Sequence record: KX130863
Reading direction: 5' to 3' (one strand)
Length of the DNA stretch: 64,000 bases
From: Shigella phage SHSML-45
The translations under genes and the position numbers were made by a program. Shown here piece after piece: positions 1 through 64,000 of the stretch. The notes below the pieces were generated by a model. It was not told the origin of the DNA. It saw only the letters and a list, made by a program, of their open reading frames with translations, and ran no database searches. Numbering within the stretch: the first letter of the stretch is position 1; each line of letters starts with the position of its first letter.

Positions 1-231
1 TAAGCGGCCTAAATCGCATTCTAACGAGCAAAACGCTGTAGGGTAATATTAAAGTAAAGCCTTCACCAGTCGCCCTGGTGGCTCCGCCGTGTTTTGCTCT
101 TTACTATACCGCTGCGCAGTTAGCATAAAACTAGGCGTTAGGCAAGGAAAATAAAAAGGTAAAATAAACGTTGCCCCTAGAAAGAAAATACCTTTATCAT
201 TCTCCTACCGATTAACGAGGGAGGCCAACAA

Positions 232-1218
232 ATGAGGCTATATAAACCAGATAACGCAACCGTCTTAAAAGGTGCATTGCGCAACCTGCTGGACGGTAGC
301 AGAACAACCAGCATTAAACACTTTGTTAACAAGGCCGAAGATATTCACCAAAATTTTTTTGATGATTTCGATGCCTATGATATGAGTAGTTTTTTGCAAC
401 TGTATAAGCAGGGGGCAACGATTATCTTGTATAATCGGGATAATCACCTGCTTACTAGCAGGGGGCCGGATACCGATTTCATAATTGTAAAAGGTAGCAC
501 AGTAAAAGCCTATGATACTGGGGCGGGCTTAGAAGTTTTTTCAATAGAAAACTATGAAGCCAACCCCAATGATCTTTATGACGTTGAAAACTTTCTTGAT
601 TCATTTTGGCGTTATTTATCCGTTGGCTGGAATCGGTCAATTGGTGACGGGTATCGTCTGGCGGCTGTAATGGCTTTTGATGATAACGGTAATTTTTTGC
701 TACCGCCGGAATTATATGATCGTGTATATGAAGGCGATATTGTTGACGCCGGATTCTCTTTCGAAAGAGAAGAAAGTATTGGCAATATAGAAAAACATGC
801 TGTAAATTCTAACACTCAAAGCGTTAATACTCAAATCACTGAAAATAAAGGAAAAAACACCATGACCAAGATCGCTAATATTGTTGCCGCTAATAAATCC
901 GCTGTTGTAAACGCTGCAAAACTGGAAGCGGGTAAAATTGCACTGACTCAAATTACGAAAGTAGCGGCGAAAAAAGCACCGTTTATGATTAAAGGTTATA
1001 TTGATACACCTATCGGTCGAGTAGTGATTGCCAACCTGCTGAGCGTAGCGGTTGACCAGTACGCCCCAAGTAACCAAAAGGCGAAAGCGGTAGCAGGGGC
1101 AGCTATGGAAGCGGCAATGCTGGAAATGGTGCAAAGTTTTAACATCGCTGAAATGATTGATGAAATGGTGAAAGGTATTGATATTTCTACTTTTACCACT
1201 AGCACCGAAAGCGAGTAA
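232..1218 (+). CDS. hypothetical protein (328 aa)
   Basis: Long ORF with GAGGGAGG Shine-Dalgarno upstream of ATG; hairpin follows the stop. Confidence 0.7.
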   Translation: MRLYKPDNATVLKGALRNLLDGSRTTSIKHFVNKAEDIHQNFFDDFDAYDMSSFLQLYKQGATIILYNRDNHLLTSRGPDTDFIIVKGSTVKAYDTGAGLEVFSIENYEANPNDLYDVENFLDSFWRYLSVGWNRSIGDGYRLAAVMAFDDNGNFLLPPELYDRVYEGDIVDAGFSFEREESIGNIEKHAVNSNTQSVNTQITENKGKNTMTKIANIVAANKSAVVNAAKLEAGKIALTQITKVAAKKAPFMIKGYIDTPIGRVVIANLLSVAVDQYAPSNQKAKAVAGAAMEAAMLEMVQSFNIAEMIDEMVKGIDISTFTTSTESE

Positions 1219-1225
1219 TAATATT

Positions 1226-1256
1226 AAGCGGGGATTGTTACCCCGCTTTACTATTC
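1226..1256 (+). terminator. putative intrinsic terminator (weak T-tract)
   Basis: AAGCGGGG-loop-CCCCGCTT stem directly after stop of 232..1218. Confidence 0.4.
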
Positions 1257-1283
1257 CCTTGTTAACTAATAGGAGGCTAATAA

Positions 1284-1778
1284 ATGGCTGCGGAAAAATA
1301 TGGCTTCTCACTGGGAGAAGTGAGCACGGCAAAACATGATATGATCATTTTGGTCGATTGTCATACTGGCTATTGCGGAGAAGGCTGGACGGAGGAACAT
1401 TTTGTTCCCGCTGGCTGTGATCTGGACGCTTTCGCAAACGAACACGCATATGATAATGCTTCTCGTTTCGGTAGTGATGGGGAAGAAGATGAAGAAACAG
1501 GGGAATGGATTGAAAATGATAATGTATACGCGAGTCTTTATCATTATCAATTGAGTAAGTCCGGTACTTATGTAAATGGTGGCGATCCTATTAATACCGT
1601 TATGAAACTAATTATTAAACACGGTGGCGCGGAAATAATTGGTAACAAGGCGTTATTATATGCAAATCGATTAAAACAGCTTGTTTATATTCCTGATAAT
1701 TCCCGTTGGGATGAATATGCCGTTTTACAGAAAGAACTAAAACGCTGTTTCGGCGTGGAAACATTAGAAATAGTCTAA
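1284..1778 (+). CDS. hypothetical protein (164 aa)
   Basis: ORF with AGGAGG RBS; strong terminator downstream. Confidence 0.7.
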   Translation: MAAEKYGFSLGEVSTAKHDMIILVDCHTGYCGEGWTEEHFVPAGCDLDAFANEHAYDNASRFGSDGEEDEETGEWIENDNVYASLYHYQLSKSGTYVNGGDPINTVMKLIIKHGGAEIIGNKALLYANRLKQLVYIPDNSRWDEYAVLQKELKRCFGVETLEIV

Positions 1779-1793
1779 TGTAAAGTTTTGTAA

Positions 1794-1823
1794 AGGTCGC
1801 CTATTATGGCGGCCTTTTTTGTT
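1794..1823 (+). terminator. intrinsic terminator
   Basis: AGGTCGCC-TATTAT-GGCGGCCT stem followed by TTTTTTGTT. Confidence 0.7.
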
Positions 1824-1885
1824 ATAATGCCTTTACACCGAAACGGTGGACTGAAAATTTTCCCTGATTTCTAGGAGGCGTTAAA

Positions 1886-2035
1886 ATGGTTATTTTTCGA
1901 TCTATTCTGGCTAGTATCTTGGGCGCTATTTTATCACTGTTTGCAATAGCTTTCGGAGTTCACGTGGTTATTATTGGAGCAGGTATCGCGGGGTTTTCTT
2001 ACTTGTTAGGCTGTATGACTGGTAAAGGGGAATAA
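1886..2035 (+). CDS. small hydrophobic peptide (49 aa), below the 60-aa ORF track cutoff
   Basis: AGGAGG RBS 6 nt upstream of ATG; translation is one hydrophobic helix; stop abuts next start. Confidence 0.45.
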   Translation: MVIFRSILASILGAILSLFAIAFGVHVVIIGAGIAGFSYLLGCMTGKGE

Positions 2036-2037
2036 AA

Positions 2038-2250
2038 ATGTTAAAGAATGTTTCCCTTGCCCGTTCCAAAGGTTTTAAGCTGGTGGATGTTAACACGTTC
2101 GAGCGTCCAGATTGTAAAATCGAATATGTAGCACGCAACAAAAACGCTTTCCGTGTTACAGAAAAGAAATTTGACAAGCGCGGCAATTTGGTAGCCGAAA
2201 CGGTTAAACACTTTGCCACCTTTTACGCTGCATTTCGTGGGGTATTATGA
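2038..2250 (+). CDS. hypothetical protein (70 aa)
   Basis: ORF in co-directional tightly packed cluster. Confidence 0.5.
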   Translation: MLKNVSLARSKGFKLVDVNTFERPDCKIEYVARNKNAFRVTEKKFDKRGNLVAETVKHFATFYAAFRGVL

Positions 2251-2365
2251 TAGCGCAAATTAAAACAGCGTTTCGTTTCTGGGGAGTGATCCTCAGCGTA
2301 TGTTTTGGCATAGTTATTATTAGCCAGCTAATGATCATTGTTGCAATCGCAGGGGAAATGCTATC

Positions 2366-2710
2366 ATGGTAATTTATGAGGGCAATCGTTTTGTTACTAA
2401 TTGCCGTCCGGCATTATTAGCAAACTATTTAAACCAGCTTTCACCAGTTTATAAAGGCGTGGTTAATATCTATGAAGGCAAAGCACATTATAAAATTTCT
2501 GCCGTTGTCACCCGTGAACTAGCGTTTCAATTTTTAACTTTTGGGTCTTGTGACGTTCAGGTTATGGGGGAAGCGTTAATAGCAGAAAATGAAAATGAAT
2601 TTACTGACATTTTCCGCAAAGTATGTACGGAGCGCCTGATTATGAAAGGCGCATATATTCAATCCACTGCTGAAAGTATTGAAACAGCATTTCGAAAAAT
2701 TGCACAATGA
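2366..2710 (+). CDS. hypothetical protein (114 aa)
   Basis: ORF in co-directional cluster. Confidence 0.55.
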   Translation: MVIYEGNRFVTNCRPALLANYLNQLSPVYKGVVNIYEGKAHYKISAVVTRELAFQFLTFGSCDVQVMGEALIAENENEFTDIFRKVCTERLIMKGAYIQSTAESIETAFRKIAQ

Positions 2711-2837
2711 ATAGCTGGTGGCGAAAAACACAAAGCCATAAATCTAATAATACCGCTGGGAAGCATTCCCAGCGTTTACGATTTGGTAATGGCTTCACAA
2801 TGATATTGATAATCATTCTCATTCTAGGAGCAATGGC

Positions 2838-3077
2838 ATGGCTGTAAGAATTTTACGATATGTAGAACGTAAAGAAACCGATATTATGCAACATCATTTA
2901 ACTGATGGGCAATACGCGCAATTTTTAGAAATGCAGAAAAGCGGAGCTGATACAGCAACGCTAGGAGCGTGGATCAACTCAGTTTCAACGTGTACGCATT
3001 TTGATTCATACGGGTATACGCCAGCCGAAACCGTCCAGATCTTTGACGACTACGAGAAAGAATACATAACAGACTAA
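2838..3077 (+). CDS. hypothetical protein (79 aa)
   Basis: AGGAG RBS before ATG; terminator hairpin after stop. Confidence 0.55.
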   Translation: MAVRILRYVERKETDIMQHHLTDGQYAQFLEMQKSGADTATLGAWINSVSTCTHFDSYGYTPAETVQIFDDYEKEYITD

Positions 3078-3083
3078 TAATAA

Positions 3084-3113
3084 CGGGGCGCAACTATCGG
3101 CCCCGCTTTTTCT
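3084..3113 (+). terminator. intrinsic terminator
   Basis: CGGGGC-loop-GCCCCG stem followed by CTTTTTCT. Confidence 0.6.
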
Positions 3114-3250
3114 GGCCTTCCTCAAATTTCCCCTTATTAAAGTACCTCCTCCAAAATTAAAACGCTTAGAATGCGTTTGAGAGCGTTTTAGACCTATATT
3201 AGAGTTATTCACTACGTAGGAATACTGTATAAATATACAGTAGGATAACC

Positions 3251-3259
3251 TGTGGATAA
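3251..3259. promoter_or_regulatory. DnaA-box-like site TGTGGATAA
   Basis: Exact reverse complement of TTATCCACA; embedded in repeated AACCTGTGGATAA. Confidence 0.5.
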
Positions 3260-3323
3260 GTCTGTTGAAAACGCCTCAAAATCGCTAGGGTTTTGTCAAG
3301 TCAAATCGTGCTGTTAATAAACC

Positions 3324-3332
3324 TGTGGATAA
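3324..3332. promoter_or_regulatory. DnaA-box-like site TGTGGATAA (second copy)
   Basis: Same 13-bp context AACCTGTGGATAA, 73 bp from first copy. Confidence 0.5.
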
Positions 3333-3349
3333 CTTAAATAACAGTGTTT

Positions 3350-3510
3350 CTCACTTCCCTTTCTAAATGCGAATCATTCTCAGTATGTGACTCATTCGTA
3401 TTCAACTCTGTAAATGATAACCGTTCTCATTCCCCTTTCTAAACGCGAATCATTATCATTCGCATTCAACTTCTCAAATGCGAATCAATCTCATTATCAT
3501 TCGCATTCAG
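3350..3510. repeat. cluster of short palindromes and direct repeats
   Basis: TCCCTTTCTAAA(T/C)GCGAATCATT occurs twice; GCGAAT..ATTCGC inverted arms repeated. Confidence 0.5.
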
Positions 3511-3566
3511 GCGAGCAGGGCAATTGCCCTGCGCTTTTGTGCAAATCCGACATTTGCCCCCATGGA

Positions 3567-4106
3567 TTACGCGTGGGCGTGTATGTGCAAATCCGACCCA
3601 TTTTTGGTAGTGTGCAAATCCGACCCTAAAATTTCATCCCTCCATTTTACTAGAAATTCTAGATCATATGAACACTTAGACTGAGTACCATTACTAGTAG
3701 GAACATAAGCCCGGTAATAATCACCCTTTGAGGTAGTTCTAGCAACACGAATATATTTTGGAAGATTGGTTGTTTTACTGTTGGTATTTTTGCGATTTCT
3801 AGCATTTTTATAGTCTGGTATTTGTCTTAGATTCTCAGGAGAATTATTAGTGGGATCCTGATCTATATGATCTACCTGCAACTCGGGATCAATACTGCCG
3901 TTATGCAGGCAGAAAACAATCCGAGAAACTGCTAGGGTTCCCACCCCAGATACAAAGACCACATAAGACTTCCTACCTTTTCCGTCGTCCCTTAAAGTGC
4001 CTGTATGTTTTCTTTTAGGTAATCTACTCAGCCCACTGGGACTTGATGGGTCAATAAAAAATAAGTCTTTCATTTGTGCATATTCGATAGGTATATATCT
4101 TGACAT
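3567..4106 (-). CDS. HNH homing endonuclease (start moved to internal ATG with AGGAGG RBS)
   Basis: HNH-like motif DHIDQDPTNNSPENLR; nested in the repeat region. Confidence 0.75.
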   Translation of the reverse strand: MSRYIPIEYAQMKDLFFIDPSSPSGLSRLPKRKHTGTLRDDGKGRKSYVVFVSGVGTLAVSRIVFCLHNGSIDPELQVDHIDQDPTNNSPENLRQIPDYKNARNRKNTNSKTTNLPKYIRVARTTSKGDYYRAYVPTSNGTQSKCSYDLEFLVKWRDEILGSDLHTTKNGSDLHIHAHA

Positions 4107-4180
4107 AATAAAATTCCTCCTATGAAGTAATATTATAACAAAATTTTCGAAAGTGTGCAAGTGAAATTTTTATATTTGAA

Positions 4181-4208
4181 AATAACCGCCCTCCCTATAA
4201 CCGCCCTA
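4181..4208 (+). repeat. 28-bp direct repeat, copy A
   Basis: AAATAACCGCCCTCCCTATAACCGCCCT; second copy ~510 bp downstream with one mismatch. Confidence 0.6.
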
Positions 4209-4289
4209 TTCGAATCCTGTGGGATATGTGCAAATCCGACACGGTTTTTCTAGGATTAAGATGTGCGAATCCAATGAAATTTTTGTGAC

Positions 4290-4480
4290 TTCGATGAGAG
4301 GGTGTGTGATTGTGTGAGTTTGGGGAGAAGTTGAGAGAGCGAGAGAAATTTAGAGGCTAGAAGGATGTGGGCGCAGGATTGGTGCGGAGCACCTGATTTG
4401 CGGGGATTTTGGGGAAGAGTTGAGATAATTTGGGAAGATTTGAGATAGGTGCAGAAAAAGTAAAATTTTATTAGCAAAAT
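4290..4480 (+). repeat. purine-rich strand-asymmetric tract with degenerate GAAGAGTTGAGATA-like repeats
   Basis: Plus strand almost entirely G/A/T; the 92-aa minus-strand ORF here is low-complexity and likely spurious. Confidence 0.5.
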
Positions 4481-4693
4481 GGGGCAAAATAGCTTGACAA
4501 GTGGAAATTCTTGTGGATCTAAAAACTCAGGCAATCATGGGCCTTCGGCCCGAAATAATGCTGCTATTTTCGGGAGATTATATGTTCCTAAAAACTTAGG
4601 CATTTGTGCAAATCCGACCAGTTTTTAAACTCCTGTCAGTGTGCAAATCCGATAGCAATTTCCAGAAATGTGTTTTGGAAAAATGTCTTCTAG

Positions 4694-4721
4694 AAATAAC
4701 TGCCCTCCCTATAACCGCCCT
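4694..4721 (+). repeat. 28-bp direct repeat, copy B
   Basis: AAATAACTGCCCTCCCTATAACCGCCCT. Confidence 0.6.
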
Positions 4722-5234
4722 GTATAGAAAACCGGCCTAAGATATGTGACGTTGGTGAGAAACTGCCCTAGAATGCGTGCAAATCCGATGAATATTTTTG
4801 TGTGATCTCTAGAATTTGTGCTTATCAATTTCCTAGAAACTTAGGAGTCTAGAAGAAAGTGTTGTGCCATCCTAGCAGATGAGCGGCAACCGGTGTATCA
4901 TCTTGAACGTTAATTTATCTATTCAACAGTATTAGTTTTTATATAAGTATAAGATCCCCAGGGTTCTCATATAGAGCTTTGCCCCCACCAGAAGGTCTCG
5001 TGATGTTTCTAGTAATCTTTATTAAATTACCTGTTGACTTGTCCTGTCGCTCCGTAACCTACGCTACAAGTCAGTAATTTAAGATTCCTGAACCACCACA
5101 CCTTCTGTGTGGCAACTCTAAATGGTTAATTCTATTAACTCATAGAGTTATGATAACATACATTTAGCTATCTGTCAACGAGAGTTTGTATTTGAGTCTC
5201 GGTACAGGTATTGTGCACCGAGACATGCAGAGTA

Positions 5235-6119
5235 CTATAATAATTCTTGGTATGCTTTCTGATACGCCTCAGTATCTGTAGGTGTATCTTTTGCTAACGC
5301 AATTAGTTCATCCGTTATCTGAATATTCGTATTATAACGTTGGTGGAACTCGTCTGGAATTTCTAGATATCTATTTATGAATGCTGCAGCAAGCGGTGTA
5401 ACTAACCCAATTTCTAGAGATAACTTAACTTGTTTCTCATAAATTAAATATTGAGAATCAGACGGTATTGGTGGGGTTACATCAATTTTTTCTGGTTCTT
5501 TTTCTGGTAGCAATGGATTGTTATACAATGCTTCATCTGGAAGCACAGATTTACGCTCTTTAAATATATAAGTTTCTAGATCAGATGCTTTAGACCCTGA
5601 ATACACAGCAAAAACGCTAGCTTTACCTTGAGATGCCCTAACTGGTAAGTAACTAGTAGGGTAGCTCCTTAATGCATCGTGGAATGGACTTCCTGAGTAT
5701 TTGTATGTATCCCCATAGAGATCATCAATATTCATTCGTTCATCTTCAAAGATATGGAAAGAGCTAAATGATGGGATAGTAAAGTATTCCATCTGTAATC
5801 CATAAACTAAGAAACGATGTGCGTATGCACTGATTTTTAAGACTGTAAATGCTTTCTCACCTTCTTTATAGGAATTGCCTTTTGAAGTAACTTGGTAACG
5901 TTTACAAAACATCTCTACTAGACGTTTCTCATTAATACCAAGAGTGGAGTACAGTCGTCCATTTAATCCTATAAGTGCATCGAACATAAATGCTAGTTTA
6001 TCTTTTTCTTCTTGGGATAGTTCTGGAAATGGCAATACTTTGGCATTAGGAACACTATTGTTCTCTTTAGGTTTTGTTTTACCAGCATTTTGTCTTAGTT
6101 TATCTTTAAAGTTATACAT
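5235..6119 (-). CDS. hypothetical protein (294 aa)
   Basis: First long ORF of the minus-strand early block. Confidence 0.65.
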   Translation of the reverse strand: MYNFKDKLRQNAGKTKPKENNSVPNAKVLPFPELSQEEKDKLAFMFDALIGLNGRLYSTLGINEKRLVEMFCKRYQVTSKGNSYKEGEKAFTVLKISAYAHRFLVYGLQMEYFTIPSFSSFHIFEDERMNIDDLYGDTYKYSGSPFHDALRSYPTSYLPVRASQGKASVFAVYSGSKASDLETYIFKERKSVLPDEALYNNPLLPEKEPEKIDVTPPIPSDSQYLIYEKQVKLSLEIGLVTPLAAAFINRYLEIPDEFHQRYNTNIQITDELIALAKDTPTDTEAYQKAYQELL

Positions 6120-6198
6120 TATTATCTCCCGTTTTTAAGGTCTGGATGACCTTCTTTTTATTTTAGAGCCTCCGTAGAGGCTCATATATTAGGAATTA

Positions 6199-6810
6199 TT
6201 AATCCTTTTTACTCTCATTAATAACAGCCCCCAATGCTTCCATAATTGCATCTTCTAGACTTCCATGTTTATCAGGATTACTAAAATGAATAGTATAAAC
6301 AGAATTCCTAGAAACTCCAGCATCCGCAGGTGCTACGCTTCGCATATCAGATTCAAAAGCTTCTTGGGTATGTTGCAGCTGTACAGAAGGGCCGTAATCT
6401 TCACCAAACTTATATGACTGTGTGTTACTTACCACACCCCCACAAGGAACATTGTGCATATCCGACATTAATCTTTTATCAGAATTATTTAACATTGCAA
6501 TTGGCCCAGACTGCCATGGATCTCTAATAGTCACTGGAGTACTAGGGCGGTTCACCTCAGTCTTCACAAGTTTGTACCCTGCATCGATTAGTGCATTAAT
6601 CAGGTTATCCGCCGGGATGCGAGCCGTACCAAAAATCTTACGAGCATCTTCGAGCTTACCTTCAAGATCTTTACATGCTCTAAGGTCAGTGTGTGCAAAT
6701 GTTAGCTTCATAGATTTGAATTGTACAGTAGCAGTTAAATCTTTAAAGCTATAATCCCATGTGTTCAGTTCATGGTCTGGTACTACTTGAATAGGTTGTT
6801 GTGTAAACAT
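6199..6810 (-). CDS. hypothetical protein (203 aa)
   Basis: Long ORF, co-directional. Confidence 0.65.
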   Translation of the reverse strand: MFTQQPIQVVPDHELNTWDYSFKDLTATVQFKSMKLTFAHTDLRACKDLEGKLEDARKIFGTARIPADNLINALIDAGYKLVKTEVNRPSTPVTIRDPWQSGPIAMLNNSDKRLMSDMHNVPCGGVVSNTQSYKFGEDYGPSVQLQHTQEAFESDMRSVAPADAGVSRNSVYTIHFSNPDKHGSLEDAIMEALGAVINESKKD

Positions 6811-6995
6811 TATTTATTCTCCAGTTTGTCTAACAGTTTATGGGCTGCTAGGTTATATTGCTCAAGTTCACGATTAAGGATTTGGTTTTCACACTTTAGC
6901 TCTAGATTCTTATTATTAAGAATATTGCAGATCAGTAGAAGTGCTAATATAACTAGCAAGGAACCTACAAGTATTAAAAGAAAAAGAGTTTCCAT
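6810..6995 (-). CDS. small membrane protein (61 aa)
   Basis: Hydrophobic N-terminal helix; start/stop coupling with neighbours. Confidence 0.45.
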   Translation of the reverse strand: METLFLLILVGSLLVILALLLICNILNNKNLELKCENQILNRELEQYNLAAHKLLDKLENK

Positions 6996-7228
6996 TATTT
7001 AATTCCCATGTAACGTTTGAGATATATGACGAAGTCTTCTGCTGTATGCTCCACACTACCTTGAGCTACAAACAACTTTAAAGCCTCACGCTGTAATTTA
7101 AGAGCAGCTAACTCACCACGTAATTTTGTTATATCTTCCGCTAGTTCTCTAGCTCTGCGCATAATAGCAAATGATACAAATGTTACAATAAATAACATAA
7201 CTGCTAAAATAATTACTATGATCTCCAT
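6995..7228 (-). CDS. small membrane protein (77 aa)
   Basis: N-terminal TM helix then coiled-coil-like region. Confidence 0.45.
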   Translation of the reverse strand: MEIIVIILAVMLFIVTFVSFAIMRRARELAEDITKLRGELAALKLQREALKLFVAQGSVEHTAEDFVIYLKRYMGIK

Positions 7229-7506
7229 ATTAACATCCAGCTTTTATCATATATTTGGGCATGTTCTACTAATTCATTTATTGATGTAGAATTATCGTAG
7301 ATACCCTCTAGTAAACGTTTTCTGTCAAATTTATCAACCAAATACTCCGCGCCATTTATCACTACCATATACAGCTCTGGAACTAAGGGGTGTTTGTTTG
7401 GTATTGGACGACTACCTAAGTCTATTTCATTTTTACCCCACTCTGTTTTAAACAGTCTGTTACTAAGTGCTGCTAGTGGGTTTGACCATACAATATAGCT
7501 ACTCAC
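7216..7506 (-). CDS. hypothetical protein (96 aa)
   Basis: ORF overlapping neighbours by a few nt. Confidence 0.5.
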   Translation of the reverse strand: MSSYIVWSNPLAALSNRLFKTEWGKNEIDLGSRPIPNKHPLVPELYMVVINGAEYLVDKFDRKRLLEGIYDNSTSINELVEHAQIYDKSWMLIWRS

Positions 7507-8047
7507 TACTTATCTCCATTCTTAGCTTTGAAAACTTATTATACCAAACTATATGATTATCGTCAATTACAAATTTATGGTAACATGCTGGTACGGTATA
7601 AGTTCCATAATCCGTGACACGCTGCACAACCTTGTGTGCACACAGTCGACAACCATGCCCTTCTAAATGAGATCTAGCAGTTTGCCAGTAATAACCCTTA
7701 TGGTCTGGACAATAGATCTCGACTTGCTGTTGCATTGTTTTATAATTTACACGCTCATACCCAAAGAAAGCCCCGTGAGCTGCAATGGCTTTCTTGATAA
7801 ATATAAGGTTTAGCGCCTCTTGCTGAAAATCGGGATGTAGCTGTTTAATCTTAGTTCTATTAATAGATCCATCCGATTTGATGAACCTATTTATTGGAAA
7901 GTTGTTAGCTTCCTCGATTAATAGTTCATTTACTTTCTCTCTCATATTAGATACTCTCACAACTAAGATGGAAACATTCGTAAGCATCTCCAGTAAACTC
8001 TTTATCTTGTAGTATACACTTAGCCTGGTCTTCTGGTACTCCAACAT
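7499..8047 (-). CDS. hypothetical Cys/His-rich protein (true start probably internal, near 7945)
   Basis: 5-prime 100 nt overlap the upstream ORF in another frame. Confidence 0.5.
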   Translation of the reverse strand: MLEYQKTRLSVYYKIKSLLEMLTNVSILVVRVSNMREKVNELLIEEANNFPINRFIKSDGSINRTKIKQLHPDFQQEALNLIFIKKAIAAHGAFFGYERVNYKTMQQQVEIYCPDHKGYYWQTARSHLEGHGCRLCAHKVVQRVTDYGTYTVPACYHKFVIDDNHIVWYNKFSKLRMEISSE

Positions 8048-8225
8048 CTAATAATTGTTGTTTACTTGGCTTTTCAGCGAATACTTTTACAAAATACTCA
8101 CCATCCTGATTATACTCATTTATATCTCTAGTAAGGACATATACTTGCATTTGAAGTTCCTTGAAACATAAAAGGCCAGAACAATTAAGTCCTGGCCTCC
8201 TAAAATTAATGAAGTTGTTTACCAC
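7947..8225 (-). CDS. hypothetical protein (92 aa)
   Basis: ORF; terminator hairpin lies upstream of it. Confidence 0.45.
   Translation of the reverse strand: MVNNFINFRRPGLNCSGLLCFKELQMQVYVLTRDINEYNQDGEYFVKVFAEKPSKQQLLDVGVPEDQAKCILQDKEFTGDAYECFHLSCESI
8163..8198 (-). terminator. intrinsic terminator (minus strand)
   Basis: AGGCCAG-loop-CTGGCCT stem followed on the minus strand by TTTTATGTT. Confidence 0.55.
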
Positions 8226-8643
8226 TTCTTAACATAGTGGCCGTTTCCATAAGACCTAGCGTAGCATCACGCTTATTGATCTGTTTACCAAGTTCATCAG
8301 TACGTTTACTGATGTAAGCATTAATAGCCATATTCATAGCTGTAGCGAGATCTTCTTTGGTTATCTCTTCATCGTCTAAAGCTAATTTAGCCAAAGAATC
8401 AAATGTGCTAGAGAGTCCTATAAGATCTGAGGTTTCTCCCGCCAAAATAGGATTAATATTATCTACTGTTACTTCTAGCATGGAGTTGACAATATCTTCA
8501 CCGTCTATTAGACCAGTTTCAATATTACTCTCCCACTCCTTCATCTGCTCCAATAATGGATTTTTCTTTTCTGTCATGGTAGAGGTTTCCTGTGTCAGTC
8601 GGTAAGAAGGATGATTGAGCTTTAGGCGGATGTTGCTTAGCAA
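8206..8643 (-). CDS. hypothetical protein (start possibly internal, near 8577)
   Basis: ORF; N-terminal part overlaps upstream ORF. Confidence 0.5.
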   Translation of the reverse strand: MLSNIRLKLNHPSYRLTQETSTMTEKKNPLLEQMKEWESNIETGLIDGEDIVNSMLEVTVDNINPILAGETSDLIGLSSTFDSLAKLALDDEEITKEDLATAMNMAINAYISKRTDELGKQINKRDATLGLMETATMLRSGKQLH

Positions 8644-8986
8644 TCCAGTTAAGAATCAGCACGCGACTAGGAACAATATCGGTGTTATACCAAAAATCGT
8701 GAACCCATTGACGAGCATCTTCAAACTTACCAAATTTATATGCTTTCTTAAACAATTCAAATCCAAAACAATCTGGTGTAAAGTCTACTTCGCGATATTG
8801 AATTACTTTAGAACCAGTTAGGTCTTGGATCGCTGCATTAATTTCTGTATGCGAGAACTTTGTTTCATGAAACTTATTAAAGAATCGGTAGTTGAAGCGT
8901 CCGTTCGTTTCGACAAACAACTGGATGAAAAGATCGTTAAATTGGTTATCAAACCAGTAATTCTGTAGTTGTTGTAGTGCTGTCAT
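8525..8986 (-). CDS. hypothetical protein (153 aa)
   Basis: ORF. Confidence 0.55.
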   Translation of the reverse strand: MTALQQLQNYWFDNQFNDLFIQLFVETNGRFNYRFFNKFHETKFSHTEINAAIQDLTGSKVIQYREVDFTPDCFGFELFKKAYKFGKFEDARQWVHDFWYNTDIVPSRVLILNWIAKQHPPKAQSSFLPTDTGNLYHDRKEKSIIGADEGVGE

Positions 8987-9183
8987 TTACGAACTCCGTT
9001 AATTGCCGTGATAATGCCTTCATACATAAAAGGAAGTAACCAAGAAGTATAGAATATATTTTCCGTTATTCCTAGATGTCGAAAAAGTATATTAAATAAT
9101 GCTGTTAGAAATACAATCTGAGGCAGTAATACAAAATACTCAGTTACAATCTTTGGTGCCTGATAAACAAGACGTTTTATCAT
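8983..9183 (-). CDS. small membrane protein (66 aa)
   Basis: Hydrophobic; ATGA start/stop overlap with next gene. Confidence 0.4.
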   Translation of the reverse strand: MIKRLVYQAPKIVTEYFVLLPQIVFLTALFNILFRHLGITENIFYTSWLLPFMYEGIITAINGVRK

Positions 9184-9282
9184 TGTTTTTAAGTCTCCTT
9201 ATTACTTTGGCCTGCTCCACAATAATGAAAACTGCGAGCACTAATAGTGCTATTAGCCCCGCAGTAATTGGTACTAAATCAA

Positions 9283-9672
9283 TCATGGGAGACGCCATAC
9301 GTAATTAGCTGTCTGTAGAACTTCGGAAACATCATCATGTTGCATCACTACAGACGTTGGAGAGTAACTATTCGCCAGTTCTGTACGAACCATCTCACGT
9401 TCTTCTCCAGTTTCAATATTTTTAACAACCACCTTCATTTTGAGAGGTGTCAGTTCAGAGAGCGGTTTCCAAGAGTCCTCAATTGCAATTCCTACCTTTT
9501 TCTCGATTACCATGAGAACTTCTAGTGTGTCATCTGGAATACTAATATTATTATTTACAAACTGTAACAGCTCATGCAAAGTATTTAATTCGTTAAAATT
9601 AAGTTTCATCTTTAAGAATATCCTCAACCATATCACAGGACTGTTGCAATTCGTCAGCAATACGCTTAACAT
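9283..9672 (-). CDS. hypothetical protein (129 aa)
   Basis: ORF. Confidence 0.5.
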   Translation of the reverse strand: MLSVLLTNCNSPVIWLRIFLKMKLNFNELNTLHELLQFVNNNISIPDDTLEVLMVIEKKVGIAIEDSWKPLSELTPLKMKVVVKNIETGEEREMVRTELANSYSPTSVVMQHDDVSEVLQTANYVWRLP

Positions 9673-9844
9673 CGGTCTTCGTCACTTTACCAATTAACAT
9701 CACCAGTAGCATAGAAAGTATAATAAGTGGAACTGGAATAACAAATAATGCTACCTTAGCTATATTCTTCGGTGCCCATGTATGGTACTTAGTAACTAGA
9801 ACTCCTACCACGATTAGGTAAAATGCTAGAATAAACATCATCAT
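9599..9844 (-). CDS. small membrane protein (81 aa)
   Basis: Two predicted TM helices. Confidence 0.4.
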   Translation of the reverse strand: MMMFILAFYLIVVGVLVTKYHTWAPKNIAKVALFVIPVPLIILSMLLVMLIGKVTKTDVKRIADELQQSCDMVEDILKDET

Positions 9845-10116
9845 TTTTTAATCTCCGTGATTATCTGTGTGCGCATTACTTTAGCAGGTAATTTATTATT
9901 CCCAACTATTGCTTCTATATTATTTAATTTTTCCTTAAGAATATCCGAGCGTCTTTGGGCTATTTCAATATCTTGCTCTAGCAAACGGTGGTGTAGTCCA
10001 TCGTTAGTAATAAGCATATTTTCCATGCTTTTTCGTGCATTCACAATCCCAATAACTCCGCCAATCGCTACTAGCGTAGTAAGAATTAGTAACCCAATAA
10101 GAATTTCAATCAACAT
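9841..10116 (-). CDS. small membrane protein (91 aa)
   Basis: N-terminal TM helix. Confidence 0.45.
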   Translation of the reverse strand: MLIEILIGLLILTTLVAIGGVIGIVNARKSMENMLITNDGLHHRLLEQDIEIAQRRSDILKEKLNNIEAIVGNNKLPAKVMRTQIITEIKK

Positions 10117-10279
10117 TAAATATCCTTACATTTTTCATTGTTTGGAACTAGTTTACACAACTCCACATTTAACTCGTGGATAGAATTGTCTAGTTCTTCT
10201 AAACGTGTGTGAAGAGAAACTATACTATATATTAACACTCCTAAAAGGAATGACAGCATAAAAATGGATAGTCTTTCCA

Positions 10280-10576
10280 TTATTTCTTACCTTTCAGTTG
10301 TTTAACTTCACGCTCAAAGCTAGCTGCTCGGCGTTCTGCCACTGCTTGATGCTCCTTAGCAAAGCGTGCCTCTTGTTTTGCTAAGTTAAAGGCCATAGCG
10401 TTCTTGTTAAGAGAATCGTACATCTTTTTCATTGCTGGGATGGACATTTTCATCAGTTGCCCCTCAAATCCTTGCATGTCGAGGAGAATTGCTAATACAT
10501 TGGCCATTTCAGTCTTGGTAAGGTTAGAGGCGTCGAAGTCTTTAGTCATGTTTTCCATTAGAATTTCCTCTCTCAT
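10280..10576 (-). CDS. hypothetical protein (98 aa)
   Basis: Preceded by conserved promoter and leader. Confidence 0.55.
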   Translation of the reverse strand: MREEILMENMTKDFDASNLTKTEMANVLAILLDMQGFEGQLMKMSIPAMKKMYDSLNKNAMAFNLAKQEARFAKEHQAVAERRAASFEREVKQLKGKK

Positions 10577-10590
10577 TAATTTATGAACTT

Positions 10591-10619
10591 ATTATACAGA
10601 ATTTTAAGGCTTAAAGCAA
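10591..10619 (-). promoter_or_regulatory. sigma70-type early promoter (TTGCTT-N17-TATAAT)
   Basis: Reverse complement gives TTGCTT, 17-nt spacer, TATAAT, then conserved leader ending in GAGAGG. Confidence 0.55.
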
Positions 10620-10636
10620 CTGAATTTTTTAATTAC

Positions 10637-11068
10637 TTACCAATCGTTAACGAAACCTGAGAACTCAGAAGCAAAAACTTTTTCAAATTTTTCTGCAATT
10701 TCAGGATGATCTTTACAGATTAACTCAATACATGCTTCTGGAGCTATTCCTTCGTCTTCAGGATCACCGTAATATTTGTCCCAAAGATCATCAGGGATGA
10801 TGTGCTCTGCCAAATCTTGGAAAGAGATTAGCTGATAACGTTCTGCTTCCTCGGGGATAAGGATTTCACAAAGATCTTTATCTATATCACTACGGTAATC
10901 AGCAATTAGCAAGGCATTGCAAGCATGGCACTCCCAAACCATCAAGCGTTCAGAAATAGGATTAGACTTATCCTGAACGTAAGACTGAAACAGGGGTCGG
11001 AAAGTAGCTTTGACTTGTTCAAACTTATCTGCTGCTGCGAAAACTAGAGCCTTATCAACTTTGTTCAT
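10637..11068 (-). CDS. hypothetical protein (143 aa)
   Basis: ORF preceded by conserved promoter and leader. Confidence 0.55.
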   Translation of the reverse strand: MNKVDKALVFAAADKFEQVKATFRPLFQSYVQDKSNPISERLMVWECHACNALLIADYRSDIDKDLCEILIPEEAERYQLISFQDLAEHIIPDDLWDKYYGDPEDEGIAPEACIELICKDHPEIAEKFEKVFASEFSGFVNDW

Positions 11069-11098
11069 TTTATCTCCTTCTCATCAATTTATAGAGTA

Positions 11099-11127
11099 AT
11101 TATACAGAAACTTAGGCATTTTAGCAA
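11099..11127 (-). promoter_or_regulatory. sigma70-type early promoter (TTGCTA-N17-TATAAT)
   Basis: Consensus hexamers plus conserved leader ATAAATTGATGAGAAGGAG. Confidence 0.55.
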
Positions 11128-11235
11128 ATAAAACTTTTAATTAAAATGCCTAATCCTGTACTAATAGCAATACAAATGATTATAAGTATTGCTACTGCTT
11201 GTATGATTCGTTTAATAATAGCCTCAGCTATATAC

Positions 11236-11757
11236 TTAGACATTTAACATCCAGCTAATTTTATCGTGGGAAGTATACCTACCACTCATGATGTCTTCCA
11301 GTCGTACTGGTGATTTTGCATACTCTACACAAACGTTAATATAACGGGGATCTCCCATTAATTCAAAGTGAGTATGCCCATGTAAGTTCTTCTTACCCCT
11401 CAGCTCTCCTGGATGTACTGGAGCATGGGAAAGCCAGAAGTTTTTATATTTAACTAGTGATTGTACATTATCTACAACTCCTGCTAAGTCTTTGAAAGAT
11501 AATCCTTCTCGCTCTAAGTCGTGGTTCCCCAAAACCAGTGTAGTTCTAACATTGCTAAAGAGTTTTCCGAACTTCTCCAAACCATTTCTAGATACAAATG
11601 CATCTCCTAAAATATAAAATACTGTACGCTTATCTTTCATGGATGTAATAGTATCCATAATAAATTCATCATGCTCTTCCATAGTAGAGAAGATTGGCCT
11701 GAATTTAGTAATATTTGCATGTCCTAAATGGAGATCACTCCAAAAGCAAACTTTCAT
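11236..11757 (-). CDS. metallophosphoesterase (calcineurin-like)
   Basis: Motifs SDLHLGH, GDAF, GNHD, HGHTH. Confidence 0.65.
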   Translation of the reverse strand: MKVCFWSDLHLGHANITKFRPIFSTMEEHDEFIMDTITSMKDKRTVFYILGDAFVSRNGLEKFGKLFSNVRTTLVLGNHDLEREGLSFKDLAGVVDNVQSLVKYKNFWLSHAPVHPGELRGKKNLHGHTHFELMGDPRYINVCVEYAKSPVRLEDIMSGRYTSHDKISWMLNV

Positions 11758-12633
11758 TTAAAGAATCCTCTGTACACCACAGCTATTATTTTTGTCAGTG
11801 GTAAATGTTGTGATTTTGCCAGTTTCATCATTAACCTGCGCAACCGTCAACTGCCCGTTGAAAACACCGCCAGTATCAAGATAAACACGGTTCTGGTATA
11901 AAATCGGGTAAGGTACTCCAGTATGTCCGTGAAACACGAAATCTACTCCTTTAACTGGAGGTATTTCTACTGTGTATTTTTCTTTAAACCCAGAATAACG
12001 CTGGAAATAGGGGTGTTCCTCACCATTTTTAGACAAGTGGAAGCCTATCTCTTGGATTACATCTCGATCCCATAAGTATGGTTCAACATGGTATCCAGGA
12101 TGGTCATGTGGGTCTTCCTTAGCTGCTTCTACTTGTGCAATAAGGTTATCCCATACTGGGGTTTCTACCTCATTACCACATTCTTTATACGTGAATGGTA
12201 CACCACCATGAACAACACCATACTTCTTACCACGATGCAGCACAGTCAGGAATACTGGAAGTTTTTCAGCCATGTCTTCGGCAATATTTTTAATGATATC
12301 TGTATCTAGTTCATTCATAGCCCACATACCACCGTTATACATCCAGTTAGCCCAATCCCCTACAATCATAAACTGGTCATGATTTCCACGAACGCTACAG
12401 AAACGTGGATTATACAGGAATTTGGCTAAAACTTGTAGGTTTTGTGTGCCTCGGTCAATTAAGTCCCCTACACATACAACGCAATCTTTCTTGCCGTTAT
12501 AGCCAGCTAATTGTAGTGCATCTTCTAGTAAATCGTTGCATCCATGAATATCACCAACAAAGAATAAGTTAACATCATCAGGTACTACTAGTGTTTTATG
12601 CACATTAAATTCTTTTTTCATAATTATTCCCAA
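11758..12633 (-). CDS. Ser/Thr protein phosphatase (PPP family)
   Basis: Motifs GDIHG, GDLIDRG, GNHD. Confidence 0.75.
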   Translation of the reverse strand: MGIIMKKEFNVHKTLVVPDDVNLFFVGDIHGCNDLLEDALQLAGYNGKKDCVVCVGDLIDRGTQNLQVLAKFLYNPRFCSVRGNHDQFMIVGDWANWMYNGGMWAMNELDTDIIKNIAEDMAEKLPVFLTVLHRGKKYGVVHGGVPFTYKECGNEVETPVWDNLIAQVEAAKEDPHDHPGYHVEPYLWDRDVIQEIGFHLSKNGEEHPYFQRYSGFKEKYTVEIPPVKGVDFVFHGHTGVPYPILYQNRVYLDTGGVFNGQLTVAQVNDETGKITTFTTDKNNSCGVQRIL

Positions 12634-12869
12634 ATAACATTTAAAATAGTTGTACCATAGTTATTAGATAGTTTGAGAGTATAACCCTCTTTATAAATGG
12701 CTTTTATGGCCTCATAACTAATTTCATCACGGTTAAACTGCACATAAGAACCACCACATTCTACAGAAGATATAATCCGTCTTTTAACGTATCTATACGG
12801 TTTCTTTCTGCTCTTGAGAAGAGCAGCTCTATTAACTCTAGCTAAATGTTTTGCTTGCTCTGCTAACAT
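12624..12869 (-). CDS. hypothetical protein (81 aa)
   Basis: ORF. Confidence 0.45.
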   Translation of the reverse strand: MLAEQAKHLARVNRAALLKSRKKPYRYVKRRIISSVECGGSYVQFNRDEISYEAIKAIYKEGYTLKLSNNYGTTILNVIWE

Positions 12870-12873
12870 TTAA

Positions 12874-13251
12874 TTATCTCCAATGGTTAGTATGTTTTTC
12901 AGCCTCTTCATCATTAGGCTCAAATACTACGTGGCAATCTACAGCTTCCCAAAAGGCTTCACGGATTAAGGAGTTCTTAGCTGAAATATCTAACTCTTCC
13001 CACTCCTCTAAAGTCTCTAGGTCTGTATCAACTTCGGTATCACAGCCAACCAAACCCAGAGACACAACAAGAGTAAGACGATCTTCACGTTCTTCGGGAT
13101 AAACCTCAGCATACTCCCAAGCAGCTTCTTCAACATAATATTGTTGTTCCTTTTCTGGAAGTGACTTATACTTTTCCTCTGTAATACCCATCTCAACAGC
13201 GCGAGTACCACAAACTACGTTATTATTAATAATTAGATATGCATAGTTCAT
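12874..13251 (-). CDS. highly acidic hypothetical protein (125 aa)
   Basis: High Glu/Asp content; own promoter upstream. Confidence 0.55.
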   Translation of the reverse strand: MNYAYLIINNNVVCGTRAVEMGITEEKYKSLPEKEQQYYVEEAAWEYAEVYPEEREDRLTLVVSLGLVGCDTEVDTDLETLEEWEELDISAKNSLIREAFWEAVDCHVVFEPNDEEAEKHTNHWR

Positions 13252-13308
13252 TGGAATACTCCTATTTCTTGTAGTGCGTAGATAGCCTTCTCATCAATTT
13301 ATATAAGT

Positions 13309-13337
13309 ATTATACCAAAATTTTTAGCAAAAAGCAA
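13309..13337 (-). promoter_or_regulatory. sigma70-type early promoter (TTGCTT-N17-TATAAT)
   Basis: Consensus hexamers; conserved leader. Confidence 0.55.
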
Positions 13338-13338
13338 G

Positions 13339-13372
13339 TAAAATAAAAGCCTGATCCGCTAAGATCAGGCTT
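13339..13372 (-). terminator. intrinsic terminator (minus strand)
   Basis: AAGCCTGATC-loop-GATCAGGCTT stem followed on the minus strand by TTTATTTTAC. Confidence 0.65.
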
Positions 13373-13378
13373 GGTTTA

Positions 13379-13675
13379 TTAATCCTCTGGATTATCATCC
13401 AGGAAATTTTTAATAGCTTCGTGCATAGTTTCTTTACGAAGCTGACGTCCAATCAAAATATGGTTAGCTTCTACTCGACCATTAGGTAAGCGATCTGCCA
13501 GAACTACTACAGGAACTTGGCGTACACCAAATTTCTGCATTAATTCTGTATTATCAGTCTCTTTATGGACTTCCAAATTATATTCATTGACTACTTTATC
13601 AAACACAGGTTCGAAAAGAGCACAAGGACGACACGTGGAACCTTTTAATAAATAAATAACTTTGCTCATATACAC
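13379..13675 (-). CDS. thioredoxin/glutaredoxin-like protein
   Basis: 98-aa ORF with a Cys-x-x-Cys pair (CRPC). Confidence 0.55.
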   Translation of the reverse strand: MYMSKVIYLLKGSTCRPCALFEPVFDKVVNEYNLEVHKETDNTELMQKFGVRQVPVVVLADRLPNGRVEANHILIGRQLRKETMHEAIKNFLDDNPED

Positions 13676-13682
13676 TCCTATT

Positions 13683-14222
13683 TTACTTGTTAAGCTCTTC
13701 TAAATCTGGTATATATCCAAGAAACTCCTCAATTAAAGCGTACTCCCCAGCAATCTCCTGTCTAGACTTATTTGCTAAGTCTACTGCCAGAGCTAAGTCT
13801 TCATAATTGAAAGTTCCTTTCATACGTTTTCGGCCTGTTTCATCCGTAATTTGAACTCTCCATTTCTGCCTATCTTTAGCCCACATAACATTTGCATATC
13901 CAGATTTGGACTTTCTATGCTTCTTATTACGACAATTTTGTGGTTTAGATGCAGAACGTAAGTTTTTCCATCGGTTATTTTGTGGATTTCTATCTATGTG
14001 ATCCACAAATTCAGGTATATATCCTTCCATATATAGGAAGGCCCATCTATGGGCTCCCTGCCTCTCCCCTTCCACCATTATCATTATGTAATCATTGTTG
14101 TATAGAGTTCCAGCTTCCATTCCCCTCTTTACATACTGATTATTACCATCTATCTTCCAGGTAAATATCCCGGTTTCTGGGTTATATTCTAGTAATTCTT
14201 TTAGTCTTTCTTGAGTAATCAC
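13683..14222 (-). CDS. HNH homing endonuclease
   Basis: N-terminus MITQERLKELLEYNPETG and HNH motif DHIDRNPQNNRWKNLR shared with paralogs. Confidence 0.8.
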   Translation of the reverse strand: MITQERLKELLEYNPETGIFTWKIDGNNQYVKRGMEAGTLYNNDYIMIMVEGERQGAHRWAFLYMEGYIPEFVDHIDRNPQNNRWKNLRSASKPQNCRNKKHRKSKSGYANVMWAKDRQKWRVQITDETGRKRMKGTFNYEDLALAVDLANKSRQEIAGEYALIEEFLGYIPDLEELNK

Positions 14223-14623
14223 AATTTATTAATGGCCTCTAAGAAGTTTTTCATGCACTTAACAGTTGCGGTGCTCAGATCAAGATTTACACCCAAACAC
14301 TCGGTTAATGCTTCCTGATAAGGAGCCTTTAATCTGCCTTCTGGGACTTCTACCTTCTTATATTCTTTATTTTTGACCTTTTTAATCATAGTCTCTAGTA
14401 CAAGAAGCGGTAATTTAGCACCTTCAATATCAGTACCCAAAAGTTCAGTTAAAATTTTATTAAGATCAAGACGAGTTAACTTTTTGCCCTTAGACATAGT
14501 AGTTCCTGCCTTCTTCTCAAGTTTTTTACGCTCTGGTGAATCGAGGTCACGTAATGCGATGTTCAACTCATATGGAGCCATGTTATAATGTTCCGCCATT
14601 TGAGTGTAGAAACGATCAGACAT
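14219..14623 (-). CDS. hypothetical protein (134 aa)
   Basis: ORF. Confidence 0.55.
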   Translation of the reverse strand: MSDRFYTQMAEHYNMAPYELNIALRDLDSPERKKLEKKAGTTMSKGKKLTRLDLNKILTELLGTDIEGAKLPLLVLETMIKKVKNKEYKKVEVPEGRLKAPYQEALTECLGVNLDLSTATVKCMKNFLEAINKL

Positions 14624-14698
14624 AATATATACCTCTCTTAACTAATTTATGTATATATTATATAATAACTAGGGCTAAAAGTCAACTACTTTTTTATC

Positions 14699-15115
14699 TT
14701 AATCTACTACATGTATAAATCTTTTCCTAACTAGATACATAGTTATTGGGTAAATTGAGTACATAAGTATCGGGGAGAAAAGGGTGAAATACGCTGTAAC
14801 TCCCCCAGCTAACATCAAAGGTATTAATGCTAGAGTAAGGGCCATAAGAATCATACCGAATGAAACAGCCAAAGCTATGGATATAGGATTCTCTAGTTCC
14901 ATCCATAACCAACAATATTTCGTATCTCTATGGCAATTGCATTTACAAACGCCGAATGAACCCATAATTATATACTCTAGTCCGTGAATAACCTTTATTA
15001 ATAAGCTATTTCGGGTAGTTAATGCAAGGATAGTAAAGACTATCATTAAAACGAATACTACTAGACTTATTTTCCAGATACCTAGCAGCATCATAGTGAA
15101 TAGTTCTGCAAACAT
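14699..15115 (-). CDS. multi-pass membrane protein (138 aa)
   Basis: Several hydrophobic helices; downstream of endolysin. Confidence 0.5.
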   Translation of the reverse strand: MFAELFTMMLLGIWKISLVVFVLMIVFTILALTTRNSLLIKVIHGLEYIIMGSFGVCKCNCHRDTKYCWLWMELENPISIALAVSFGMILMALTLALIPLMLAGGVTAYFTLFSPILMYSIYPITMYLVRKRFIHVVD

Positions 15116-15155
15116 GGCTTTCTCCTATCTTCAAAAATTATTAAAGCCCCCTTTG

Positions 15156-15181
15156 CCTAAAAAGGCGGGAATACTCCCGCC
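15156..15181 (-). terminator. intrinsic terminator (minus strand)
   Basis: GGCGGGA-ATAC-TCCCGCC stem followed on the minus strand by TTTTTAGG. Confidence 0.6.
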
Positions 15182-15190
15182 GTATCTTAC

Positions 15191-15604
15191 TTAAATCAAT
15201 TCTATATGTGGGCCATCAAAAGTACCACGTTGGATTTCATCCTTATAACTTCCGTTCTGGTTCCAATCACCACCCCATCTAATCTTTACCCCTAGCTCTT
15301 CTGCTGCCTTAAAGAAGGCATCTGCCACTAATTTGAATGATTCTAAATCATTCCAATCAATCTTCCCATTTTTAAGAGGAGCAAAGTCAACGGCCAGCCC
15401 TTGTACGTGTTTTGACTTGCTCGGGTCTTTTAAAAACGAGGTTCCATTCTTAATATTTTGGGCGCTTTGTTCTAAGGAACGTAATCCTTCTGTAATCGTA
15501 AAATCATATGGGCTTAATTCTAAAGCTCTATGAGTTACTCTTACTAAATCTGGATGAACACCCTTTAATCTATCTAAACTTCTTTTACCAAATTTAAAAC
15601 TCAT
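15191..15604 (-). CDS. endolysin, L-alanyl-D-glutamate peptidase-like
   Basis: 137-aa ORF recognised as T5-endolysin-like; stop overlaps the upstream membrane-protein gene. Confidence 0.7.
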   Translation of the reverse strand: MSFKFGKRSLDRLKGVHPDLVRVTHRALELSPYDFTITEGLRSLEQSAQNIKNGTSFLKDPSKSKHVQGLAVDFAPLKNGKIDWNDLESFKLVADAFFKAAEELGVKIRWGGDWNQNGSYKDEIQRGTFDGPHIELI

Positions 15605-16257
15605 ATTGATCTACCTAAAGATCTCTGTTGTGGGGAACAGAGCTTTGTTAAATACTCGTTAAATTTCTCAGAATCGGCTGCATCTACAGGATTATCTTTC
15701 CAAGCAATACCAATATATCCAGCATAGATATTGTTTAGATTGAAATAGGGACAAGTGTATATGTAATTAAAAGTAACGTTCTTAAACGCAGGTATATTTA
15801 ACCCCATGTATTTATTTACTTTTACACTTAAATCCGATGCGTAGTTAAAGCCTTCCAAGTGACGTCTATATAGCTCAGACGTTTTATTTACCGCTTTATC
15901 GGCCAAGTCAGCCCTATCTAATTGCGCATTGCTTTCCCATGCAATAATGTTAGAATAATCATTAATGGCATCGGGTTTATACTTGACGACAAAAACAGCA
16001 TCCGCACCCGTTTGAGAAAAGAGTACCATGCTCTTTTCTCTAGCTACATTAGGAAAGTTATCTATCCTTTGAGTTTGAACATCCTGTAGAACCGCAGACG
16101 TGGAGAAAGTCTTTAAGAATGACATCACCTCGCTAGTATTACTAACAAATAAGAAAATAATGACAGCAACTAAGATAGTTAGCAGACGTTTAAGAAGCGA
16201 TGCTGGATCTTTCGCTTCTTGGAGCAGTACCGTTAATAATTGTAAGAACTTTTCCAA
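15601..16257 (-). CDS. putative holin / membrane protein
   Basis: N-terminal TM helix; immediately upstream of endolysin. Confidence 0.5.
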   Translation of the reverse strand: MEKFLQLLTVLLQEAKDPASLLKRLLTILVAVIIFLFVSNTSEVMSFLKTFSTSAVLQDVQTQRIDNFPNVAREKSMVLFSQTGADAVFVVKYKPDAINDYSNIIAWESNAQLDRADLADKAVNKTSELYRRHLEGFNYASDLSVKVNKYMGLNIPAFKNVTFNYIYTCPYFNLNNIYAGYIGIAWKDNPVDAADSEKFNEYLTKLCSPQQRSLGRSI

Positions 16258-16369
16258 TTGTAACCTCCTCTAACCAGTACCATTATACTAATTTTGGAGG
16301 AAAATTACAATGTGTTTTTAAAGATCACTTCTGGAGCACAAAATTATGTCGTTGTCAAGAAGAATTTTA

Positions 16370-16403
16370 GATAAAAGAAAAGCCAGGGTACTTAACCCTG
16401 GCT
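16370..16403 (-). terminator. intrinsic terminator (minus strand)
   Basis: AGCCAGGG-loop-CCCTGGCT stem followed on the minus strand by TTTCTTTTATC. Confidence 0.65.
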
Positions 16404-16412
16404 TAAAATTAC

Positions 16413-17012
16413 TTACTCTTCGTTGTGCTCCTCGGATTGAGGTAACTGAGCTTTATTATATTGCTCAGATCGATATTTTGCCAAGATTTCAGTACGCTTA
16501 TGAATTTCCTTGCTATCTAGATAGATATTTTTGTTGTCTTTTACCATCTCGTCGATTTCATCTATTGAGAAGAACGGATAGTAGACATCTAGCATCATAT
16601 CTTCTACAAACTTGTTGTAAGATTCATAGGCTTTCTTGATTTCTTGACCTTTCTCACAGAACCCGCCAGAGAACGTGTGCCCCATTAGCGTAGCATGTGG
16701 ATGTACTACCCATCCATGACAAGATAGGAAAATTGTGCAGTAAGCAGAAGCACTAGGACCAATCAGGTGTCCTATAACTGTTCCACGGCAATTAGCAATT
16801 AAGTTAGATAACTGTGCAGCAGTATCAACATAACCACCTGGACCATTAATCATCAGATTAATTTCGTCGTCCTCATTTGCCTGCATAAGTACCATTGATA
16901 AATCACGGTATTCATCCGGTGGGCCTAATTCTTCATCAAAGAAAAAGGTATACTCGTTAGATTGGCGAATGGAGTGAAACAGGTTAGTCTTTTCTTCTTT
17001 TTTATTAGTCAT
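16413..17012 (-). CDS. ClpP-like serine protease
   Basis: INGPGGYV..GPSASA segment resembles the ClpP active-site region. Confidence 0.55.
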   Translation of the reverse strand: MTNKKEEKTNLFHSIRQSNEYTFFFDEELGPPDEYRDLSMVLMQANEDDEINLMINGPGGYVDTAAQLSNLIANCRGTVIGHLIGPSASAYCTIFLSCHGWVVHPHATLMGHTFSGGFCEKGQEIKKAYESYNKFVEDMMLDVYYPFFSIDEIDEMVKDNKNIYLDSKEIHKRTEILAKYRSEQYNKAQLPQSEEHNEE

Positions 17013-17024
17013 AGCGATCCTTGA

Positions 17025-17777
17025 TTATCCAACTAGTGGTTCTAGCTCTAAGTCACAGAAGTTATAAACTTCTAGTTTAAGGTTATTGATACCATCGAAT
17101 TTATTAACTAATTCGTGAGTAATATATTTTGCAGGAATACCACTTTCAGATGGATGATCTGATTTAATAGTGAACTTCTGCTCAGCGGGTACTACATTTA
17201 CTATCAAAGAATCCATATCTAAATGGTTTGTTTCTCTGAGTAACTCTCCTTCATTGGGGAATCTAACATCTGTTATTACGGCGACATCTGGGTCGTCTTT
17301 AGCGATGGATTGCTCCAGAATTATGAGCCAAATGCGTTCATGCACCAGCTGCCTTCCTAGCTCTGTCCCTACGAGCTGTAACATTTTTCTCGGAGAAATA
17401 AATAAACTATAAAGACCATCTTCTTTACTCTCTGAGATAAGTTGTTGAGGATTAAGATATTTTTCCTCAAAAATAGGCCAAACGTACGAGAAGTCTTCAA
17501 ACTTATCGATACCATACTTAACCCACACATCTCTAGCTCGCTCCAACTGAGATTGTGTGACCGTAAACCATTGGTCAATTTCTTTTCCCCTGCGCTCTCC
17601 TAGAAACTCTGGAGTTACCCCGAGGATTACGGATGCAAGCTCATAAACTGGTTTAGCAAAACTGTAACGACGGGGTAAACACGTTGGATACGTGTCATTA
17701 CACCAATCGATAATTAATTTTGCAACGGTATCTTTTCCTGCACCTGCCTCGCCATGTAAACCTACTAATACTGACAT
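17025..17777 (-). CDS. deoxynucleoside monophosphate kinase-like P-loop protein
   Basis: Walker A GEAGAGKDT near N-terminus; 250 aa. Confidence 0.6.
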   Translation of the reverse strand: MSVLVGLHGEAGAGKDTVAKLIIDWCNDTYPTCLPRRYSFAKPVYELASVILGVTPEFLGERRGKEIDQWFTVTQSQLERARDVWVKYGIDKFEDFSYVWPIFEEKYLNPQQLISESKEDGLYSLFISPRKMLQLVGTELGRQLVHERIWLIILEQSIAKDDPDVAVITDVRFPNEGELLRETNHLDMDSLIVNVVPAEQKFTIKSDHPSESGIPAKYITHELVNKFDGINNLKLEVYNFCDLELEPLVG

Positions 17778-18130
17778 TAATCTTTCCTATTGTTAATGGG
17801 TGGATAGTAAATTAAGCAACGTTTTTCTTGTAAATCTTGGCGATAAAAGCAAACCATACTAGTCAATCGTGAGATATATGAATATTCTGCCTCGCGGCAT
17901 TTTGCCAACATATTCCAATCTTTATATGGTACGACTACTACTACGCCATCCTCCCCATTTGTAGCTAATTTCTTTTCGAATTTGAAATCAAAGCTACAAG
18001 GTTGAAGTCCTTTAGGCCAGTCCACATGAGCTGTTGGTAGTTCATGGGTAGGTTCTGGCTTTATTTCTTGTGCACAGCCTGTGATTGTGATTGCGGCTGC
18101 GAGCAGTATTCCAAGTTTTATTTTGTGCAT
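17777..18130 (-). CDS. lipoprotein (117 aa)
   Basis: Signal peptide with lipobox ITGC. Confidence 0.55.
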   Translation of the reverse strand: MHKIKLGILLAAAITITGCAQEIKPEPTHELPTAHVDWPKGLQPCSFDFKFEKKLATNGEDGVVVVVPYKDWNMLAKCREAEYSYISRLTSMVCFYRQDLQEKRCLIYYPPINNRKD

Positions 18131-18816
18131 CTACGCACCTCATAATGTGTTTCTATGTATTGTTCCACTTCTACTGGAGAAACATTGAAAAACTCTGTAC
18201 TTCCACTAAACCCCCCATAACTGCATCTTTTATTTTTATAGACACTATGTAGGTCAGCTTCGATCTTAGCTGTTTCTTCCTTAGAACCCTTGCCACAAAT
18301 ATAGTAAGATGATACTCTCAGATCTTTAAAACCACTACAAGACTTAACTTCTAGAAGTCTTTTCTGCACACTCTTACTTATACCTATTTTTATGCCTTTA
18401 TCTGAAACAAATATGTATAAAAATCCTTGTGTATCCCAAGCTGTTTTGGCACAATTTGGGCACCCACTATGGTGTAAAACGTGGTTAGTGGTTGTCTCCC
18501 ACTGATGGGAACATGTATTACATAAAAACTTTAGCTTAGAAGTAGAATTAGTATATTCACTTAGTAATACGATTTTTCTAGGACTGAGGAGTGAGTTAAT
18601 CCTGTCTTTGGTTAACTTTTCATTGCCTGCACATTTTGGGCATCCTCTACCTTTATTTCTGACATTTGTAGGGGCTGTTAACCATGTATTAGAGCATATA
18701 AGACACTTAAATTGTGTCTTTGTCTTATTATGTTCATATTCCCCTACTAATCTTACTGTCCTACCTTGAGCTTCTAAATCTTTATTAAAGATTTCTTTAT
18801 TTATTTTTACGCTCAT
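18118..18816 (-). CDS. zinc-ribbon repeat protein with C-terminal T5orf172/GIY-YIG-like domain
   Basis: Three CxxC..CPxC repeats then a C-terminal domain shared with the 44003..44866 paralog. Confidence 0.6.
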   Translation of the reverse strand: MSVKINKEIFNKDLEAQGRTVRLVGEYEHNKTKTQFKCLICSNTWLTAPTNVRNKGRGCPKCAGNEKLTKDRINSLLSPRKIVLLSEYTNSTSKLKFLCNTCSHQWETTTNHVLHHSGCPNCAKTAWDTQGFLYIFVSDKGIKIGISKSVQKRLLEVKSCSGFKDLRVSSYYICGKGSKEETAKIEADLHSVYKNKRCSYGGFSGSTEFFNVSPVEVEQYIETHYEVRRCTK

Positions 18817-19222
18817 CCCTACAGTACTCCAAGCTACCAGAAAGACATGCTAATCTTTCCTCGAATTCCTTACTCTGCTTTTTAGCAATTAATGTAACCA
18901 ATCCAGGCTTTGCAGCTATAATATCTTGACGACTAAGTGCTTTATCAAGCTGATTAATTTTCTTGTCTAGATCTGCTTGCGAAACATTATTCATTGTGAA
19001 ATACTGATTCATTCGAGTCTCACGAAGTTCACTCTCAGCCCTCACATTATTAAGGGAAGTTTCTAGAGAAGAGATCTTTTTAGTAGCTACTGCAAGATCA
19101 CCTGCTAGAGTCTCAACCTTATTAACTAAGTGATAAGCACCGAATCCGATGCCTATCGCCAAACCAGCTCCCAGGATATACCACTTACCTTGCCATAGAG
19201 AACTAATAAAGTTTTTTATCAT
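18797..19222 (-). CDS. membrane-anchored coiled-coil protein (141 aa)
   Basis: N-terminal TM helix. Confidence 0.5.
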   Translation of the reverse strand: MIKNFISSLWQGKWYILGAGLAIGIGFGAYHLVNKVETLAGDLAVATKKISSLETSLNNVRAESELRETRMNQYFTMNNVSQADLDKKINQLDKALSRQDIIAAKPGLVTLIAKKQSKEFEERLACLSGSLEYCRDERKNK

Positions 19223-19899
19223 CTTTTCATATTCCTGAATGACGTAACCGTATCAAATCCATGTGCTGCTAGGCGGTCTTTATCAGAAATGGTAATAATA
19301 TCTGGTTCTCCTGTTCCAAGTACGCCCCAGATATATTGTTCAATTCTCTGGTGTAATCGGTATAAGTTGCTTTCAACTTCCTGCCACGGAATACCTGATA
19401 GATGTAGGCGTGGGTTAGTTATAACCTTGAAATACTTATTACTATCTTTATCATTTGGAACTACTGAGTCTAGAACCGCTAAAGGTACTCTTAACTCAGC
19501 TAAGGCTTCTTCAGCTTTAGAGGTAACTTCTTCTTGCCAGGATAGAATAGATTCTTTTGGCTTTCCTCTATTTATATCTAGTAGAGAAAATCCCGTTGAC
19601 CATCCATTCTCTTTCAAAACTTCTAATGCTTTGTCTAGGTTGAAAGTTTTTACTTGAGTATCCAATACATCAATATGGTACATCCAGTAAATCTCTCCTG
19701 CTAGGAAAAACGGTAGAATTTTAAAGTAGCCTTTCTTTTCACCAACACGAGCAATCATACGTTCTTGCATAATCATGTAGTTGCCATCATCTGGAGCCTT
19801 TATTGTTAGCTCTTCAGTTTTACGCTCCCAAGCACGATCGGGGTCAAACAAGCTGTTCTGCAAATCGTATACATCTGCCCATTTACTAATAATTCTCAT
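19219..19899 (-). CDS. hypothetical protein (226 aa)
   Basis: ORF. Confidence 0.55.
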   Translation of the reverse strand: MRIISKWADVYDLQNSLFDPDRAWERKTEELTIKAPDDGNYMIMQERMIARVGEKKGYFKILPFFLAGEIYWMYHIDVLDTQVKTFNLDKALEVLKENGWSTGFSLLDINRGKPKESILSWQEEVTSKAEEALAELRVPLAVLDSVVPNDKDSNKYFKVITNPRLHLSGIPWQEVESNLYRLHQRIEQYIWGVLGTGEPDIITISDKDRLAAHGFDTVTSFRNMKR

Positions 19900-19902
19900 A
19901 GT

Positions 19903-20418
19903 TTATCCTCTAAATCCCTCGTAAATAGCAAATTCACCAAAATACTCGAATCTTAACTCATTAGCAGTTTCTACTGCTTCTTTAAGATCACTAAAGATTC
20001 CGCCATAGATTGTTTTTCTATCTTTAGTAACAGAAACTTGCCACTTATTAGCTCTTTTATTCCAACTTACATTTTTGTAACCTGAAGTATTATTAGAGTA
20101 CTTTGACTTATTGGCATTATTCTGTGATTCAGTAGACTCCCTCAAGTTATCCCAAACATTATTTGTTGGGTTAATATCTTTATGGTCTATGTTTTCTGGT
20201 ATATAACCTTTCTTATATAGAAAGGCTAACTGATGAGCATAGTAAGGTTTTCCATCAATTCTTATAGAAATATACCCATTGGATTTTCCACCAGCTAAAC
20301 ATCCAGCATGTCTGGCATTCCATGCATTATCTAACTCTTTTCTGAACTTCCACCTAAAATTTCCAATATGTTCATCATACTCCAGAATACTTTTTAGGTA
20401 TTCTTGTGTTAATTCCAT
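19903..20418 (-). CDS. HNH homing endonuclease
   Basis: AHQLAFLYKKGYIPENIDHKDINPTNN motif. Confidence 0.8.
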   Translation of the reverse strand: MELTQEYLKSILEYDEHIGNFRWKFRKELDNAWNARHAGCLAGGKSNGYISIRIDGKPYYAHQLAFLYKKGYIPENIDHKDINPTNNVWDNLRESTESQNNANKSKYSNNTSGYKNVSWNKRANKWQVSVTKDRKTIYGGIFSDLKEAVETANELRFEYFGEFAIYEGFRG

Positions 20419-20504
20419 AATATAATTGATCCTTTTGCCTCAATCTATAAACATATTATACAATACTTGTGGCATCTGAGCAACTGAAATTTTATTACAA
20501 AAAT

Positions 20505-20533
20505 AGCCCAGTCGCAAAATTGCAGGCTGGGCT
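20505..20533 (-). terminator. putative terminator hairpin (minus strand)
   Basis: AGCCCAG-loop-CTGGGCT stem followed on the minus strand by a T-rich tract. Confidence 0.45.
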
Positions 20534-20568
20534 TTGTCATTATTATTCTTGCTAGGAGGTGATTATCA

Positions 20569-20958
20569 TCACTCTTGTTTACTTAATTCTCTAGCACGAC
20601 GTAGCGATCCAGCGGTTCTCCATAGTTTAATGTCGTCAACAACTTCTTTGTAGGGAGCAATAGTAAGACCTAGCGGCCCCGCTACCAACAGTCCAAAGAA
20701 ACCAATTACACGCATGTAAAGCAAGCATTCTTTGGGAGTCATTGACTGGACAGCCTGTCTTTCCTCAGCACTGTCGAACTCGTGTTCTTGATAGTCTAAA
20801 CGTAGGTACTTAATAAACCATTCAGCAGAATATTCATCCAGATGACGAATAACTGCAATAGCATAGCCTAAACCAATAATAAACCATGCTGCTACAATGA
20901 ATAAAATAAAGCTCATGATATCTCCAGTTAAAGTTGAGGTCAGCGACCAACTCACCAC
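20569..20958 (-). CDS. membrane protein (129 aa)
   Basis: Two or three TM helices. Confidence 0.5.
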   Translation of the reverse strand: MVSWSLTSTLTGDIMSFILFIVAAWFIIGLGYAIAVIRHLDEYSAEWFIKYLRLDYQEHEFDSAEERQAVQSMTPKECLLYMRVIGFFGLLVAGPLGLTIAPYKEVVDDIKLWRTAGSLRRARELSKQE

Positions 20959-21032
20959 TTACCGCACTAAGGGGCACGACTCCCTTATCCGTAACAGTTG
21001 CAGGTGACGCAACTCGGTCCTACGCGAGTTCT

Positions 21033-21317
21033 TTACTTGCTCTGCATTTCAGCGCGAAACTTTTTCATCTTACGAGTTTTACGGAAGAAGAAGTAAGTAG
21101 CTACTGGCCCGAACAAGGTGTCCATGATAAGCATACCTGACATAATGAATTTGAACATCTTTTCATCGTCAAATTCTGCTAATTCTGGTGGACGATATTT
21201 GTTTATAACATAAAGAATAACATCTTTATTTTTAGAGATATACAGATCATCAATCAGGCTGTAAATCGCGACAACTGCACCAATAACAAACCACAAAGCA
21301 AATGGAGAGATAATCAT
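21033..21317 (-). CDS. small membrane protein (94 aa)
   Basis: Hydrophobic helices. Confidence 0.45.
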   Translation of the reverse strand: MIISPFALWFVIGAVVAIYSLIDDLYISKNKDVILYVINKYRPPELAEFDDEKMFKFIMSGMLIMDTLFGPVATYFFFRKTRKMKKFRAEMQSK

Positions 21318-21607
21318 TTAAGATCCTTTTCATCAATTAGAATAGTAACAAACAATGGTACACAACCTGGGCACAAATCTTTACCAAACTTTTCCATCAC
21401 ATCCCAAAGTGGTAAAGTAATCACACCATTCTTAACTCTAGGATCTGTATACTCAGCTATTCGTTTATTTGCAAAATCAGTAGCTAAATCTGAGTTATGC
21501 TCGTAGCTATAATCAGTCCAGAATTTAACATGATCCTTTCTAAGATATTCTAGTACAGCATCAGTTGCTGGAATCTGTACTAGACTGTTGAGATTTAGCT
21601 CTTTCAC
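21314..21607 (-). CDS. hypothetical protein (97 aa)
   Basis: ORF. Confidence 0.45.
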   Translation of the reverse strand: MKELNLNSLVQIPATDAVLEYLRKDHVKFWTDYSYEHNSDLATDFANKRIAEYTDPRVKNGVITLPLWDVMEKFGKDLCPGCVPLFVTILIDEKDLK

Positions 21608-22058
21608 GTTCTTCTCTCCGACGTTTGCGTTCTTTCATCATGTAAGCTGCTACAACTTCATGGTAGTAGTCGTTAATGTTACCTTCAGGCAAGAAATGCT
21701 TAATCGTTTCTAGCTGGCAGACAACACGGTAAAGATGTTTATTTGGTAAACATAATTTCATGCCCATAACAAATCCAGAGAAGCCTGGAACACTGAACAT
21801 GGGTTGGGCTTCTACGTTGCCCTCTGGATTGATACTAAGTTCAATCGAGATGCCCATTTTCATGCTATAAAGCTGACAGCCTTCACCATTGCCAAATCTT
21901 GACCAAACAGTGAAGTCCTCATCTATCTGATCTTGGATTTCTTCGACTGCATGTTTAATTCTAGGGTCTAAATTACTCATCTTCACCTTCAAAGCCGCAG
22001 TCATAACGGCAAGTAAAAGAATCAGAACTATTAGTACGTTGAGTAGTGATTTCACCAC
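21561..22058 (-). CDS. hypothetical protein (start uncertain)
   Basis: ORF overlapping both neighbours. Confidence 0.45.
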   Translation of the reverse strand: MVKSLLNVLIVLILLLAVMTAALKVKMSNLDPRIKHAVEEIQDQIDEDFTVWSRFGNGEGCQLYSMKMGISIELSINPEGNVEAQPMFSVPGFSGFVMGMKLCLPNKHLYRVVCQLETIKHFLPEGNINDYYHEVVAAYMMKERKRRREERERAKSQQSSTDSSN

Positions 22059-22275
22059 GTTTACTAACAGTAATAGCCGGAGTAGAGAAGTTTTTATTAG
22101 TATAGATTTCTACTTTGCCATTACGTTCTTTAACATCACGTACTTTACCATATTCGGTGGTAATGCCGTTCTGTTGTATCCTAACACTACCATTTTTCAT
22201 AGAAACTTTGGTAGATGCCAGAGAACCGAAACTAACTGCTGAGATTACTAGAGCAATAATAAACTTATTCATCTT
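21973..22275 (-). CDS. secreted protein with signal peptide (start set to internal Met)
   Basis: MKMNKFIIALVISAVSFGSLAST signal-like N-terminus. Confidence 0.45.
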   Translation of the reverse strand, partial: KMNKFIIALVISAVSFGSLASTKVSMKNGSVRIQQNGITTEYGKVRDVKERNGKVEIYTNKNFSTPAITVSKRGEITTQRTNSSDSFTCRYDCGFEGEDE

Positions 22276-22546
22276 CATCGTCCTCTTTACAGTCACGGCA
22301 TACATCATAATCATTGAAAGAATGTTCGTGAGCTTCACACCACCAAGAACAAGAATCGCACAAGAAAATTTCTGTTTTCTCTATTGACTGTCCAAGCAGT
22401 TCGTCTGCTTCATCTTCTGTGATTTTCAAACTACAAACATCAGCAACACGTTTAACAATCATTTTACCTGCTTCATGATAAGACATACAAGTCCCAACAA
22501 CATCATGCTCAAGTACATGAACAGCACAGTCTAAGTGAGTTTTCAT
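22265..22546 (-). CDS. Cys-rich acidic protein (93 aa)
   Basis: CDSCSWWC..CRDC motif; own promoter. Confidence 0.5.
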   Translation of the reverse strand: MKTHLDCAVHVLEHDVVGTCMSYHEAGKMIVKRVADVCSLKITEDEADELLGQSIEKTEIFLCDSCSWWCEAHEHSFNDYDVCRDCKEDDEDE

Positions 22547-22577
22547 TTCAAAGCCCTCTCTATCAATTTATATAAAT

Positions 22578-22606
22578 ATTATATCAATAAAGAGGCTCTT
22601 TAGCAA
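22578..22606 (-). promoter_or_regulatory. sigma70-type early promoter (TTGCTA-N17-TATAAT)
   Basis: Consensus hexamers and conserved leader. Confidence 0.55.
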
Positions 22607-22623
22607 ATGAATTATTTACGAAA

Positions 22624-22971
22624 TTAGTCGTAGCACCACCATAAACCACGCTTACGCATGTCATGGTCGCGATTATAATCATAATTTTCTGGATCTTTCA
22701 TCACGCGGTGGAGTTCTTGACGATTCCCTTGACGAACCATTTTATTAGAATGCCACTTAACATTCTTACTAATAGAATTCCAGTTATAACCATCCTTTTT
22801 CTCATTACGAATGGTTGCTTCCTTCATTTCTTTTTTGATGTCGTCCCAAGATTTGGCATAAGTAACACGAATGTAGTAGCCACTTGCTTTGAGGAAAGTA
22901 TATCCCTGGGTGTAATTAGCTTTAGACTTCCACCACTGATCACCAGTTTGTCTACGATAAGTACGGCTCAT
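22624..22971 (-). CDS. hypothetical basic protein (115 aa)
   Basis: ORF. Confidence 0.5.
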   Translation of the reverse strand: MSRTYRRQTGDQWWKSKANYTQGYTFLKASGYYIRVTYAKSWDDIKKEMKEATIRNEKKDGYNWNSISKNVKWHSNKMVRQGNRQELHRVMKDPENYDYNRDHDMRKRGLWWCYD

Positions 22972-23046
22972 ATTACCTCCATTAAGTCTTTTAAATTAAC
23001 CTAATGTGGATGAATTTTATTATACATAAACTATTTTCCTGTACAC

Positions 23047-23090
23047 AGAAAAACCCCAGACTACTTATTCAATAGCTGGGGTTTGTTATT
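23047..23090. terminator. bidirectional terminator hairpin
   Basis: CCCCAG-loop-CTGGGG stem flanked by A-run and T-run. Confidence 0.55.
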
Positions 23091-23092
23091 AA

Positions 23093-23407
23093 TTACAGAT
23101 CGGGGCGTTCATCTTCGAAACAGCCTGAGCTAATTCCTTCTCCGAATCCTACAAAGCCATCAAATTCGTCATTTGAGATGCCCATAATCATTGCTTCCAT
23201 TTTCCTAATCTCCGAGATTTTCATGCCTGCTTTACTATTCTTATAGTACTTGCGAGGGTTCCCACACATCCAACAAGAACAGATGCAAGGAGTAGTAGTG
23301 ATAATACCTAACCGTTTAGGGCTTTCTTCATGTGGGAAGACTGTCCAATACTTTTTGCGATTGTTCTTCACACGTTGCCGGTGATGGCGTCTCAATGCTC
23401 GATCCAC
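23093..23407 (-). CDS. hypothetical Cys-rich protein (104 aa)
   Basis: ORF. Confidence 0.45.
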   Translation of the reverse strand: MDRALRRHHRQRVKNNRKKYWTVFPHEESPKRLGIITTTPCICSCWMCGNPRKYYKNSKAGMKISEIRKMEAMIMGISNDEFDGFVGFGEGISSGCFEDERPDL

Positions 23408-23488
23408 ACATTTCTCCTAAAACTTGGGAGATAAATGGAGTTTGCTCGACTACCTTGCGTAGCTGGGAGAAATCGTATCCAAACCCCA

Positions 23489-23857
23489 TTACATCGCCTG
23501 AGTAAATGTACGACTAATAACGTCGTTCTGTTGTTCACGAGTCAGTGCGTTAAAACGTACAGCGTACCCTGAAACACGGATAGTTAATTGAGGGTATTTT
23601 TCAGGATGTTTCTGTGCATCCAAAAGCTGATCACGACTTAACACATTGACATTTAGGTGCTGACCTCCCTCGATTTGAGGAACTACTTCCACCTTGACTT
23701 CACGGAAGGATTCGGGGTCAAAATGTGGTGTGATACCTTCTAGATCCTCAACCAGAACTTTTTGTTTAAGTTCACCATCTTTAGAGTACAGTTGAATAAT
23801 CTGATTATCATGAACAAGATTAATTACGCCAGACTTAAGATTTTGATATGCTTTCAT
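23489..23857 (-). CDS. GrcA/YfiD-like autonomous glycyl radical protein
   Basis: C-terminal [17 protein letters not shown] glycyl-radical motif; start moved to Met26, which has an AGGAG RBS, because the GTG-extended ORF overlaps the adjacent tRNA. Confidence 0.8.
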
Positions 23858-23870
23858 TAGCTCTCCTGTT

Positions 23871-23946
23871 TGGTAGTTAGTAGTGGATTTGAACCACTGT
23901 AGTCGCTCCGTATGAAGGAGGTGCATAACCACTCTGCCAACTAACT
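23871..23946 (-). tRNA. tRNA-Met (anticodon CAT), CCA encoded
   Basis: Hand fold: 7-bp acceptor, T-arm AGTGG-TTCAAAT-CCACT, anticodon loop TTCATAC. Confidence 0.7.
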
Positions 23947-24042
23947 ATTATGTTTTACTAGGCTAAGTAAGTATTCTTTATACTCTTTAGACCAACTAGC
24001 TTTTTTAAACTTTCCTGGACGCATAGCCTTAATTCCTAGATT

Positions 24043-24119
24043 TGGTACTCCGGGAGGGATTTAAACCCCCGATCTCTCGGTTATCAGCCGAGTGCTTTAG
24101 ATCGCTAAGCTACCGAAGC
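24043..24119 (-). tRNA. tRNA-Ile (anticodon GAT), CCA encoded
   Basis: Hand fold: D-stem GCTT/AAGC, anticodon arm CTCGG-CTGATAA-CCGAG. Confidence 0.7.
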
Positions 24120-24134
24120 ATTAAAATATTTACA

Positions 24135-24425
24135 TCACACACTGTCTAAGTAAGAAGTATAGTGGAATTTAGTTTCTCCAGTATTATCTACTTCTACCTC
24201 AGTTCGTGGTACTTGACGAACCACACCATGAATCATCTTATATCGGATGCCTCTAGCTGGTTCATGATCTTTTGGAAATACTTGTTTAACCGTCACTACT
24301 TTATATTCTTCACGCGGTGTTAGCACTACTACTTGATCACCCTCTTTGATTTTCCAAGAAGATGGAAATTCATAGGTGTATCTTTGACCACCGGTAAGGA
24401 ATATAACAGAAAGATAACGTTTCAT
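24135..24425 (-). CDS. hypothetical protein (96 aa)
   Basis: ORF preceded by conserved promoter and leader. Confidence 0.55.
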   Translation of the reverse strand: MKRYLSVIFLTGGQRYTYEFPSSWKIKEGDQVVVLTPREEYKVVTVKQVFPKDHEPARGIRYKMIHGVVRQVPRTEVEVDNTGETKFHYTSYLDSV

Positions 24426-24455
24426 TTGGTTTCCCTCTCATTAATTTATATAAAT

Positions 24456-24484
24456 ATTATAGCAATAAATAAGAGAGAAAGCAA
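24456..24484 (-). promoter_or_regulatory. sigma70-type early promoter
   Basis: TTGCTT-N17-TATAAT on the minus strand; conserved leader. Confidence 0.55.
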
Positions 24485-24502
24485 ATGAGTTTTTCTTGAA
24501 AT

Positions 24503-24577
24503 TGGTAGCGGGTTCCAGTACTGCCCTGGACTTACTTAGCTTATGAGACTAAGAAGAACTCTATGCCTCCCACCCGC
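24503..24577 (-). tRNA. non-canonical tRNA-like gene, anticodon CAT
   Basis: Anticodon arm TTAGT-CTCATAA-GCTAA, perfect 5-bp T-stem with atypical loop GGCAGTA, CCA encoded; no U8, acceptor has a mismatch. Confidence 0.4.
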
Positions 24578-24831
24578 AATTGTTTGGTCATTCTAGGCAG
24601 GACTCGAACCTGCTATCACTTGTGCGGACTTACGAGAACCATTCTTTCACTCGAATCGAACGAGCTTCTGCCCTCGCCAAGTTGGTTTCCCCATCAACCA
24701 CGCTAGAATGTTAGATTGTTTTCAGTGCAAGAGTCCGAGTCTTGGACACGACCGCTTCGCAAGTACATAGGCAGCTTATCATGAGTCAGCACTTCCGAAT
24801 TGCTAGCTCCGTGTTCTGCACTGAAATTCTG

Positions 24832-25179
24832 TTAGTTTAATCGTAAAGTATTATCTACTTCACCATTAATTGTTCGGCATTCCTCTGGGATTGCCGGGGT
24901 GGCCTTGTATTCCCACCACTCAGCACCATCATATTCCCCACGTTCTAGCCAAGTTCCATCGGCAAACCATACATTACCATAAAGTAATTGTCCACCGTAT
25001 CCAGAATCATATTCAAAGTCTAGGTTATTAAGAAAATCCTCAATGTATTCTTCTGTATAACCTAAAGGTAATACCCAAACTTTTTTATCCCCATAATACC
25101 CGAATTCTATTTTAATACACTTAACTTTAGAATTGGTATTTTTTAAGGCGAGTAACAGCTCTTCTTTAGCATTACGCAT
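24832..25179 (-). CDS. hypothetical protein (115 aa)
   Basis: ORF. Confidence 0.5.
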   Translation of the reverse strand: MRNAKEELLLALKNTNSKVKCIKIEFGYYGDKKVWVLPLGYTEEYIEDFLNNLDFEYDSGYGGQLLYGNVWFADGTWLERGEYDGAEWWEYKATPAIPEECRTINGEVDNTLRLN

Positions 25180-25204
25180 AGTATATTCTCATACTGAATT
25201 ATTT

Positions 25205-25281
25205 TGGCGCGACCGATGGGATTTGAACCCACATTCCCTCCCGTGACAGGGGAGTACCATTACCAAGCCAGCCCCGGTCGC
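25205..25281 (-). tRNA. tRNA-Asp (anticodon GTC), CCA encoded
   Basis: Anticodon arm CTCCC-CTGTCAC-GGGAG; T-loop TTCAAAT. Confidence 0.7.
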
Positions 25282-25290
25282 ATAATTTAT

Positions 25291-25476
25291 TTACTCAGCT
25301 TTGAGTTTTTCAATAGCTGCATTAAGTTCTTTAAGAAACTCTTTTCGTACATTAAGACGATTGAGACTTACTAGTATATCATGTTTAAGTTCTTCGATGT
25401 ATTTCTTCTCAACTTCAATATTGTTGATAGTGCTATCACGATGAACTTCTAGCTGCGCAATCACATTCTTGGACAT
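25291..25476 (-). CDS. hypothetical coiled-coil protein (61 aa)
   Basis: Short ORF between tRNAs. Confidence 0.35.
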   Translation of the reverse strand: MSKNVIAQLEVHRDSTINNIEVEKKYIEELKHDILVSLNRLNVRKEFLKELNAAIEKLKAE

Positions 25477-25503
25477 GCTTGTTTCCTCAGTTATTAATGA
25501 AAA

Positions 25504-25576
25504 TGGTATCTGTGGCTGAATTCGATGTCAGCAATGATAGCTGGTTGGCTACCGGTTTACTTAACTCTACACAGAA
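25504..25576 (-). tRNA. tRNA-like element (anticodon unresolved)
   Basis: Encoded CCA, 7-bp acceptor with one mismatch, GCTGA/TCAGC stem, but anticodon loop of 6 or 8 nt. Confidence 0.3.
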
Positions 25577-25578
25577 TT

Positions 25579-25661
25579 TGGCGGGCCGTGTAGGATTCGA
25601 ACCTACGTTGTCTTTCGACACGGATTAACAATCCGCCGCCAAACCGCTTGGCTAACGACCC
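25579..25661 (-). tRNA. tRNA with anticodon GTT (Asn) and a 13-nt extra arm
   Basis: Acceptor GGGTCGT/ACGGCCC, D-arm GCCA-AGCGGTT-TGGC, T-arm GTAGG-TTCGAAT-CCTAC, variable hairpin TGTC-GAAA-GACA. Confidence 0.55.
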
Positions 25662-25813
25662 TAAATTTATATTGCTGACTAGGATTTTCACCTAGACGGA
25701 GTTAGCACCGTAGCGTGTAGCGGCATACCTCTCCAAACCGTGCCTCATCTTTCAATTACGGAGACAGTGTTCCTACGCGTGCCTGAATTGATTTAACAAT
25801 TCTTTCAGCAAAT

Positions 25814-25889
25814 TGGACGACCGCATGAGATTTGAACTCACATAAAAAGGATTTGCAATCCTTCGCCTAAGCCATTCAGCCAACGGTCG
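25814..25889 (-). tRNA. tRNA-Cys (anticodon GCA), CCA encoded
   Basis: Anticodon arm AAGGA-TTGCAAA-TCCTT; T-loop TTCAAAT. Confidence 0.7.
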
Positions 25890-26067
25890 ATCTATCTTGT
25901 TTTTCGAGATCTTCAAATTCTAGATCATTGAAGTTCCCTAGAGTACGGGTGTAGAACCTATCTCCTGAGTCATAGCCTGATTTACCACAATCATACATTT
26001 TAAATTCACGAAGAGGTGTGAAAATGTGTTCAGAACCACAACACTTAAATCTAACTAATCGTTTCAT
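25876..26067 (-). CDS. hypothetical protein (63 aa)
   Basis: Short ORF; 5-prime end overlaps tRNA-Cys, so start may be internal. Confidence 0.35.
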   Translation of the reverse strand: MKRLVRFKCCGSEHIFTPLREFKMYDCGKSGYDSGDRFYTRTLGNFNDLEFEDLEKQDRSTVG

Positions 26068-26116
26068 TAGCTTCTCCAGTTCAATTTATGTAATTATTAT
26101 ATAGAACTTTTGGAAA

Positions 26117-26395
26117 CTAAGCGACTACATTTTTTAAGAATTTGATGCCTTTCTTTTTCTTCTTATATTTCCACGTTAATGGATTTTGTCGATTATGAGC
26201 GCTTGAGATCTTTGTCTCGTCAAAGTTCTTCAATATCATGTAATCACAGGATAATTGTTCTAGTGGAATGTGATCACCGTCAAAAGCGTATACATAAGGC
26301 TGTTGACTAGCACGATAATGATAGACTTTGTTAATTCTACGTTTCAGCGACTTATCCGCGCAGTAAATAAAGAAGTTTTCAGGATGCATCAGCAT
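26117..26395 (-). CDS. hypothetical protein (92 aa)
   Basis: ORF. Confidence 0.5.
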   Translation of the reverse strand: MLMHPENFFIYCADKSLKRRINKVYHYRASQQPYVYAFDGDHIPLEQLSCDYMILKNFDETKISSAHNRQNPLTWKYKKKKKGIKFLKNVVA

Positions 26396-26405
26396 CTACT
26401 TCAAT

Positions 26406-26489
26406 TTGGTGCATCGTGATGGATTTGAACCACCAACCCCGAAGGGCACGGATTTACAGACCGCTGCAATAGACATTCTGCCAACGATG
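26406..26489 (-). tRNA. tRNA-Tyr (anticodon GTA), long variable arm, CCA encoded
   Basis: 84 nt; variable-arm hairpin CCC-TTCG-GGG; anticodon loop CTGTAAA. Confidence 0.7.
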
Positions 26490-26570
26490 CACATTTAAAA
26501 GTATTCAAATACTAGTTTAAACACTTTTAAATATGTTTCCAAATTAGATAACTATTATACCAAGTTTTAA

Positions 26571-26612
26571 GGCACTGAGCAAGTCAAATTTCGAAGAACT
26601 TGCTCAGTGCTG
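26571..26612. other. perfect 13-bp inverted repeat hairpin
   Basis: GCACTGAGCAAGT-N16-ACTTGCTCAGTGC between a CDS and the tRNA-Tyr promoter region. Confidence 0.6.
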
Positions 26613-26618
26613 TATTAG

Positions 26619-26894
26619 TTAGTCGAACTTAGGAGTGACAGTTAAGGAGAACGGAAGTTCAAAAACTTCTTCCCCCTCATTACTAACTGTAACTACACGA
26701 CCTTTAAGTTCAGACATTAAAATATCAATATCAGCTTTTGCATCTGGAGCCATGCCAGCTTCAACACATTTAGCTTTAACTTCCGGAAGGAGTTCTACAT
26801 CGTAGAAATAAAGCCATTCAATCTCACCTTCCCAGCCTTCCCAGGATTTACAGATTGCACTTTCAATACCAGTTGCTATAACACGATTTTGCAT
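26619..26894 (-). CDS. hypothetical protein (91 aa)
   Basis: ORF preceded by promoter and leader. Confidence 0.5.
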   Translation of the reverse strand: MQNRVIATGIESAICKSWEGWEGEIEWLYFYDVELLPEVKAKCVEAGMAPDAKADIDILMSELKGRVVTVSNEGEEVFELPFSLTVTPKFD

Positions 26895-26924
26895 TCGTTA
26901 ACTCCTTCATCAATTTATATAACT

Positions 26925-26954
26925 ATTATATCAGAAATTTAAAGTAAAAGGCAA
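26925..26954 (-). promoter_or_regulatory. sigma70-type early promoter
   Basis: TTGCCT-N18-TATAAT on the minus strand; conserved leader. Confidence 0.5.
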
Positions 26955-26984
26955 GTACATTTTTAAAAATTCTATTCGGAGGAG

Positions 26985-27191
26985 CTAAACTCCAGATTCT
27001 TCGGCCAAGTCTAGACTAATAAGAGTTATAGCCATAATTGCCGCACCATGTTCTTTTTCCCCGGTGTTTTTAGCAGAGTCTATAATATCCTTAATCTGTT
27101 CGTAATAACTTTTTACTTCTTGTTCAATACCTGCCTCGGCTATCATGCCTTTAGTCATGATTCGTTGCATAGTAATTTCACGGTTAGCCAT
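26985..27191 (-). CDS. hypothetical protein (68 aa)
   Basis: ORF. Confidence 0.45.
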   Translation of the reverse strand: MANREITMQRIMTKGMIAEAGIEQEVKSYYEQIKDIIDSAKNTGEKEHGAAIMAITLISLDLAEESGV

Positions 27192-27365
27192 GATGTTTCT
27201 CCAGCTTCATTTTTAATAGTTTACAAATGAAGTCAACGTCTTCATCTGTGCCTAGATCTCTATCTTCAAGAGTTGCCTTGAAGTTTTTCGTTAGTTCCAT
27301 AAGAACTACTTCTCTAGAACGACGTGTTGGCGGGGGTGGATGTCTATACATCTTATTTCCTTAAT

Positions 27366-27440
27366 TTGGTGGGTCGGAGGAGAATCTAACTCCTACTCGT
27401 TAGCTTATGAGGCCACCGCTTTAACTTTAAGCTACCGACC
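27366..27440 (-). tRNA. tRNA-Met (anticodon CAT; fMet or Ile2 not excluded), CCA encoded
   Basis: Acceptor GGGTCGG/CCGACCC, D-arm GCTT-AAAGTTA-AAGC, anticodon loop CTCATAA, T-arm AGGAG-TTAGATT-CTCCT. Confidence 0.65.
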
Positions 27441-27446
27441 CTATGT

Positions 27447-27535
27447 TTGGCGGAAGAAGGGGGAATCGAACCCACAAGGCTATATTTCAAACCGACAGAT
27501 TAGCAATCTGCTGCAATACCGTTATGCTATTCTTC
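27447..27535 (-). tRNA. tRNA-Ser (anticodon GCT), class II, CCA encoded
   Basis: 89 nt; anticodon arm GCAGA-TTGCTAA-TCTGT; long variable arm. Confidence 0.7.
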
Positions 27536-27557
27536 CGAATTTATAAGATATATTATA

Positions 27558-28076
27558 TTAGAAATTTAGCTTCATGGCAAGAAAATTTTTCAAGTTTTCG
27601 GTAGACATCTCATCCACATCTATAGGAGAAACAAACCCATTTAATTGTCTAGCAAACTTTTCGCCAGCAGGATCATTATCCCCAACAGCTACCAATTTAA
27701 AAGGTAGTAATTTCAATTGCTTTAATAGCGGTTTTCCTGGAGAAGAACCCAACATTGCTAGAGCAGGATACCCAGCATTATGTAATGCTACAGCCTTAAA
27801 TACAGATTCAGCAATTAATACTACTTTTTCATCCCCATTGAGAGTTTCTAGTCCCCATACACACTGTGTAGTAGAATAAGTAAAATATCTAGCTTCAAAG
27901 GGGCACTTACCATGACCTTTTGGAGCAGAAGGATTATAAGTCTGATAGCCTCTCAACATTCCAGAGAAGTCATACAATGGGACTGTTAGCCATCCTTCTG
28001 GGCTTAACCAGCAGTGATATTTATCTGTATCAAACCCTCTAGATAAGAGATGTTCTGTTAGTTCATCAATAGTCAT
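27558..28076 (-). CDS. hypothetical protein with Toprim-like motif (start at internal Met behind the conserved leader)
   Basis: VVLIAESVF..AVGDNDPAG resembles Toprim acidic motifs; leader ATAAATTTGAGAGAGG precedes the ATG. Confidence 0.5.
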   Translation of the reverse strand: MTIDELTEHLLSRGFDTDKYHCWLSPEGWLTVPLYDFSGMLRGYQTYNPSAPKGHGKCPFEARYFTYSTTQCVWGLETLNGDEKVVLIAESVFKAVALHNAGYPALAMLGSSPGKPLLKQLKLLPFKLVAVGDNDPAGEKFARQLNGFVSPIDVDEMSTENLKNFLAMKLNF

Positions 28077-28297
28077 ACTAGATTCCTCTCTCAAATTTAT
28101 AAATATATTATGCAGAGAATTTAGCATTCAAGCAATTGAATTTTTTAACTTTTTAGAGGAAAATCACAGGATGCTTAAGGGTAGCAGGTAAGTGGGTAGA
28201 CCCCAAAATTGTTATCCCCACTTGATTTTCAATGTGATATAGTGTAAAGTATTTGTCATAGCTGAGTGACCAAAGAGACACACTTATCCTCTACCTT

Positions 28298-28337
28298 AAA
28301 ACAGAAAAGCCCTGCGCTCTCCAGGGAACACAGGGCT
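28298..28337 (-). terminator. intrinsic terminator (minus strand)
   Basis: AGCCCTG-loop-CAGGGCT stem followed on the minus strand by TTTTCTGTTTT. Confidence 0.6.
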
Positions 28338-28361
28338 TACTTCGAATATTACGTGTGGGAA

Positions 28362-29309
28362 TTACTTGTTACGCATATCCATAATCATCTGGCCATCGTA
28401 ACCAGTGCCAACTACTGTTTGAGGTACACCGCCTTGATATTTCTGAGCACGAATCATTTCAACTTCTAGTTGTTTCCAGCGAATCATCTCAGGAGTAATA
28501 GTACGTTGCAGAGCGGCGTTAGCTTCGGCTTCCTTCTTAGCTGCGTACAGTTTAGCATCTGCATCACGTTCGTTTGCAATAGCTTGGTTGTTACGAGCTT
28601 CACGATCTGCTTCTGCTTGTTTAACCTTCTGCTGTGCTTCTTGTTCAACACGAGCCAACTCAGCTTTCGCAGCATTAACTTGTTCCTCACGAACTTTGGT
28701 ATTCTGTACCTGTTCCACGATTACAGGCGGCAAAGTAATATCCTGAAGGAACACTTGCTTAACTGTGTAACCATAAGGGCGTGCATACTCTTCAACTTCC
28801 TGTTGAATTGCGGTTTGTAATTGAGCCTGGATTTTAGCATCAAACAAATCTTGTGCTTTAGGAACAGACTTACCGAACTCACGAATAGTGGACAGTAATT
28901 TTTCAGTTACATATTTGTCTAATGCTTGATCCTGGGTACCTGCGTTAATACGGTTAATCGGTGCCTTAGAACCATCAAACTGCAACATAACAGTCAGGTC
29001 AACAGTGGATTTAAACTTATCCTGACTAGGAACCTGAAGTTTATCTAATTTTACAGCAATGTCTTTTGTACTAAAAGTATCGAAAGATGCAAATGGGTTT
29101 ACAAGATGAAAACCAGGTAATACAGGATTAGGGTCTACTTTACCCAGAAATGTTTGGGTTTTAACCGTACCATCAGAAACAATAGTATATGAATTAAAAG
29201 CTAGGATTAAACCTGCTAAACCAACTACAGCACCAATACCCCAACGTTTAATAGTGCGAATTACTTTTTGCTCAGAAGTCAGTTCTTTCATATTTTTAGT
29301 ATTAAACAT
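28362..29309 (-). CDS. SPFH/band-7 (HflK/C-like) membrane protein
   Basis: N-terminal TM helix, SPFH-like core, long Ala/Glu/Gln-rich coiled-coil C-terminus. Confidence 0.65.
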   Translation of the reverse strand: MFNTKNMKELTSEQKVIRTIKRWGIGAVVGLAGLILAFNSYTIVSDGTVKTQTFLGKVDPNPVLPGFHLVNPFASFDTFSTKDIAVKLDKLQVPSQDKFKSTVDLTVMLQFDGSKAPINRINAGTQDQALDKYVTEKLLSTIREFGKSVPKAQDLFDAKIQAQLQTAIQQEVEEYARPYGYTVKQVFLQDITLPPVIVEQVQNTKVREEQVNAAKAELARVEQEAQQKVKQAEADREARNNQAIANERDADAKLYAAKKEAEANAALQRTITPEMIRWKQLEVEMIRAQKYQGGVPQTVVGTGYDGQMIMDMRNK

Positions 29310-29320
29310 ATATTTCCTTA

Positions 29321-29521
29321 TTATTTAGAAGAGTTAGCTACTACAGTTACTTTAGTTGCAGAAATAAACAGGCTAGCATCCACAGCAAATTCAGGAGCTT
29401 TGATATCTCCATTATGAAATATGACTATACCGGAGACTACTTCAAATGCTAGTGCTGTAACATCGGTGGTATTTACTTGTGAATGTTCACCTACTACTTT
29501 TACTATATATCGTGTTTTCAC
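29321..29521 (-). CDS. hypothetical protein (66 aa)
   Basis: ORF. Confidence 0.4.
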   Translation of the reverse strand: MKTRYIVKVVGEHSQVNTTDVTALAFEVVSGIVIFHNGDIKAPEFAVDASLFISATKVTVVANSSK

Positions 29522-29547
29522 TTTATTTTCCTAGCAGTTAATAAAAT

Positions 29548-29622
29548 TGGCCGAGGTGACAGGATTCGAACCTGCATAAAGGAATTTAGAAGACTCCTGC
29601 CTCTCCCTTAGACTACACCCCG
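29548..29622 (-). tRNA. tRNA-Arg (anticodon TCT), CCA encoded
   Basis: Acceptor CGGGGTG/CACCTCG, anticodon arm GGAGT-CTTCTAA-ATTCC, T-arm GCAGG-TTCGAAT-CCTGT. Confidence 0.7.
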
Positions 29623-30123
29623 TTTAAGTATTTTTAAGAACTCTCGTAAAAACTCTTAAAAATACAGACGATACCGGGAGAGTCATAAGTCTCACTCATT
29701 AAGTATTTCAAGACAAAATACAGTAACGTCTATTATTTTCCAGTTTAAGTCAAGGTGACTTAGTGGTTATGTCCTGCGGTATACTGAGGACTCGGTTAGG
29801 TTAGGGTCATGACTCCCCACCTTTTGCTGCTACTCAACAGGAGTTATCGCGAATTACCTGTGCTATTGTGCACCATTAGTGACATCTCTCATGTCAGCAT
29901 TTCCCACTTTGTGGATAGCTTGAAAAACTACTCCGATATGGAGAAAGAACTTCACTATCCTAGAATACCTTCTAAAGTTCTTCTTTAGCCTGGACATAGT
30001 TAAATCGTAATAAAACTATTCAGCAGACTGGTTGGTTAGTCTGGAACCAACTACCGCGTGGTTTAGGCAGTGCGCAACTAACCTCGGAAGCTTTTACGTT
30101 AAAAGCACCAGTTATCCAGTTCT

Positions 30124-30195
30124 TACCGACCGTAGGATTCGAACCTACATCTTCCACCAGTTACGGCTTGATAATACCGTTTATACTAGATCGGC
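30124..30195 (-). tRNA. tRNA-like element (anticodon arm unresolved, CCA not encoded)
   Basis: Canonical T-arm GTAGG-TTCGAAT-CCTAC and acceptor GCCGATC/GGTCGGT with two G-U pairs; no standard anticodon stem found. Confidence 0.35.
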
Positions 30196-30308
30196 AGTGT
30201 TACTACATAAGTGATTTCCACACCCCACTATTTATAAATTAGAGAAGAATTACTCTCTAATTTATGAATATATTATACAGAATTTATAAGCATTTAGCAA
30301 ATGAATTT

Positions 30309-30743
30309 TTAGAAAAACTCGCTAGCAATCAAGGCGGCTGTTTTACCATCATAACGCCCCGGAAACTCTGCCTTAATAGTTTTCATTAGGAGAGCTTTGG
30401 TAATACCTGGGTTTAGCTTAACCAATTCTGCAAAATATTTACGAATTTCAGTTTCAGTTAGCTGTTGTAGTGCATAATCATGCTCTAAACGCGCTAAAAG
30501 ATCTAAGTATTCAGCATCAGGAGTATAGTCAACATTCGATTTTTCAGCGGCAATCCGTGTATTCTCAATTGCTTTGAGTTGTGATTTCAACCAGTTAGTA
30601 AACTCCAGCTCAGTTACGCAATCTTTATCAATACGTTGCAGGTCTCCTAGAACCGTACTTAGATGCTTAACTGATACAGCGTCACCACTTTTGCGAGCAG
30701 CTTCAATCAACTCTCGCAGTACATAAAGCATGTTCATGCCCAT
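30309..30743 (-). CDS. hypothetical protein (144 aa)
   Basis: ORF. Confidence 0.55.
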   Translation of the reverse strand: MGMNMLYVLRELIEAARKSGDAVSVKHLSTVLGDLQRIDKDCVTELEFTNWLKSQLKAIENTRIAAEKSNVDYTPDAEYLDLLARLEHDYALQQLTETEIRKYFAELVKLNPGITKALLMKTIKAEFPGRYDGKTAALIASEFF

Positions 30744-30913
30744 TATTTCATCCCCAATGCTTGGTTAAAAGATTGTTCTGTCATAACTACTGAGACTTTG
30801 GCGAAATCAAACTTTTTAGGGTTCGTAGTGATCTCAGCAACGTTGGAAGTTTTAACAGTTTTCGTAGTACGAATACCGCGAGTGCTAACACCAATGACGA
30901 TCAAGTTTTTCAT
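30743..30913 (-). CDS. small hypothetical protein (56 aa), below the ORF track cutoff
   Basis: ATG preceded by GAGG and the conserved promoter-leader; stop overlaps next start (ATAATG). Confidence 0.4.
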   Translation of the reverse strand: MKNLIVIGVSTRGIRTTKTVKTSNVAEITTNPKKFDFAKVSVVMTEQSFNQALGMK

Positions 30914-30944
30914 ATTTCGCTTCCTCTCATTAATTTATGAAAGT

Positions 30945-30973
30945 ATTATACAGAAGTTTAAGTATTTAAGCAA
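30945..30973 (-). promoter_or_regulatory. sigma70-type early promoter (TTGCTT-N17-TATAAT)
   Basis: Consensus hexamers; leader ACTTTCATAAATTAATGAGAGG. Confidence 0.6.
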
Positions 30974-30981
30974 ATAAATTT

Positions 30982-31431
30982 TTAAGTTTTAGTGACAGCA
31001 GGCTTATAAAATGTATGTCCCTTAATCTTAGTTGTTTTCTTAAACTTCTTTGTCCAGTATGGTTTATCTTTACCACTATGGAAGTATAAAGCTCCATGTG
31101 TAGGATCTTGTGGTAAATCAACGTAGTATATCACTCTAGCTAAATTCTTGGCAGTTTGCCAAGCCTCATCGGTTTTATCAACTTTTGGTCTCTTAGATAC
31201 CCAAGAGAACTGGTTAGACTGATATACTACTTTACAGTAGGAATCTGGAAATTTGCCGGAGTTTACACGGTTTTTAGTAACCTGTGCAACCGCCATCATT
31301 CCCTTTATGCCCTCACCACGACTCTCGAAATAGATATTTTTAGCAATGCAATCTATTTCTTTTGCATCGTGCGATGCTTGACTACTAAAGCTGAAGGTAA
31401 GGGCAGCTACTAAAAGCAAAGCTGCCTTCAT
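30982..31431 (-). CDS. cell-wall hydrolase (SleB/Hydrolase_2-like) with signal peptide
   Basis: Signal peptide plus NIYFESRGE..VTKNRV motif. Confidence 0.6.
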   Translation of the reverse strand: MKAALLLVAALTFSFSSQASHDAKEIDCIAKNIYFESRGEGIKGMMAVAQVTKNRVNSGKFPDSYCKVVYQSNQFSWVSKRPKVDKTDEAWQTAKNLARVIYYVDLPQDPTHGALYFHSGKDKPYWTKKFKKTTKIKGHTFYKPAVTKT

Positions 31432-31443
31432 TCTTTTTACTCC

Positions 31444-32265
31444 TTAAAATAGATCATATTCTAATCTATTGGGATTTTCTCGGTATCCATAAGACGTAAG
31501 AGTACCCCTCATATACTCTGCGTCAACAGGATTAGATGTTACTAGAACCACTTTTAGTGGTCTTTGACCTAAAAATAGTATATGATCTAATAAGTCTTTT
31601 CCTTGTACCTCTGGATCTCCTAAATCTGAGTCCATAAATAAATAGGATCCTGTGAAACTAAATATATCTGATAGCTCCAGCGCACCTATAACTGTACGAC
31701 AAATAATGGACATTTCAGGTAGATCTCTAACATCGTCTATTAGAATATTGGTCTGCTTCCCAATTTCTGCATTACATAAACCATTTACTAGTTTTTCTCT
31801 TTCCCCTTTAGCTTGTTCGAAAGTGGTGAAGCCAGGAGATACGAAAAACTTTCCACCTAATGTAATGCTATACACAAAACCCTCGGGGAGGAGTTCTACA
31901 CCTACGGTTTTATTAGTATTAATCCTATTTAACTTAAAATTTGTCTCTCTTAGATTAATAATTCTGTTATCCCACGGTATAGTATTTATATGGTCGATCA
32001 TATCAGGCGGCTCTTCACCATAATGGAGCAACCACGCTATTCGGTGTCCATAAATAATTGTGGGTTTATTATCTAAGAGCAAACTAACTCTGATGTACCC
32101 ATCAGAGTTCTTACTACATATTTCTCTCCCAGCATATAGGGTGTGCCAAGTTTTATTCTTGTATTTATTAGGCCTATAAAATAATTTACCGGTATAAGGA
32201 TTATACTCTATAATTTCTCGAATATAATCTATATATGGTAGTATTTGTTTTTGTAATTTACCCAT
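31444..32265 (-). CDS. HNH homing endonuclease (273 aa)
   Basis: HRIAWLLHYGEEPPDMIDHINTIPWDNRIINLRE motif in N-terminal half. Confidence 0.7.
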   Translation of the reverse strand: MGKLQKQILPYIDYIREIIEYNPYTGKLFYRPNKYKNKTWHTLYAGREICSKNSDGYIRVSLLLDNKPTIIYGHRIAWLLHYGEEPPDMIDHINTIPWDNRIINLRETNFKLNRINTNKTVGVELLPEGFVYSITLGGKFFVSPGFTTFEQAKGEREKLVNGLCNAEIGKQTNILIDDVRDLPEMSIICRTVIGALELSDIFSFTGSYLFMDSDLGDPEVQGKDLLDHILFLGQRPLKVVLVTSNPVDAEYMRGTLTSYGYRENPNRLEYDLF

Positions 32266-32707
32266 AATAGCCTCGTTTCATCAATTTAAAAATATATTAT
32301 ACAGATAACTTAATAAATTAGCAAATACATTTTTAAATTGTGAAACTAGTAAACCGATAAACAGCCTAGAGGCGCCACAGGCCATATCTTATGAGCCATG
32401 TACCTTTGATCTAGGGTTTGAATCATCAACGAATACTTTGCATCTTTTAGCTTTAGAAGTTTAGAAGTTTGAGTTCTTTAAACTTTTCAGCTTTCATACT
32501 TAAATGTTGATCTTTGAAGTTGTGTCGGTAATATCAACGACGCTTTGTTCTTACGTGTCAGCTTAAAAGGCTGGTGTAATAAACATAATCTCCAATAGAT
32601 TATACTTTATAGTATGGTCAGCGGTCTTATTTAACCTCGTATTTCAACCGCTGCTGCGAGGTAAGATGCTTGGGCTTTCGTCTACCGATTTACTAGCTTT
32701 TAAATTA

Positions 32708-33346
32708 TTACTCTACTTCAATGAAGGTAGAGGCGTTAGACTCGGACAGAACAAAGTCAACATTTGTTGCAAAGTCCTGGTATTCCTCGTCATGCTGCTT
32801 AATCAGCTTCTCCAGTTCCAGCGGATCAATCAAGAATGGAGTATTCTTGAGTTCCAGCAGGTTGAGCTGCATTTTAACTTCATCTTCGGAAGTTTTCTTA
32901 TCGCGGGTAGCCATGCTATCCTGCAAACGCTCATATTTAGCATCAAACTGTGCTTTCTGCGTATTAAACTTAACTGTAGCGGCATGGAACTGCTTACGCA
33001 TATTAGCCAGCAACTGAGCTTTAAGCTCCATAGAACGCTTAGCTTCAATTGCTTCTGCAACAGTCATTCTACGAGAACCGATCTCAACGATCGTTTCTGC
33101 GTTGCTCTTAATCAGGGCAGCTTTGATACGATCACGCTGGGACATCATATCCAGCAGAGACTGGAAATCAGTCTTAATACGAGTAGACAGGTCATCTACT
33201 TCGATTGCAGCGCCAACTACAACCTGGTTTTTATCCTTACCTTCACCAACAGCGATCAAAAGCTGTTGTTCAGTAGCTTTACGGATTTTAGCTTCCAGAG
33301 ATTTGATGGTTGCCAGAGCACGAGTTTTAGAAATACGAGTGGTCAT
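32708..33346 (-). CDS. hypothetical coiled-coil protein (212 aa)
   Basis: Preferred over the antisense plus-strand ORF on context and composition. Confidence 0.55.
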   Translation of the reverse strand: MTTRISKTRALATIKSLEAKIRKATEQQLLIAVGEGKDKNQVVVGAAIEVDDLSTRIKTDFQSLLDMMSQRDRIKAALIKSNAETIVEIGSRRMTVAEAIEAKRSMELKAQLLANMRKQFHAATVKFNTQKAQFDAKYERLQDSMATRDKKTSEDEVKMQLNLLELKNTPFLIDPLELEKLIKQHDEEYQDFATNVDFVLSESNASTFIEVE

Positions 33347-33398
33347 TGTTTCTTCCTTATATGAAGTTTAAGATTTGAATTTGTTTAAAGTTGGTCTA

Positions 33399-33581
33399 TT
33401 ACAGACCAATTGCCAGCAGAGTGCGTAGAACAGTATCGTTACTGTTATCAATTTTAGGGTTAGCACGATTTAGCAGATCAAAGATTTTCTGGATGCCGGA
33501 CTGACGTTCAGCCATACGACGCAGACCCAGGTTACGTTTTGCTACTTTACCATTTTTACGGACGTTTTTAGATACTGGCAT
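33399..33581 (-). CDS. small basic protein (60 aa)
   Basis: Own promoter and RBS. Confidence 0.45.
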   Translation of the reverse strand: MPVSKNVRKNGKVAKRNLGLRRMAERQSGIQKIFDLLNRANPKIDNSNDTVLRTLLAIGL

Positions 33582-33651
33582 AATTATTTTCCTTTTGTTG
33601 TTTTCTCAAATTTATGAATATATTATACAGAATTTTGGAGCCGGAAGCAAA

Positions 33652-34353
33652 TCAAATTTTCATTTTTTCGATCATAGCTGCAACACAATAGCTCTCAACT
33701 AAGGCATCGAATGCTGGGTCATGTTTAACTGGGTAGATTCCATAACGAATGGTATCCATCTTCTCCATCTTAGCTTTTGCCCAGCTAATCCCCTCTGCTT
33801 CTAGGTCTTTGTAACTATAACCAGCCTGCATCCAGAGATTGCGGAGAGATCGAACATTACCCAAATTCCAGAATTTCCACGGAACTATTTCTTCATTGGT
33901 TCCAGCATGGAAAGTGTTTGCAGAGTAGATAGTCATATCAAACTCTGGGCCGTTGCCATAATACAAAGCATTCTCTCCTAGAGCCAACTCCATAATATTT
34001 TGAGCCATAGAGAAGGCAGCATAGTTTGAGCCTAATTTATTAGTGCAATGATGTTTACCATTTTGGAAGGCAATCAGTTTTGGATTACGTTCCTTCATAG
34101 CTTCCATAATGTGGATAGCAGACGGGCTATTTTTAGCTTGATCCATCCAGAATGCTAGAGTAGATGCTGTAACTTTGGCACCAGAATTAAGCTGATCCTG
34201 CACATCCAAAGTAACAAATACTAGATCAGGGTCTTTATCAACCCCATGCATAGCCACAAAAGCGAAAGAAGGCATTACGATATGAGTAGTACCACAATCT
34301 CCTGGAGTTCCTAGAGATTCAATATCTAGCATACCAAATGGTTTTACTTTCAT
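33652..34353 (-). CDS. putative DnaQ-like 3-prime to 5-prime exonuclease (DEDDh)
   Basis: LDIESLG (Exo I-like) and HDPAFDA (Exo III-like) motifs. Confidence 0.55.
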   Translation of the reverse strand: MKVKPFGMLDIESLGTPGDCGTTHIVMPSFAFVAMHGVDKDPDLVFVTLDVQDQLNSGAKVTASTLAFWMDQAKNSPSAIHIMEAMKERNPKLIAFQNGKHHCTNKLGSNYAAFSMAQNIMELALGENALYYGNGPEFDMTIYSANTFHAGTNEEIVPWKFWNLGNVRSLRNLWMQAGYSYKDLEAEGISWAKAKMEKMDTIRYGIYPVKHDPAFDALVESYCVAAMIEKMKI

Positions 34354-34381
34354 AACTTATCCTTTATTGTGTAGAAAACTA

Positions 34382-34618
34382 TTAAAGAGCTGTCTCTTTA
34401 ATAGACTCCCACTTCTTGGGGTCTTTAAAACCAGGAAGCATATCCTCACTAACATCCCAGTTCTCTTCCATAGAGAAGTCAGGCCATTCATTCCAGCTAC
34501 CTTCCAGCTCTTCATAACAGGTATTCATTACCTCATGACTAGAAAGTCGTGTATAATCTCTAGCGGATTTATGGGTGCTAGCACGGTTAAAATCATTCTT
34601 TGCTACAAAATTACGCAT
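34382..34618 (-). CDS. hypothetical protein (78 aa)
   Basis: ORF. Confidence 0.45.
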   Translation of the reverse strand: MRNFVAKNDFNRASTHKSARDYTRLSSHEVMNTCYEELEGSWNEWPDFSMEENWDVSEDMLPGFKDPKKWESIKETAL

Positions 34619-34661
34619 AGTTTCTCCAAAATATGAGGGGCTTTCGCCCCCTATTTATCTA

Positions 34662-35177
34662 TTACTTCGCTTTACGCTTGCGAGCTGGTTTAGCAGATTT
34701 ACGAGCAGAATCGCCTGTGAATTTAATTCCTACACCGTAACACAGAGCACGAACGTTATCTTTGCTATATTCTACGCCAAAGATATTTGGTTTAACAGAA
34801 CCAAACTGGCCACGAGTGTCACGAAGCACATCTGCCGTTGGTTTACGCTTCTGGTTAACTGCTTTCTCATAGTCTTTCATGGCCATGCCATTACGAGAGA
34901 ACAATTCTGCTCCAGCATTGAAACTCAGTGCTACTGGAACAGATTTGTGACCATAACCCTGTACATAGGTCACAAGGCGGGCTACAGAACGAGTAGCATT
35001 CTTAGCCTTCGGCTTTTGACGAATCGTAGCCGGACGATTCAGTGCCTGTGCAGCTTGAGCATCAGTAGGATGCTTGCGCAGGTGGCGTTCCAGACGAGCT
35101 TTGCGGTTAGCCTCAGTCTGCGGGAAAGTTTTAACTGTAGTAGCTGCTTGAGTTTTTGCGTTTTTCTGCTTAGCCAT
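34662..35177 (-). CDS. basic hypothetical protein (171 aa)
   Basis: Lys/Arg-rich N and C termini; own promoter. Confidence 0.55.
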   Translation of the reverse strand: MAKQKNAKTQAATTVKTFPQTEANRKARLERHLRKHPTDAQAAQALNRPATIRQKPKAKNATRSVARLVTYVQGYGHKSVPVALSFNAGAELFSRNGMAMKDYEKAVNQKRKPTADVLRDTRGQFGSVKPNIFGVEYSKDNVRALCYGVGIKFTGDSARKSAKPARKRKAK

Positions 35178-35260
35178 TATTTGTTTTCCTTTTTGTTTAT
35201 TAATTTATGAAGTATATTATACGAGAATTTGAAGCGTTTAGCAAATGAATTTTTTAAAAA

Positions 35261-35539
35261 TTATCTACCAACCATCTTGGCTTGTTCTGCATCGGAAACA
35301 TATTGATACGCTCCTTTATTATATGCTGGAGCAGTACACATTTTCTTACGCTCAATCTCTTCTTGAGCTTTTCTTTCGCGTTCAGCTAATTCTTTATCCA
35401 AATAAACTAAACGTTGTTCTGGAGGAGGTGGAAGACGTGTTTCTGGCTCACCAATATTAGCCTCTCTTATTTGACGAGGTGATTGCGCACGTTTTCTCAA
35501 TGGTTTAAATCCTAATGAATTTGAGTTATAAATTCGCAT
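35261..35539 (-). CDS. hypothetical protein (92 aa)
   Basis: ORF with promoter upstream. Confidence 0.5.
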   Translation of the reverse strand: MRIYNSNSLGFKPLRKRAQSPRQIREANIGEPETRLPPPPEQRLVYLDKELAERERKAQEEIERKKMCTAPAYNKGAYQYVSDAEQAKMVGR

Positions 35540-35614
35540 AAAGCCCCTTAACTTTCAATACGAATATTATACTAAATTAGTGGGCTTTAAGCAAGAAAAT
35601 TTTTAATTTATTTA

Positions 35615-36103
35615 TCACATCTCGGCAAGTTCTTGCTCAGTAATAACAGTATTACATAATGCGTCAACTTCTTCATTACCTCTAATACCTGAGTGCCCTT
35701 TAACCTTAATAAAGGTAGGGTTAGTATTATGAAAATTAATATACTGTTGGGTTAGTTTAAATGCTTCTTGCCATAGTTCTAAATTGAGAGGAGCTTCACC
35801 ATCTCCCTTCTTCCAGCCTTTCTTCTGCCAAGACCACATCCAGCTTTCCATACCATTTTTACAGTATGCAGAGTCAGTGTAGATTATAACTGGACGTTTA
35901 TCATTCTTAGTAGCCCAGCGCAGAACTTCAACAATAGCTGTGAGTTCCATTTCATTGTTTGTGGTTTTTGGACTGAAACCCGACTTAGAACCCAAACGTT
36001 CGTCATTAGGATCATAAACTACGAAACCCCAAGCACCTAAACCAGGATTACCCTTACAAGCGCCATCTGTATAAACATGGAAAACTGACATTATTTGCTC
36101 CAA
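35615..36103 (-). CDS. ribonuclease H
   Basis: VYTDGACKGNPGLGAWG N-terminal motif typical of RNase HI. Confidence 0.75.
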   Translation of the reverse strand: MEQIMSVFHVYTDGACKGNPGLGAWGFVVYDPNDERLGSKSGFSPKTTNNEMELTAIVEVLRWATKNDKRPVIIYTDSAYCKNGMESWMWSWQKKGWKKGDGEAPLNLELWQEAFKLTQQYINFHNTNPTFIKVKGHSGIRGNEEVDALCNTVITEQELAEM

Positions 36104-36224
36104 TTAATAGTTACCCAATAGCTTTCACGTTGATTATGATCAAGTAAAATATATTATATTTGAGATTATACCTAATAAGCAAGTACAATTTCAAATATAA
36201 TAGCCCCCGAAAGGGCTATTTGAG

Positions 36225-37064
36225 TTAAGAAGACATCTTAGCTTTAAGAGCTGGGTGAGGATCGTACCCCTCTAAATGGAATGACCAAGCTGCCGTATTA
36301 TTATCCAGTAAATCGTAGAGATCTACAAATTCTGGCATTACTAGAGTTGGCAAAGGACGTGGTTTGCGTTTCATTTGCTCCTCTACTTGCTCTATATGAT
36401 CATTATAGATATGAGTATCACCGCCACTAAAGATAAGATAACGAGGTTTTAATCCTGTCAGTTTTGCTAATATGTGCGTTAATAAAGCATAACTAGCAAT
36501 ATTGAAAGGTAGGCCTAGAAAACAGTCTACAGAACGTTGTGTCCATTTAAGATCTAAGTATCCATCATTACTTACGTAACACTGAAAACCATAATGACAT
36601 GGTGGTAGTGCCATCTTATCCAGTTCAGCAACGTTCCATGCGGATACTAGGTGTCTACGACCATGTGGATTATTCTTGAGTCCCTCAATGAGTTCTAAAA
36701 TCTGATCTCGTCCGCCAAAGTTGCGCCATTGTTTACCATATACTGGTCCTAGATTACCATTGTCATAACCCATGCTTATAGCTTGGTCTTCATAATTTGG
36801 GGTCCAGATAGTCCACTGTCCTTCGTCACGCCCAAATGTGAATACACGCAGATCATGGAGATTTGTAGACCCAGATAGGAACCATAAGAGTTCTCCAACT
36901 ACCGATTTCCAAGCTAGACGTTTAGTGGTTACGGCAGGGAATCCCTCACGTAGATCGAACTTAGCATAGGAATCAAAAATTGAAACTGTGCCTGTTCCTG
37001 TACGGTCATTACGGGGTTCACCTAGTAAAATTACATCTGTCAAAATTTTTAAGTATTGTTGCAT
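36225..37064 (-). CDS. thyA: thymidylate synthase
   Basis: NDRTGTGT and LPPCH active-site motifs; 279 aa. Confidence 0.85.
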   Translation of the reverse strand: MQQYLKILTDVILLGEPRNDRTGTGTVSIFDSYAKFDLREGFPAVTTKRLAWKSVVGELLWFLSGSTNLHDLRVFTFGRDEGQWTIWTPNYEDQAISMGYDNGNLGPVYGKQWRNFGGRDQILELIEGLKNNPHGRRHLVSAWNVAELDKMALPPCHYGFQCYVSNDGYLDLKWTQRSVDCFLGLPFNIASYALLTHILAKLTGLKPRYLIFSGGDTHIYNDHIEQVEEQMKRKPRPLPTLVMPEFVDLYDLLDNNTAAWSFHLEGYDPHPALKAKMSS

Positions 37065-37597
37065 TAATAAGTAACCAATTCCTGTACAAATCGCAGGCTG
37101 TTATCACTGTTTGCGCCAACTGCATAGACTAATCGAGTGGATTCATAGTTATAATCCAGTATCATACTATCTAGGTGTGTATCTGCCTCTAGCTTCTGCT
37201 CGCTAAAAATTGTAGATACAAAAGCACTTTCAATATGTCCATGTTGGTACATTTCTAGAAGAAGATTAGCTCCACCTAGAACTAATGTTTGCTGATCTTT
37301 TAGGAAAGTAGGTAATGTATCACCTATCATTGATATGGGAGTGTAAATATCGTGTGTAATATCATCTGGCAGTGGACGATCAGCACGAATAAATAGGTCA
37401 GAAGCTCCAATCATACGTTCTCTAACGGCGTATGGAAGAGCTAAATAAGTACCAGCACCAATGATGATGTTATCTGGATTCAACACGTCCAGTTGAGAAT
37501 AGAAAGCATCTAGTTCTTCTTTGAAGGAACCCCAGGGAAGTTTACCTCGGAGGCCGAACTCCCCATTCGGCCCAACTGCATACATTGCTGTAATCAT
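37064..37597 (-). CDS. dihydrofolate reductase
   Basis: DHFR-like N-terminus and size; overlaps thyA start and nrdB stop. Confidence 0.7.
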   Translation of the reverse strand: MITAMYAVGPNGEFGLRGKLPWGSFKEELDAFYSQLDVLNPDNIIIGAGTYLALPYAVRERMIGASDLFIRADRPLPDDITHDIYTPISMIGDTLPTFLKDQQTLVLGGANLLLEMYQHGHIESAFVSTIFSEQKLEADTHLDSMILDYNYESTRLVYAVGANSDNSLRFVQELVTY

Positions 37598-38739
37598 AAG
37601 AAATCTCCAAATTCATTACCCAGATCTTTCAGAGTATCAGTAGAGGTTTCGGTGACTTGACCTACACGATATGCTGCACCAATCTGGATTTCTTGTGGAG
37701 CAGGCTGTAAAGAAGTGGTATCCAGCCAGTTCATGATCCACGGAATGGGGTTCTTGGTGATTACTGGTAAATGACTAGGCCATTCTACACCGATGTGCAT
37801 AAATGCATTACGCCCCACAAAGTACAGATATTCTTCTAGAAGTTCTGCGTTCAAGCCAATCAGACTACGACCTTTGAAAATGAAATGACCCCATTCAATT
37901 TCAGTTTTCAGAGTTTTCAGGAGCTGTGCTGGTGCTTTAGCCACTGCTTCATCCACCAGATCTTTGTCAAACTGCTGGAACATAATCTGGATGATTGCTT
38001 TAGACATCTGAGTGTGCAGAGCTTCATCTTTAGCGATTAATTGCAGATTTTTAGCAATACCTTGCAGAATATCGTTCTCTGCTAACGCAAAGGTACATGC
38101 AAAGGATGCATAGAACTGCATTGCTTCCAGACCGTAGATTGCAAAATAAGCGTCTAATAACTTAGCCTGGGTTTCACGTTTAACTTCAGGAAACTCTGTT
38201 TCTGGGTAAGTATTATCACCACGATGATCGCGTACTGCGATGAAATACTGACCTAACTGGTATAGTTCATCGAACAGTTCAACAGAATCAGCGATACGTG
38301 CAAATGCTTCTTGGTTTTTAGTTACAGAATCAATAAATTCTGCTGGATCAGTCAGCACATTACGAATAATATTACTATATGCACGGCTATGCAGATCTTC
38401 GAAGTAGCTCCACTGCTTGAGCATACCTTCCAATTCTGGACGACTTACAAGTGGCATAATAGCTGCTTCAGGCGCTCGACTGATAAAGGAATCAGTTTGA
38501 GTCTGCCATGCTAAATTCAGAAGTGTAATTTCCTGAATTTCACGTGGGAGATTAGGCCATTGTTTCTTATCTGCTTCCAGACTGATTTCAGTTTCAGTCC
38601 AAAATTGAGAGCGAGCTAATAACGCCAGCCTTTCTAGCTCTGGATGGGCTACCCTTACATAGTCTGCAATACCAAGTGAATCACCCAGGAAAAGATCTGG
38701 ATTAGTATGATCCCATTTTAAATTAAGTAAAGTTGTCAT
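37594..38739 (-). CDS. nrdB: ribonucleotide reductase class Ia small subunit
   Basis: 381 aa, adjacent to nrdA, Glu/His-containing helices typical of R2. Confidence 0.75.
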   Translation of the reverse strand: MTTLLNLKWDHTNPDLFLGDSLGIADYVRVAHPELERLALLARSQFWTETEISLEADKKQWPNLPREIQEITLLNLAWQTQTDSFISRAPEAAIMPLVSRPELEGMLKQWSYFEDLHSRAYSNIIRNVLTDPAEFIDSVTKNQEAFARIADSVELFDELYQLGQYFIAVRDHRGDNTYPETEFPEVKRETQAKLLDAYFAIYGLEAMQFYASFACTFALAENDILQGIAKNLQLIAKDEALHTQMSKAIIQIMFQQFDKDLVDEAVAKAPAQLLKTLKTEIEWGHFIFKGRSLIGLNAELLEEYLYFVGRNAFMHIGVEWPSHLPVITKNPIPWIMNWLDTTSLQPAPQEIQIGAAYRVGQVTETSTDTLKDLGNEFGDFL

Positions 38740-39263
38740 TAGTTCTCCTGTTTATCTGTGTTTCTAAGTAGTGTTGGGTCTTTGGTTATAGAGAGAATTA
38801 AAGAATCTCGATACTCTATCGCCTCTTCTAGAGTTGGGAGAGTTTTCACATATTCTTTTCCGTTAATGTATTTTCTAACTTGAAATCCAGACCCTTTCTT
38901 CCGAATATTCTTAGTACCCAATATATTGTTTTTACTGGTTTTTCTATTTTGACTATTTAACTGCCAGTCTGCTTCTCTTAGATTAGTCCACTTATAGTTT
39001 AGTGAATCTCCATCTATATGGTCAACCATAATTTTAGGTAAGTTTCCTGTCATGTACAGGAAAGCAATATTTTGTGCGGGATACTTCTTACCCTTGATTT
39101 GTATTACTAAGTCTTTTCGGTTAGGATCTACTGAGTGTGGTTTTAAACAGCCAGCAGGTAGTCCTCTTACTTTATTATGTACTTCCTGGTTATTTAACCA
39201 AGTAAATGTTCCTTCATCTGGATTATACTCCAGAATCCTTTTTAATTCATCTTGTGTTATCAA
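38739..39263 (-). CDS. HNH homing endonuclease between nrdA and nrdB
   Basis: Conserved MITQ..LEYNP N-terminus; IAFLYMTGNLPKIMVDHIDGDSLN motif. Confidence 0.8.
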   Translation of the reverse strand: MITQDELKRILEYNPDEGTFTWLNNQEVHNKVRGLPAGCLKPHSVDPNRKDLVIQIKGKKYPAQNIAFLYMTGNLPKIMVDHIDGDSLNYKWTNLREADWQLNSQNRKTSKNNILGTKNIRKKGSGFQVRKYINGKEYVKTLPTLEEAIEYRDSLILSITKDPTLLRNTDKQEN

Positions 39264-39328
39264 AATTAATCTCCTTAACTAATGGAGATATTATAGCAAA
39301 TCAGGTAGCGATTAGCAAGTAAAATTTC

Positions 39329-39366
39329 AAAGAAAAAAGGAGACCCGAAGATCTCCTTGTTTTTAT
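39329..39366. terminator. bidirectional terminator hairpin
   Basis: AGGAGA-loop-TCTCCT stem flanked by A6 and T5 runs. Confidence 0.55.
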
Positions 39367-42300
39367 TATAACTGACAGCCTCCTGATGCACAGCCTACTG
39401 CTTCTTCACCAGCTCCACCACCATTTTCAGTATTAAAATTAGCATAATACCAAGTTTTTATACCATACTTAACAGCGATCATGAAGTCACGAACTACTAC
39501 TGGGCCTGGAATGATTTCATTCTCGAATTTAGAGTAGTCATAATACGACTGGAAGCTTGAAGACTGATTCAGGAACTTCTGGTAAACAGCATTCCACTTA
39601 ATATACTCTACCCTATCAATGTCATAAGCCAGTTTATAGCTCATTAATGTATCCCAATCAGTTGCACCTGGAGCAATTGCAATTACTTTATTCACTGCAC
39701 TACCCTTGATAGATACGATCTTACGGGGCGGTTCGATAGAGTTAGTAACACCTAGCAGTACAGAGGAACTTTCACCTGGCATCTGAGCAGTCAGAACAGA
39801 GTTGCGCATACCATATTTCAGAATATCTGCACGCAGAGATTCCCAATCCATTTCTAGACCTACAGTTACCAGTTCATCAACAGTTTTCTTGTACGTGTCG
39901 ATTACCAGAGTTCCTTGCGAAGGCTTAGTACGATTAAACCAGTCACATGCACCTTGTTCTTTAGCCAGACGTACAGAGGCTTTATGTAGGAAGTAGGACA
40001 GCTTTTCAGCTTCACGGTGAATCCAGTTACGGGCTTCAACACCTTCGTAAGCCAAACCTTCTGCTGCCATTGCACCTGCTGCGTTCATCAGACCAATACC
40101 AACGTTACGACGTTTCTTAGCCGTGTACTCCATAGTTGGGAATGGGTAATCCTGAATCTCGATGATTGTATCAACGAATTTCAGAAGAATGTAGCAAGTT
40201 TTCTCCCATTCAGCCAGAGATTCCATACGACCTAGTACAACACCACCTAAGTTACACAGAGATACTTCACCAATATCTTCTGGACGCATATCGTCTAACT
40301 GATCTTGGGTCTTATACAGCTCCATAATGTGATGGAATGGACGGGTTGGCTGAGTAATTTCAACACAAAGGTTGGTCATACGAATCGGGTCAAGGAAGTT
40401 ACCATGACGGTTAGATTCACCAATGTGATGAGCATACATACGCCCTGTTTCCATACGGATACGTAACCAAGTATCTAGGATTTCTTTTGCAGAGATTCTA
40501 GGAGCTGCTGGAATTGTTTTTCCTTCGTGGTCGATCTTTGTAAGAGAAGCCACACGTTTCTCCGCTGCCACGTAGATTTCTTCAAACTTAGCCTCATCTT
40601 CGCCATAAAACGCTTCATGAACTTCTGGTGCGTAGAAGTATGACATTAGCGTAATATCTTCATTTTTCAGATAACGTTTTAACAAAAGATTGTTGAAGCT
40701 CAGAGAATAATCCATCTTATCGATTTTATTCTCGTCTGTAGCACGTTGTTGCTTAACCTGCATCAACTGGATGATTTCAGGGTCAAAGTAAGGATAGGAT
40801 ACAGTAGCAGAACCACCACGGCTATTACCACAGACTATGGTATGCCCGTTACGGCGCACTACTAACTTATTGGTGGGTACTTCCACACAATAAACTTTAC
40901 CAATATACTCAACTTCAGTTTCCTTGATACCCTCTGCTGTCATATCTAGTTGGTCAAAATAGACATAGCAACGGTCTTTAGTGCTTGTATTTGAGCGTAA
41001 TCCAGCAATTGCTGCTAGAGCCTGCACCACATGTTGTTGCCCTGCGTGGCTTGAGTATTCTCCAACATTTTCGGATTTCCAGTACCCATCCCACTCCATG
41101 ATTTCTTTCAATGCTTCTTTCGCAGCATTAGATGTTAAATCCTTCTCTAGCAGGAAAGATAAGTCTTTCGAATAGTATAGCTGCCCATGCCCAATATGAA
41201 TGGTAGTTACACCTTGTTCATTTAGCTTCTTAGAATATTTAAGACCTAAATCATCTAGGATATGTACTAAACGATCTACCTTGCGTTGCTTTTTAAATCC
41301 GAAACGATACGCTCTACCTGTATTTGTTTCTACGATTGAACCATCAGCCTGCAATGCAATACGGAAGCGGTCTAGCATGGTGATAGTATCAGTACCATTT
41401 GTTTTCTGCGCTGAACCAAAATCTAGTGCATGGGTTCTTTTTGGTTGCCAATCTTCTGCTAGGATTTTCTGATACCCAGGTTTACGTTGGATATTCTTAT
41501 TATTATACGATACTTGACGGTATACCATAGTATGGTTAGGGGTTACTAGAAGATCTACCCCTCTTTTCTCGAAACGTAACATTGTACCTTCGTAATCATA
41601 CTCGAACACATTAAGAGGTAATACCCATTCTAACCCCCTACTATCAGTAATCTGAGCGACTAACTCATCTCCAGTAAGTTCTGAGAATAACTTCCAACCA
41701 TTCTTAGTTAAGACTTCAGTATCCTCGGAGTAGCACTGTTGGGTATTTGCCTTTACTGAGCGGTCAATGTGTCGATAATATGGCAGTTTTCCGGAATGCG
41801 GGAATGCCCCATTTCGCACCGGATCAGCAATTGATCGGCTTTCAAGATGATACCCGATTCCCGCTCTGGCTGCGACCATTTTGAAGACGATGTGCTCGGC
41901 TGTGTCGATTGAATCCAACGTGTCAGTGGAATCCACGAGGCAGCAACTAGCAAATCCACGGTCACTAGAACGCAAACCAACCAGTGGCGGCGTAGGAACG
42001 TTGATTTTGTGGAGCGACATTGCATTGTAGAGATCGATTGCATCTAGAATTGTCCAGTTGGGTTGAGATAACATCGCCATTGCCATGCCCATATAGGCAA
42101 ATTGCGGGGTTTCGTAAATTTCACCAGTGGCTATATTACGACGGGAATATTTATCAAAGAACTGTTTCAGTCCACCACTAGTAAAAAGACGGTCACGATC
42201 GTGGTCTATAACCTGATTCAGAGCTTCAAATTGCTCATCGGTAATCCATGCACTCATGTCTTCCCATGCACCTACACTAACCATATGATCGTGGAAGAAG

Positions 42301-42608
42301 CGTAGAGAAGGTGGTTCGAAGGAATCATAAAGGCGTTTACGCATCTGCGCAAGACGTAATTCCTTTGCTGGCACGTCGTATGCTGGATTATCTTTAATAA
42401 GACTTTCGGCAGCTTTAATTAACGCATCCATCAGAGTATCGGAATCTACAACCCCTTTAGGCAGAGTTTTTTGAGCAGCCATAGTAATGGCTGACCAACT
42501 TACATCAACTGTTTTGCAGCCATACTCTGCCCAACCATTGAGTTTTTCAGGAGCAAAGTCTTCTACAGTACCGTCACGTTTAATTACTTTTTCAATGCGA
42601 TGGCTCAT
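39366..42608 (-). CDS. nrdA: ribonucleotide reductase class Ia large subunit, intein-containing precursor
   Basis: ATP-cone N-terminus, NLCVEI active-site motif, C-terminal Cys pair; ~300-aa insertion with intein blocks; start set to second Met (RBS AAAGGAAAA) rather than track start 42668. Confidence 0.85.
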   Translation of the reverse strand: MSHRIEKVIKRDGTVEDFAPEKLNGWAEYGCKTVDVSWSAITMAAQKTLPKGVVDSDTLMDALIKAAESLIKDNPAYDVPAKELRLAQMRKRLYDSFEPPSLRFFHDHMVSVGAWEDMSAWITDEQFEALNQVIDHDRDRLFTSGGLKQFFDKYSRRNIATGEIYETPQFAYMGMAMAMLSQPNWTILDAIDLYNAMSLHKINVPTPPLVGLRSSDRGFASCCLVDSTDTLDSIDTAEHIVFKMVAARAGIGYHLESRSIADPVRNGAFPHSGKLPYYRHIDRSVKANTQQCYSEDTEVLTKNGWKLFSELTGDELVAQITDSRGLEWVLPLNVFEYDYEGTMLRFEKRGVDLLVTPNHTMVYRQVSYNNKNIQRKPGYQKILAEDWQPKRTHALDFGSAQKTNGTDTITMLDRFRIALQADGSIVETNTGRAYRFGFKKQRKVDRLVHILDDLGLKYSKKLNEQGVTTIHIGHGQLYYSKDLSFLLEKDLTSNAAKEALKEIMEWDGYWKSENVGEYSSHAGQQHVVQALAAIAGLRSNTSTKDRCYVYFDQLDMTAEGIKETEVEYIGKVYCVEVPTNKLVVRRNGHTIVCGNSRGGSATVSYPYFDPEIIQLMQVKQQRATDENKIDKMDYSLSFNNLLLKRYLKNEDITLMSYFYAPEVHEAFYGEDEAKFEEIYVAAEKRVASLTKIDHEGKTIPAAPRISAKEILDTWLRIRMETGRMYAHHIGESNRHGNFLDPIRMTNLCVEITQPTRPFHHIMELYKTQDQLDDMRPEDIGEVSLCNLGGVVLGRMESLAEWEKTCYILLKFVDTIIEIQDYPFPTMEYTAKKRRNVGIGLMNAAGAMAAEGLAYEGVEARNWIHREAEKLSYFLHKASVRLAKEQGACDWFNRTKPSQGTLVIDTYKKTVDELVTVGLEMDWESLRADILKYGMRNSVLTAQMPGESSSVLLGVTNSIEPPRKIVSIKGSAVNKVIAIAPGATDWDTLMSYKLAYDIDRVEYIKWNAVYQKFLNQSSSFQSYYDYSKFENEIIPGPVVVRDFMIAVKYGIKTWYYANFNTENGGGAGEEAVGCASGGCQL
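40824..41735 (-). mobile_element. intein (304 aa) with LAGLIDADG-type homing endonuclease domain inside nrdA
   Basis: Starts CYSEDTEVLTKNG (block A), TPNH (block B), LAGLIDADG-like ALQADGS, ends ..GN followed by Ser; flanks rejoin to conserved R1 sequence. Confidence 0.65.
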
Positions 42609-42950
42609 TTGGTTTTCCTTTTTATAGTTATCAGGATTTAGGAAATAGTTTACTTTATTCTCAGTCATTTGGCAAATAAAATTTCTGATAGAAAAGGCCC
42701 GAGTATTTTCATACCCAGGCCTCCTGTGTTGTCAGTCTAGTTTTTGGCCACTTAAGTTCTCAGCAGAATATCTATTGAGGTACTTAGTTCATTATAATTG
42801 AAGGGCCGATTTGGATTTGAGGTTACAATTTTCCACGCTAGGGTAGTCTTAGGACTTTCTTCCCCTTCCTTACGTGTAATCATATTAGCAGCACTCAGTG
42901 AAGTACGATGTATTTTAGTTTTACGGTGTAGATGTACGACGTTTCCCATA

Positions 42951-43712
42951 TTACACCTTCCCCATGTCTTTAAAAATATCGTAGAATGCTTTAGACTCAG
43001 CAGAACGAACGTTATCAATCAATTCGATCATAGAGAAAGGAGAGTTTTCATACTTCTCATAGACTTCCATAAGAAGTGCTAGACCTGAGTCACCTTTAAT
43101 GTCTTTCTGAGCTATATCCCCGCAGATAATTAAACGGCAGTCTTGTCCTACACGAGTTAGGAGACAAACCATTGCCTCAACGGAAATATTCTGAGCTTCA
43201 TCGACAATTACATAGGAGTTGTTGAAAGTTCTGCCACGAGCATGTTCTATAGCCAAAAATTTAATTTTCTGACGTTCGACATATCCCTTATAGGCATGAT
43301 CACCGATGGCCCATTTCATACCATCAGCTATTGGCTCTAACCAAGGCTCTAGCTTTTCTGCTAGATCACCAGGAAGCATACCAAGAGACTTACCTAGAGG
43401 TTCATTAGGACGTACGAGGATCACTTGCTCAATATCTGAGTGAATGTCTACGAGTTCCTGAGCTGCAAGAACAGACGGGATAAAGGTTTTACCAGTACCC
43501 GGCTCACCGATACCCACAGTCACTGTGTTGTTCTTGATCATATTAATATATGATTTTTGCTCTCGGTTTTTACCTACTAGGGATTTAGCAACTGGGTTAG
43601 CGTAATCATTAGAAAAATCAGCCTGAATTACGTTACTCCCATATTTGTTGCCACGCTTTCTTGAACCATTGCGGTTCTCTCTTTTTTGACGTGCTTTTCC
43701 CATAAATAACAC
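42951..43712 (-). CDS. phoH: PhoH-like ATPase
   Basis: Walker A GEPGTGKT and PhoH-like organisation. Confidence 0.75.
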   Translation of the reverse strand: MLFMGKARQKRENRNGSRKRGNKYGSNVIQADFSNDYANPVAKSLVGKNREQKSYINMIKNNTVTVGIGEPGTGKTFIPSVLAAQELVDIHSDIEQVILVRPNEPLGKSLGMLPGDLAEKLEPWLEPIADGMKWAIGDHAYKGYVERQKIKFLAIEHARGRTFNNSYVIVDEAQNISVEAMVCLLTRVGQDCRLIICGDIAQKDIKGDSGLALLMEVYEKYENSPFSMIELIDNVRSAESKAFYDIFKDMGKV

Positions 43713-43789
43713 TCCTATAGTGTACTTCGCTTCTAACAGAGGATCAACAAAGAGATCTTGTTTATCAACTTACAAATATATTATAACAA

Positions 43790-43818
43790 GGTTTACAGCA
43801 AAAAGCAAGTATAATTTT
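43790..43818 (-). promoter_or_regulatory. sigma70-type early promoter for the minus-strand operon
   Basis: TTGCTT-N17-TATAAT on the minus strand in the divergent intergenic region. Confidence 0.55.
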
Positions 43819-43945
43819 AAATAAACCTATGATATTGCTTTTAAGTAAAAAATTTACTTGCTTATAAAGGTAGAAATATGATACTAGATAATCATTTATT
43901 TATATGCGAAATATTACAGTATTAGATGGCGAAAGAAAATTTTAA

Positions 43946-43974
43946 TTGACATAGTGGATAATGTTTAGTATAAT
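43946..43974 (+). promoter_or_regulatory. sigma70-type promoter (TTGACA-N17-TATAAT) for the plus-strand block
   Basis: Perfect consensus hexamers with 17-nt spacer. Confidence 0.65.
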
Positions 43975-44002
43975 AGGTGTAAAAATTCTGTGGAGAAGTG
44001 GA

Positions 44003-44866
44003 ATGCCGAAAAAATTAACTCAAGAAGAAGTAGATAAATGCCTAGCCGAGCGTGGTTTTACTATGGTGGATAAGCCATATCAAAATTCTAGGTATAGGCA
44101 TACGTATCAGTGTGAATACGGTCACCAATGGACAGCTAAATTTGACGCTATTAGGAATGGAAAGACCAATTGTCCTACTTGCTCTATTAGTAGCCGTAAA
44201 CTAGATATTGATAAAATTAATACTATATTACAGGACAGAGGTATTACATTGTTGAACGGCTATAAAAATAGTGCCGATATAAATACTAAATTTAGGTGTG
44301 TTTGTGGTCATGAGTGGGCTACTACACTTAATAGTATAATTAATAGAGGTAGTGGCTGCCCATCTTGTGCTGCTAATAAACAGAAACTTAGTGTTAATAC
44401 TATAAATGATCGTCTTGCTGCCAGAAATATCAGAATAGTGGGTGAGTATAGTAATGCGAATACTAAGACCGCCTTTCTTTGTGGTGCAGGGCATAGGTGG
44501 GAAGCTACTCCAGGGTCTGTATTAAGGGGGAACGGTTGTCCTTACTGTAGTTATAGAGATTTAGAAAGTACTAGGATATATGTTATGTATAGCCCCTCAC
44601 ATGGGGTTAAAATAGGTAGGTCTAACAATCCAGAGCGTAGACTTCTACATATTAGATCTAGTAGCCACCTTATTGATTTGGAAATAATTAAAGTATTTGA
44701 AATTGGGGAATATAGTAGTGCAGTTCGAATAGAAAAATTAGCCCATAACTACTTTAAAGAGCAGAATTGCCAGTACAAAGATTTTGACGGCGCTACGGAA
44801 TTCTTCAATATTGAACCAAAAGTAGCTATAAAGTTTATCGAGGAAATAATCAATGACAGAGAATGA
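44003..44866 (+). CDS. zinc-ribbon repeat protein with C-terminal T5orf172/GIY-YIG-like domain
   Basis: Four C-x2-C..CP-x-C repeats then IYVMYSPSHGVKIGRSNNPERR-type domain; start at Met with GGAGAAG RBS. Confidence 0.6.
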   Translation: MPKKLTQEEVDKCLAERGFTMVDKPYQNSRYRHTYQCEYGHQWTAKFDAIRNGKTNCPTCSISSRKLDIDKINTILQDRGITLLNGYKNSADINTKFRCVCGHEWATTLNSIINRGSGCPSCAANKQKLSVNTINDRLAARNIRIVGEYSNANTKTAFLCGAGHRWEATPGSVLRGNGCPYCSYRDLESTRIYVMYSPSHGVKIGRSNNPERRLLHIRSSSHLIDLEIIKVFEIGEYSSAVRIEKLAHNYFKEQNCQYKDFDGATEFFNIEPKVAIKFIEEIINDRE

Positions 44867-46679
44867 ATTAATTGAGAATTGCAAAGGTCTGCTCACTCTA
44901 ACTGCGGATAAGGACTTACAGCATAATAATGCTAATAAGCCTAGTGAGATGTTCCATACTCAAAGAGACTTATTGGCCGGAGAAATCAACAAATATTTAG
45001 TATCGCAGGAATTACCCAAACATCTATTAGACGCCCATAATCTAGGTAAGATACACATTCATGATATGGATTACAGGGCGCAGGGGTACACTAACTGTTG
45101 CTTAGTAGACCTTGGTGGCATGCTGAAGAATGGTACTAAAATTGGTAATGCAAATATTGAAACTCCTAAATCCATAACTACTGCATGTGCAATCACTGCT
45201 CAGATTATTGCCCAAGTATCTGGTGCTCAGTATGGTGGCACCTCTATTGATCGTATCGACGAGGTTCTAGCCCCGTATGTCAGAAAGTCTTACAATAAAC
45301 ATCTGGGTCGTGGGCTACGTTGGCTCAAGGATGAAAGAAAAGCTGCTGTGTATGCTACTGAGCTTACTGAAAAAGAGTGTTATGATGCATTCCAAGCTCT
45401 AGAGTATGAAACTAATTCATTATTTAACTCTAATGGGCAGACCCCTTTTGTTACGCATGGCTTTGGATTAGGTCAGGAGTGGGAGGAAAGGATGATTCAG
45501 AAAGCCATCCTCCAAAATCGTATTAAAGGTTTAGGTGCTGCTGAGTCAACCCCTATCTTCCCTAAACTAGTATTCTCAGTTAAAGAAGGGTTAAATAAAA
45601 ATCCAGGCGATCCTAACTACGATATAAAACAGCTAGCACTTGAGTGTTCTGCTACCCGTATGTACCCAGACTATTTAAGCTATGAGAAAGTTGTAGCTGT
45701 TACTGGTGATTTTAAAGCCCCTATGGGTTGTCGTAGCTTTTTATCTGCTATCCCCTCCGGAGAAATTGCAGGGCGCAATAATTTAGGTGTAGTGTCTATT
45801 AATCTACCTATGGTTGCTGCTGAGGCAGATGGGGTTTTTGAAGATTTCTGGGATATTCTGGACAAATATGTGGATGAGGCTTTTGAAGCTCATGATTTTT
45901 TCTTGGATAGACTTAAGAAAGTGAAGGCTAAACAAGCCCCTATTCTTTATATGCACGGTGGTTTTGGTGTGCGTTTAGATGGGGAAGAGTATGTATGGCC
46001 TATTTTTGAGGGTAGATCTTCTGTATCTCTTGGATACATTGGGGTCTATGAGATGTGCCAAATAATGTTTAGTCTACCACAAACCCATAGGGATTGTATT
46101 GAATTTACAGAAGAAGTTCTTACTCACCTAAAAAATCGTTGCGAAGTTAAAGCTAATGAGACTAATCTTGGATTTAGCTTATACGCTACCCCTAGTGAGT
46201 CTCTATGTAATCGTTTTAATAAATTACTAGAACGTAGATTCCCAGAGTATTCTTGGTTAACAGACAAAGGCTATCTTACTAATAGTCACCATTTGGACGT
46301 AAGAGAGAAGGTAGCCCCAGATACTAAATTTGAGTACGAAGCTCATTTTACCAAAATAGCTAATGGTGGTAATATATCGTTTGTGGAATTACCACAAATG
46401 AAAAAATTCCATAAAGCTCTTGAATACGTAGTAGATAAGGGACTAGAGTGTAGCCATTATATCGGTGTTAATATACCGATTGACGAGTGTTTCAACTGTG
46501 GATATATGGGTGAATCTATTGCCTCTGAGCGTGGGTTTGTATGTCCAAGTTGTGGGTCTGAAGAAATAGAGGTTACACGTAGGGTTTGCGGGTACCTGGG
46601 ATCCCCGGGCAGTAGGCCTTTCAATTCTGGGAAACAAAAAGAAGTGCTTGGTAGAGTAAAACACTTAAATCTTAAGTAA
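44853..46679 (+). CDS. nrdD: anaerobic ribonucleoside-triphosphate reductase (class III)
   Basis: C-terminal zinc ribbon CFNCG..CPSCG and glycyl-radical motif RVCGYLG; 608 aa. Confidence 0.85.
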   Translation: MTENELIENCKGLLTLTADKDLQHNNANKPSEMFHTQRDLLAGEINKYLVSQELPKHLLDAHNLGKIHIHDMDYRAQGYTNCCLVDLGGMLKNGTKIGNANIETPKSITTACAITAQIIAQVSGAQYGGTSIDRIDEVLAPYVRKSYNKHLGRGLRWLKDERKAAVYATELTEKECYDAFQALEYETNSLFNSNGQTPFVTHGFGLGQEWEERMIQKAILQNRIKGLGAAESTPIFPKLVFSVKEGLNKNPGDPNYDIKQLALECSATRMYPDYLSYEKVVAVTGDFKAPMGCRSFLSAIPSGEIAGRNNLGVVSINLPMVAAEADGVFEDFWDILDKYVDEAFEAHDFFLDRLKKVKAKQAPILYMHGGFGVRLDGEEYVWPIFEGRSSVSLGYIGVYEMCQIMFSLPQTHRDCIEFTEEVLTHLKNRCEVKANETNLGFSLYATPSESLCNRFNKLLERRFPEYSWLTDKGYLTNSHHLDVREKVAPDTKFEYEAHFTKIANGGNISFVELPQMKKFHKALEYVVDKGLECSHYIGVNIPIDECFNCGYMGESIASERGFVCPSCGSEEIEVTRRVCGYLGSPGSRPFNSGKQKEVLGRVKHLNLK

Positions 46680-46686
46680 GCTAATC

Positions 46687-46720
46687 AGCCAGGTTGCTAG
46701 TCGACCTGGCTTTTATTTTA
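46687..46720 (+). terminator. intrinsic terminator after nrdD
   Basis: AGCCAGGT-loop-ACCTGGCT stem followed by TTTTATTTTATTT. Confidence 0.7.
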
Positions 46721-46721
46721 T

Positions 46722-46750
46722 TTGCTTTCAGCTAAAAATATATGTATAAT
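46722..46750 (+). promoter_or_regulatory. sigma70-type early promoter (TTGCTT-N17-TATAAT)
   Basis: Consensus hexamers; leader AGATTTATAAATTTGAGAGGAG before ATG at 46779. Confidence 0.6.
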
Positions 46751-46778
46751 AGATTTATAAATTTGAGAGGAGAAAGCT

Positions 46779-47060
46779 ATGAGAGAGTTGCTTCCTAAAG
46801 TAGATGTCTCCCATCTTGGAGAGCCTAGTGAAGAACGTAAGGCTCTAGATTGGTTGGGTGGATTTGATTATCGTCGTGTTGTTGCAACATGGAATGATAA
46901 GAAAGTTAAGAAGTTTCGGGTACATTATGTAGGTAAAGACAAGTGGCTCTGGATTGATTATGAAGAATCGAAGGGGTCTACTAAGGCTGTGAAAATTTAT
47001 TGTATGTATGGGTATTATTATGCTCACTGTGACAAGAATGAATTTACAGTACAGAACTAA
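46779..47060 (+). CDS. hypothetical protein (93 aa)
   Basis: ORF behind promoter and leader. Confidence 0.55.
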   Translation: MRELLPKVDVSHLGEPSEERKALDWLGGFDYRRVVATWNDKKVKKFRVHYVGKDKWLWIDYEESKGSTKAVKIYCMYGYYYAHCDKNEFTVQN

Positions 47061-47069
47061 GGAACAAGA

Positions 47070-47273
47070 ATGAAAAACGTAAAACACCTTAAATATCGCT
47101 TAATTTACAACGGACGTATGGAAACAGAAGACCTAGCTCAATTAGCTATTAATTCTAATGAGGTCACGGTACGTGCGTTAGCTATTGAAAAGTTGCGGGC
47201 TTCTTATGAAAGTCGTATTATGGAACTAGAGGAGAAACTTTATGGCATTCTCGAAGCCGATGCTACCAGATAA
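47070..47273 (+). CDS. hypothetical protein (67 aa)
   Basis: ORF. Confidence 0.45.
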   Translation: MKNVKHLKYRLIYNGRMETEDLAQLAINSNEVTVRALAIEKLRASYESRIMELEEKLYGILEADATR

Positions 47274-47631
47274 GGGTTTAAACGCCGCTTTGGAAAACGC
47301 ATTAATGCAGCACTGGTTCTCTGTCAGGAATGAGATGGAGAACGTTCAGATTATGACCGGATTAGATCTTATCGATCGTTTTCTTGGTACAACGGATTTT
47401 ACTGGTGGTGGGCTATCTAGGGGTAATTCTGTTCTTCGCTTCGTTGAAAAGCATAAGCTCAAACATTGGTGTGTGCTGGATGATGCTGGTGCTATGATGT
47501 ATCAGTACCCAACGGTTATAGTCAACGGTAGAACTGGAATAAATCTTCAAGATTTAAGAGCTGTTAGCTATATGCTAGAATTTAGCCCAGATCTTGAAAT
47601 GTGTAAATCCTTACAACAATTTAAGGTGTAA
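47242..47631 (+). CDS. hypothetical protein (129 aa)
   Basis: ORF. Confidence 0.5.
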   Translation: MAFSKPMLPDKGLNAALENALMQHWFSVRNEMENVQIMTGLDLIDRFLGTTDFTGGGLSRGNSVLRFVEKHKLKHWCVLDDAGAMMYQYPTVIVNGRTGINLQDLRAVSYMLEFSPDLEMCKSLQQFKV

Positions 47632-47633
47632 AT

Positions 47634-48062
47634 ATGTTCAATAATGTATTCTCTAAAGAAGCTAACCCAATTTTGGTTAACTTTTGGCGTACTCTCCCGG
47701 CTAGCCTGTATAATGAGGCTATTAATGCTCTGAAAATATGGTGTGAAAATAATGAAATCTCCTTTGCTTTTAAAGATGATATTGATGAGGCCCCCTGTAT
47801 TGGTTTAGTTGTGCAGGTAGAGGATGGTCTTGAAGAGATTGTGGGCTGGAAAGAGTTGGATGAAATGGGGTTGGTTTTTGCATTAAACTATAAGCTATTT
47901 ATGCCCAATAAACACCGTATTGTTGTTAATTATAAAACCAGTGAATCTCCTGGTTTTCAAGTTAATGAACACTACGGTTGGTCTTACTCACCGGAAGAAG
48001 TAAATGATGGTATCCAAAAACTTCGTCGTTTTGGTTATCAAATTCCCGGTTTAACTGCCTAA
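47634..48062 (+). CDS. hypothetical protein, tandem paralog 1
   Basis: Shares ..PC(I/V)..MGL(V/I)(F/V)ALN(Y/F)(K/S)LF(M/H)P..IPGL.. with the next ORF. Confidence 0.55.
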   Translation: MFNNVFSKEANPILVNFWRTLPASLYNEAINALKIWCENNEISFAFKDDIDEAPCIGLVVQVEDGLEEIVGWKELDEMGLVFALNYKLFMPNKHRIVVNYKTSESPGFQVNEHYGWSYSPEEVNDGIQKLRRFGYQIPGLTA

Positions 48063-48071
48063 GGGGACACA

Positions 48072-48464
48072 ATGGAACAAGTATATTGGCGTCAGATTGA
48101 TCCTAGTTTGGTGAATCGTGCGGAGAAGCTGCTACAACGTTGGTTGGGGGTAAGACAAGCCTCCTTCACTTTTCCAGAGCAGCAAATAGATGATCCCTGT
48201 GTTGATGTTTTCCTATCAGGCTACGCTAGGGAATGGGAATTGGATTGGAATGAGTTGTCTGCTATGGGTTTAATTGTTGCCCTAAATTTCTCTTTGTTCC
48301 ATCCACGTGGTTTGGCCATATGTCGTGTGCCTGATGACGGTTGTTCGCCCCATCTTTTACAGGTGGAAGATGATATTTGGGAGTACACTCCAGATATTCT
48401 CAAAGAAGCCAAAGAACAATTAAACCGTGTTGGAATTTATATTCCAGGCCTGAATGATGAATGA
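48072..48464 (+). CDS. hypothetical protein, tandem paralog 2
   Basis: Paralog of 47634..48062. Confidence 0.55.
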   Translation: MEQVYWRQIDPSLVNRAEKLLQRWLGVRQASFTFPEQQIDDPCVDVFLSGYAREWELDWNELSAMGLIVALNFSLFHPRGLAICRVPDDGCSPHLLQVEDDIWEYTPDILKEAKEQLNRVGIYIPGLNDE

Positions 48465-48603
48465 TTTTTATTAGCTGAAATTTGTAATCCGGGCTATTAG
48501 TGCTCGGATTATTACATAATCTTTCCAGTCGATTGACAGTCAAAATAAAATGTCGTTGACAATTTGGATGGATTATGTAATAATATATGTATTGGAGGTG
48601 AGG

Positions 48604-49056
48604 ATGTCATTCACACAGCAAGAACTTTTAGATAACTTCCGATATGAAGATGGTAAGTTATTTAGAACTACAGGAAGAAATGCAGGGAAAGAATGTTGTG
48701 TTTCTACGGGTAACGGATATTATCGTATATCTCTAGGGAATAGGACTATGCTTCGGCATAGAGCAATATTTTTAATGCATCATGGATACTTACCTGATTT
48801 AGTAGATCATGTGAATACTATAAAAGGTGATGATCGTATTGAAAATCTTAGAGAGCAGACAGTGTCCGGTAATCTAAGAAATATCAAATATAAGAAAGGA
48901 ATGCATGTTTACCCTTCTGGTAGTAAGAACTGGCAAGTAGTATTTACTATTAACCGTAAACGTATAGTTAAAGGAACATATGACAACTATGAGGTTGCAT
49001 GTTCTATGGCCAAGATGTTTAGAGGTCAATTATACGGTAGGGAATCAATCCAGTAA
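48604..49056 (+). CDS. HNH homing endonuclease (start at Met with GGAGGTGAGG RBS)
   Basis: HRAIFLMHHGYLPDLVDHVNTIKGDDRIENLRE motif. Confidence 0.75.
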   Translation: MSFTQQELLDNFRYEDGKLFRTTGRNAGKECCVSTGNGYYRISLGNRTMLRHRAIFLMHHGYLPDLVDHVNTIKGDDRIENLREQTVSGNLRNIKYKKGMHVYPSGSKNWQVVFTINRKRIVKGTYDNYEVACSMAKMFRGQLYGRESIQ

Positions 49057-49064
49057 AATTTCAT

Positions 49065-49094
49065 TTGCAAGGGAGTATTATTTTATAGTATAAT
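49065..49094 (+). promoter_or_regulatory. promoter plus leader unit, copy 1
   Basis: TTGCAA-N18-TATAAT followed by the 40-nt leader TGAGAGACATTAGTAAAAATTGATTTTGCTAATTTTTCT. Confidence 0.5.
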
Positions 49095-49186
49095 ATTCCC
49101 ATAAATGAGAGACATTAGTAAAAATTGATTTTGCTAATTTTTCTCTATGTTCAAAGACACTGGTAGCAGCCCCGGGAAAAATTTAC

Positions 49187-49215
49187 TTGCATGATGCCCA
49201 AAATCTTGATATAAT
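49187..49215 (+). promoter_or_regulatory. promoter plus leader unit, copy 2
   Basis: TTGCAT-N17-TATAAT followed by the identical 40-nt leader. Confidence 0.5.
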
Positions 49216-49712
49216 ATTTATATTGAATTGAGAGACATTAGTAAAAATTGATTTTGCTAATTTTTCTTGTTTACAATCCGCGATACGGAACAGTTAGGCT
49301 GCCCCATTAAGGGTTGTTTTAACTATTACTAGTGTTTATATTGCATTAGTTAATCTTCAATTAAGTGATCTGTGTACCCTGAATTCGGAAAGGTAAATCC
49401 AAACCGTGCATGTTTAGCTCGTTATATAGGCAGAGCTTTATATGGGGGTGCGAACGAAAAGAGCAGCGAATGGCGGCACGTACAGTAGTCACCTACCAAT
49501 AGGATAGTGAGGACAAATAGAATCGGCTTAGCGGCCAATGACCTAGGTTCTATTCTGTATAAGAGCGAAGAGAGCACAGCACTGAGATATGATAACTTAT
49601 TCATATTGTTTGATGATAATTGATGTTTACGTAAATAGTAGTAATAGTTGTTCTATTCTTTCTGAATAGTCCTAAAGAAAACTTATTTCATTTCCAACAC
49701 AGGAGTATTGTT

Positions 49713-52502
49713 GTGTTTTCAATCCTACAAGGTCATGCAGGATTTCATCGCGATTTAGCCACAGGCAATTGGCGAGAAATCAAAGCGGAAGATTATACCT
49801 TTGCCAAGCGATTCTCGAAAGAGCATCCAGAAGGTAAACCAGCTTCTATGCCCTTCAAATTTGATGTAATAGAAGAGCACGACCCACAAAGCCTGGCCGA
49901 AATGTTACCCCTTATGAGACGTTTAACGTCTGACCCTCATATCGTTGCGGTACGAGGTCGATGTCTTGCACCTAAAAATAATGTGCGGCGTAAGAAAGGT
50001 AACTTTAATGTATCTAATCCTAGTAATATTATTGCTATGGACGTGGATGGTATCCTAGATACCGGTGGGTACGACAAATTTAATCTTGTTGGTATGGCCC
50101 GCCACATTATTAAGATGTTGAATAGTATTAGTGAGGATATGTTTCCTCTTAATGCAGGCTTTATAGCTCATGCATCGTCTTCGGCTGGGCTAAAACCAGG
50201 TATCCGAATGCACTTAATGCTAGAATCTAACGTCAAGGTAACTCAGGGTCAGCTAAAGTTCTTATTTACATCTATCAACGATAGTAGTAAGCAAAAATTT
50301 GGTTTTGATATTGCCGACCTAGCTTATTATTCATCTGTCCAGCTCCACTATTTTGCCGACCCCTTATTTAGCGATGGTATTGTTGATCCGTTTAAAGCGG
50401 AGAGTAAGCCACGTCTGGTGTATGTTAAAGGTTCGAAAGTAAATTTGCCCAATAATCTGGTTGACTATGAAACAACTAGAGGGGAGTTTAAGGAAGAGTT
50501 TTATTCTTTACTTGATCAAATTAAAGGCAAAAAGATTGCTTCTGATAAAGTAGAAGAAACCATCAGCGAGTTAGAAGAAGCTGATGATGGAGTGTATTTG
50601 CGTATTATCCCCAAACTATACCATAGGGCATTAGAGGATGGTGTTGATTTTGCATGGCTAGAACGTGAGATTAAACCAGCTTTATCTGAATATATTGCAA
50701 CTAAAGATAACAGTCGTAACATTCAAGATTACTTTAATAACGGTCGTAAGCAGGCTCTCAAAGCGTTTGTTAATAATTCTAAACGTGAGATTCCATTAAA
50801 TCTGAAAGGTGTTCCACTTAAGAAATTAGAAGTGGATTCTCCACCAGAAGTTCCATACCTGAAGATTAACATTGTGCCACCAAAAGGCCATATAACATTT
50901 GTTAAGGCAAGTCTTGGTACTGGTAAAACTACGGCAGTAACTAAATGGCTGGACGCAGGTGTTCTTCCGGGCAACTTTTTAGCAGTTACAAATACTAGAG
51001 CACTGGTATCTTCAAATGCCAAGAAATTTAGTGCAGGACAATACGATAAGTCTGTAGATATGCTCAACTTTAAACGTGGAGCTATTGATCGTATGTCCAC
51101 AACTATTCACTCTTTGCATAAGTTCAAAAGTTTTATTGGTCAAATAGACACCATTTTTATTGACGAATGTGACGCTGTAATGAATGATCTATTATTCGCC
51201 CCTGTTGTTAAACAACGCCGCGAGTGTATTCAAGTTCTACGTGACATCCTCATGACAGCTAAGACTGTAATTTTATCCGATGGTGATATTAGTGCTGAGA
51301 CGATTGAAGCATATGGTTCTCTAATTGATTTTGATAAACCAGTAGCATTTTATAATCATCACCGTAAAATGCTGTCAAAAGCTCATGCTTATGAATTCCC
51401 TGACGAATCCAGTATTTGGGTTGCACTTCAGACTTCTCTAGAGATGGGTGAGAAATCTATTCTAGTATCTGATTGTGGCCCAGATGAGCTGAATGAGAAA
51501 GGTATGGCATTACGTCGTAATACTGGTGCGTTAGTTAAAGAAATCCATTCAAACTCCACTTCAGATGTGGATATTCGACGTATTCTGGATTACACGACTA
51601 ATGAGCTAATTGATCAACAAATTGATTGCTTATTATGTAGTCCATCCGTAACGAGTGGTGTTGACTTCAATTACTTTGATAACGTATTTGTTATTACTAG
51701 AACTAGTAATCAAGCGCCAAACATGCGTTTTCAAGCAATCAGGCGCGACCGTGGTGCTCAGAATATCTATTATTTTATTGATAAATCCACTAGTGGGTTC
51801 TCCGCAGGTTCTGAACAATATAATATTGATGAAGGTTGGCTGGAGTTAGCACAGCAATTATATGCACGTCGTAGGGAATTAGAATCTAGGAACTATACTA
51901 GTACCTTACGTTATTACTTGCTTGATCAGGGTGCAACTATTGATATTTTCAGTGAAAGCTGGGGAACTATTGAAGGTGCTGGTAAAGAGTACACAGAAGA
52001 GCGAATAAAAGCTATTCTGCACTCAACTCCTGATTATTGTGCTCCACGTCATGCGGATGCGTATGAAGCTAAACTACTTCTTGTTCGCTATTATCATCTT
52101 GAGTCTATTAAAGATGTAACAGTTGAGCATGTTGAACAATATATCAAAGATAAACCGAATGATCGAGCTGCATTCTTCCATAAGATGCACGAGATGTTCT
52201 GGGAAGATATTAAGAAGTGTTCAAACGTCACTATCAAACCATTCATAGAAGCTCTGAAAGGTAAGAAGAAAGATTTCTTCCTTAAAACAGGTCAGAGTGC
52301 TAATCCAAAATATGCTAGAATGTATCTTGGTATGATGGGTATTGGTAAGGATATGAACACTGAAAATATCGTAGACTGGTATAGAACCTACTGCAAAATC
52401 GAATGTATGCCGATTCCTTATAAGTTTATGACTGATGAGGAGAAACATATGCATGATGAAGCAATGTCAGAGCTAGGTGCTAGAAATGACAGTGAAGAAT
52501 AA
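49713..52502 (+). CDS. large P-loop NTPase / helicase-like replication protein (possible origin-binding or primase-helicase)
   Basis: GTG start with AGGAG RBS; Walker A SLGTGKTT, Walker B IFIDECD; N-terminal IAMDVDG segment. Confidence 0.65.
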   Translation: MFSILQGHAGFHRDLATGNWREIKAEDYTFAKRFSKEHPEGKPASMPFKFDVIEEHDPQSLAEMLPLMRRLTSDPHIVAVRGRCLAPKNNVRRKKGNFNVSNPSNIIAMDVDGILDTGGYDKFNLVGMARHIIKMLNSISEDMFPLNAGFIAHASSSAGLKPGIRMHLMLESNVKVTQGQLKFLFTSINDSSKQKFGFDIADLAYYSSVQLHYFADPLFSDGIVDPFKAESKPRLVYVKGSKVNLPNNLVDYETTRGEFKEEFYSLLDQIKGKKIASDKVEETISELEEADDGVYLRIIPKLYHRALEDGVDFAWLEREIKPALSEYIATKDNSRNIQDYFNNGRKQALKAFVNNSKREIPLNLKGVPLKKLEVDSPPEVPYLKINIVPPKGHITFVKASLGTGKTTAVTKWLDAGVLPGNFLAVTNTRALVSSNAKKFSAGQYDKSVDMLNFKRGAIDRMSTTIHSLHKFKSFIGQIDTIFIDECDAVMNDLLFAPVVKQRRECIQVLRDILMTAKTVILSDGDISAETIEAYGSLIDFDKPVAFYNHHRKMLSKAHAYEFPDESSIWVALQTSLEMGEKSILVSDCGPDELNEKGMALRRNTGALVKEIHSNSTSDVDIRRILDYTTNELIDQQIDCLLCSPSVTSGVDFNYFDNVFVITRTSNQAPNMRFQAIRRDRGAQNIYYFIDKSTSGFSAGSEQYNIDEGWLELAQQLYARRRELESRNYTSTLRYYLLDQGATIDIFSESWGTIEGAGKEYTEERIKAILHSTPDYCAPRHADAYEAKLLLVRYYHLESIKDVTVEHVEQYIKDKPNDRAAFFHKMHEMFWEDIKKCSNVTIKPFIEALKGKKKDFFLKTGQSANPKYARMYLGMMGIGKDMNTENIVDWYRTYCKIECMPIPYKFMTDEEKHMHDEAMSELGARNDSEE

Positions 52503-52719
52503 AAAATGGGAAACAAGGAAGTTTCCAGTAAAAGAACGTAAAGTTCCTGTTTATGATACTTCGGAAAAGCTATGTAGGGTGGTTCCTGCTAGACTAGCTG
52601 GTATCCCTAACATATCCGAGTGGTTACTTAAACAACGGAGGACTAACGTATCCCTTCGCATAGGGTTTGAGTTAGATAAAGTATATGCTGAGCTTTCTTC
52701 TTTGCTCAAAGAATCATAA
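52477..52719 (+). CDS. hypothetical protein (80 aa)
   Basis: ORF overlapping the upstream stop. Confidence 0.4.
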   Translation: MLEMTVKNKKWETRKFPVKERKVPVYDTSEKLCRVVPARLAGIPNISEWLLKQRRTNVSLRIGFELDKVYAELSSLLKES

Positions 52720-52728
52720 AAAATTTAT

Positions 52729-52757
52729 TTGCTTTCAGGAAAAATTTTCTGTATAAT
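52729..52757 (+). promoter_or_regulatory. sigma70-type early promoter (TTGCTT-N17-TATAAT)
   Basis: Consensus hexamers; leader AGATTCATAAATTTGAGAGAGGAG. Confidence 0.6.
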
Positions 52758-52788
52758 AGATTCATAAATTTGAGAGAGGAGTTTAAAT

Positions 52789-53493
52789 ATGGCTGGTTCT
52801 CGCAGAAAGAAACATATCCATGAAATCCCGGATGAAGTCTTTAAAAAAGTTATAGAGCATCTGGAAAACGGTGGTACTAAGAAAGCAGCATGCGAAATGC
52901 TCGGCGTATCATCCAACCCAACTATGGAAAGGATGATAGAAGAGTGGCAAGACCGTCAGATCCAAGTTGCCGAGATGAAGAAAAAGAAACGTGGTACACT
53001 CATTGAAGGTATTGAGTTGGCCAACGTTATTGAACAGTATCTATCTGGTGATTCTTTTGAAGAGATTGCCGATCGTAATTACCGCTCCGTAGCAATGGTT
53101 AAATCTGTTCTGGAACGCTATGGTGCTCTGCTTCGTTTGAACGATATTGTAGATCCATTGAATCCACCAATTATTCCTGATGATGCTGTAGCAGAAGAAT
53201 TTGAGGTAGGTGAGCTTGTTTGGGTTCCTGGATACCAGTGTATCGGTGAAATCAAAAAAGCAATGGATAACCCTGTTGGTTGTTACCGTGTATGGCTTCT
53301 ATCGGAAGGCAAACAACAGAACGTTCATTATATGAATTATGAGTTGGCTTCTGTTAAACACCTGGAAAAGTTAGGGGTAGACGTAAAATCTCTGGGGTAC
53401 AAGTGGACTCGTGAAGAAGTTATTACGTTGATTAACGAAGCTGTTAAGGCTGCCCTGAAACTTGATAAAGAAAAAGGAAAACGCCGTGAGTAG
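52789..53493 (+). CDS. helix-turn-helix DNA-binding protein
   Basis: N-terminal HTH-like segment TKKAACEMLGVSSNPTMERMI. Confidence 0.55.
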   Translation: MAGSRRKKHIHEIPDEVFKKVIEHLENGGTKKAACEMLGVSSNPTMERMIEEWQDRQIQVAEMKKKKRGTLIEGIELANVIEQYLSGDSFEEIADRNYRSVAMVKSVLERYGALLRLNDIVDPLNPPIIPDDAVAEEFEVGELVWVPGYQCIGEIKKAMDNPVGCYRVWLLSEGKQQNVHYMNYELASVKHLEKLGVDVKSLGYKWTREEVITLINEAVKAALKLDKEKGKRRE

Positions 53494-53722
53494 ACTAACT
53501 GATTTACTTAAAGATGGAGATGTAAAATATCTCCAGCGGGATAGCTGGGAAAATAATAAAGAGTATACTGTATTATTGAAATTTGACGTATACAGCAATA
53601 CTGTACGCCAATACGTGTGGATGCCTTCAGATACTACGCTGCTGCCTAGTGATGAAGAGGTTGAATTAACACTAGACGAAGCTCTAGCGGATGATTGGGA
53701 GATTGTTGAGCTAGATGTGTAG
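53462..53722 (+). CDS. hypothetical protein (start uncertain)
   Basis: ORF overlapping the upstream gene end. Confidence 0.4.
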   Translation: MIKKKENAVSRLTDLLKDGDVKYLQRDSWENNKEYTVLLKFDVYSNTVRQYVWMPSDTTLLPSDEEVELTLDEALADDWEIVELDV

Positions 53723-53742
53723 CAATTACCGAAAAATTTCAG

Positions 53743-53771
53743 TTGCTTAATCCTACAATTCTTGATATAAT
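53743..53771 (+). promoter_or_regulatory. sigma70-type early promoter (TTGCTT-N17-TATAAT)
   Basis: Consensus hexamers. Confidence 0.55.
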
Positions 53772-53828
53772 ATTCTCATAGTTTGAAAGAACTATTCTGT
53801 TTAATTCTTAATTAAGGAAATATAAAAT

Positions 53829-54239
53829 ATGACTACTCCAACTCAGTGGACTGATGAACTGTTCGAAAAAATGTCTTCCGAATACGTTGCTCGTATGGAG
53901 CAATTCCCAGAGGATGAACGTCCGGGTGTTAGCATGGAAATTGTTAGCGAAATTGCCCAGGAAAATGGTGTAACTCCGAACGGTTTTCGTATGAAGCTGA
54001 CTAAAGCAGGTTTGTATATCAAGAAAGCTGCTGGCTCTGCTTCTAAATCTAGCGCATCTACTGGAGAAAAAGCTTCTGGTGGTTCTCGTACTTCCAAAGC
54101 CCAAGCTCATGCCGATCTTCGTTCAGCATTCTCTGATGCTGGCCTAGCACCAGATTTTCTGGATGATGCAATTATCGACAAACTGACCGGTAAAGCAGCT
54201 GCTCATCTGGCAGAAGCAATCCGAGCTATCACTAAGTAA
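53829..54239 (+). CDS. hypothetical protein (136 aa)
   Basis: ORF with AAGGAAA RBS. Confidence 0.6.
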   Translation: MTTPTQWTDELFEKMSSEYVARMEQFPEDERPGVSMEIVSEIAQENGVTPNGFRMKLTKAGLYIKKAAGSASKSSASTGEKASGGSRTSKAQAHADLRSAFSDAGLAPDFLDDAIIDKLTGKAAAHLAEAIRAITK

Positions 54240-54275
54240 TTCTTAGATAAATCCACCAACACAAGGAATACAGTT

Positions 54276-54572
54276 ATGACCAAAGCTGAAATTATCGCAC
54301 AATGTGAAAAATTTGGTGAGTTTTATCTTCATTACGAGAAACTTCGTCAGAAAGGAACCACGTACCTTCAGGGTACAATGGAATTTGATCCAGCCCAAGA
54401 TAAATATCTGGCTGAGCGTATTAAACGTGAACGTATTCGTAAAGCGAAAGATGATGAAATCCTTGTCTTCTCTCGTACTAATGATAGCTTCCGTTTCATT
54501 CCTGTTGCGAAAGTTCGCCGTGTGACGAGCCTCCAGTCAGAGTTAGATCGTGCTTCTCCAGTAGGCCGATAA
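54276..54572 (+). CDS. hypothetical protein (98 aa)
   Basis: ORF. Confidence 0.55.
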   Translation: MTKAEIIAQCEKFGEFYLHYEKLRQKGTTYLQGTMEFDPAQDKYLAERIKRERIRKAKDDEILVFSRTNDSFRFIPVAKVRRVTSLQSELDRASPVGR

Positions 54573-54622
54573 GAAACCAATTAGCCCCTATATGGGGCTT
54601 TTTGTGTATTTGGGATATGTAA

Positions 54623-54931
54623 ATGAGCGATCAGGTAAATCAAAACTATGAAGGACACGTTGACGACCAGTCCATCATGCTTTGGGAGAAGGAGGGAGAA
54701 CAAGTAAGACTAACCGTATCTGAATTTCGTGGGAATCTATACATGGGAATTCGTTACTGGCTCCAAGATATTACTGGAGAGTGGTTTCCAACGAAATCCG
54801 GCTTCTCTTTTCCTTATACCCTAGAAACTACGTCACAGCTATTCTACGCTTTTACGCAAATCCTCAGTGAATCCGAGGTCTTGCATGAAGTACAGAAACG
54901 AGCTGAAGAACTCAAAGCCAAGAATGCCTAG
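54623..54931 (+). CDS. hypothetical protein (102 aa)
   Basis: ORF. Confidence 0.55.
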   Translation: MSDQVNQNYEGHVDDQSIMLWEKEGEQVRLTVSEFRGNLYMGIRYWLQDITGEWFPTKSGFSFPYTLETTSQLFYAFTQILSESEVLHEVQKRAEELKAKNA

Positions 54932-54958
54932 TTCTTGGCTTTTTCTTTATAAATGTAC

Positions 54959-54987
54959 TTGCTTTCGACTCAGTTTTCATATATAAT
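54959..54987 (+). promoter_or_regulatory. sigma70-type early promoter (TTGCTT-N17-TATAAT)
   Basis: Consensus hexamers; leader TATTTATATAAATTGATGAGAG. Confidence 0.6.
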
Positions 54988-55018
54988 ATTTATATAAATT
55001 GATGAGAGATATAAATAA

Positions 55019-55990
55019 ATGACTAATGTAAAAGAATTTATTAAACGCTGTCAAGAAGCATATTATCAGGGTATGTCTTTAATCTCTGATGAGGAGTATG
55101 ATTGCCTGGTAAAACGCTTCCCGTTAGAAGAAGAGATCGGGCCTAAGGGTGATATTCCACACCTATATCGTATGTATTCTTTACAGAAAGTTTATTATAA
55201 CCGTGGGGATAAATCACCATTTAATCCTTTAGGTCAGGTAGAAACTGATAAGTTAGATGGTTGTGCAATTTCTCTGCTATATATTAACGGTGAATTTGTT
55301 CAAGCATTAACCCGTGGTAATGGTATTCTGGGAAATGATGTCACAAGCAACGTAAGATTGCTGAACATCCCTAAAAAGATTTCCCAAAAAGTACCTACTC
55401 AAATCACTGGTGAAGTTCTAATTACAAAAGAAGTAGAAAATAAACGTAACTTTGCCTCTGGTGCTATTAACCTCAAAGATAGTGATGCTTTCATACAACG
55501 CATTGGAGAAGGCGGTTTAATCTTTGTTGCTTATGGTATCCAATGTTCTGCTGAAGCTGTAGGTATTACAGAAGCATACTTAAAAGATATGCTTTGGCTA
55601 GAGAATGAGAACTTCTTAACAGTTGTTAATGTGCGTTCCTTCTTTAAATGGATTCCGACGGACGGTAAAGTTGTTCGTATTAATGACAACAACAAATTCT
55701 TCCGTGAGGGCTGGACAAATAAATTCCCTCGTGGAGCATTCGCCATTAAAGAGGATGAAGAAGGCGAGATTACAACTCTTACTAAAGTTGAATGGCAGGT
55801 AGGGGCTTCTGGTAAAGTAACTCCAGTTGGTTATTTCGAACCGGTAATTATTGATGATGCTACGATTGTTAAAGCGACTCTTAATAACGTTGATTATATT
55901 AACTCTCTCGATCTAGAGATCGGTTGCCAGATTCGAGTGATTCGTGCCGGTGGTGTAATCCCGTGCATAGTAGAGCGAGTATACGATTAA
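55019..55990 (+). CDS. NAD-dependent DNA ligase, N-terminal adenylation/OB fragment
   Basis: LigA-like N-terminus (EEYDCLV) and KxDG adenylation motif (KLDG). Confidence 0.75.
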   Translation: MTNVKEFIKRCQEAYYQGMSLISDEEYDCLVKRFPLEEEIGPKGDIPHLYRMYSLQKVYYNRGDKSPFNPLGQVETDKLDGCAISLLYINGEFVQALTRGNGILGNDVTSNVRLLNIPKKISQKVPTQITGEVLITKEVENKRNFASGAINLKDSDAFIQRIGEGGLIFVAYGIQCSAEAVGITEAYLKDMLWLENENFLTVVNVRSFFKWIPTDGKVVRINDNNKFFREGWTNKFPRGAFAIKEDEEGEITTLTKVEWQVGASGKVTPVGYFEPVIIDDATIVKATLNNVDYINSLDLEIGCQIRVIRAGGVIPCIVERVYD

Positions 55991-56040
55991 TACATAACCC
56001 TTTGCTACCCATCTACCATATCGGAATTATAAAGTGGTTA

Positions 56041-56069
56041 TTGACATTTTCGCCGCTTAGGTATATACT
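56041..56069 (+). promoter_or_regulatory. sigma70-type promoter (TTGACA-N17-TATACT) in the ligase spacer
   Basis: Near-consensus hexamers. Confidence 0.55.
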
Positions 56070-56133
56070 ATTATCATTCAGTTGAGGGATAGAAAGTTAT
56101 GGCGAGGGTAAGCAAAGTTAGTTAAAATTGTAG

Positions 56134-56162
56134 TTGCTAAATGCTTAAATACTTGCTATAAT
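56134..56162 (+). promoter_or_regulatory. sigma70-type early promoter (TTGCTA-N17-TATAAT) in the ligase spacer
   Basis: Consensus hexamers plus leader ATTTATATAAATTGATAAGGAAG. Confidence 0.55.
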
Positions 56163-56192
56163 ATTTATATAAATTGATAAGGAAGAAATTTG

Positions 56193-56972
56193 ATGAAAAT
56201 CGAAATTCCAACACAATGTCCCTCTTGTGGTTCTAAGCTCGATCTTGTCAACGGACAATTATTCTGTCGTAATAAGTCCAACTGTCCAGCTCAATCAAGT
56301 AAGTTAATTGAGAACTTCTGTACAAAAATGAAGTTAAAGGGTTTTGGCCCGAAAACTATTGAGAAGCTGGAGCTGACGAAGATTTCAGAACTATTTTACC
56401 TAACCGAAGAAGATTTGGTTAGAGCCGTGGGTAGCAAGGTTGCCGCTAAGTTAATTAGCGAATTAAATACTAAAGTTCGCGGAGACATTGACTTTGGTTC
56501 AGTTCTCGGTTCTTTAGGAATCCCTCTAATTGGAGAGGTTGCAGCAAAGAAATTGTCCCAAAATTGCACCAGTTTTCAAGATGTGAGAGCTGATGGCAAA
56601 GCTGGAGAAAATTATAAAGCCTGGCTAAATTCCCCACAAGGCAAGGATGTTATCGAATTACCGTGGAAATTCACAACTGGTATTAAAGGTGCTAAAGCTG
56701 AGGTCATCATCACTGATGGTCTAGTAGCCCAACCAAACGGAATAACGGTATGTATTACCGGATCTTTGCAAGATTTTGCAAATAGAACGGATGCAACAAA
56801 CTATTTAGAAGGTCTAGGATATACGGTTAAGAAATCCGTTACCAAAGACGTCAAATACCTAATCTGTGAGGATGAATCGAAGCGTTCTTCCTCATCTTAT
56901 AAGAAAGCCGAAACGAATGGGATAGAAATCCTGTCGATTAAAGAACTATTGGAGAAAAATAATAATGTCTAA
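56193..56972 (+). CDS. NAD-dependent DNA ligase, C-terminal fragment (Zn finger, HhH, BRCT-like)
   Basis: CPSCGSKL..CRNKSNCPAQ zinc finger at N-terminus; start taken at ATG 3 nt inside the track ORF. Confidence 0.7.
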   Translation: MKIEIPTQCPSCGSKLDLVNGQLFCRNKSNCPAQSSKLIENFCTKMKLKGFGPKTIEKLELTKISELFYLTEEDLVRAVGSKVAAKLISELNTKVRGDIDFGSVLGSLGIPLIGEVAAKKLSQNCTSFQDVRADGKAGENYKAWLNSPQGKDVIELPWKFTTGIKGAKAEVIITDGLVAQPNGITVCITGSLQDFANRTDATNYLEGLGYTVKKSVTKDVKYLICEDESKRSSSSYKKAETNGIEILSIKELLEKNNNV

Positions 56973-57732
56973 ACTGAACTGGAACGTAGAAGGTGTAACC
57001 GAGTCTCTGAAAGCAAAAGCCACTGCTCTGGGTGTTGCTGTAATCTCTCAAGAACAAGTAGCTGCTATCGCTGCTGAACTAGCTGCTGAAACTGGCAAAG
57101 ACGTTACTGCTCGCTCTGTTGGCTCTAAGCTGCGTAAAGAAGGTTTCGAAGTACAGAAAGCTAACGAAGTACAGAAATCCCCGTGGACTCCTGAGCAGGA
57201 AGCTGAACTGGTTGATTTCCTGAACGCTCATGCTGGTCAGTATACCTATGCTGAAATCGCTGCTGCTGTAGCTGGTGGTCAGTTCGGTGCTAAACAGGTA
57301 CAGGGTAAGATCCTGAGTCTGGAAATGACCGCTTCTGTTAAGCCAACCGAAAAAGCTGCTGCTGTTCGTTCCTTCACTCCGGATGAAGAAACTGATTTTG
57401 TTAATCAGGTTGTTGCTGGTGCTACTATTGAAGCTATCGCTGCTCACTTCGGTCGCAATATTAAGCAGATCCGTGGTAAAGCTCTGAGTCTGCTTCGTGA
57501 AGGTCGTATTGCTGCTATGCCGGTACAGGAAACTTCAAGTGCTAAAACTCGTGAAGATCTGTTAGAAGGTCTGGATCTGGTTAACATGACTGTTGCTGAG
57601 ATCGCTGAGAAAACTGGTAAGTCTGAGCGTGGTGTTAAATCTATGCTGTCTCGTCGTGGTCTGGTTGCTAAGGACTATGATGGTGCCGCTAAGCGTGCTA
57701 AACTGGATGCAAAAGCTGCGGCTGCTGTATAA
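56965..57732 (+). CDS. Ala-rich DNA-binding-like protein with four tandem HTH-like repeats
   Basis: Four ~60-aa repeats each with an I-A-x-x-x-G..R-G-K/V..L-S segment. Confidence 0.55.
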   Translation: MSKLNWNVEGVTESLKAKATALGVAVISQEQVAAIAAELAAETGKDVTARSVGSKLRKEGFEVQKANEVQKSPWTPEQEAELVDFLNAHAGQYTYAEIAAAVAGGQFGAKQVQGKILSLEMTASVKPTEKAAAVRSFTPDEETDFVNQVVAGATIEAIAAHFGRNIKQIRGKALSLLREGRIAAMPVQETSSAKTREDLLEGLDLVNMTVAEIAEKTGKSERGVKSMLSRRGLVAKDYDGAAKRAKLDAKAAAAV

Positions 57733-57791
57733 TTAGAAGGCAGATAAGGAGAACTTCGGTTCTCCTTTCTTGTATATTAGAAGGCTACATA

Positions 57792-58373
57792 ATGGGGGAG
57801 ATTACCCAGCAGTATCTTAAAACATTATTAAGATATGAGCCTGATACTGGAAATTTTTACTGGCTACCTAGAGAAAATAATCCTGCGTTCAATGCTAAGC
57901 ACGCTAACAAACCTGCAGGCTATATGCATTCATCAGGCTATATTTATATAAAGATAACCTTAGAGTCAGGTATACAAAAATCTATGGGAGCACATAGGTG
58001 GGCCTTTCTATATATGGAAGGAGAAATCCCTGACAAGGTTGATCATAAAAATAGAATTAAAACTGATAATACTTGGAATAACTTACGTGAAGTTACTTCC
58101 TCTCAAAATTCCGCTAATAGCTTTATAGGTAACAAGCTAGGCATTCGTAACATAGAAGTAACAAAAAATAACACATTTAAAGTAACCATATCTAAAAACT
58201 CCAAAGTATTTAGAAAAACCCTAAAAACTCTAGGAGAAGCTCTGTGGTATAGAGATAAGCTGCTTTTAGCCTTGTACGGAGATTTCGCAGCCCTAGATGC
58301 TCTAGATATAGAGAGGGTTAAACCGCAGAATATAGTGGATAACTTTACAGAGGAGTTGCTAGATAATGTTTAA
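57792..58373 (+). CDS. HNH homing endonuclease
   Basis: AHRWAFLYMEGEIPDKVDHKNRIKTDNTWNNLRE motif. Confidence 0.8.
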   Translation: MGEITQQYLKTLLRYEPDTGNFYWLPRENNPAFNAKHANKPAGYMHSSGYIYIKITLESGIQKSMGAHRWAFLYMEGEIPDKVDHKNRIKTDNTWNNLREVTSSQNSANSFIGNKLGIRNIEVTKNNTFKVTISKNSKVFRKTLKTLGEALWYRDKLLLALYGDFAALDALDIERVKPQNIVDNFTEELLDNV

Positions 58374-59832
58374 CGTGCAAGCTGTAGTGTTGAAGATGCT
58401 TCTAGCTTCCGAACAGAAGCAAATAGCATTGGAAACATTCTCAAAACTGCATAAAGATCATTTTAATGACGCTTTCTCCTCAATTTACCAAGCCGTCCAG
58501 AATTATTATAAAAAATATAACACAATGCCGTCCATTGACGCACTGATGCTTGAGGCTAATAGGAACGCCCGCCTTTCTCAAGCTCTAGTCGTCTTAGCTA
58601 ACACTCAAATTCCAGAAGTGAGCATGGAACAGGCACTTGAAGTCCTAGAAGCCGAATATACACAGGATTTATTCCTGAAGCTTCTAGAAACAGACGTGCT
58701 TCAAGATTTAACAATGCTGGATCAGGGAGAAATTCTCAACCGAGTTGCCTCCCTTCACTTAAAATTAGAAGAGAAAGTAACGAATACTGGAAAAGTATTC
58801 AACGCAGACACAATGCGTATTTTCCAGAGAGAAGAAGATACCAAACTGAACTTGATCGCTCTTGGTATTTGTAATGAGTTCGACGCTCAAATTGGTTTAG
58901 CTCGCACAGAAACGTTACTGCTTGGTGGTTGGCGTGGTACTGGTAAATCCATTATCTGTTCAAACATACAGGTTCAGCAATATTTGAATGGAGATATTGC
59001 TCCATACTTCTCAATTGAGATGAAAGAACATGAAGTATTTAGACGTAATCTAGCCATGTTAGCTGGTGTATCAGCACTAGCAATGCGTAATAATACTCTA
59101 GAAGGTGCAGCTCTGTTGAGATTAGCCAGAACTAGAGCTAGGATGTTTAATGGTGGTGAAGAGCTTTTCGATAACTTCGTTAAACAGTACACAATGGCTA
59201 AGATGAGTGATTTCTACGATATGGAAAGTAAGCTAATAGAAGGGTATGAACTACATACTCCTATGATTATTGTTTATGATCCTGAGCTGTCTATTACAAC
59301 AGTTGACGTAGAATTAAATAAATTAGTTGCTAGATATGGGGATAAAGTTACAGTAGCTTTACTGGACTATATTAACCAAACCCGACTTCCAGACTCTAAA
59401 ACCATTGATATGTATGACTGGAAAGAACAGATGGTTGTTAGCTCGTCTTTCAAATCTATCTGCCAGAAACATAACGTGGCTGGTGTAGCTCCTTACCAGA
59501 TTGATCAAGATGGTAGAACACGTATGTCAAAAGGGATTCTTGATTCCGCAGACATGGCTGCTAATCTTAATGCTGCAAAAGCTGATAATGGTCAAGGTGC
59601 TATTATGTTTGACTTCGTTAAGACCCGTTCTTCTGATAGCGTGAAGTTTATGCCTAAAATGAACTGGGAAACCCTGCGGATGGATAACACTACCAACCTA
59701 GCAATGGAAGATATATCTCAAATGGAAGCTGAGTTCGTTATCCCTATTGAGAAGGATAAGCCAGCTCAATCTAAACGTGCTAAGAAAGACAAAGCTGAAA
59801 ATTCAACAGGTGAACAGGCCAGCGATATATGA
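58366..59832 (+). CDS. DnaB-like replicative DNA helicase
   Basis: Walker A GGWRGTGKS and RecA-like core; 488 aa. Confidence 0.65.
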   Translation: MFNVQAVVLKMLLASEQKQIALETFSKLHKDHFNDAFSSIYQAVQNYYKKYNTMPSIDALMLEANRNARLSQALVVLANTQIPEVSMEQALEVLEAEYTQDLFLKLLETDVLQDLTMLDQGEILNRVASLHLKLEEKVTNTGKVFNADTMRIFQREEDTKLNLIALGICNEFDAQIGLARTETLLLGGWRGTGKSIICSNIQVQQYLNGDIAPYFSIEMKEHEVFRRNLAMLAGVSALAMRNNTLEGAALLRLARTRARMFNGGEELFDNFVKQYTMAKMSDFYDMESKLIEGYELHTPMIIVYDPELSITTVDVELNKLVARYGDKVTVALLDYINQTRLPDSKTIDMYDWKEQMVVSSSFKSICQKHNVAGVAPYQIDQDGRTRMSKGILDSADMAANLNAAKADNGQGAIMFDFVKTRSSDSVKFMPKMNWETLRMDNTTNLAMEDISQMEAEFVIPIEKDKPAQSKRAKKDKAENSTGEQASDI

Positions 59833-60362
59833 TAACACAGGAACGACTAAAAGAACTGTTTGACTACTCCCCAGAGACTGGGGAGTTTATTAGAAAAGTA
59901 TCTAGAGGCAACCAGAAAGCCGGGAGTATAGTAACTAGAAAGGATTCAAACGGTTATATAATTATCGGTATAGATGGTAGGGATTATAAAGCCCATCGTA
60001 TGGCCTTCCTATTTATGGAAAACACGTTACCTGAAAAAGTAGACCATATAAACCGTATACGAAGTGATAATCGATGGTGTAATCTAAGAGACGCCACAGC
60101 CCAGGAAAATAGTAGAAATAAAACCGCATGTAGTAAGTCTGGATATTTGGGAGTTGCTTGGGATATAGAAAAACAAAGATGGAGAGTTCAAGTAAGAGAC
60201 TCTAATAGCACTCTTAAAAATGGTGGCAGATTTAAGTATGAAGAGCTAGAGCTAGCTGTAAATTCAGCAAATATATTAAGGACTAAGTTACATGGAGAAC
60301 GTGCTGTTATAGAATTTTTTGATACATCTAATTATCCTTCACTGGAGGAGTTAAATTCATGA
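59829..60362 (+). CDS. HNH homing endonuclease between helicase and primase
   Basis: MITQERLKELFDYSPETGEF N-terminus and AHRMAFLFMENTLPEKVDHINRIRSDNRWCNLRD motif. Confidence 0.8.
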   Translation: MITQERLKELFDYSPETGEFIRKVSRGNQKAGSIVTRKDSNGYIIIGIDGRDYKAHRMAFLFMENTLPEKVDHINRIRSDNRWCNLRDATAQENSRNKTACSKSGYLGVAWDIEKQRWRVQVRDSNSTLKNGGRFKYEELELAVNSANILRTKLHGERAVIEFFDTSNYPSLEELNS

Positions 60363-61249
60363 GTAGAATAACAGAGTTACTTGATCTAAAAGGAATTGAG
60401 TACAAGGATACAGGCGGGGATATTCTTATATGCTGCCTGAATCCTGAACACGAGGATAAACACCCAAGTTTGCGTATTGATCCTGAAACCGGGATTATGC
60501 ACTGCTTGAGTTGCGGTTTTGGCAAAGGTATACCTAGTATTTATCATTATTTTAATGAGACTCAATATAGACAATCTCCAAGACTATCCCAAGTACGTAA
60601 AAAAATTTCTGAGATTAGAAATGGATCTACGAATCTTGCAATCCCAGAATCTGCTTTTCTTTTTGAAGGTGATTTCCGAGGTATCAGTTCTAAGACCTTA
60701 AAGAAATATTTTGCTTTCCAACACCAAGAGGACTGGGAAGGCAGAATTGTATTCCCAATCACAGATGCTGTTGGACGCAATATCCTATTTTTGGGTCGTT
60801 CTATAAACAGTTCTGCCCCTCCTAAATACTTAGTAAAACCAAAACAAGTTTCACCACCAATTTTTCCTGTACGATATAATACTCCAGTTCTTATTCTAGT
60901 TGAAGGCATCTTTGATATGCTGAACCTAGAGGATAATGGTATAGACTATGCTTCTTGCTGCTTTGGTACACATCAGTTTACTTCGGATAACATTGCTGAT
61001 AAGTTCAGTCCTTACATTATTGCTGGAGTAAGAGTAGTTGTTATCTTGCTAGATAATGATGCCTCTGGTAATAAAGCTGCTCAAGCACTAGCGAAGCTAA
61101 TTCGTACAAAAACACGTTTAACACCTGTAGTTGGTAACTTCCTTCTTCCAGAAGGTAAAGACCCAGGTGATTTAAATAAAGAAGAGATCGATATGTTGGC
61201 TCAACGTATTGAAATTTTAGTTGCCGAATCGCTCAAAGATTTGGTATAA
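60359..61249 (+). CDS. DnaG-like DNA primase
   Basis: Zinc-binding CC..H..H-x19-C-x2-C near N-terminus; Toprim-like EGIFD and DNDASG motifs. Confidence 0.75.
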   Translation: MSRITELLDLKGIEYKDTGGDILICCLNPEHEDKHPSLRIDPETGIMHCLSCGFGKGIPSIYHYFNETQYRQSPRLSQVRKKISEIRNGSTNLAIPESAFLFEGDFRGISSKTLKKYFAFQHQEDWEGRIVFPITDAVGRNILFLGRSINSSAPPKYLVKPKQVSPPIFPVRYNTPVLILVEGIFDMLNLEDNGIDYASCCFGTHQFTSDNIADKFSPYIIAGVRVVVILLDNDASGNKAAQALAKLIRTKTRLTPVVGNFLLPEGKDPGDLNKEEIDMLAQRIEILVAESLKDLV

Positions 61250-61311
61250 TATATTGGTAAGTTAGAGAAGAAACACTGAAGTTATACTTACTTACCAAAA
61301 GGAGACTAAAT

Positions 61312-63879
61312 TTGAAAATTGCAGTAGTTGATAAAGCTCTAAATAACACTCGTTATGATAAACACTTCCAGCTTTATGGTGAGGAAGTTGATGTATTCCA
61401 TATGTGTAACGAGAAGTTATCTGGTCGTTTGCTGAAAAAGCATATTACAATCGGAACTCCAGATAACCCGTTCGATCCGAACGATTACGATTTTGTTGTG
61501 CTAGTTGGTGCTGAACCTTTCCTGTATTTCGCAGGTAAGAAAGGTATCGGTGATTATACTGGTAAACGTGTAGAGCATGGCGGCTATGCCAACTGGATTG
61601 CAAGTATTAGTCCAGCTCAGCTACACTTTAAACCTGAAATGAAACCAGTTTTCGATGCTACTGTTGAAAGTATTCACGACATTATTAATGGTCGTGAGAA
61701 GATTGCAAAAGCTGGTGATTATCGTCCTATTACTGATCCAGACGAAGCTGAAGAATACATCAAGATGGTGTATAACATGGTTATCGGACCTATCGCATTC
61801 GACTCCGAAACCTCAGCTCTGTATGCTCGTGATGGTTATCTTCTTGGTGTTTCTATGTCTCACCAAGAGTATCAGGGTGTATATATCGATTCTGACAGCA
61901 TCACCGAAGTAGCTGTACATTATCTCCAGAAAATTCTGGATAGCAAGAATCATCAGATCGTTTTTCATAACTTGAAGTTCGATATGCACTTTTATTCCTA
62001 TCATCTAGGACTTTCCTTTGAGAAAGCGCATAAAGAGCGTAGACTTCACGATACCATGTTGCAGCACTATGTTCTAGATGAACGTCGTGGTACTCATGGC
62101 TTGAAATCTCTAGCAATGAAGTATACCGATATGGGTGACTATGACTTCGAACTAGATAAGTTCAAGGATGATTATTGCAAGGCACATAAGATCAAAAAAG
62201 AGGATTTCAGCTATGATCTGATTCCTTTTGATATTATGTGGCCATATGCTGCAAAAGATACCGATGCTACTATACGTTTACATAACTTCTTCTTACCAAA
62301 AATTGAGAAGAACGAAAAACTTTGTAGTCTGTACTACGATGTTTTGATGCCTGGTTGCGTATTCTTGCAACGTGTTGAGGATCGTGGAGTACCTATCTCT
62401 ATTGATCGCTTGAAAGAAGCTCAGTATCAGTTGACACATCGATTAAATATGGCTCGTGAGAAGCTGTACACTTATCCAGAAGTCGTTCAGCTGGAGAAGG
62501 ATCAGAACGAAGCGTTTAACCCGAACTCTGTTAAGCAACTCCGTGTTCTTCTGTTTGATTATGTTGGTTTGACTCCAACTGGTAAACTGACGGATACAGG
62601 TGCAGATTCTACAAATGCAGAAGCTCTGAATGAACTGGCTACGCAGCATCCAATTGCTAAAACTCTGCTAGAGATTCGTAAGCTGACTAAGCTGATTTCT
62701 ACTTATGTTGAGAAGATTCTTCTGAGCATCGATGCAGATGGTTGCATTCGTACAGGTTTCCACGAACACATGACTACTTCTGGTCGTCTGAGTTCTTCTG
62801 GTAAGCTGAACCTGCAACAGTTACCACGTGATGAATCTATTATCAAGGGTTGTGTAGTTGCACCACCTGGATACCGTGTAATCGCGTGGGACTTAACAAC
62901 TGCGGAAGTTTATTATGCTGCTGTTCTATCTGGTGATAGAAATATGCAACAAGTATTTATCAACATGAGAAATGAACCTGATAAATACCCTGACTTCCAC
63001 TCTAACATCGCACACATGGTATTTAAATTGCAATGTGAACCCCGTGATGTTAAGAAGCTGTTCCCAGCTCTGCGTCAGGCTGCTAAGGCAATTACCTTTG
63101 GTATTTTGTATGGTTCTGGCCCAGCGAAAGTAGCTCATTCTGTTAACGAAGCTCTTCTGGAACAGGCTGCTAAGACAGGCGAACCGTTTGTTGAATGTAC
63201 CGTTGCAGATGCGAAGGACTATATCGAAACTTACTTCGGTCAGTTCCCTCAGCTTAAGCGTTGGATTGATAAGTGCCACGATCAGATCAAGAACTTTGGA
63301 TTCATCTATAGTCACTTTGGTCGTAAGCGTCGTCTGCACAACATCCATTCCGAAGATCGTGGTGTTCAGGGTGAAGAAATCCGTTCTGGATTTAACGCAA
63401 TCATTCAGTCTGCATCTTCTGATAGCCTGTTGTTAGGTGCTATTGATGCTGATGAAGAAATCCTGTCACTGGGTCTAGGAAAAGAGATGAAGATCGTCAT
63501 GTTGGTTCACGACTCCGTGGTTGCCATTGTACGTGAAGATCTGATCGATCAGTATAACGAGATTCTGATTCGTAACATCCAGAAGGATCGTGGTATTAGT
63601 ATCCCTGGCTGCCCAATCGGTATTGATTCTGATTCTGAGAAAGGTGGTTCTCGCGACTACTCTTGTGGTAAGATGAAGAAACAGCACCCATCAATCGCTT
63701 GTATTGATGATGATGAATATACTCGTTATGTTAAGGGTGTATTACTCGATGCAGATTTCGAGTATAAGAAGTTAGCTGCAATGGATAAAGAGCATCCAGA
63801 CCACAGCAAGTACAAGGATGATAAGTTTATTGCTGTATGTAAAGATTTGGATAATGTAAGAAGGATTCTCGGTGCTTAA
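61312..63879 (+). CDS. DNA polymerase, family A with 3-prime to 5-prime exonuclease
   Basis: 855 aa, TTG start with AAGGAG RBS; exo motif FDSETSAL; polymerase motifs KAITFGILYG and VHDS. Confidence 0.9.
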   Translation: MKIAVVDKALNNTRYDKHFQLYGEEVDVFHMCNEKLSGRLLKKHITIGTPDNPFDPNDYDFVVLVGAEPFLYFAGKKGIGDYTGKRVEHGGYANWIASISPAQLHFKPEMKPVFDATVESIHDIINGREKIAKAGDYRPITDPDEAEEYIKMVYNMVIGPIAFDSETSALYARDGYLLGVSMSHQEYQGVYIDSDSITEVAVHYLQKILDSKNHQIVFHNLKFDMHFYSYHLGLSFEKAHKERRLHDTMLQHYVLDERRGTHGLKSLAMKYTDMGDYDFELDKFKDDYCKAHKIKKEDFSYDLIPFDIMWPYAAKDTDATIRLHNFFLPKIEKNEKLCSLYYDVLMPGCVFLQRVEDRGVPISIDRLKEAQYQLTHRLNMAREKLYTYPEVVQLEKDQNEAFNPNSVKQLRVLLFDYVGLTPTGKLTDTGADSTNAEALNELATQHPIAKTLLEIRKLTKLISTYVEKILLSIDADGCIRTGFHEHMTTSGRLSSSGKLNLQQLPRDESIIKGCVVAPPGYRVIAWDLTTAEVYYAAVLSGDRNMQQVFINMRNEPDKYPDFHSNIAHMVFKLQCEPRDVKKLFPALRQAAKAITFGILYGSGPAKVAHSVNEALLEQAAKTGEPFVECTVADAKDYIETYFGQFPQLKRWIDKCHDQIKNFGFIYSHFGRKRRLHNIHSEDRGVQGEEIRSGFNAIIQSASSDSLLLGAIDADEEILSLGLGKEMKIVMLVHDSVVAIVREDLIDQYNEILIRNIQKDRGISIPGCPIGIDSDSEKGGSRDYSCGKMKKQHPSIACIDDDEYTRYVKGVLLDADFEYKKLAAMDKEHPDHSKYKDDKFIAVCKDLDNVRRILGA

Positions 63880-63888
63880 TTTCAAATT

Positions 63889-63917
63889 GCCCGTCTATGC
63901 GTTACGGGCGTTTGTAT
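63889..63917 (+). terminator. intrinsic terminator after the DNA polymerase gene
   Basis: GCCCGT-loop-ACGGGC stem followed by GTTTGTAT. Confidence 0.55.
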
Positions 63918-64000
63918 CAATTGAGCAAGAAGGTGATTATTCTGTAATTACAACAAGATATAATAAATATGTGCTAGATAACAGGAAGTTGCCTGGCACG

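What the first reader, a model, noticed from the sequence alone, without database searches (positions are those of the whole stretch)
3100..5230. Two-kilobase non-coding, repeat-dense locus with DnaA boxes at the boundary of two gene blocks
Between the plus-strand block and the minus-strand early block lies ~2.1 kb with almost no credible coding capacity apart from one nested HNH gene. It carries two exact TGTGGATAA DnaA-box-like 9-mers in a repeated 13-bp context, seven same-orientation copies of GTGCAAATCCGA(C/T) mostly followed by a T-run, a 28-bp direct repeat pair, GCGAAT/ATTCGC palindromes and a ~190-bp purine-rich tract. T5 is known to have a repeat- and DnaA-box-containing injection-stop signal separating first-step-transfer DNA from the rest of the genome; this locus may be its counterpart, or an origin or protein-binding array.
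Basis: partly seen in the sequence, partly recalled or inferred. Interest (0 to 1): 0.65.

Follow-up and report, generated by a model that had tools for sequence, protein, structure and literature searches.

The report
T5-type injection-stop and terminal-repeat end
This non-coding, repeat-packed stretch is the already described "injection stop signal" region at the right end of the long terminal repeat of a T5-like Salmonella phage (Shivani); it is a known feature whose mechanism is still unsolved.

Summary
The window is Salmonella phage Shivani (99.7% identical), a Tequintavirus. Window 3100-5230 aligns at 88-92% with T5 "Repeat Region 3", which GenBank record AY543070 labels "injection stop signal (iss)". 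Davison's 2020 comparison of 25 T5-like phages, Shivani included, already describes this region.

The GCGAAT palindromes are T5's DRC repeats and palindromes E-I. The 13-mer is T5's DRD repeat.

The terminal repeat ends inside the locus, at window 4519|4520 (GTGGATC|TAAAAA). Five phages with annotated ends share that exact position. An HNH homing-endonuclease gene (3567-4106, minus strand) is an insertion that 16 of 17 full-length relatives lack.

What I add:
- The most conserved block is the C-poor tract plus the repeat end, not the DnaA boxes.
- T5 "palindrome D" (3223-3242) matches the LexA/SOS-box consensus at 19 of 20 positions and is kept in five host genera. No paper I could search mentions this.
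- A near-consensus promoter points left toward the repeat end in 18 of 22 relatives.

The feature is already known. How the stop works remains untested.

The parts
3084..3111 (.). GC hairpin plus T-run (T5 'palindrome C'). Terminator that closes the plus-strand pre-early operon.
   Evidence: Sequence. Annotated as a terminator in Shivani at 9688-9709 and in T5 at 9196-9212.
3210..3356 (+). IRD'-spacer-IRC' inverted-repeat module. Its partner IRC-spacer-IRD lies at Shivani 6359-6505, just left of the window.
   Evidence: Two arms of 62-63 nt, 81-92% complementary. Aligns to T5 IRD', DRB1, DRB2 and IRC'. Conservation 0.77-0.90 across 17 relatives. Detected by BLAST in Klebsiella, Pectobacterium, Pantoea and Vibrio phages.
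3223..3242 (.). T5 'palindrome D', TACTGTATAAATATACAGTA: a LexA/SOS-box-like operator.
   Evidence: Matches the LexA consensus at 19 of 20 positions, against 0.01 expected per 64 kb. Approximate heterology index 0.9. Present in every T5-like locus fetched and in none of 99 unrelated loci. Kept in KpGranit, AAS21 and VCPH.
3251..3271 (+). DnaA-box pair: TGTGGATAA, then gtc, then the variant TGTTGAAAA.
   Evidence: Davison describes pairs separated by 3 bp.
3312..3332 (+). DnaA-box pair: the variant TGTTAATAA, then acc, then TGTGGATAA.
   Evidence: The second box is TGTGGATAA in 24 of 29 aligned relatives.
3335..3510 (+). Array of GCGAAT...ATTCGC palindromic repeats (T5 DRC/DRE and palindromes E-I). 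The position homologous to the T5 shear point (9618) falls near 3480.
   Evidence: (families D3, D5, I4). Shear point. Fur-box-like matches of at least 13 of 19 cluster here.
3515..3535 (-). Palindrome J hairpin (GCAGGGCAATTGCCCTGC) with the T5 major-nick motif R/GCGCRGG on the minus strand. Predicted nick between 3534 and 3535.
   Evidence: Consensus taken from PMC3517423. Three matches in this orientation in the window. The CCCTGCGC motif plus DRD1 is nearly invariant.
3539..3624 (+).
3567..4106 (-). HNH homing-endonuclease gene. The inserted segment spans roughly 3630-4130. The last codons of the ORF read DRD2 and DRD3 in antisense.
   Evidence: Pfam HNH_3, E = 1.4e-12. Annotated CDS in Shivani. 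The segment is a gap in 16 of 17 relatives.
4180..4207 (+). First copy of the 28-bp repeat AAATAACCGCCCTCCCTATAACCGCCCT. It lies on the right flank of the HNH insertion and is absent at this position in T5.
4228..4275 (+). DRD copies corresponding to T5 DRD5 and DRD6 (4228 exact, 4263 variant), at -291 and -256 from the repeat end.
4286..4519 (+). C-poor, G-run-rich tract whose G-rich strand runs 5'->3' into the right terminus. Contains T5 DRA2 and DRA3.
   Evidence: C 7.7%, the lowest in the window. GC skew 0.47-0.69. Conservation 0.87-0.96. The composition, not the sequence, is kept in KpGranit, AAS21 and VCPH.
4494..4551 (+). Right end of the terminal repeat and its signal: TTGACA..CTTGTGGATC|TAAAAACTCA (cut at 4519|4520), followed by the hairpin GGGCCTTCGGCCC (4539-4551).
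   Evidence: Shivani repeat 1-11123, determined by the PAUSE method. Same position in T5 (two records), Sepoy and KpGranit (PhageTerm) and MM-1. Six IMG/VR T5-like loci break off at this point. Conservation 0.89-0.99.
4606..4789 (+). DRD copies 7-9 (4606, 4641, 4777), outside the repeat, with the second 28-bp repeat copy (4694-4721) between them.
   Evidence: Fixed at +87, +122 and +259 from the repeat end in about 20 relatives.
4850..4909 (.). Strongly conserved block with no assigned function.
   Evidence: Conservation 0.92-0.95. This is the part of 4790-5235 that is shared by most of the 434 relatives matched.
4940..5178 (-). Near-consensus sigma-70 promoter (TTGACA, 17 nt, TG-n-TATCAT; 5178..5150) firing left toward the repeat end, plus the strongly folding transcript it would make.
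   Evidence: Matches 11 of 12 positions with TG. A promoter of this kind sits 585-660 bp from the repeat end in 18 of 22 relatives. Fold z-score -5.55. Across 7 sequences: 3 compensatory pairs, 6 one-sided changes, 2 broken pairs. No Rfam match.

Best explanation
The locus is the Shivani orthologue of T5 'Repeat Region 3'. This is the non-coding, cis-acting right end of the ~11-kb long terminal repeat together with the first ~700 bp of unique DNA. It is a composite of modules, not a single element.

Shown by homology and annotation:
1. A terminator closing the plus-strand pre-early operon (3084-3111).
2. The IRD'-spacer-IRC' module with two DnaA-box pairs (3210-3356).
3. An array of GCGAAT palindromes (3335-3510).
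4. Palindrome J with the conserved major-nick motif (3515-3535).
5. Nine-copy DRD array (3539-4789), split here by an HNH homing-endonuclease insertion.
6. A C-poor tract ending at the physical right end of the repeat (4519|4520).
7. A conserved promoter pointing left toward that end (5178-5150).

Inferred mechanism:
- During infection the left end enters first, and transfer halts when modules 2 and 3 reach the inner face of the envelope. The T5 shear point maps to about window 3480.
- I think the most likely brake is a nucleoprotein complex of pre-existing host proteins on module 2: DnaA on the paired boxes, as Davison proposed, and probably LexA on the near-perfect SOS-box-like palindrome. 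The inverted partner module 3.4 kb upstream may cooperate. I put this at about 0.35.
- The pre-early proteins A1 and A2 then release the brake.
- The right-hand part (DRD copies 5-9, the C-poor tract, the cut site and the hairpin) is, in my reading, a separate signal that forms the genome's right terminus during concatemer processing and packaging. The DRD would be read by a phage-encoded protein. I put this at about 0.5.
For: Identity:
- 99.7% identical to Shivani.
- 88-92% element-by-element alignment with T5.
- T5 records annotate the iss, the repeats, the nick and the repeat end at these positions.
- The literature describes the same region.

Inverted partner.

Repeat end:
- The same nucleotide position in T5, Shivani, Sepoy, MM-1 and KpGranit, by independent methods.
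- Six T5-like IMG/VR loci break off at that point.

Fixed architecture:
- DRD copies sit at -465, -419, -393, -362, -281 or -291, -256, then +87, +122, +259 from the end in about 20 relatives.
- The same order of modules occurs in Sugarlandvirus KpGranit and Pantoea AAS21, and partly in Vibrio VCPH.

Host-factor reading:
- The LexA-like box plus DnaA pair is the only segment that BLAST still finds in a Vibrio phage.
- The LexA match is 19 of 20, against 0.01 expected, and it is present in all T5-like loci fetched.
- The DRD motif has diverged in the Vibrio phage while the host-protein boxes have not.

Terminus reading:
- The highest conservation is at 4280-4610, around the cut.
- The tract has extreme strand composition.
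- There is no DRD at the left repeat boundary of T5.
Against: - No experiment has tested any element of this region. Papers from 2023 and 2026 say so explicitly.
- The stop position in T5 rests on an old shear-fragment estimate of 7.9% and has never been mapped in Shivani.
- Individual DnaA boxes vary between relatives, and half are non-consensus.
- Only 2 consensus boxes occur here, and only 5 relaxed-consensus boxes in the whole 64 kb.
- It is unclear how protein bound to DNA that has already entered would stop the DNA behind it.
- T5-like phages were isolated on recA1 DH5alpha, so LexA cleavage cannot be the release step.
- From memory, T5 ejects its whole genome in vitro with purified FhuA. 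This shows the sequence alone is not a block.
- The terminase reading of the DRD array rests only on position and on analogy.
- Three GenBank records place the repeat end 28-209 bp further left.
Confidence: 0.75

Rival explanations
1. The stop is caused by DNA structure, not by bound protein. The dense palindromes (3335-3534) and the nick at the foot of palindrome J let the DNA form hairpins or cruciforms, or a snapped-back 5' end. Such a structure cannot pass the tail or envelope channel until A1 (a predicted metallophosphatase nuclease) and A2 resolve it.
For: - The single strand of 3200-3560 folds far better than shuffles, z = -4.6.
- The palindromes are conserved.
- The nick motif lies exactly at the 3' edge of the palindrome J stem, and the T5 7.9% nick coincides with the 7.9% transfer length.
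- A1 is essential for second-step transfer and is sufficient for DNA degradation.
- The 2026 PNAS discussion lists secondary structure as an option.
Against: - From memory, interruption-deficient T5 mutants are viable (Rogers et al. 1979; I could not read the paper).
- Also from memory, T5 releases all its DNA in vitro through FhuA, so the structure is not an absolute block.
- A1 and A2 are cytoplasmic or membrane proteins and could not reach a block inside the tail.
- Cruciform extrusion needs supercoiling, which a linear entering DNA lacks.
Confidence: 0.2
2. The whole conserved block is mainly a concatemer-processing and packaging signal that defines the right genome end. The transfer stop would then be set by something other than this sequence, such as physical or energetic limits or virion proteins.
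For: - The strongest conservation surrounds the cut site, not the DnaA boxes.
- The DRD array flanks the end on both sides at fixed distances.
- The repeat end falls at the identical nucleotide across genera.
- A conserved promoter faces the end.
- By inference, the left end enters first, so it is packaged last, so packaging should start at the right end.
Against: - The IRD'-IRC' module lies 1.2 kb from the end in Shivani and has an inverted partner 3.4 kb further left. A cut-site role does not explain this.
- That module is conserved more widely than the cut-site block: 541 records including Klebsiella, Pantoea and Vibrio phages, against 445 records that are almost all Escherichia and Salmonella phages.
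- The measured transfer length coincides with this region in T5.
Confidence: 0.12
3. It is a transcriptional control and insulator region. Terminators and operators for host repressors (LexA, Fur-like, DnaA) bracket the dispensable plus-strand pre-early operon and separate pre-early from early transcription. A small RNA is made from the leftward promoter.
For: - Terminator-like hairpins at 3084-3111 and 3515-3532.
- LexA-like boxes sit in both inverted-repeat copies that bracket the operon.
- The upstream copy overlaps the -10 of a promoter-like site.
- A 17-of-19 Fur-box match lies upstream of ORF 2838-3077.
- The leftward promoter is conserved and its transcript is predicted to be structured.
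- The plus-strand operon is dispensable in T5.
Against: - This does not explain nine DRD copies at fixed distances from the repeat end, or the C-poor tract.
- The LexA-like box inside the locus does not overlap a convincing promoter.
- The Fur-like matches come from non-independent repeat units in AT-rich DNA.
Confidence: 0.1
4. It is a DnaA-dependent origin of replication.
For: Two consensus and two variant DnaA boxes arranged in pairs, which Davison notes is reminiscent of oriC.
Against: - There is no AT-rich unwinding element. GC content at 3125-3424 is 0.35-0.36, close to neighbouring windows in the profile and to the 38.4% genome average.
- There is no skew switch beyond the local C-poor tract.
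- Electron-microscopy mapping placed T5 origins near the genome centre, and the replication genes are not expressed during first-step transfer.
Confidence: 0.04

Closest known systems
Bacteriophage T5 injection stop signal, 'Repeat Region 3' of the left terminal repeat (AY543070 misc_feature 9140-10149; AY587007 palindromes C-J, IRD'/IRC', DRB, DRC, DRD1-9, DRA2-3; Heusterspreute 1987; Wang 2005; Davison 2015 and 2020)
   Same: Orthologous. The alignment is 88-92% identical. Position between the pre-early plus-strand operon and the first early gene, order of all elements, nick motif and repeat-end nucleotide are the same.
   Different: Shivani carries an HNH homing-endonuclease insertion of about 0.5 kb between DRD3 and DRD5. 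The insertion replaces DRD4 and brings an extra copy of the 28-bp repeat. One DRC unit is shorter. Box 1 is the consensus TGTGGATAA here but TGGGGATAA in T5.
Terminase recognition arrays at genome ends: lambda cosB R-sites with IHF, SPP1 pacL/pacR, and the short repeat arrays flanking the T7 terminal repeat (named from memory)
   Same: Same-orientation short repeats flank a precise cut site that forms a virion DNA end, and a promoter faces the junction.
   Different: No terminase binding is shown. The array lies only at the right repeat boundary. The repeat is 10-11 kb, not 160 bp. The terminase genes are far away.
oriC-type DnaA-box clusters
   Same: Consensus TTATCCACA boxes sit with weaker variants in closely spaced pairs.
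   Different: No unwinding element, no skew switch and no adjacent replication genes.
LexA (SOS) operators of Enterobacteria
   Same: CTGT-N8-ACAG with an AT-rich spacer, 19 of 20 to the consensus. By an approximate index it scores better than most genuine operators.
   Different: The copy in the locus does not overlap a clear promoter. It lies in a virulent phage with no known SOS link. Binding is untested.
Stepwise genome entry of phage T7 (transcription-dependent internalisation; from memory)
   Same: Only a leading segment enters at first. The rest needs functions that act after entry.
   Different: In T7, RNA polymerase pulls the DNA in. In T5 the restart needs the proteins A1 and A2, and the cause of the stop is unknown.

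Membership tests
T5-type injection stop signal / Repeat Region 3 of Demerecviridae | Non-coding stretch at the right end of the long terminal repeat, between the pre-early operon and the first early gene, with the repeat end inside it | tested here: met
   genes end at 3077 and resume at 5235; the repeat ends at 4519.
T5-type injection stop signal / Repeat Region 3 of Demerecviridae | Sequence homology to the annotated T5 iss | tested here: met
   88-92% identity; iss feature.
T5-type injection stop signal / Repeat Region 3 of Demerecviridae | IRD'-spacer-IRC' module with DnaA boxes in pairs 3 bp apart, and an inverted partner upstream in the repeat | tested here: met
T5-type injection stop signal / Repeat Region 3 of Demerecviridae | DRC/DRE palindromic repeats, palindrome J with the major-nick motif, and the DRD array running past the repeat end | tested here: met
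T5-type injection stop signal / Repeat Region 3 of Demerecviridae | DNA transfer actually pauses here in the absence of phage protein synthesis | not testable with these tools
   Needs infection experiments. Measured only for T5 and BF23.
DnaA-dependent replication origin | Cluster of DnaA boxes next to an AT-rich unwinding element | tested here: not met
   Boxes are present, but no AT-rich element or 13-mer unwinding repeats are found.
DnaA-dependent replication origin | Switch of cumulative GC skew at the site | tested here: not met
   only the local C-poor tract perturbs the skew.
Terminase recognition / end-formation site | Coincides with a physical genome end at a fixed nucleotide | tested here: met
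Terminase recognition / end-formation site | Terminase (small subunit) binds the flanking repeats and the site is sufficient for cutting or packaging | not testable with these tools
   No binding or packaging data were found.
LexA (SOS) operator | CTGT-N8-ACAG palindrome close to the consensus TACTG(TA)5CAGTA | tested here: met
LexA (SOS) operator | Overlaps a promoter it represses | tested here: inconclusive
   No clear promoter at 3223-3242. The partner copy overlaps the -10 of a promoter-like site at Shivani 6509..6482.
LexA (SOS) operator | Bound by LexA | not testable with these tools
   Needs EMSA or ChIP.

The most novel reading that the evidence does not exclude
The brake that halts T5-type DNA entry is a composite operator for pre-existing host DNA-binding proteins. 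It would consist of a near-perfect LexA box fused to paired DnaA boxes, possibly extended by Fur-like hexamer arrays. It is present in two inverted copies that bracket the right pre-early operon and is conserved from Escherichia to Vibrio phages. The DRD array, C-poor tract and cut site would form a separate terminus-forming signal, read by a phage protein and served by a conserved promoter facing the end. As far as I could check, the LexA element has not been reported.
Probability: 0.15. Interest if true: 0.7.

Novelty: already known. Interest (0 to 1): 0.3.

Why it matters
Two-step DNA entry in T5 has been known since the 1960s, yet nobody knows what stops the DNA or how A1 and A2 restart it. 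Papers from 2023 and 2026 still call the mechanism untested. Re-identifying the locus in Shivani adds nothing in itself.

The comparative anatomy does narrow the experiments:
- It separates a deeply conserved module that looks like a host-protein binding site (LexA-like box plus DnaA boxes) from a terminus-proximal module (DRD array, C-poor tract, cut site).
- It names specific hosts to test (lexA, dnaA and fur alleles).
- It names specific small deletions that could be made with the existing T5 engineering toolbox.

Tried and rejected
- **Rfam scan** of 2900-5400 on both strands at E up to 1: only a sub-threshold PrrF match (23 bits against a gathering score of 90), rejected.
- **DRD as promoters:** only one copy (4604-4632) has a weak -35/-10 arrangement, so this was rejected.
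- **DRD as nickase sites:** the nick consensus occurs at 3528, 17589 and 28311 without adjacent DRD copies, and no DRD occurs elsewhere except 6454.
- **DRD at the left repeat boundary of T5:** none found. A search for shared repeats there found only unrelated repeats inside a coding region.
- **T5 'DRA copy 1':** I looked for it near the left terminus as a possible element shared by both cut sites. It was not in the stretches examined.
- **LexA cleavage as the timer that releases the stop:** rejected because T5-like phages ESCO30 and ESCO40 were isolated on recA1 DH5alpha, and because A2 mutants degrade host DNA but do not complete transfer.
- **Replication origin:** rejected (literature).
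- **14-mer scan of IMG/VR:** the TGTGCAAATCCGAC motif clusters only in contigs of 108-122 kb, the size of T5-like genomes; single hits elsewhere are consistent with chance.
- **My own error, corrected:** I first misread the T5-homologous repeat end as 4509. The alignment shows it is 4519, identical to the Shivani annotation.
- **Papers not held:** Davison 2015 and Rogers 1979. Heusterspreute 1987 and Wang 2005 were not looked up. I therefore cannot exclude an earlier mention of the LexA box.
Full report
**Observation.**
- The plus-strand genes end at 3077 and the minus-strand genes begin at 5235. The only credible ORF between them is 3567-4106 on the minus strand, an HNH_3 endonuclease at E = 1.4e-12.
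- GTGCAAATCCGAY occurs exactly seven times, all on the plus strand, with three degenerate copies. That is 11 matches at up to 2 mismatches against 1.8 expected, and no shuffle out of 100 reached it.
- TGTGGATAA occurs exactly twice in the 64 kb, 73 bp apart, in an identical 13-bp context.
- The 28-bp repeat pair, the GCGAAT/ATTCGC palindromes and the purine-rich tract are all present. The tract is really C-poor (7.7% C) and is the most C-poor 234-nt stretch in the window.

**Identity.** The region is 99.7% identical to Salmonella phage Shivani, a Tequintavirus. Window coordinate equals Shivani coordinate minus 6604.
- It aligns at 88-92% with T5 8.8-11.2 kb.
- The T5 Hangzhou record annotates, in the same order: palindrome C and a terminator, palindrome D, IRD', DRB1, DRB2, IRC', DRC1-4 with palindromes E-I, palindrome J, 'major single-stranded nick 1, 7.9%', DRD1-6, DRA2-3, the end of the left terminal repeat, and DRD7-9.
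- The T5 Moscow record labels 9140-10149 'injection stop signal (iss)'.
- Davison's preprint calls this 'Repeat Region 3'. It compares 25 T5-like phages including Shivani and proposes that membrane-bound DnaA on the paired boxes stops the DNA.
The 28-bp repeat is a resident element just outside the repeat. The HNH insertion has duplicated it.
- The inverted partner of window 3210-3356 lies at Shivani 6359-6505, just left of the window.

**The terminal-repeat end lies inside the locus.** Shivani's 11,123-bp repeat was determined from read pile-ups with the PAUSE method. It ends at window 4519|4520, in ...CTTGTGGATC|TAAAAACTCA.
- The homologous nucleotide is the annotated repeat end in both T5 records, in Sepoy and KpGranit (both by PhageTerm) and in MM-1.
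- Six T5-like IMG/VR loci break off exactly there.
- Three records (saus111K, poul149, Kenya-K38) place it 28-209 bp further left. I take these to be less precise.

**Comparative anatomy.** DRD copies sit at nearly invariant distances from the repeat end in about 20 relatives: -465, -419, -393, -362, -281 or -291 and -256 on the left, then +87, +122 and +259 on the right. In Shivani the first three copies are pushed about 515 bp further left by the HNH insertion, which 16 of 17 full-length relatives lack.
- Conservation is highest at 4280-4610, which covers the C-poor tract, the cut site and the hairpin GGGCCTTCGGCCC (0.87-0.99). Next come 3200-3380 and 4850-4909.
- The full order of modules recurs in Klebsiella phage KpGranit, which belongs to a different genus, and in Pantoea phage AAS21. 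It is partly present in Vibrio phage VCPH.
- That order is: LexA-like palindrome and DnaA boxes; GCGAAT palindromes; CCTGCGC nick motif and DRD1; DRD array; G-rich C-poor tract; repeat end; hairpin; DRD array; AATAACCGCCCT repeats; leftward promoter.
- In the Vibrio phage the DRD motif has drifted to AGTGCGAAATCTA while the LexA-like and DnaA boxes are kept. This fits a phage-encoded reader for DRD and host readers for the boxes. It is an inference.
- The nick consensus R/GCGCRGG is intact on the minus strand at 3528-3535. It recurs in the same orientation at 17589 and 28311.

**New details.**
1. *LexA-like box.* T5 'palindrome D' (3223-3242, TACTGTATAAATATACAGTA) matches the LexA box consensus at 19 of 20 positions, against 0.01 expected per window.
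   - Its approximate heterology index is 0.9, against a median of 5.25 for the operators used to build the matrix.
   - A second copy sits in the inverted partner, next to TTATCCACAgacTTATCCACA.
   - A match is present in every T5-like locus fetched and in none of 99 unrelated loci.
   - Its CTGT...ACAG arms are more constant than the individual DnaA boxes.
   - Davison's preprint never mentions LexA, and no searchable paper links LexA to T5 entry. I could not read the 1987, 2005 and 2015 papers.
2. *Fur-box-like sequences.* There is a 17-of-19 match at 2802-2820, upstream of ORF 2838-3077. Ten of the window's 66 matches of at least 13 of 19 fall in 3363-3498. These are non-independent repeat units in AT-rich DNA, so this is only a lead.
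3. *Leftward promoter.* A near-consensus extended -10 promoter points left toward the repeat end. It lies 585-660 bp from the end in 18 of 22 distinct relatives, even where the intervening DNA is not homologous. Its predicted transcript folds with z = -5.55 and shows some covariation. It has no Rfam match.

**Mechanism.**
- What is established comes from the literature. T5 DNA enters left end first and pauses at about 8% without phage protein synthesis. It resumes only with A1 and A2.
- The T5 shear point (9618) maps to about window 3480. At the pause, the LexA-like/DnaA module would have just emerged into the cell, with the GCGAAT array and nick at the envelope.
- My preferred reading is that the locus holds two signals. 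The first is a left-hand brake built from host-protein sites. The second is a right-hand terminus-forming signal (DRD5-9, C-poor tract, cut site, hairpin).
- Because the left end enters first it should be packaged last, so packaging should begin at this right end. That step is an inference.
- Neither function has been tested by anyone.
- LexA cleavage cannot be the release step, because T5-like phages grow on recA1 DH5alpha.
- The rivals are a structure-based stop at the palindromes and nick, a purely packaging role, a transcriptional insulator, and a replication origin. The last is the least supported.

**Verdict.** The feature is already known and annotated in T5, and was already compared across the family with Shivani included. 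Interest is low to moderate. The value lies in the sharper dissection and in the LexA-box lead, which makes an old open question easier to test.

Noticed in passing
window 3223-3242; second copy at L001 (Shivani) 6473-6492: T5 'palindrome D' matches the LexA/SOS-box consensus at 19 of 20 positions. It lies directly next to the DnaA-box pair and is conserved in Escherichia, Salmonella, Klebsiella, Pantoea and Vibrio T5-like phages. The two common variants (CTGTATAAATATACAG and CTGTATATTTATACAG) are reverse complements of each other. No paper I could search mentions it.
   Followed up: partly
window 2802-2820 and 3363-3498: Fur-box-like sequences. GATATTGATAATCATTCTC (17 of 19 to the Fur consensus) lies just upstream of the ribosome-binding site of ORF 2838-3077. 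A cluster of 13-14 of 19 matches lies in the GCGAAT palindrome array. Similar units occur in T5, KpGranit, AAS21 and VCPH. This could be coincidence in AT-rich palindromes.
   Followed up: partly
window 4940-5178, minus strand: A near-consensus extended -10 sigma-70 promoter (TTGACA, 17 nt, TG-n-TATCAT) lies downstream of the last early gene and fires toward the repeat end. A promoter of this kind is found 585-660 bp from the end in 18 of 22 relatives. The predicted ~200-nt transcript folds with z = -5.55, with 3 compensatory pairs in 7 sequences. No gene, annotation or Rfam family is associated with it.
   Followed up: partly
window 4850-4909: A 60-bp block conserved at 0.92-0.95 across relatives. 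It is the part of 4790-5235 that most of the 434 matching records share. I could not assign a motif or function.
   Followed up: no
window 6454-6466, inside ORF 6199-6810 (minus strand): An extra same-orientation DRD copy (GTGCATATCCGAC, 1 mismatch) lies inside a coding gene. Exact copies occur at a similar place (+1.9 to +2.9 kb from the repeat end) in several relatives.
   Followed up: no
window 3567-3630: The HNH ORF runs out of the inserted segment and ends inside DRD2 and DRD3 read in antisense. This gives the protein a C-terminal ...GSDLHTTKNGSDLH... tail made from the phage's own repeats.
   Followed up: no
window 17589-17596 and 28311-28318: Two further matches to the T5 major-nick consensus (CCTGCGCT on the plus strand, so the nick would be in the minus strand). 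They lie at about 20% and 29% of the Shivani genome, roughly where T5 has its 18.5% and 32.6% nicks.
   Followed up: no
L001 1-25 (Shivani left terminus) versus L003 1015-1040 (T5 left terminus): The first ~10 bp of the genome differ by an apparent inversion: T5 has TGTCCACTGCC and Shivani has TGCAGTGGGC. In T5 both termini end in 5'-CWGTGGAYM-3', but this symmetry is not kept in Shivani.
   Followed up: no
L125, L126, L129 (saus111K, Kenya-K38, poul149): These GenBank records annotate the terminal-repeat end 28-209 bp to the left of the position shared by T5, Shivani, Sepoy, MM-1 and KpGranit. The boundaries are probably imprecise.
   Followed up: partly

What the first reader, a model, noticed from the sequence alone, without database searches (positions are those of the whole stretch)
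18118..18816. Two divergent paralogs combining zinc-ribbon repeats with a T5orf172/GIY-YIG-like domain
18118-18816 (minus) and 44003-44866 (plus) both carry 3-4 repeats of C-x2-C..R..G.GCP-x-C followed by a C-terminal (I/L)Y(V/I)...(S/D)..(V/I)KIG(R/I)S.. domain ending in TEFF. This resembles a nuclease module with zinc-ribbon DNA-binding repeats, possibly a second homing-endonuclease family distinct from the HNH set.
Basis: inference. Interest (0 to 1): 0.5.

Follow-up and report, generated by a model that had tools for sequence, protein, structure and literature searches.

The report
Two T5orf172 homing endonuclease genes
The two genes are ordinary members of an already described family of selfish phage nuclease genes (zinc-finger DNA-binding repeats joined to a GIY-YIG-type cutting domain) that come and go among T5-like phages.

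Summary
The window is Salmonella phage Shivani, a T5-like phage. ORFs 18118-18816(-) and 44003-44866(+) are paralogs (34% identity, E 2e-43) with N-terminal CapR/DUF4379 zinc-ribbon repeats and a C-terminal T5orf172/MUG113 domain. The repeat count is 2 and 3, not 3-4.

Both genes behave as free-standing homing endonuclease genes:
- About 18 of 447 (gene 1) and 25 of 439 (gene 2) related phage records carry them.
- Deletion relics exist at the gene 2 site.
- Gene 1's divergence is discordant with that of its flanks.
- dN/dS is 0.07-0.15.
- Gene 2 sits on a sharp mosaic boundary, with phoH about 96% and nrdD about 67% identical to phages that lack it.

This architecture, its abundance in T5-like phages and its association with nrd genes were published by Barth, Dunham and Seed (2023). 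Database records already label these genes or their orthologs as endonucleases.

The only new points are local details of the insertion sites.

The parts
18118..18816 (-). Gene 1 (Shivani gp046, 232 aa): free-standing T5orf172-type homing endonuclease gene
   Evidence: ORF. Annotated 'endonuclease' in the RefSeq record. Pfam and PHROG 681 hits. dN/dS 0.07-0.14 among orthologs with enough substitutions to estimate it.
18445..18816 (-). Gene 1 DNA-binding part: two about 60-aa zinc-ribbon repeats (aa 1-64 and 65-124), each with CxxC...CPxC
   Evidence: CapR 8.9e-13 and DUF4379 6.3e-11. Cysteines at 38/41/59/62 and 99/102/119/122.
18121..18444 (-). Gene 1 catalytic part: T5orf172/GIY-YIG-fold domain (aa 125-232) with Y134, K143, G145, R153, E186, H190, E208
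18822..18833 (-). Upstream copy of the duplicated target sequence, CTTGGAGTACTG. It encodes the LEYC end of the i-spanin and contains the GGAG upstream of the gene 1 start codon.
   Evidence: Junction comparison with the empty site of phage EC100 and four other carriers.
18104..18118 (-). Downstream copy of the duplicated target sequence, AAACTTGGAATACTG. It lies in the signal-peptide region of the o-spanin.
18797..19222 (-). i-spanin gene. Its last 7 codons and its stop codon lie in sequence brought in with gene 1.
   Evidence: The EC100 i-spanin ends ...LEYCSQPQSQSQAVQKK and the Shivani one ends ...LEYCRDERKNK.
17777..18130 (-). o-spanin gene. Its ATG and first 4-5 codons lie in the 3' end of gene 1.
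   Evidence: In EC100 the o-spanin reading frame starts at a GTG inside the i-spanin gene (MFNWKLGILL...). In Shivani it starts MHKIKLGILL...
44003..44866 (+). Gene 2 (Shivani gp141, 287 aa): free-standing T5orf172-type homing endonuclease gene
   Evidence: dN/dS 0.12-0.15.
44003..44554 (+). Gene 2 DNA-binding part: three zinc-ribbon repeats (aa 1-62, 63-124, 125-184)
   Evidence: DUF4379 1.6e-15 with 3 stretches and CapR 2.9e-12. Zinc knuckles. AF2 gives three helix plus beta-sheet units.
44555..44863 (+). Gene 2 catalytic part: T5orf172/GIY-YIG-fold domain with Y193, K203, G205, R213, E244, H248, E266
43946..43974 (+). Perfect sigma-70 consensus promoter (TTGACA, 17 nt, TATAAT) just upstream of gene 2. 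It is retained in the relic alleles.
   Evidence: 12 of 12 matches. Retained in HildyBeyeler and DT57C. Function is inferred.
44019..44680 (+). Segment of gene 2 missing from the relic allele of phage HildyBeyeler: a 662-bp out-of-frame deletion between short AA(A/T)AATTAA repeats
44853..46679 (+). nrdD, Shivani-type allele. It overlaps the end of gene 2 by 14 nt and is found with gene 2, a diverged same-site gene or a relic in every carrier examined.

Best explanation
Both genes are free-standing homing endonuclease genes of the T5orf172 branch of the GIY-YIG superfamily.

Inferred mechanism. The N-terminal string of 2 or 3 independently folded zinc-ribbon (CapR/DUF4379) modules reads a long asymmetric DNA site. 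The C-terminal GIY-YIG-fold domain (Tyr, Lys-x-Gly, Arg, Glu) then cuts DNA nearby. During mixed infection, the cut falls in a related T5-like phage that lacks the gene. That cut is repaired from the carrier genome, which copies the gene and some flanking sequence across.

Gene 1 sits in what is normally the overlap between the i-spanin and o-spanin genes. Gene 2 sits between a strong promoter and nrdD.

Shown here: domain content, fold, conservation of motif residues, patchy distribution, relics, discordant divergence, purifying selection, and site-specific orthogroups. Inferred: nuclease activity, the target sites, and the homing event itself.
For: Family and fold:
- Pfam hits to CapR, DUF4379, T5orf172 and MUG113, all above the gathering score.
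- PHROG 681 'endonuclease', E 4e-54 and 6e-66.
- Y, K-x-G, R, E...H and G-x-T-E are invariant or nearly so across 19 homologs and present in both paralogs.

Mobility:
- About 18 of about 447 T5-like records carry gene 1 orthologs. 25 of 439 carry an intact gene 2.
- An exactly delimited empty site exists for gene 1.
- Relics of gene 2 occur at two stages of decay, in HildyBeyeler and DT57C.
- Gene 1 is 1.1-1.7% diverged where its spanin flanks are about 8% diverged (p 4e-8 and 3e-11). In another pair it is 12.9% against 6.7% (p 9e-5).
- Gene 2 lies on a boundary between 93-96% identity on the phoH side and about 67% identity in nrdD.
- Six site-specific orthogroups occur in T5-like phages, 33-45% identical between groups and 90-99% within.

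Function retained: dN/dS is 0.07-0.15 in the informative comparisons and every ortholog examined is intact.

Literature:
- T5orf172 homing endonuclease genes with repeated CapR/DUF723 zinc fingers are abundant in T5-like phages and lie near nrd, terminase and replisome genes (PMC10448857).
- CapR binds DNA through its four cysteines (PMC8096241).
- The T5orf172 nuclease Odn cuts DNA in vitro and is inactivated by E180A (PMC8263062).
Against: - No cleavage assay and no mapped target exist for either protein.
- The second GIY-YIG motif has Lys where canonical enzymes have Tyr.
No solved structure is detectable by sequence for the catalytic domain. The link to GIY-YIG therefore rests on fold and motif positions.
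- Foldseek on the full-length model gave only weak E-values, about 0.2.
- A 12-15 bp target duplication at the gene 1 site is not what double-strand-break repair produces. It suggests the first insertion was an illegitimate event.
- Strong purifying selection also fits a co-opted role that benefits the phage.
- Record counts include GenBank/RefSeq duplicates.
Confidence: 0.8

Rival explanations
1. The genes are co-opted nucleases or DNA binders that now serve the phage rather than themselves. Possible roles are cutting competing T5-like phages or satellites (as ICP1 Odn does), or repressing a promoter (as the satellite protein CapR does, and as I-TevI does at its own promoter).
For: - dN/dS of 0.07-0.15 shows lasting selection on the proteins.
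- Gene 2 lies directly behind a perfect consensus promoter that also drives nrdD.
- Gene 1 supplies the stop of the i-spanin and the start of the o-spanin, so it is built into a lysis operon.
- There is published precedent for both kinds of co-option in this family (PMC8263062, PMC8096241).
Against: - More than 90% of related phages do without either gene.
- Relics show repeated loss.
- The catalytic motif residues are kept, which argues against a pure repressor. CapR itself is homologous only to the N-terminal DNA-binding part of these proteins.
- Discordant divergence fits mobility.
- Selfish homing and competitor exclusion are not mutually exclusive.
Confidence: 0.15
2. The genes are inactive leftovers. 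They are former homing endonuclease genes that have lost cleavage activity and persist only because they overlap essential neighbours.
For: - Both genes overlap their neighbours: gene 1 overlaps the i-spanin by 20 nt and the o-spanin by 13 nt, and gene 2 overlaps nrdD by 14 nt.
- The 3' end of gene 2 is kept even in relics, which shows that position alone can preserve sequence.
Against: - Purifying selection acts over the whole length of both genes, and no ortholog examined has a frameshift or stop.
- All motif residues are retained.
- Gene 1 copies are nearly identical in diverged backgrounds, which indicates recent transfer.
Confidence: 0.05

Closest known systems
T5orf172 homing endonuclease genes with CapR/DUF723/DUF4379 zinc-finger repeats (ICP1 Gp53, Gp121, Gp130, Gp165, Gp174 and relatives; Barth, Dunham and Seed 2023, PMC10448857)
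   Same: They share the two-part architecture of repeated zinc-finger DNA-binding modules followed by a C-terminal T5orf172 domain. They share the variable repeat number, the free-standing position beside nrd, terminase and replisome genes, the enrichment in T5-like phages, and the position at boundaries of genetic exchange (one search compared).
   Different: Nothing differs in kind. The two Shivani genes are specific members at specific sites, namely the spanin overlap and the region upstream of nrdD. I did not find those sites described individually in the paper: searches of its text for 'spanin' and 'nrdD' gave no hits.
I-TevI and the Seg proteins of phage T4 (canonical GIY-YIG homing endonucleases)
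   Different: The domain order is reversed, with the DNA-binding part N-terminal and the catalytic part C-terminal. The second motif is K-[IV]-G instead of Y-[IV]-G. The DNA-binding part is 2-3 tandem treble-clef repeats rather than zinc finger plus helix plus helix-turn-helix. No sequence-level similarity was detectable.
Odn (ICP1 Gp88), a T5orf172 nuclease directed at the origin of a satellite (PMC8263062)
   Same: It has the same catalytic domain family. It is the one member with in vitro cleavage and a catalytic Glu mutant. That Glu corresponds by motif position to E208 in gene 1 and E266 in gene 2.
   Different: Odn has a RepA_N-type DNA-binding domain taken from the satellite rather than zinc-ribbon repeats, and it acts as an anti-satellite weapon rather than a homing element.
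CapR of the Vibrio cholerae satellite PLE (PMC8096241)
   Same: It is homologous to the zinc-ribbon DNA-binding module (Pfam CapR hits). Its DNA binding depends on the four cysteines.
   Different: CapR acts as a transcriptional repressor and is homologous only to the N-terminal DNA-binding part. The Shivani proteins keep the catalytic domain.

Membership tests
T5orf172 / GIY-YIG superfamily nuclease domain | Significant match to the T5orf172 (PF10544) or MUG113 (PF13455) profile | tested here: met
   Gene 1: 34.8 and 41.9 bits. Gene 2: 43.2 and 44.0 bits. Cut-offs are 20 and 22.3.
T5orf172 / GIY-YIG superfamily nuclease domain | GIY-YIG fold (beta-beta-alpha-beta-alpha-alpha core) | tested here: met
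T5orf172 / GIY-YIG superfamily nuclease domain | Catalytic residues: Tyr of motif 1, Arg after motif 2, and the metal-binding Glu | tested here: met
   Y134/R153/E208 in gene 1 and Y193/R213/E266 in gene 2. Tyr and Glu are invariant and Arg invariant or nearly so in 19 homologs. Their equivalence to I-TevI Y6/R27/E75 is by motif position and by the published alignment for Odn, not by an alignment made here (one search failed).
T5orf172 / GIY-YIG superfamily nuclease domain | Canonical second motif Y-[IV]-G | tested here: not met
   Both proteins and all 19 aligned homologs have K-[IV]-G. As far as I can judge this is a trait of the T5orf172 branch, so it does not exclude membership of that branch. 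It does separate the branch from canonical GIY-YIG enzymes.
T5orf172 / GIY-YIG superfamily nuclease domain | Metal-dependent DNA cleavage | not testable with these tools
   Shown only for the relative Odn (PMC8263062).
CapR/DUF4379 zinc-ribbon DNA-binding repeat | Profile match and two zinc knuckles about 20-26 residues apart in each repeat | tested here: met
   CapR and DUF4379 score above cut-off in both proteins. Gene 2 uses His or CxC in its first knuckles.
CapR/DUF4379 zinc-ribbon DNA-binding repeat | Zinc binding and sequence-specific DNA binding | not testable with these tools
   Shown for CapR by cysteine mutants and gel shifts (PMC8096241).
Free-standing homing endonuclease gene | Presence/absence polymorphism at a fixed site among otherwise similar genomes | tested here: met
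   Gene 1: about 18 of about 447 records, with a precise empty site in EC100. Gene 2: 25 of 439 intact, with relics, a different gene or nothing in the others.
Free-standing homing endonuclease gene | Evolutionary history decoupled from the flanking genes (horizontal movement) | tested here: met
   Mismatch density in gene 1 differs from that in its spanin flanks in both directions (p 4e-8, 3e-11 and 9e-5). There is a mosaic boundary at gene 2.
Free-standing homing endonuclease gene | Cleavage of the gene-less allele and biased inheritance in mixed infection | not testable with these tools
   This needs cleavage assays and phage crosses.

The most novel reading that the evidence does not exclude
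The two genes may be more than passengers.

Gene 1 has rebuilt the spanin pair from an overlapped layout to a separated one. It now supplies the end of the i-spanin and the start of the o-spanin, so only a precise excision can remove it.

Gene 2, together with a second family member that sits downstream of the other nrdD type in Epseptimavirus phages, may maintain a two-allele nrdD polymorphism (about 67% nucleotide identity in genomes otherwise about 95% identical). It would do this by cutting the rival allele, so that nrdD travels as cargo of a 'HEG island'. Both proteins would then be kept under selection because they exclude co-infecting relatives.
Probability: 0.2. Interest if true: 0.45.

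Novelty: already known. Interest (0 to 1): 0.2.

Why it matters
The finding matters little beyond correct annotation. It confirms that this phage carries, besides its many HNH/AP2 genes, three members of a second and already published homing-endonuclease family.

The family has practical interest. Its tandem zinc-ribbon modules might be a modular DNA-recognition scaffold, and no member from a T5-like phage has a mapped target.

The two sites described here give well-defined substrates for the first such mapping. They are the filled and empty spanin junction, and the two nrdD alleles.

Tried and rejected
- A profile search of solved structures by sequence found only DUF4379 zinc-ribbon proteins of trypanosome mitoribosomes. 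It found nothing for the catalytic domain.
- NCBIfam gave no useful family.
- I first took HildyBeyeler for an empty site of gene 2. It proved to be a deletion relic. EC100 and SSP1 lack any trace of the gene but carry a different nrdD allele.
- I first guessed that the extra tblastn places in Shivani lay in the terminal repeats. The third family member is in fact gp086, between the large terminase and portal genes.
- The dN value for the dNMP kinase of phiR2-01 (0.39) looks like a frame or alignment artefact and was not used.
- I considered a recent internal duplication as the origin of the third repeat of gene 2 and rejected it. The repeats are only 30-40% identical to one another.

Full report
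**Identity of the window.** The window matches Salmonella phage Shivani (KP143763 / NC_028754; Demerecviridae, Tequintavirus) at 100% identity in both regions examined. The two ORFs of the finding are annotated in the RefSeq record as gp046 and gp141, both labelled 'endonuclease'.

**The observation.**
- ORF 18118-18816 on the minus strand encodes 232 aa. ORF 44003-44866 on the plus strand encodes 287 aa.
- The longer reading of the second ORF from 43961 starts inside the -10 element of a perfect sigma-70 consensus promoter at 43946-43974. The start at 44003, with a GGAG a few bases upstream, is therefore the likely one.
- The two proteins are 34% identical over 222 residues, E 2e-43. A second alignment shifted by one repeat shows the internal periodicity.
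- Both score above Pfam's curated cut-offs for CapR (PF21817), DUF4379 (PF14311), T5orf172 (PF10544) and MUG113 (PF13455). Both match PHROG 681 'endonuclease' at E 4e-54 and 6e-66.
- The first protein has two repeats, each CxxC...CPxC. The second has three, whose first knuckles are C-x3-H, CxC and C-x3-H.
- The repeats are 24-47% identical to each other, so they are old rather than a recent duplication.
Otherwise the description is accurate.

**Fold and catalytic residues.**
- An AlphaFold2 model of the second protein was built on an alignment of 19 homologs with the same architecture. It has mean pLDDT 85 and a low pTM of 0.42, as expected for domains on flexible linkers. It shows three helix-plus-sheet zinc modules followed by a beta-beta-alpha-beta-alpha-alpha domain.
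- A model of the catalytic domain of the first protein alone has pLDDT 92 and pTM 0.84. It gives the same answer: HIGLE 8.0, SLX1 7.3 and 6.8, I-TevI 4.5.
- Across the 19 homologs, the Tyr of the first strand, K-x-G of the second strand, a Glu in the second helix and the G-x-T-E motif are invariant; the Arg at the start of the first helix is invariant in one alignment and nearly so in the other; a nearby His is nearly invariant. Both Shivani proteins have the full set.
- The second motif carries Lys where canonical enzymes carry Tyr. This was the only canonical GIY-YIG feature tested and not met.
- Sequence methods did not connect the domain to any solved GIY-YIG structure.

**Gene 1 in its site.**
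- Gene 1 lies between the i-spanin and the o-spanin genes.
- In phage EC100, which lacks it, homology to Shivani stops at 18118 and resumes at 18822, with 15 nt of EC100 aligned on both sides.
- In EC100 the o-spanin reading frame begins at a GTG inside the 3' end of the i-spanin gene, so the two genes overlap.
- In Shivani the two are separated by gene 1. The i-spanin now ends seven codons into sequence that came with gene 1 (...LEYCRDERKNK instead of ...LEYCSQPQSQSQAVQKK). The o-spanin starts at an ATG inside the 3' end of gene 1 (MHKIK instead of MFNWK).
- The sequence CTTGGA(A/G)TACTG is present on both sides of the insert.
- The same junctions are found in all five carriers examined, from Salmonella, Escherichia and Yersinia phages. 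This points to a single original insertion.
- A target duplication is not the signature of homing, so the first insertion was probably an illegitimate event. This is an inference.

**Distribution and mobility of gene 1.**
- About 447 phage records match the surrounding region. Only 18 hold a protein at least 80% identical to gene 1. These numbers include duplicate GenBank and RefSeq entries.
- The orthologs are all intact and of equal length. dN/dS is 0.07-0.14 in the comparisons with enough substitutions to estimate it.
- The gene's divergence does not follow that of its flanks:

| Comparison with Shivani | Divergence in gene 1 | Divergence in spanin flanks | Fisher p |
|---|---|---|---|
| NR01 | 1.7% | 7.8% | 4e-8 |
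| vB_Sen_I1 | 1.1% | 8.3% | 3e-11 |
| IrisVonRoten | 12.9% | 6.7% | 9e-5 |

- The gene has therefore moved between genetic backgrounds independently of its immediate neighbours.

**Gene 2 in its site.**
- Gene 2 follows the consensus promoter and overlaps the start of nrdD by 14 nt.
- 25 of 439 related records hold the intact gene.
- HildyBeyeler has a 662-bp out-of-frame deletion between short AA(A/T)AATTAA repeats. The deletion leaves the promoter, the first five codons and the last 62 codons, and that remaining coding sequence encodes the same amino acids as in Shivani.
- DT57C has a larger and further decayed relic.
- NR01 and VAH1 carry, at the same place, a two-repeat family member only 44-45% identical to gene 2.
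- SSP1 carries an HNH endonuclease gene there in the opposite orientation, and EC100 carries nothing.
- The gene sits on a sharp boundary. Shivani is 93-96% identical to EC100 and SSP1 on the phoH side up to about 43900, but only about 67% identical in nrdD.
- The Shivani-type nrdD allele is found in only 49 records. Every one I looked at has gene 2, the NR01-type gene, or a relic upstream.
- dN/dS of gene 2 among four carriers is 0.12-0.15.

**The family in T5-like phages.**
- Members with the same architecture occupy at least five different places:
  - the spanin junction;
  - upstream of nrdD (two diverged orthogroups);
  - downstream of nrdD (mar003J3, KKP_3831);
  - between the D3-region genes and the ligase gene (fp01, smaug);
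  - between the large terminase and portal genes (EC100, FGS029, and Shivani's own gp086, outside the window).
- Proteins at the same place and of the same type are 90-99% identical. Proteins of different groups are 33-45% identical. This is the pattern expected for a family of site-specific mobile genes.
- The zinc-ribbon module alone also occurs fused to other nuclease types. Related phage genes are annotated as HNH, Vsr-type or 'Hef-like' homing endonucleases. Metagenomic homologs combine it with other Pfam domains.

**Comparison with what is known.**
- Barth, Dunham and Seed (2023, PMC10448857) describe this family. They report T5orf172 homing endonuclease genes whose DNA-binding part consists of one to several CapR, DUF723 or 'DUF4397' (as that paper writes it) zinc-finger domains arranged as 'beads on a string'. 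They report abundance in T5-like phages, clustering near terminase, ribonucleotide reductase and capsid genes, and positions at boundaries of genetic exchange.
- Netter et al. (2021, PMC8096241) showed that CapR binds DNA and that its four cysteines are required.
- Barth et al. (2021, PMC8263062) showed in vitro DNA cleavage by the T5orf172 protein Odn and its loss in the E180A mutant.
- Orthologs of the two Shivani genes are labelled in public records as 'putative homing endonuclease', 'homing endonuclease', 'putative GIY-YIG nuclease family protein' and, for the NR01-type gene of VAH1, 'T5orf172 domain protein'.

**What I did not find described.** Three local details did not appear in the paper's text: the insertion into the spanin overlap with a short duplication, the series of relics upstream of nrdD, and the link between gene 2 and one of two nrdD alleles. 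Searches of the paper for 'spanin' and 'nrdD' returned nothing. These are modest additions.

**Verdict.** Both genes are members of the T5orf172 branch of the GIY-YIG superfamily and very probably active free-standing homing endonuclease genes. My confidence is 0.8 for that combined statement and higher for family membership alone. Cleavage, targets and biased inheritance remain untested. Interest is low at 0.2.

Noticed in passing
window 44853-46679 (nrdD) compared with L007 and L008: T5-like phages carry two very different nrdD alleles, about 67% identical at nucleotide level, in genomes that are otherwise about 93-96% identical next door. The Shivani type occurs in only 49 records. The other type has a 16-codon longer N-terminus and, in some Epseptimavirus phages, a family member immediately downstream of nrdD.
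   Followed up: partly
window 43946-43974: A perfect 12-of-12 sigma-70 consensus promoter (TTGACA, 17 nt, TATAAT) lies inside the variable segment between phoH and nrdD. It is retained in the relic alleles of HildyBeyeler and DT57C.
   Followed up: partly
window 17000-20000 versus 43000-46000 against NC_028754: The offset between window and Shivani record coordinates is 6605 at the first locus and 6606 at the second. The window and the record therefore differ by one base somewhere between about 20000 and 43000.
   Followed up: no
L015 31744-32418 (Shivani record 102349-103023, outside the window): A third member of the same family, gp086 (224 aa, two zinc-ribbon repeats plus T5orf172, 33-36% identical to the two window genes), lies between the large terminase and portal genes. 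It is 98% identical to the gene at the same place in EC100 and FGS029.
   Followed up: yes
L003 about 1278-1631 (phage EC100): The o-spanin gene of EC100 is not annotated in its record. Its reading frame appears to start at a GTG embedded in the 3' end of the i-spanin gene and encodes a lipoprotein-type signal, MFNWKLGILLAAAITITGC.
   Followed up: partly
window about 19903-20418 and elsewhere; L001, L002, L015: The public annotation lists many HNH or HNH/AP2 homing endonuclease genes scattered through the genome. It also lists an nrdA gene (about window 39366-42608) noted as containing an intein splice site. I did not verify any of these.
   Followed up: no
window about 42752-42949 (minus strand): A 65-aa ORF next to phoH is labelled 'tail length tape measure protein' in the RefSeq records of Shivani, NR01 and DT57C. 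That looks like a propagated misannotation. Other records call it hypothetical.
   Followed up: no
L008 2677-3168 (Shigella phage SSP1): The same phoH-nrdD intergenic site holds an HNH endonuclease gene in the opposite orientation in SSP1; SE20 and SmurfNell likewise have an HNH endonuclease annotated next to phoH. Unrelated nuclease gene families therefore use the same site.
   Followed up: partly
phage collection hits H129, H287, H288: Records named 'Campylobacter phage C13' and 'Listeria phage LM 4-14-1' carry T5-like sequence, including the Shivani-type nrdD at 87-93% identity. This suggests mislabelled or contaminated records.
   Followed up: no

What the first reader, a model, noticed from the sequence alone, without database searches (positions are those of the whole stretch)
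23489..23857. GrcA-like glycyl-radical spare-part gene, with nrdD lacking an adjacent activase
The product ends in ..[32 protein letters not shown], closely resembling the C-terminal glycyl-radical domain of E. coli GrcA/YfiD. The phage also encodes class III RNR NrdD (44853-46679), but no radical-SAM activase (CxxxCxxC) was recognised in the window. The phage may rely on host activases, and the GrcA-like protein may rescue oxygen-damaged glycyl-radical enzymes. The track ORF uses an upstream GTG that overlaps tRNA-Met; Met26 with an AGGAG RBS is the more plausible start.
Basis: partly seen in the sequence, partly recalled or inferred. Interest (0 to 1): 0.5.

Follow-up and report, generated by a model that had tools for sequence, protein, structure and literature searches.

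The report
Phage copy of GrcA spare-part protein
This T5-like Salmonella phage carries a small, well-conserved copy of the bacterial "spare part" protein GrcA, which repairs oxygen-damaged pyruvate formate-lyase, and an anaerobic ribonucleotide reductase without its activating enzyme; both features are real but were already known from phages T4 and T5.

Summary
Window 23489-23857 (- strand) encodes a 122-aa protein. Its C-terminal 62 residues are 79% identical to the glycyl-radical domain of E. coli pyruvate formate-lyase, and residues 49-122 are about 74% identical to E. coli GrcA/YfiD. The RVSGYAV radical loop is intact (Gly97 = PflB Gly734). The ATG start with an AGGAG ribosome-binding site is correct, and the longer GTG ORF overlaps tRNA-Met.

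The window is a close relative of Salmonella phage Shivani (Tequintavirus). The gene is the orthologue of T5.056 and of T4 vs.6/Y06I. Y06I was shown in 2001 to be radicalised by host PFL activase and to rescue oxygen-cleaved PFL. Homologues occur in 1584 phage records, and the T5-like copies are under strong purifying selection (dN/dS 0.02-0.2).

No radical-SAM activase is found in the window or in the complete Shivani genome. Record counts show that T5-like phages in general carry nrdD without nrdG, which was already reported in 2013. NrdD is intact. Its glycyl-radical segment is unusually host-like (about 80% identity against about 52% elsewhere), consistent with activation by host NrdG.

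Verdict: a correct reading of an already known feature, of low novelty.

The parts
23489..23857 (-). GrcA-like autonomous glycyl-radical protein, 122 aa. Radical glycine is Gly97 in RVSGYAV. Orthologue of T5.056, Shivani gp058 and T4 vs.6 (Y06I).
   Evidence: dN/dS 0.02-0.2; the C-terminal half superposes on YfiD and PFL.
23863..23867 (-). Shine-Dalgarno AGGAG, 5 nt upstream of the ATG at 23857.
   Evidence: Sequence read directly. The same site is annotated as the RBS in Shivani.
23871..23946 (-). tRNA-Met (CAU). Its 3' end lies 13 nt upstream of the GrcA-like start codon, so the tRNA and the mRNA are on one transcript.
   Evidence: ARAGORN and Rfam tRNA at 51.5 bits. T5 has the same layout.
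24043..24119 (-). tRNA-Ile (GAU), upstream member of the same early tRNA/ORF transcription unit.
   Evidence: Synteny with T5 and BF23.
23093..23407 (-). 104-aa basic, Cys-rich ORF (T5.055 homologue) co-transcribed downstream of the GrcA-like gene. It contains the motif C-x-C-x-C-x2-C and is not an activase.
   Evidence: It is restricted to T5-like phages, has no Pfam or NCBIfam hit, and is too short for a radical-SAM core. The first Cys is not universally conserved.
23047..23082 (-). Intrinsic terminator-like hairpin (ACCCCAG...CTGGGGT followed by a T run) that closes the unit.
   Evidence: Sequence read. A terminator is annotated at the same place in Shivani, BF23 and T5. The simple scan missed it because the loop is 16 nt.
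44853..46679 (+). Class III (anaerobic) ribonucleotide reductase NrdD, 608 aa, without an ATP-cone. Catalytic residues are C82, M291, C293, N310 and G580, with a Zn ribbon at C546/C549/C564/C567.

Best explanation
The ORF is a phage-encoded GrcA/YfiD-type spare-part protein, expressed from the early tRNA-rich region of a T5-like phage.

Inferred mechanism, by analogy with E. coli YfiD and T4 Y06I:
- The host's pre-existing pyruvate formate-lyase activase (PflA, a radical-SAM enzyme) abstracts a hydrogen from Gly97 in the RVSGYAV loop.
- The radical-bearing 14-kDa protein docks onto host PFL whose own C-terminal glycyl-radical domain has been cleaved by oxygen at Gly734.
- This restores conversion of pyruvate to acetyl-CoA and formate in microaerobic infected cells.

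The phage plausibly encodes its own copy because a T5-type infection destroys host DNA, so the host can no longer induce grcA.

The phage NrdD is an intact glycyl-radical ribonucleotide reductase of the E. coli/T4 formate-using type. The phage has no activase gene, so NrdD must be radicalised by host NrdG.

A further inferred link is that rescued PFL supplies the formate that this type of NrdD uses as reductant, so both genes would serve phage DNA synthesis at low oxygen.

Shown here: sequence, domain and fold identity; conservation and purifying selection; absence of activase genes; intact catalytic residues. Inferred: activation by host PflA and NrdG, rescue of PFL, and the formate coupling.
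For: Domain and family: Pfam Gly_radical at 66 bits. The best NCBIfam model is GrcA TIGR04365, E 3.4e-35. The best PDB match is YfiD 6owr, E 2.5e-30, followed by the PflB C-terminus at 79% identity over 62 aa.

Conservation: 43 invariant columns from E63 to T119, including RVSGYAV, across phage GrcA-likes, bacterial GrcA and PflB.

Structure: in the AF2 model (pLDDT 79) the C-terminal half matches YfiD and PFL crystal structures, at 2.6 A over 50 columns.

Link to the validated phage protein: full-length homology to T4 vs.6/Y06I. Y06I, like YfiD, is activated by PFL-AE and restores oxygen-cleaved PFL (PMC8683613 citing Wagner 2001).

Functional gene: dN/dS is 0.02-0.2 among five T5-like phages, and also below 0.2 in the N-terminal half. 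The gene is present in 1584 phage records.

No activase. Record counts are NrdD 2909 against NrdG 2273. The Salmonella, Escherichia and Klebsiella differences (273, 128, 81) match the numbers of T5-like records (272, 131, 79). Dwivedi 2013 reports the same pattern.

NrdD: all catalytic and Zn residues are intact, including the PMGC Met/Cys of the E. coli enzyme. The 31-aa glycyl-radical segment is 81% identical to E. coli NrdD in the window allele and 77% in the T5 allele, against 51-53% elsewhere. T4 NrdD, whose phage has its own NrdG, shows 58% in that segment and 58.8% elsewhere.
Against: No experiment exists on any T5-group protein. The score is below the NCBIfam GrcA equivalog cut-off (121 against 170), and the HMM aligns only residues 50-122.

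The T5-group N-terminal half differs from those of bacterial GrcA and T4 vs.6. It is predicted to be an ordered beta-meander, whereas the YfiD N-terminus is disordered yet needed for activation. Regulation or partner choice could therefore differ.

The host-like NrdD segment is only 31 residues and rests on three phage alleles (Fisher p about 0.05 for the window against T4).

The formate-coupling idea is not supported by any direct data. Many phages with NrdD lack a GrcA-like gene, for example Vibrio phages.

The window's own genome outside the 64 kb could not be inspected. The activase search outside the window used the 97-100% identical Shivani genome.
Confidence: 0.8

Rival explanations
1. 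The protein is a decoy or competitor rather than a repair part. By presenting a perfect RVSGYAV substrate loop, it would soak up host PflA activity or bind intact PFL, and so re-route or throttle host fermentation for the phage's benefit.
For: The PflA recognition loop is identical to that of PflB. The T5-group N-terminal half differs from bacterial GrcA and is predicted to be ordered. The N-terminus controls activation in YfiD.
Against: The closest characterised homologue, T4 Y06I, restores PFL activity rather than inhibiting it. All residues that pack the glycyl-radical domain into PFL are invariant, which a mere PflA decoy would not need.
Confidence: 0.07
2. It is a spare part for a glycyl-radical enzyme other than PflB. 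Candidates are host TdcE or other PFL-family enzymes, or the phage's own oxygen-cleaved NrdD.
For: Reviews note that spare parts for other glycyl-radical enzymes are conceivable. The gene co-occurs with nrdD in both the T4-like and T5-like lineages.
Against: The C-terminal 62 aa are 79% identical to PflB. Scores against other glycyl-radical enzyme families are far lower, at 54 bits or less against 86-121 bits. The glycyl-radical region of NrdD has a different sequence (RRVCGYLG) and an adjoining Zn ribbon that this protein lacks. TdcE cannot be excluded, because it was not compared here.
Confidence: 0.08
3. It is a decaying fragment of a captured host pflB or grcA gene with no function in the phage.
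For: It equals only the C-terminal domain of a 760-aa enzyme. GenBank names are vague or wrong ('acetyltransferase', 'pyruvate formate-lyase').
Against: dN/dS is 0.02-0.2 at dS up to 0.6. The ORF is intact, with an RBS, in about 435 T5-like and more than 1000 T4-like and jumbo-phage records. The same N-terminus (MKAYQ...) is shared by T4 and T5 lineages.
Confidence: 0.02

Closest known systems
Bacteriophage T4 vs.6 / Y06I (autonomous glycyl radical cofactor)
   Same: The two are homologous over their full length: 120 and 122 aa, 53% identity over 100% of the query, and the same MKAYQ start. The region from [11 protein letters not shown] to RTFT is near-identical and contains RVSGYAV. Both are phage-encoded, both phages also carry nrdD, and both score below the TIGR04365 cut-off.
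   Different: The N-terminal 60 residues are divergent. The T5-group form has its own insertion ([14 protein letters not shown]) and a lower GrcA HMM score (121 against 151 bits). T4 carries its own nrdG, and this phage does not. Only the T4 protein has been tested biochemically.
E. coli GrcA / YfiD (PDB 6owr; TIGR04365)
   Same: Both are stand-alone proteins of about 14 kDa. Identity is 74% over residues 49-122, and the fold of the glycyl-radical domain is the same. The presumed activase is the same (PflA).
   Different: The N-terminal half aligns only weakly to E. coli GrcA, although some Vibrio GrcAs align over 86% of the query. The score is below the equivalog cut-off. This protein is phage-encoded and is transcribed with tRNAs.
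E. coli PflB C-terminal glycyl-radical domain (residues 699-760; PDB 2pfl, 1h16)
   Same: 79% identity over 62 aa. Gly97 corresponds to Gly734.
   Different: The phage protein lacks the 700-residue catalytic barrel and its Cys418/Cys419 active site, so it cannot be a formate acetyltransferase on its own. The GenBank names 'pyruvate formate-lyase' and 'acetyltransferase' are therefore misnomers.
T5 T5.056 and nrdD (T5.099): the nrdD-only RNR arrangement of T5-like phages (Dwivedi et al. 2013)
   Same: Gene order is the same: tRNA-Ile, tRNA-Met, the GrcA-like gene, a T5.055-like gene, then a terminator. The order nrdB, nrdA, phoH, nrdD is also shared, and neither has nrdG.
   Different: The window's NrdD allele is only about 62% identical to T5 NrdD. 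It is preceded by a T5orf172-type endonuclease ORF that T5 lacks at that position.

Membership tests
GrcA/YfiD autonomous glycyl-radical cofactor (TIGR04365, IPR011140) | Small stand-alone protein (about 120-130 aa) consisting essentially of a PFL-type glycyl-radical domain | tested here: met
   122 aa. Pfam Gly_radical covers residues 62-103. There is no other domain.
GrcA/YfiD autonomous glycyl-radical cofactor (TIGR04365, IPR011140) | Conserved radical glycine in the RVSGYAV loop, with flanking PFL-like residues | tested here: met
   Gly97 lies in [11 protein letters not shown]. There are 43 invariant columns shared with GrcA and PflB.
GrcA/YfiD autonomous glycyl-radical cofactor (TIGR04365, IPR011140) | Score at or above the curated equivalog cut-off (170 bits) | tested here: not met
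   121.1 bits, aligned only over residues 50-122. The validated phage member T4 vs.6 also fails (151.1 bits), so the cut-off is tuned to bacterial GrcA and does not decide the matter.
GrcA/YfiD autonomous glycyl-radical cofactor (TIGR04365, IPR011140) | N-terminal region homologous to that of GrcA (needed for activation in YfiD) | tested here: inconclusive
   Some Vibrio and Aliivibrio GrcAs align over 82-86% of the query. The multiple alignment shows only sparse conservation before residue 50. The region is predicted to form beta-strands, whereas it is disordered in YfiD.
GrcA/YfiD autonomous glycyl-radical cofactor (TIGR04365, IPR011140) | Radicalised by PFL activase, and restores activity to oxygen-cleaved PFL | not testable with these tools
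   Known only for YfiD and T4 Y06I.
Phage GrcA-like family (PHROG 1209; T4 vs.6 / T5.056) | Full-length match to the phage family profile | tested here: met
   PHROG 1209 at 162 bits, residues 1-122 against profile positions 1-121 of 121. tblastn shows 100% coverage in T4-like phages.
Class III ribonucleotide reductase NrdD | Score above curated cut-offs, and catalytic Cys/Cys/Asn/Gly plus Zn-ribbon cysteines present | tested here: met
   NF006732 at 790 bits against 657, and TIGR02487 at 534 against 326. C82, C293, N310, G580, M291 and C546/549/564/567 are all present.
Class III ribonucleotide reductase system (NrdD + NrdG) | Cognate radical-SAM activase NrdG encoded with NrdD | tested here: not met
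   No CX3CX2C-bearing ORF of suitable size was found. There is no significant tblastn hit for E. coli or T4 NrdG or for PflA in the window or in the whole Shivani genome (best E 0.019, in an out-of-frame 25-aa stretch). None is annotated.
Glycyl-radical-enzyme activase (radical SAM; PflA/NrdG) | Whether the adjacent 104-aa Cys-rich ORF (23093-23407) is an activase: a CX3CX2C cluster within a radical-SAM core of at least about 150 aa | tested here: not met
   It is 104 aa with no Pfam or NCBIfam hit even at E<=1-10. The conserved cysteines form CxCxxC, and the first Cys is absent in one homologue. The family is confined to T5-like phages.

The most novel reading that the evidence does not exclude
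The phage GrcA-like protein and the activase-less, formate-type NrdD may form one functional module that exploits two host radical-SAM activases. Host PflA would arm the phage spare part, which would keep PFL making formate under microaerobic stress. That formate would be the reductant for phage NrdD, whose glycyl-radical segment has converged on the host sequence so that host NrdG can arm it. In this reading, the ordered, T5-specific N-terminal beta-domain of the spare part, which is under purifying selection, would tune when or where it is activated.
Probability: 0.25. Interest if true: 0.45.

Novelty: already known. Interest (0 to 1): 0.2.

Why it matters
The finding adds little to what is already known. 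It shows that a T5-like phage carries an auxiliary metabolic gene that props up host anaerobic energy and formate metabolism, and that the phage depends on two host radical-SAM activases that it does not encode.

Three practical points follow.
- Common GenBank names for this gene ('acetyltransferase', 'pyruvate formate-lyase', 'ribonucleotide reductase subunit') are misleading. It should be named an autonomous glycyl-radical cofactor (GrcA-like).
- T5-like phages would be a clean system for testing host-activase dependence (pflA or nrdG hosts) and the value of spare-part proteins in the microaerobic gut. This is relevant to the use of these phages against Salmonella and E. coli.
- The host-like glycyl-radical segment of NrdD in activase-less phages is a small, testable example of a phage enzyme matching a host maturation factor.

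Tried and rejected
1. A hidden activase. The six-frame CX3CX2C scan of the window and the whole Shivani genome found only a 45-aa non-coding segment and the 104-aa ORF next to the GrcA-like gene. That ORF was followed up with Pfam, NCBIfam, PHROG, a homologue search and an alignment. It was rejected as an activase because it is too short, has no radical-SAM signature, and its conserved cysteines form CxCxxC. It looks like a basic Zn-knuckle protein specific to T5-like phages.

2. An nrdG remnant downstream of nrdD. The 93-aa ORF at 46779-47060 shares a 22-aa stretch with NrdG residues 87-108. Pairwise E was 2e-4 against E. coli NrdG and 0.026 against T4 NrdG, but only 0.37 in the genome-wide search. 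Gapless spacing to a GG dipeptide also matches. However, Pfam and NCBIfam NrdG models give nothing at E<=1-10, and PDB hits are chance. This is left as an unproven curiosity, with an estimated chance of about 15%.

3. Finding the exact source genome. The window is 96-100% identical to Shivani but not identical, and no exact record is in the phage collection. The search for elements outside the window therefore used Shivani as a proxy.

4. Simple promoter and terminator scans gave nothing above background. The terminator was found by reading the sequence and by synteny instead.

5. Literature searches for T5-specific work on this gene found none.

6. The last homologous-protein search, the representative-protein search, and the metagenome and genome contig scans were not used, because the answer did not depend on them.

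Full report
**Source of the window.** The window is a T5-like phage (Demerecviridae, Tequintavirus). The region around the finding is 100% identical to Salmonella phage Shivani (NC_028754/KP143763) and to vB_SLGBLB0002. Over its whole length the window is only 96-99.3% identical to Shivani, and no exact source record is in the phage collection. Where whole-genome statements were needed, I used the complete Shivani genome as the closest proxy.

**The observation.**
- On the minus strand, 23489-23857 encodes a 122-aa protein.
- The mechanical ORF list starts it at a GTG at 23932, which lies inside tRNA-Met (23871-23946, minus strand; ARAGORN, Rfam).
- The ATG at 23857 is preceded by AGGAG (23863-23867) with a 5-nt spacer. 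The Shivani, BF23, T5, slur09, SH9 and SE8 records use this start. T4 vs.6 begins with the same MKAYQ.
- The protein matches Pfam Gly_radical at 66 bits against a cut-off of 22. Its best NCBIfam model is GrcA TIGR04365, at E 3.4e-35. It matches PHROG 1209 over its full length.
- Its best solved-structure matches are YfiD/GrcA (6owr, E 2.5e-30) and the C-terminus of PflB (E 5.8e-27).
- By tblastn, the C-terminal 62 residues are 79% identical to E. coli PflB residues 699-760, and residues 49-122 are 74% identical to E. coli GrcA.
- In a 14-sequence alignment of T5-like, T4-like and jumbo-phage homologues, bacterial GrcAs and PflB, 43 columns between E63 and T119 are invariant. These include [11 protein letters not shown]. 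Gly97 corresponds to PflB Gly734.
- An AlphaFold2 model built on 97 homologues (pLDDT 79) has a C-terminal half that matches YfiD and PFL crystal structures, at 2.6 A over 50 columns and 76% identity. The N-terminal half is predicted to be a four-stranded beta-meander with no significant structural match.

**Is it a working gene?**
- tblastn finds it in 1584 phage records. About 435 are T5-like (above 80% identity) and more than 1000 are T4-like, Klebsiella, Enterobacter, Aeromonas or jumbo phages (52-70% identity). Most matches cover the whole query.
- Among five T5-like phages, dS reaches 0.2-0.6 while dN/dS is 0.02-0.2. The N-terminal half, taken alone, is also constrained (0.05-0.2).
- In T5 and BF23 the annotated layout is a promoter (P11 in T5), a T5.058-like ORF, tRNA-Ile, tRNA-Met, the GrcA-like gene, a T5.055-like ORF, then a rho-independent terminator.
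- The window has the same order. A terminator-like hairpin (ACCCCAG...CTGGGGT followed by a T run) lies at about 23047-23082 on the minus strand.
- The gene is thus part of an early tRNA-rich transcription unit.

**What is already known.**
- T4 vs.6 is the protein called Y06I. RefSeq names it 'autonomous glycyl radical cofactor GrcA'.
- According to Andorfer et al. 2021 (PMC8683613), citing Wagner et al. 2001, both E. coli YfiD and T4 Y06I receive a glycyl radical from PFL activase, bind oxygen-cleaved PFL and restore its activity. These two are the only validated spare parts. A 2026 review repeats this.
- The window protein is homologous to T4 vs.6 over its full length (53% identity). T4 vs.6 also scores below the TIGR04365 cut-off (151 against 170 bits). 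The window protein's failure to reach that cut-off (121 bits) therefore does not count against a GrcA-like role.
- T5's orthologue, T5.056, was annotated from the glycine-radical InterPro domain. Many recent records already call the T5-like gene grcA. The names 'acetyltransferase' and 'pyruvate formate-lyase' are misnomers for a 122-aa protein that lacks the catalytic barrel.

**The missing activase.**
- A six-frame scan for CX3CX2C in the window and in the full Shivani genome gives two hits. One is a 45-aa non-coding segment. The other is the 104-aa ORF immediately downstream of the GrcA-like gene.
- tblastn with E. coli NrdG, T4 NrdG and E. coli PflA against the whole Shivani genome gives only short, out-of-frame, non-significant matches (best E 0.019 over 25 aa). 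The T5 36-kb region also gives none.
- No activase is annotated in Shivani or around T5 nrdD.
- Across the phage collection, NrdD is found in 2909 records and NrdG in 2273. The differences by host genus are Salmonella 399-126=273, Escherichia 1056-928=128 and Klebsiella 346-265=81. These match the numbers of T5-like records (272, 131, 79).
- Dwivedi et al. 2013 had already noted that many phages, including T5, SPC35 and EPS7, carry nrdD with nrdAB but without nrdG.
- I tested the adjacent 104-aa Cys-rich ORF specifically. It has no Pfam or NCBIfam hit and is confined to T5-like phages. Its conserved cysteines form CxCxxC within a very basic sequence, and it is too short for a radical-SAM core. 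It is not an activase.

**NrdD itself.**
- The 608-aa protein passes the curated NrdD cut-offs and lacks the N-terminal ATP-cone, as T4 NrdD does.
- It retains C82, M291, C293, N310 and G580, and the four Zn-ribbon cysteines. These are equivalent to E. coli C175, M382, C384, G681 and C644/647/662/665, and to T4 C79, C290, N311 and G580. The PMGC motif is that of the E. coli and T4 enzymes, which use formate as reductant (established knowledge).
- The final 31-residue glycyl-radical segment is 25/31 (81%) identical to E. coli NrdD, against 51% for the rest of the protein.
- The T5 allele is only 62% identical to the window's allele, yet it shows the same pattern (77% against 53%).
- T4 NrdD, whose phage encodes its own NrdG, shows no such excess (58% against 58.8%).
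- This is modest evidence: a binomial test of the window's 25/31 against its overall 52.7% identity gives p about 0.001, and Fisher's test against T4 gives p about 0.05. It is consistent with activation by host NrdG.

**Mechanism proposed.**
- Shown: a conserved, selected, PFL-type stand-alone glycyl-radical protein; an intact NrdD; no phage activase.
- Inferred: host PflA radicalises Gly97, and the protein replaces the cleaved C-terminal domain of oxygen-damaged host PFL, as Y06I and YfiD do. Host NrdG radicalises phage NrdD.
- A phage copy makes sense because T5-type infection destroys host DNA (established knowledge of T5 biology), so host grcA could not be induced after infection.
- A further, untested inference is that sustaining PFL secures formate, the reductant for this NrdD type. 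That would link the two genes.

**Rivals.**
- A PflA decoy or PFL inhibitor.
- A spare part for another glycyl-radical enzyme, or for NrdD.
- A decaying gene fragment.

These are respectively disfavoured by the Y06I precedent and the invariant packing residues, by the much higher similarity to PflB than to other glycyl-radical enzymes together with the different NrdD radical domain, and by the selection data.

**Verdict.** The finding and its interpretation are correct, but they describe a feature already known from T4 (experimentally) and T5 (by annotation and comparative genomics). Novelty is 'already known', and interest is low (0.2). The most novel reading still open is a coupled module of PflA, spare part, PFL, formate and NrdD with host-matched activation. 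I give that about a 25% chance.

Noticed in passing
window 46779-47060 (+): A 93-aa ORF lies directly downstream of nrdD (Shivani gp139, PHROG 7953, unknown function). It shares a 22-aa stretch, KKVKKFRVHYVGKDKWLWIDYE, with NrdG residues 87-108. Pairwise E is 2e-4 against E. coli NrdG and 0.026 against T4 NrdG, but only 0.37 in the genome-wide search. The spacing to an upstream GG dipeptide also matches NrdG. It may be a remnant of a lost nrdG at the syntenic position, but Pfam and NCBIfam profiles give no support.
   Followed up: partly
window 23093-23407 (-): A 104-aa, very basic, Cys-rich ORF (T5.055 homologue) is co-transcribed with the GrcA-like gene. It carries the motif TPCxCSCWMCGNPRK, the only in-ORF CX3CX2C in the genome. 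It is confined to T5-like phages, has no known domain, and is likely a small Zn-knuckle protein. Some phages carry only a 58-aa C-terminal version.
   Followed up: yes
window 44853-46679 (+) and 43961-44866 (+): The window's NrdD allele is only about 60-62% identical in protein to the NrdD of T5 and most T5-like phages. 49 records have 95% identity or more, and 479 have 60-80%. Yet the surrounding genome is 90-95% identical in DNA. A 301-aa T5orf172/MUG113-type endonuclease ORF with treble-clef zinc fingers overlaps the nrdD start by 14 nt and is absent at that position in T5. This suggests allele replacement driven by a homing endonuclease.
   Followed up: partly
window 23871-30196 (tRNA cluster); Shivani record NC_028754 30476-36227: The Shivani record annotates its tRNA genes on the + strand. 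ARAGORN and Rfam place all ten tRNAs of the window on the - strand, co-oriented with the early genes, as in T5. This is a strand error in the deposited annotation.
   Followed up: yes
window 23858-23870, compared with L011 (slur09) 183-600 and L010 (SH9) 229-600: In the window, Shivani, BF23 and T5, tRNA-Met ends 13 nt before the GrcA-like start codon. In slur09 and SH9 about 370-420 nt intervene, including a 195-bp ORF in slur09. In SH9 the tRNA is annotated as a pseudo-tRNA. This junction is therefore an indel hotspot.
   Followed up: no
L012 (MG969413.1, Salmonella phage GE_vB_N8, UNVERIFIED) 3001-3360: A record classified as Tequintavirus carries a GrcA-like gene only 59% identical to the T5-group form, closer to the T4 or jumbo-phage type. 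This may reflect a mixed assembly or a gene replacement. I did not examine it.
   Followed up: no
Shivani record 45972-49214 (window about 39367-42609, - strand): nrdA is annotated as containing an intein (3243 bp against 2436 bp in T5). An HNH homing endonuclease lies between nrdA and nrdB. The whole RNR region is rich in mobile elements.
   Followed up: no
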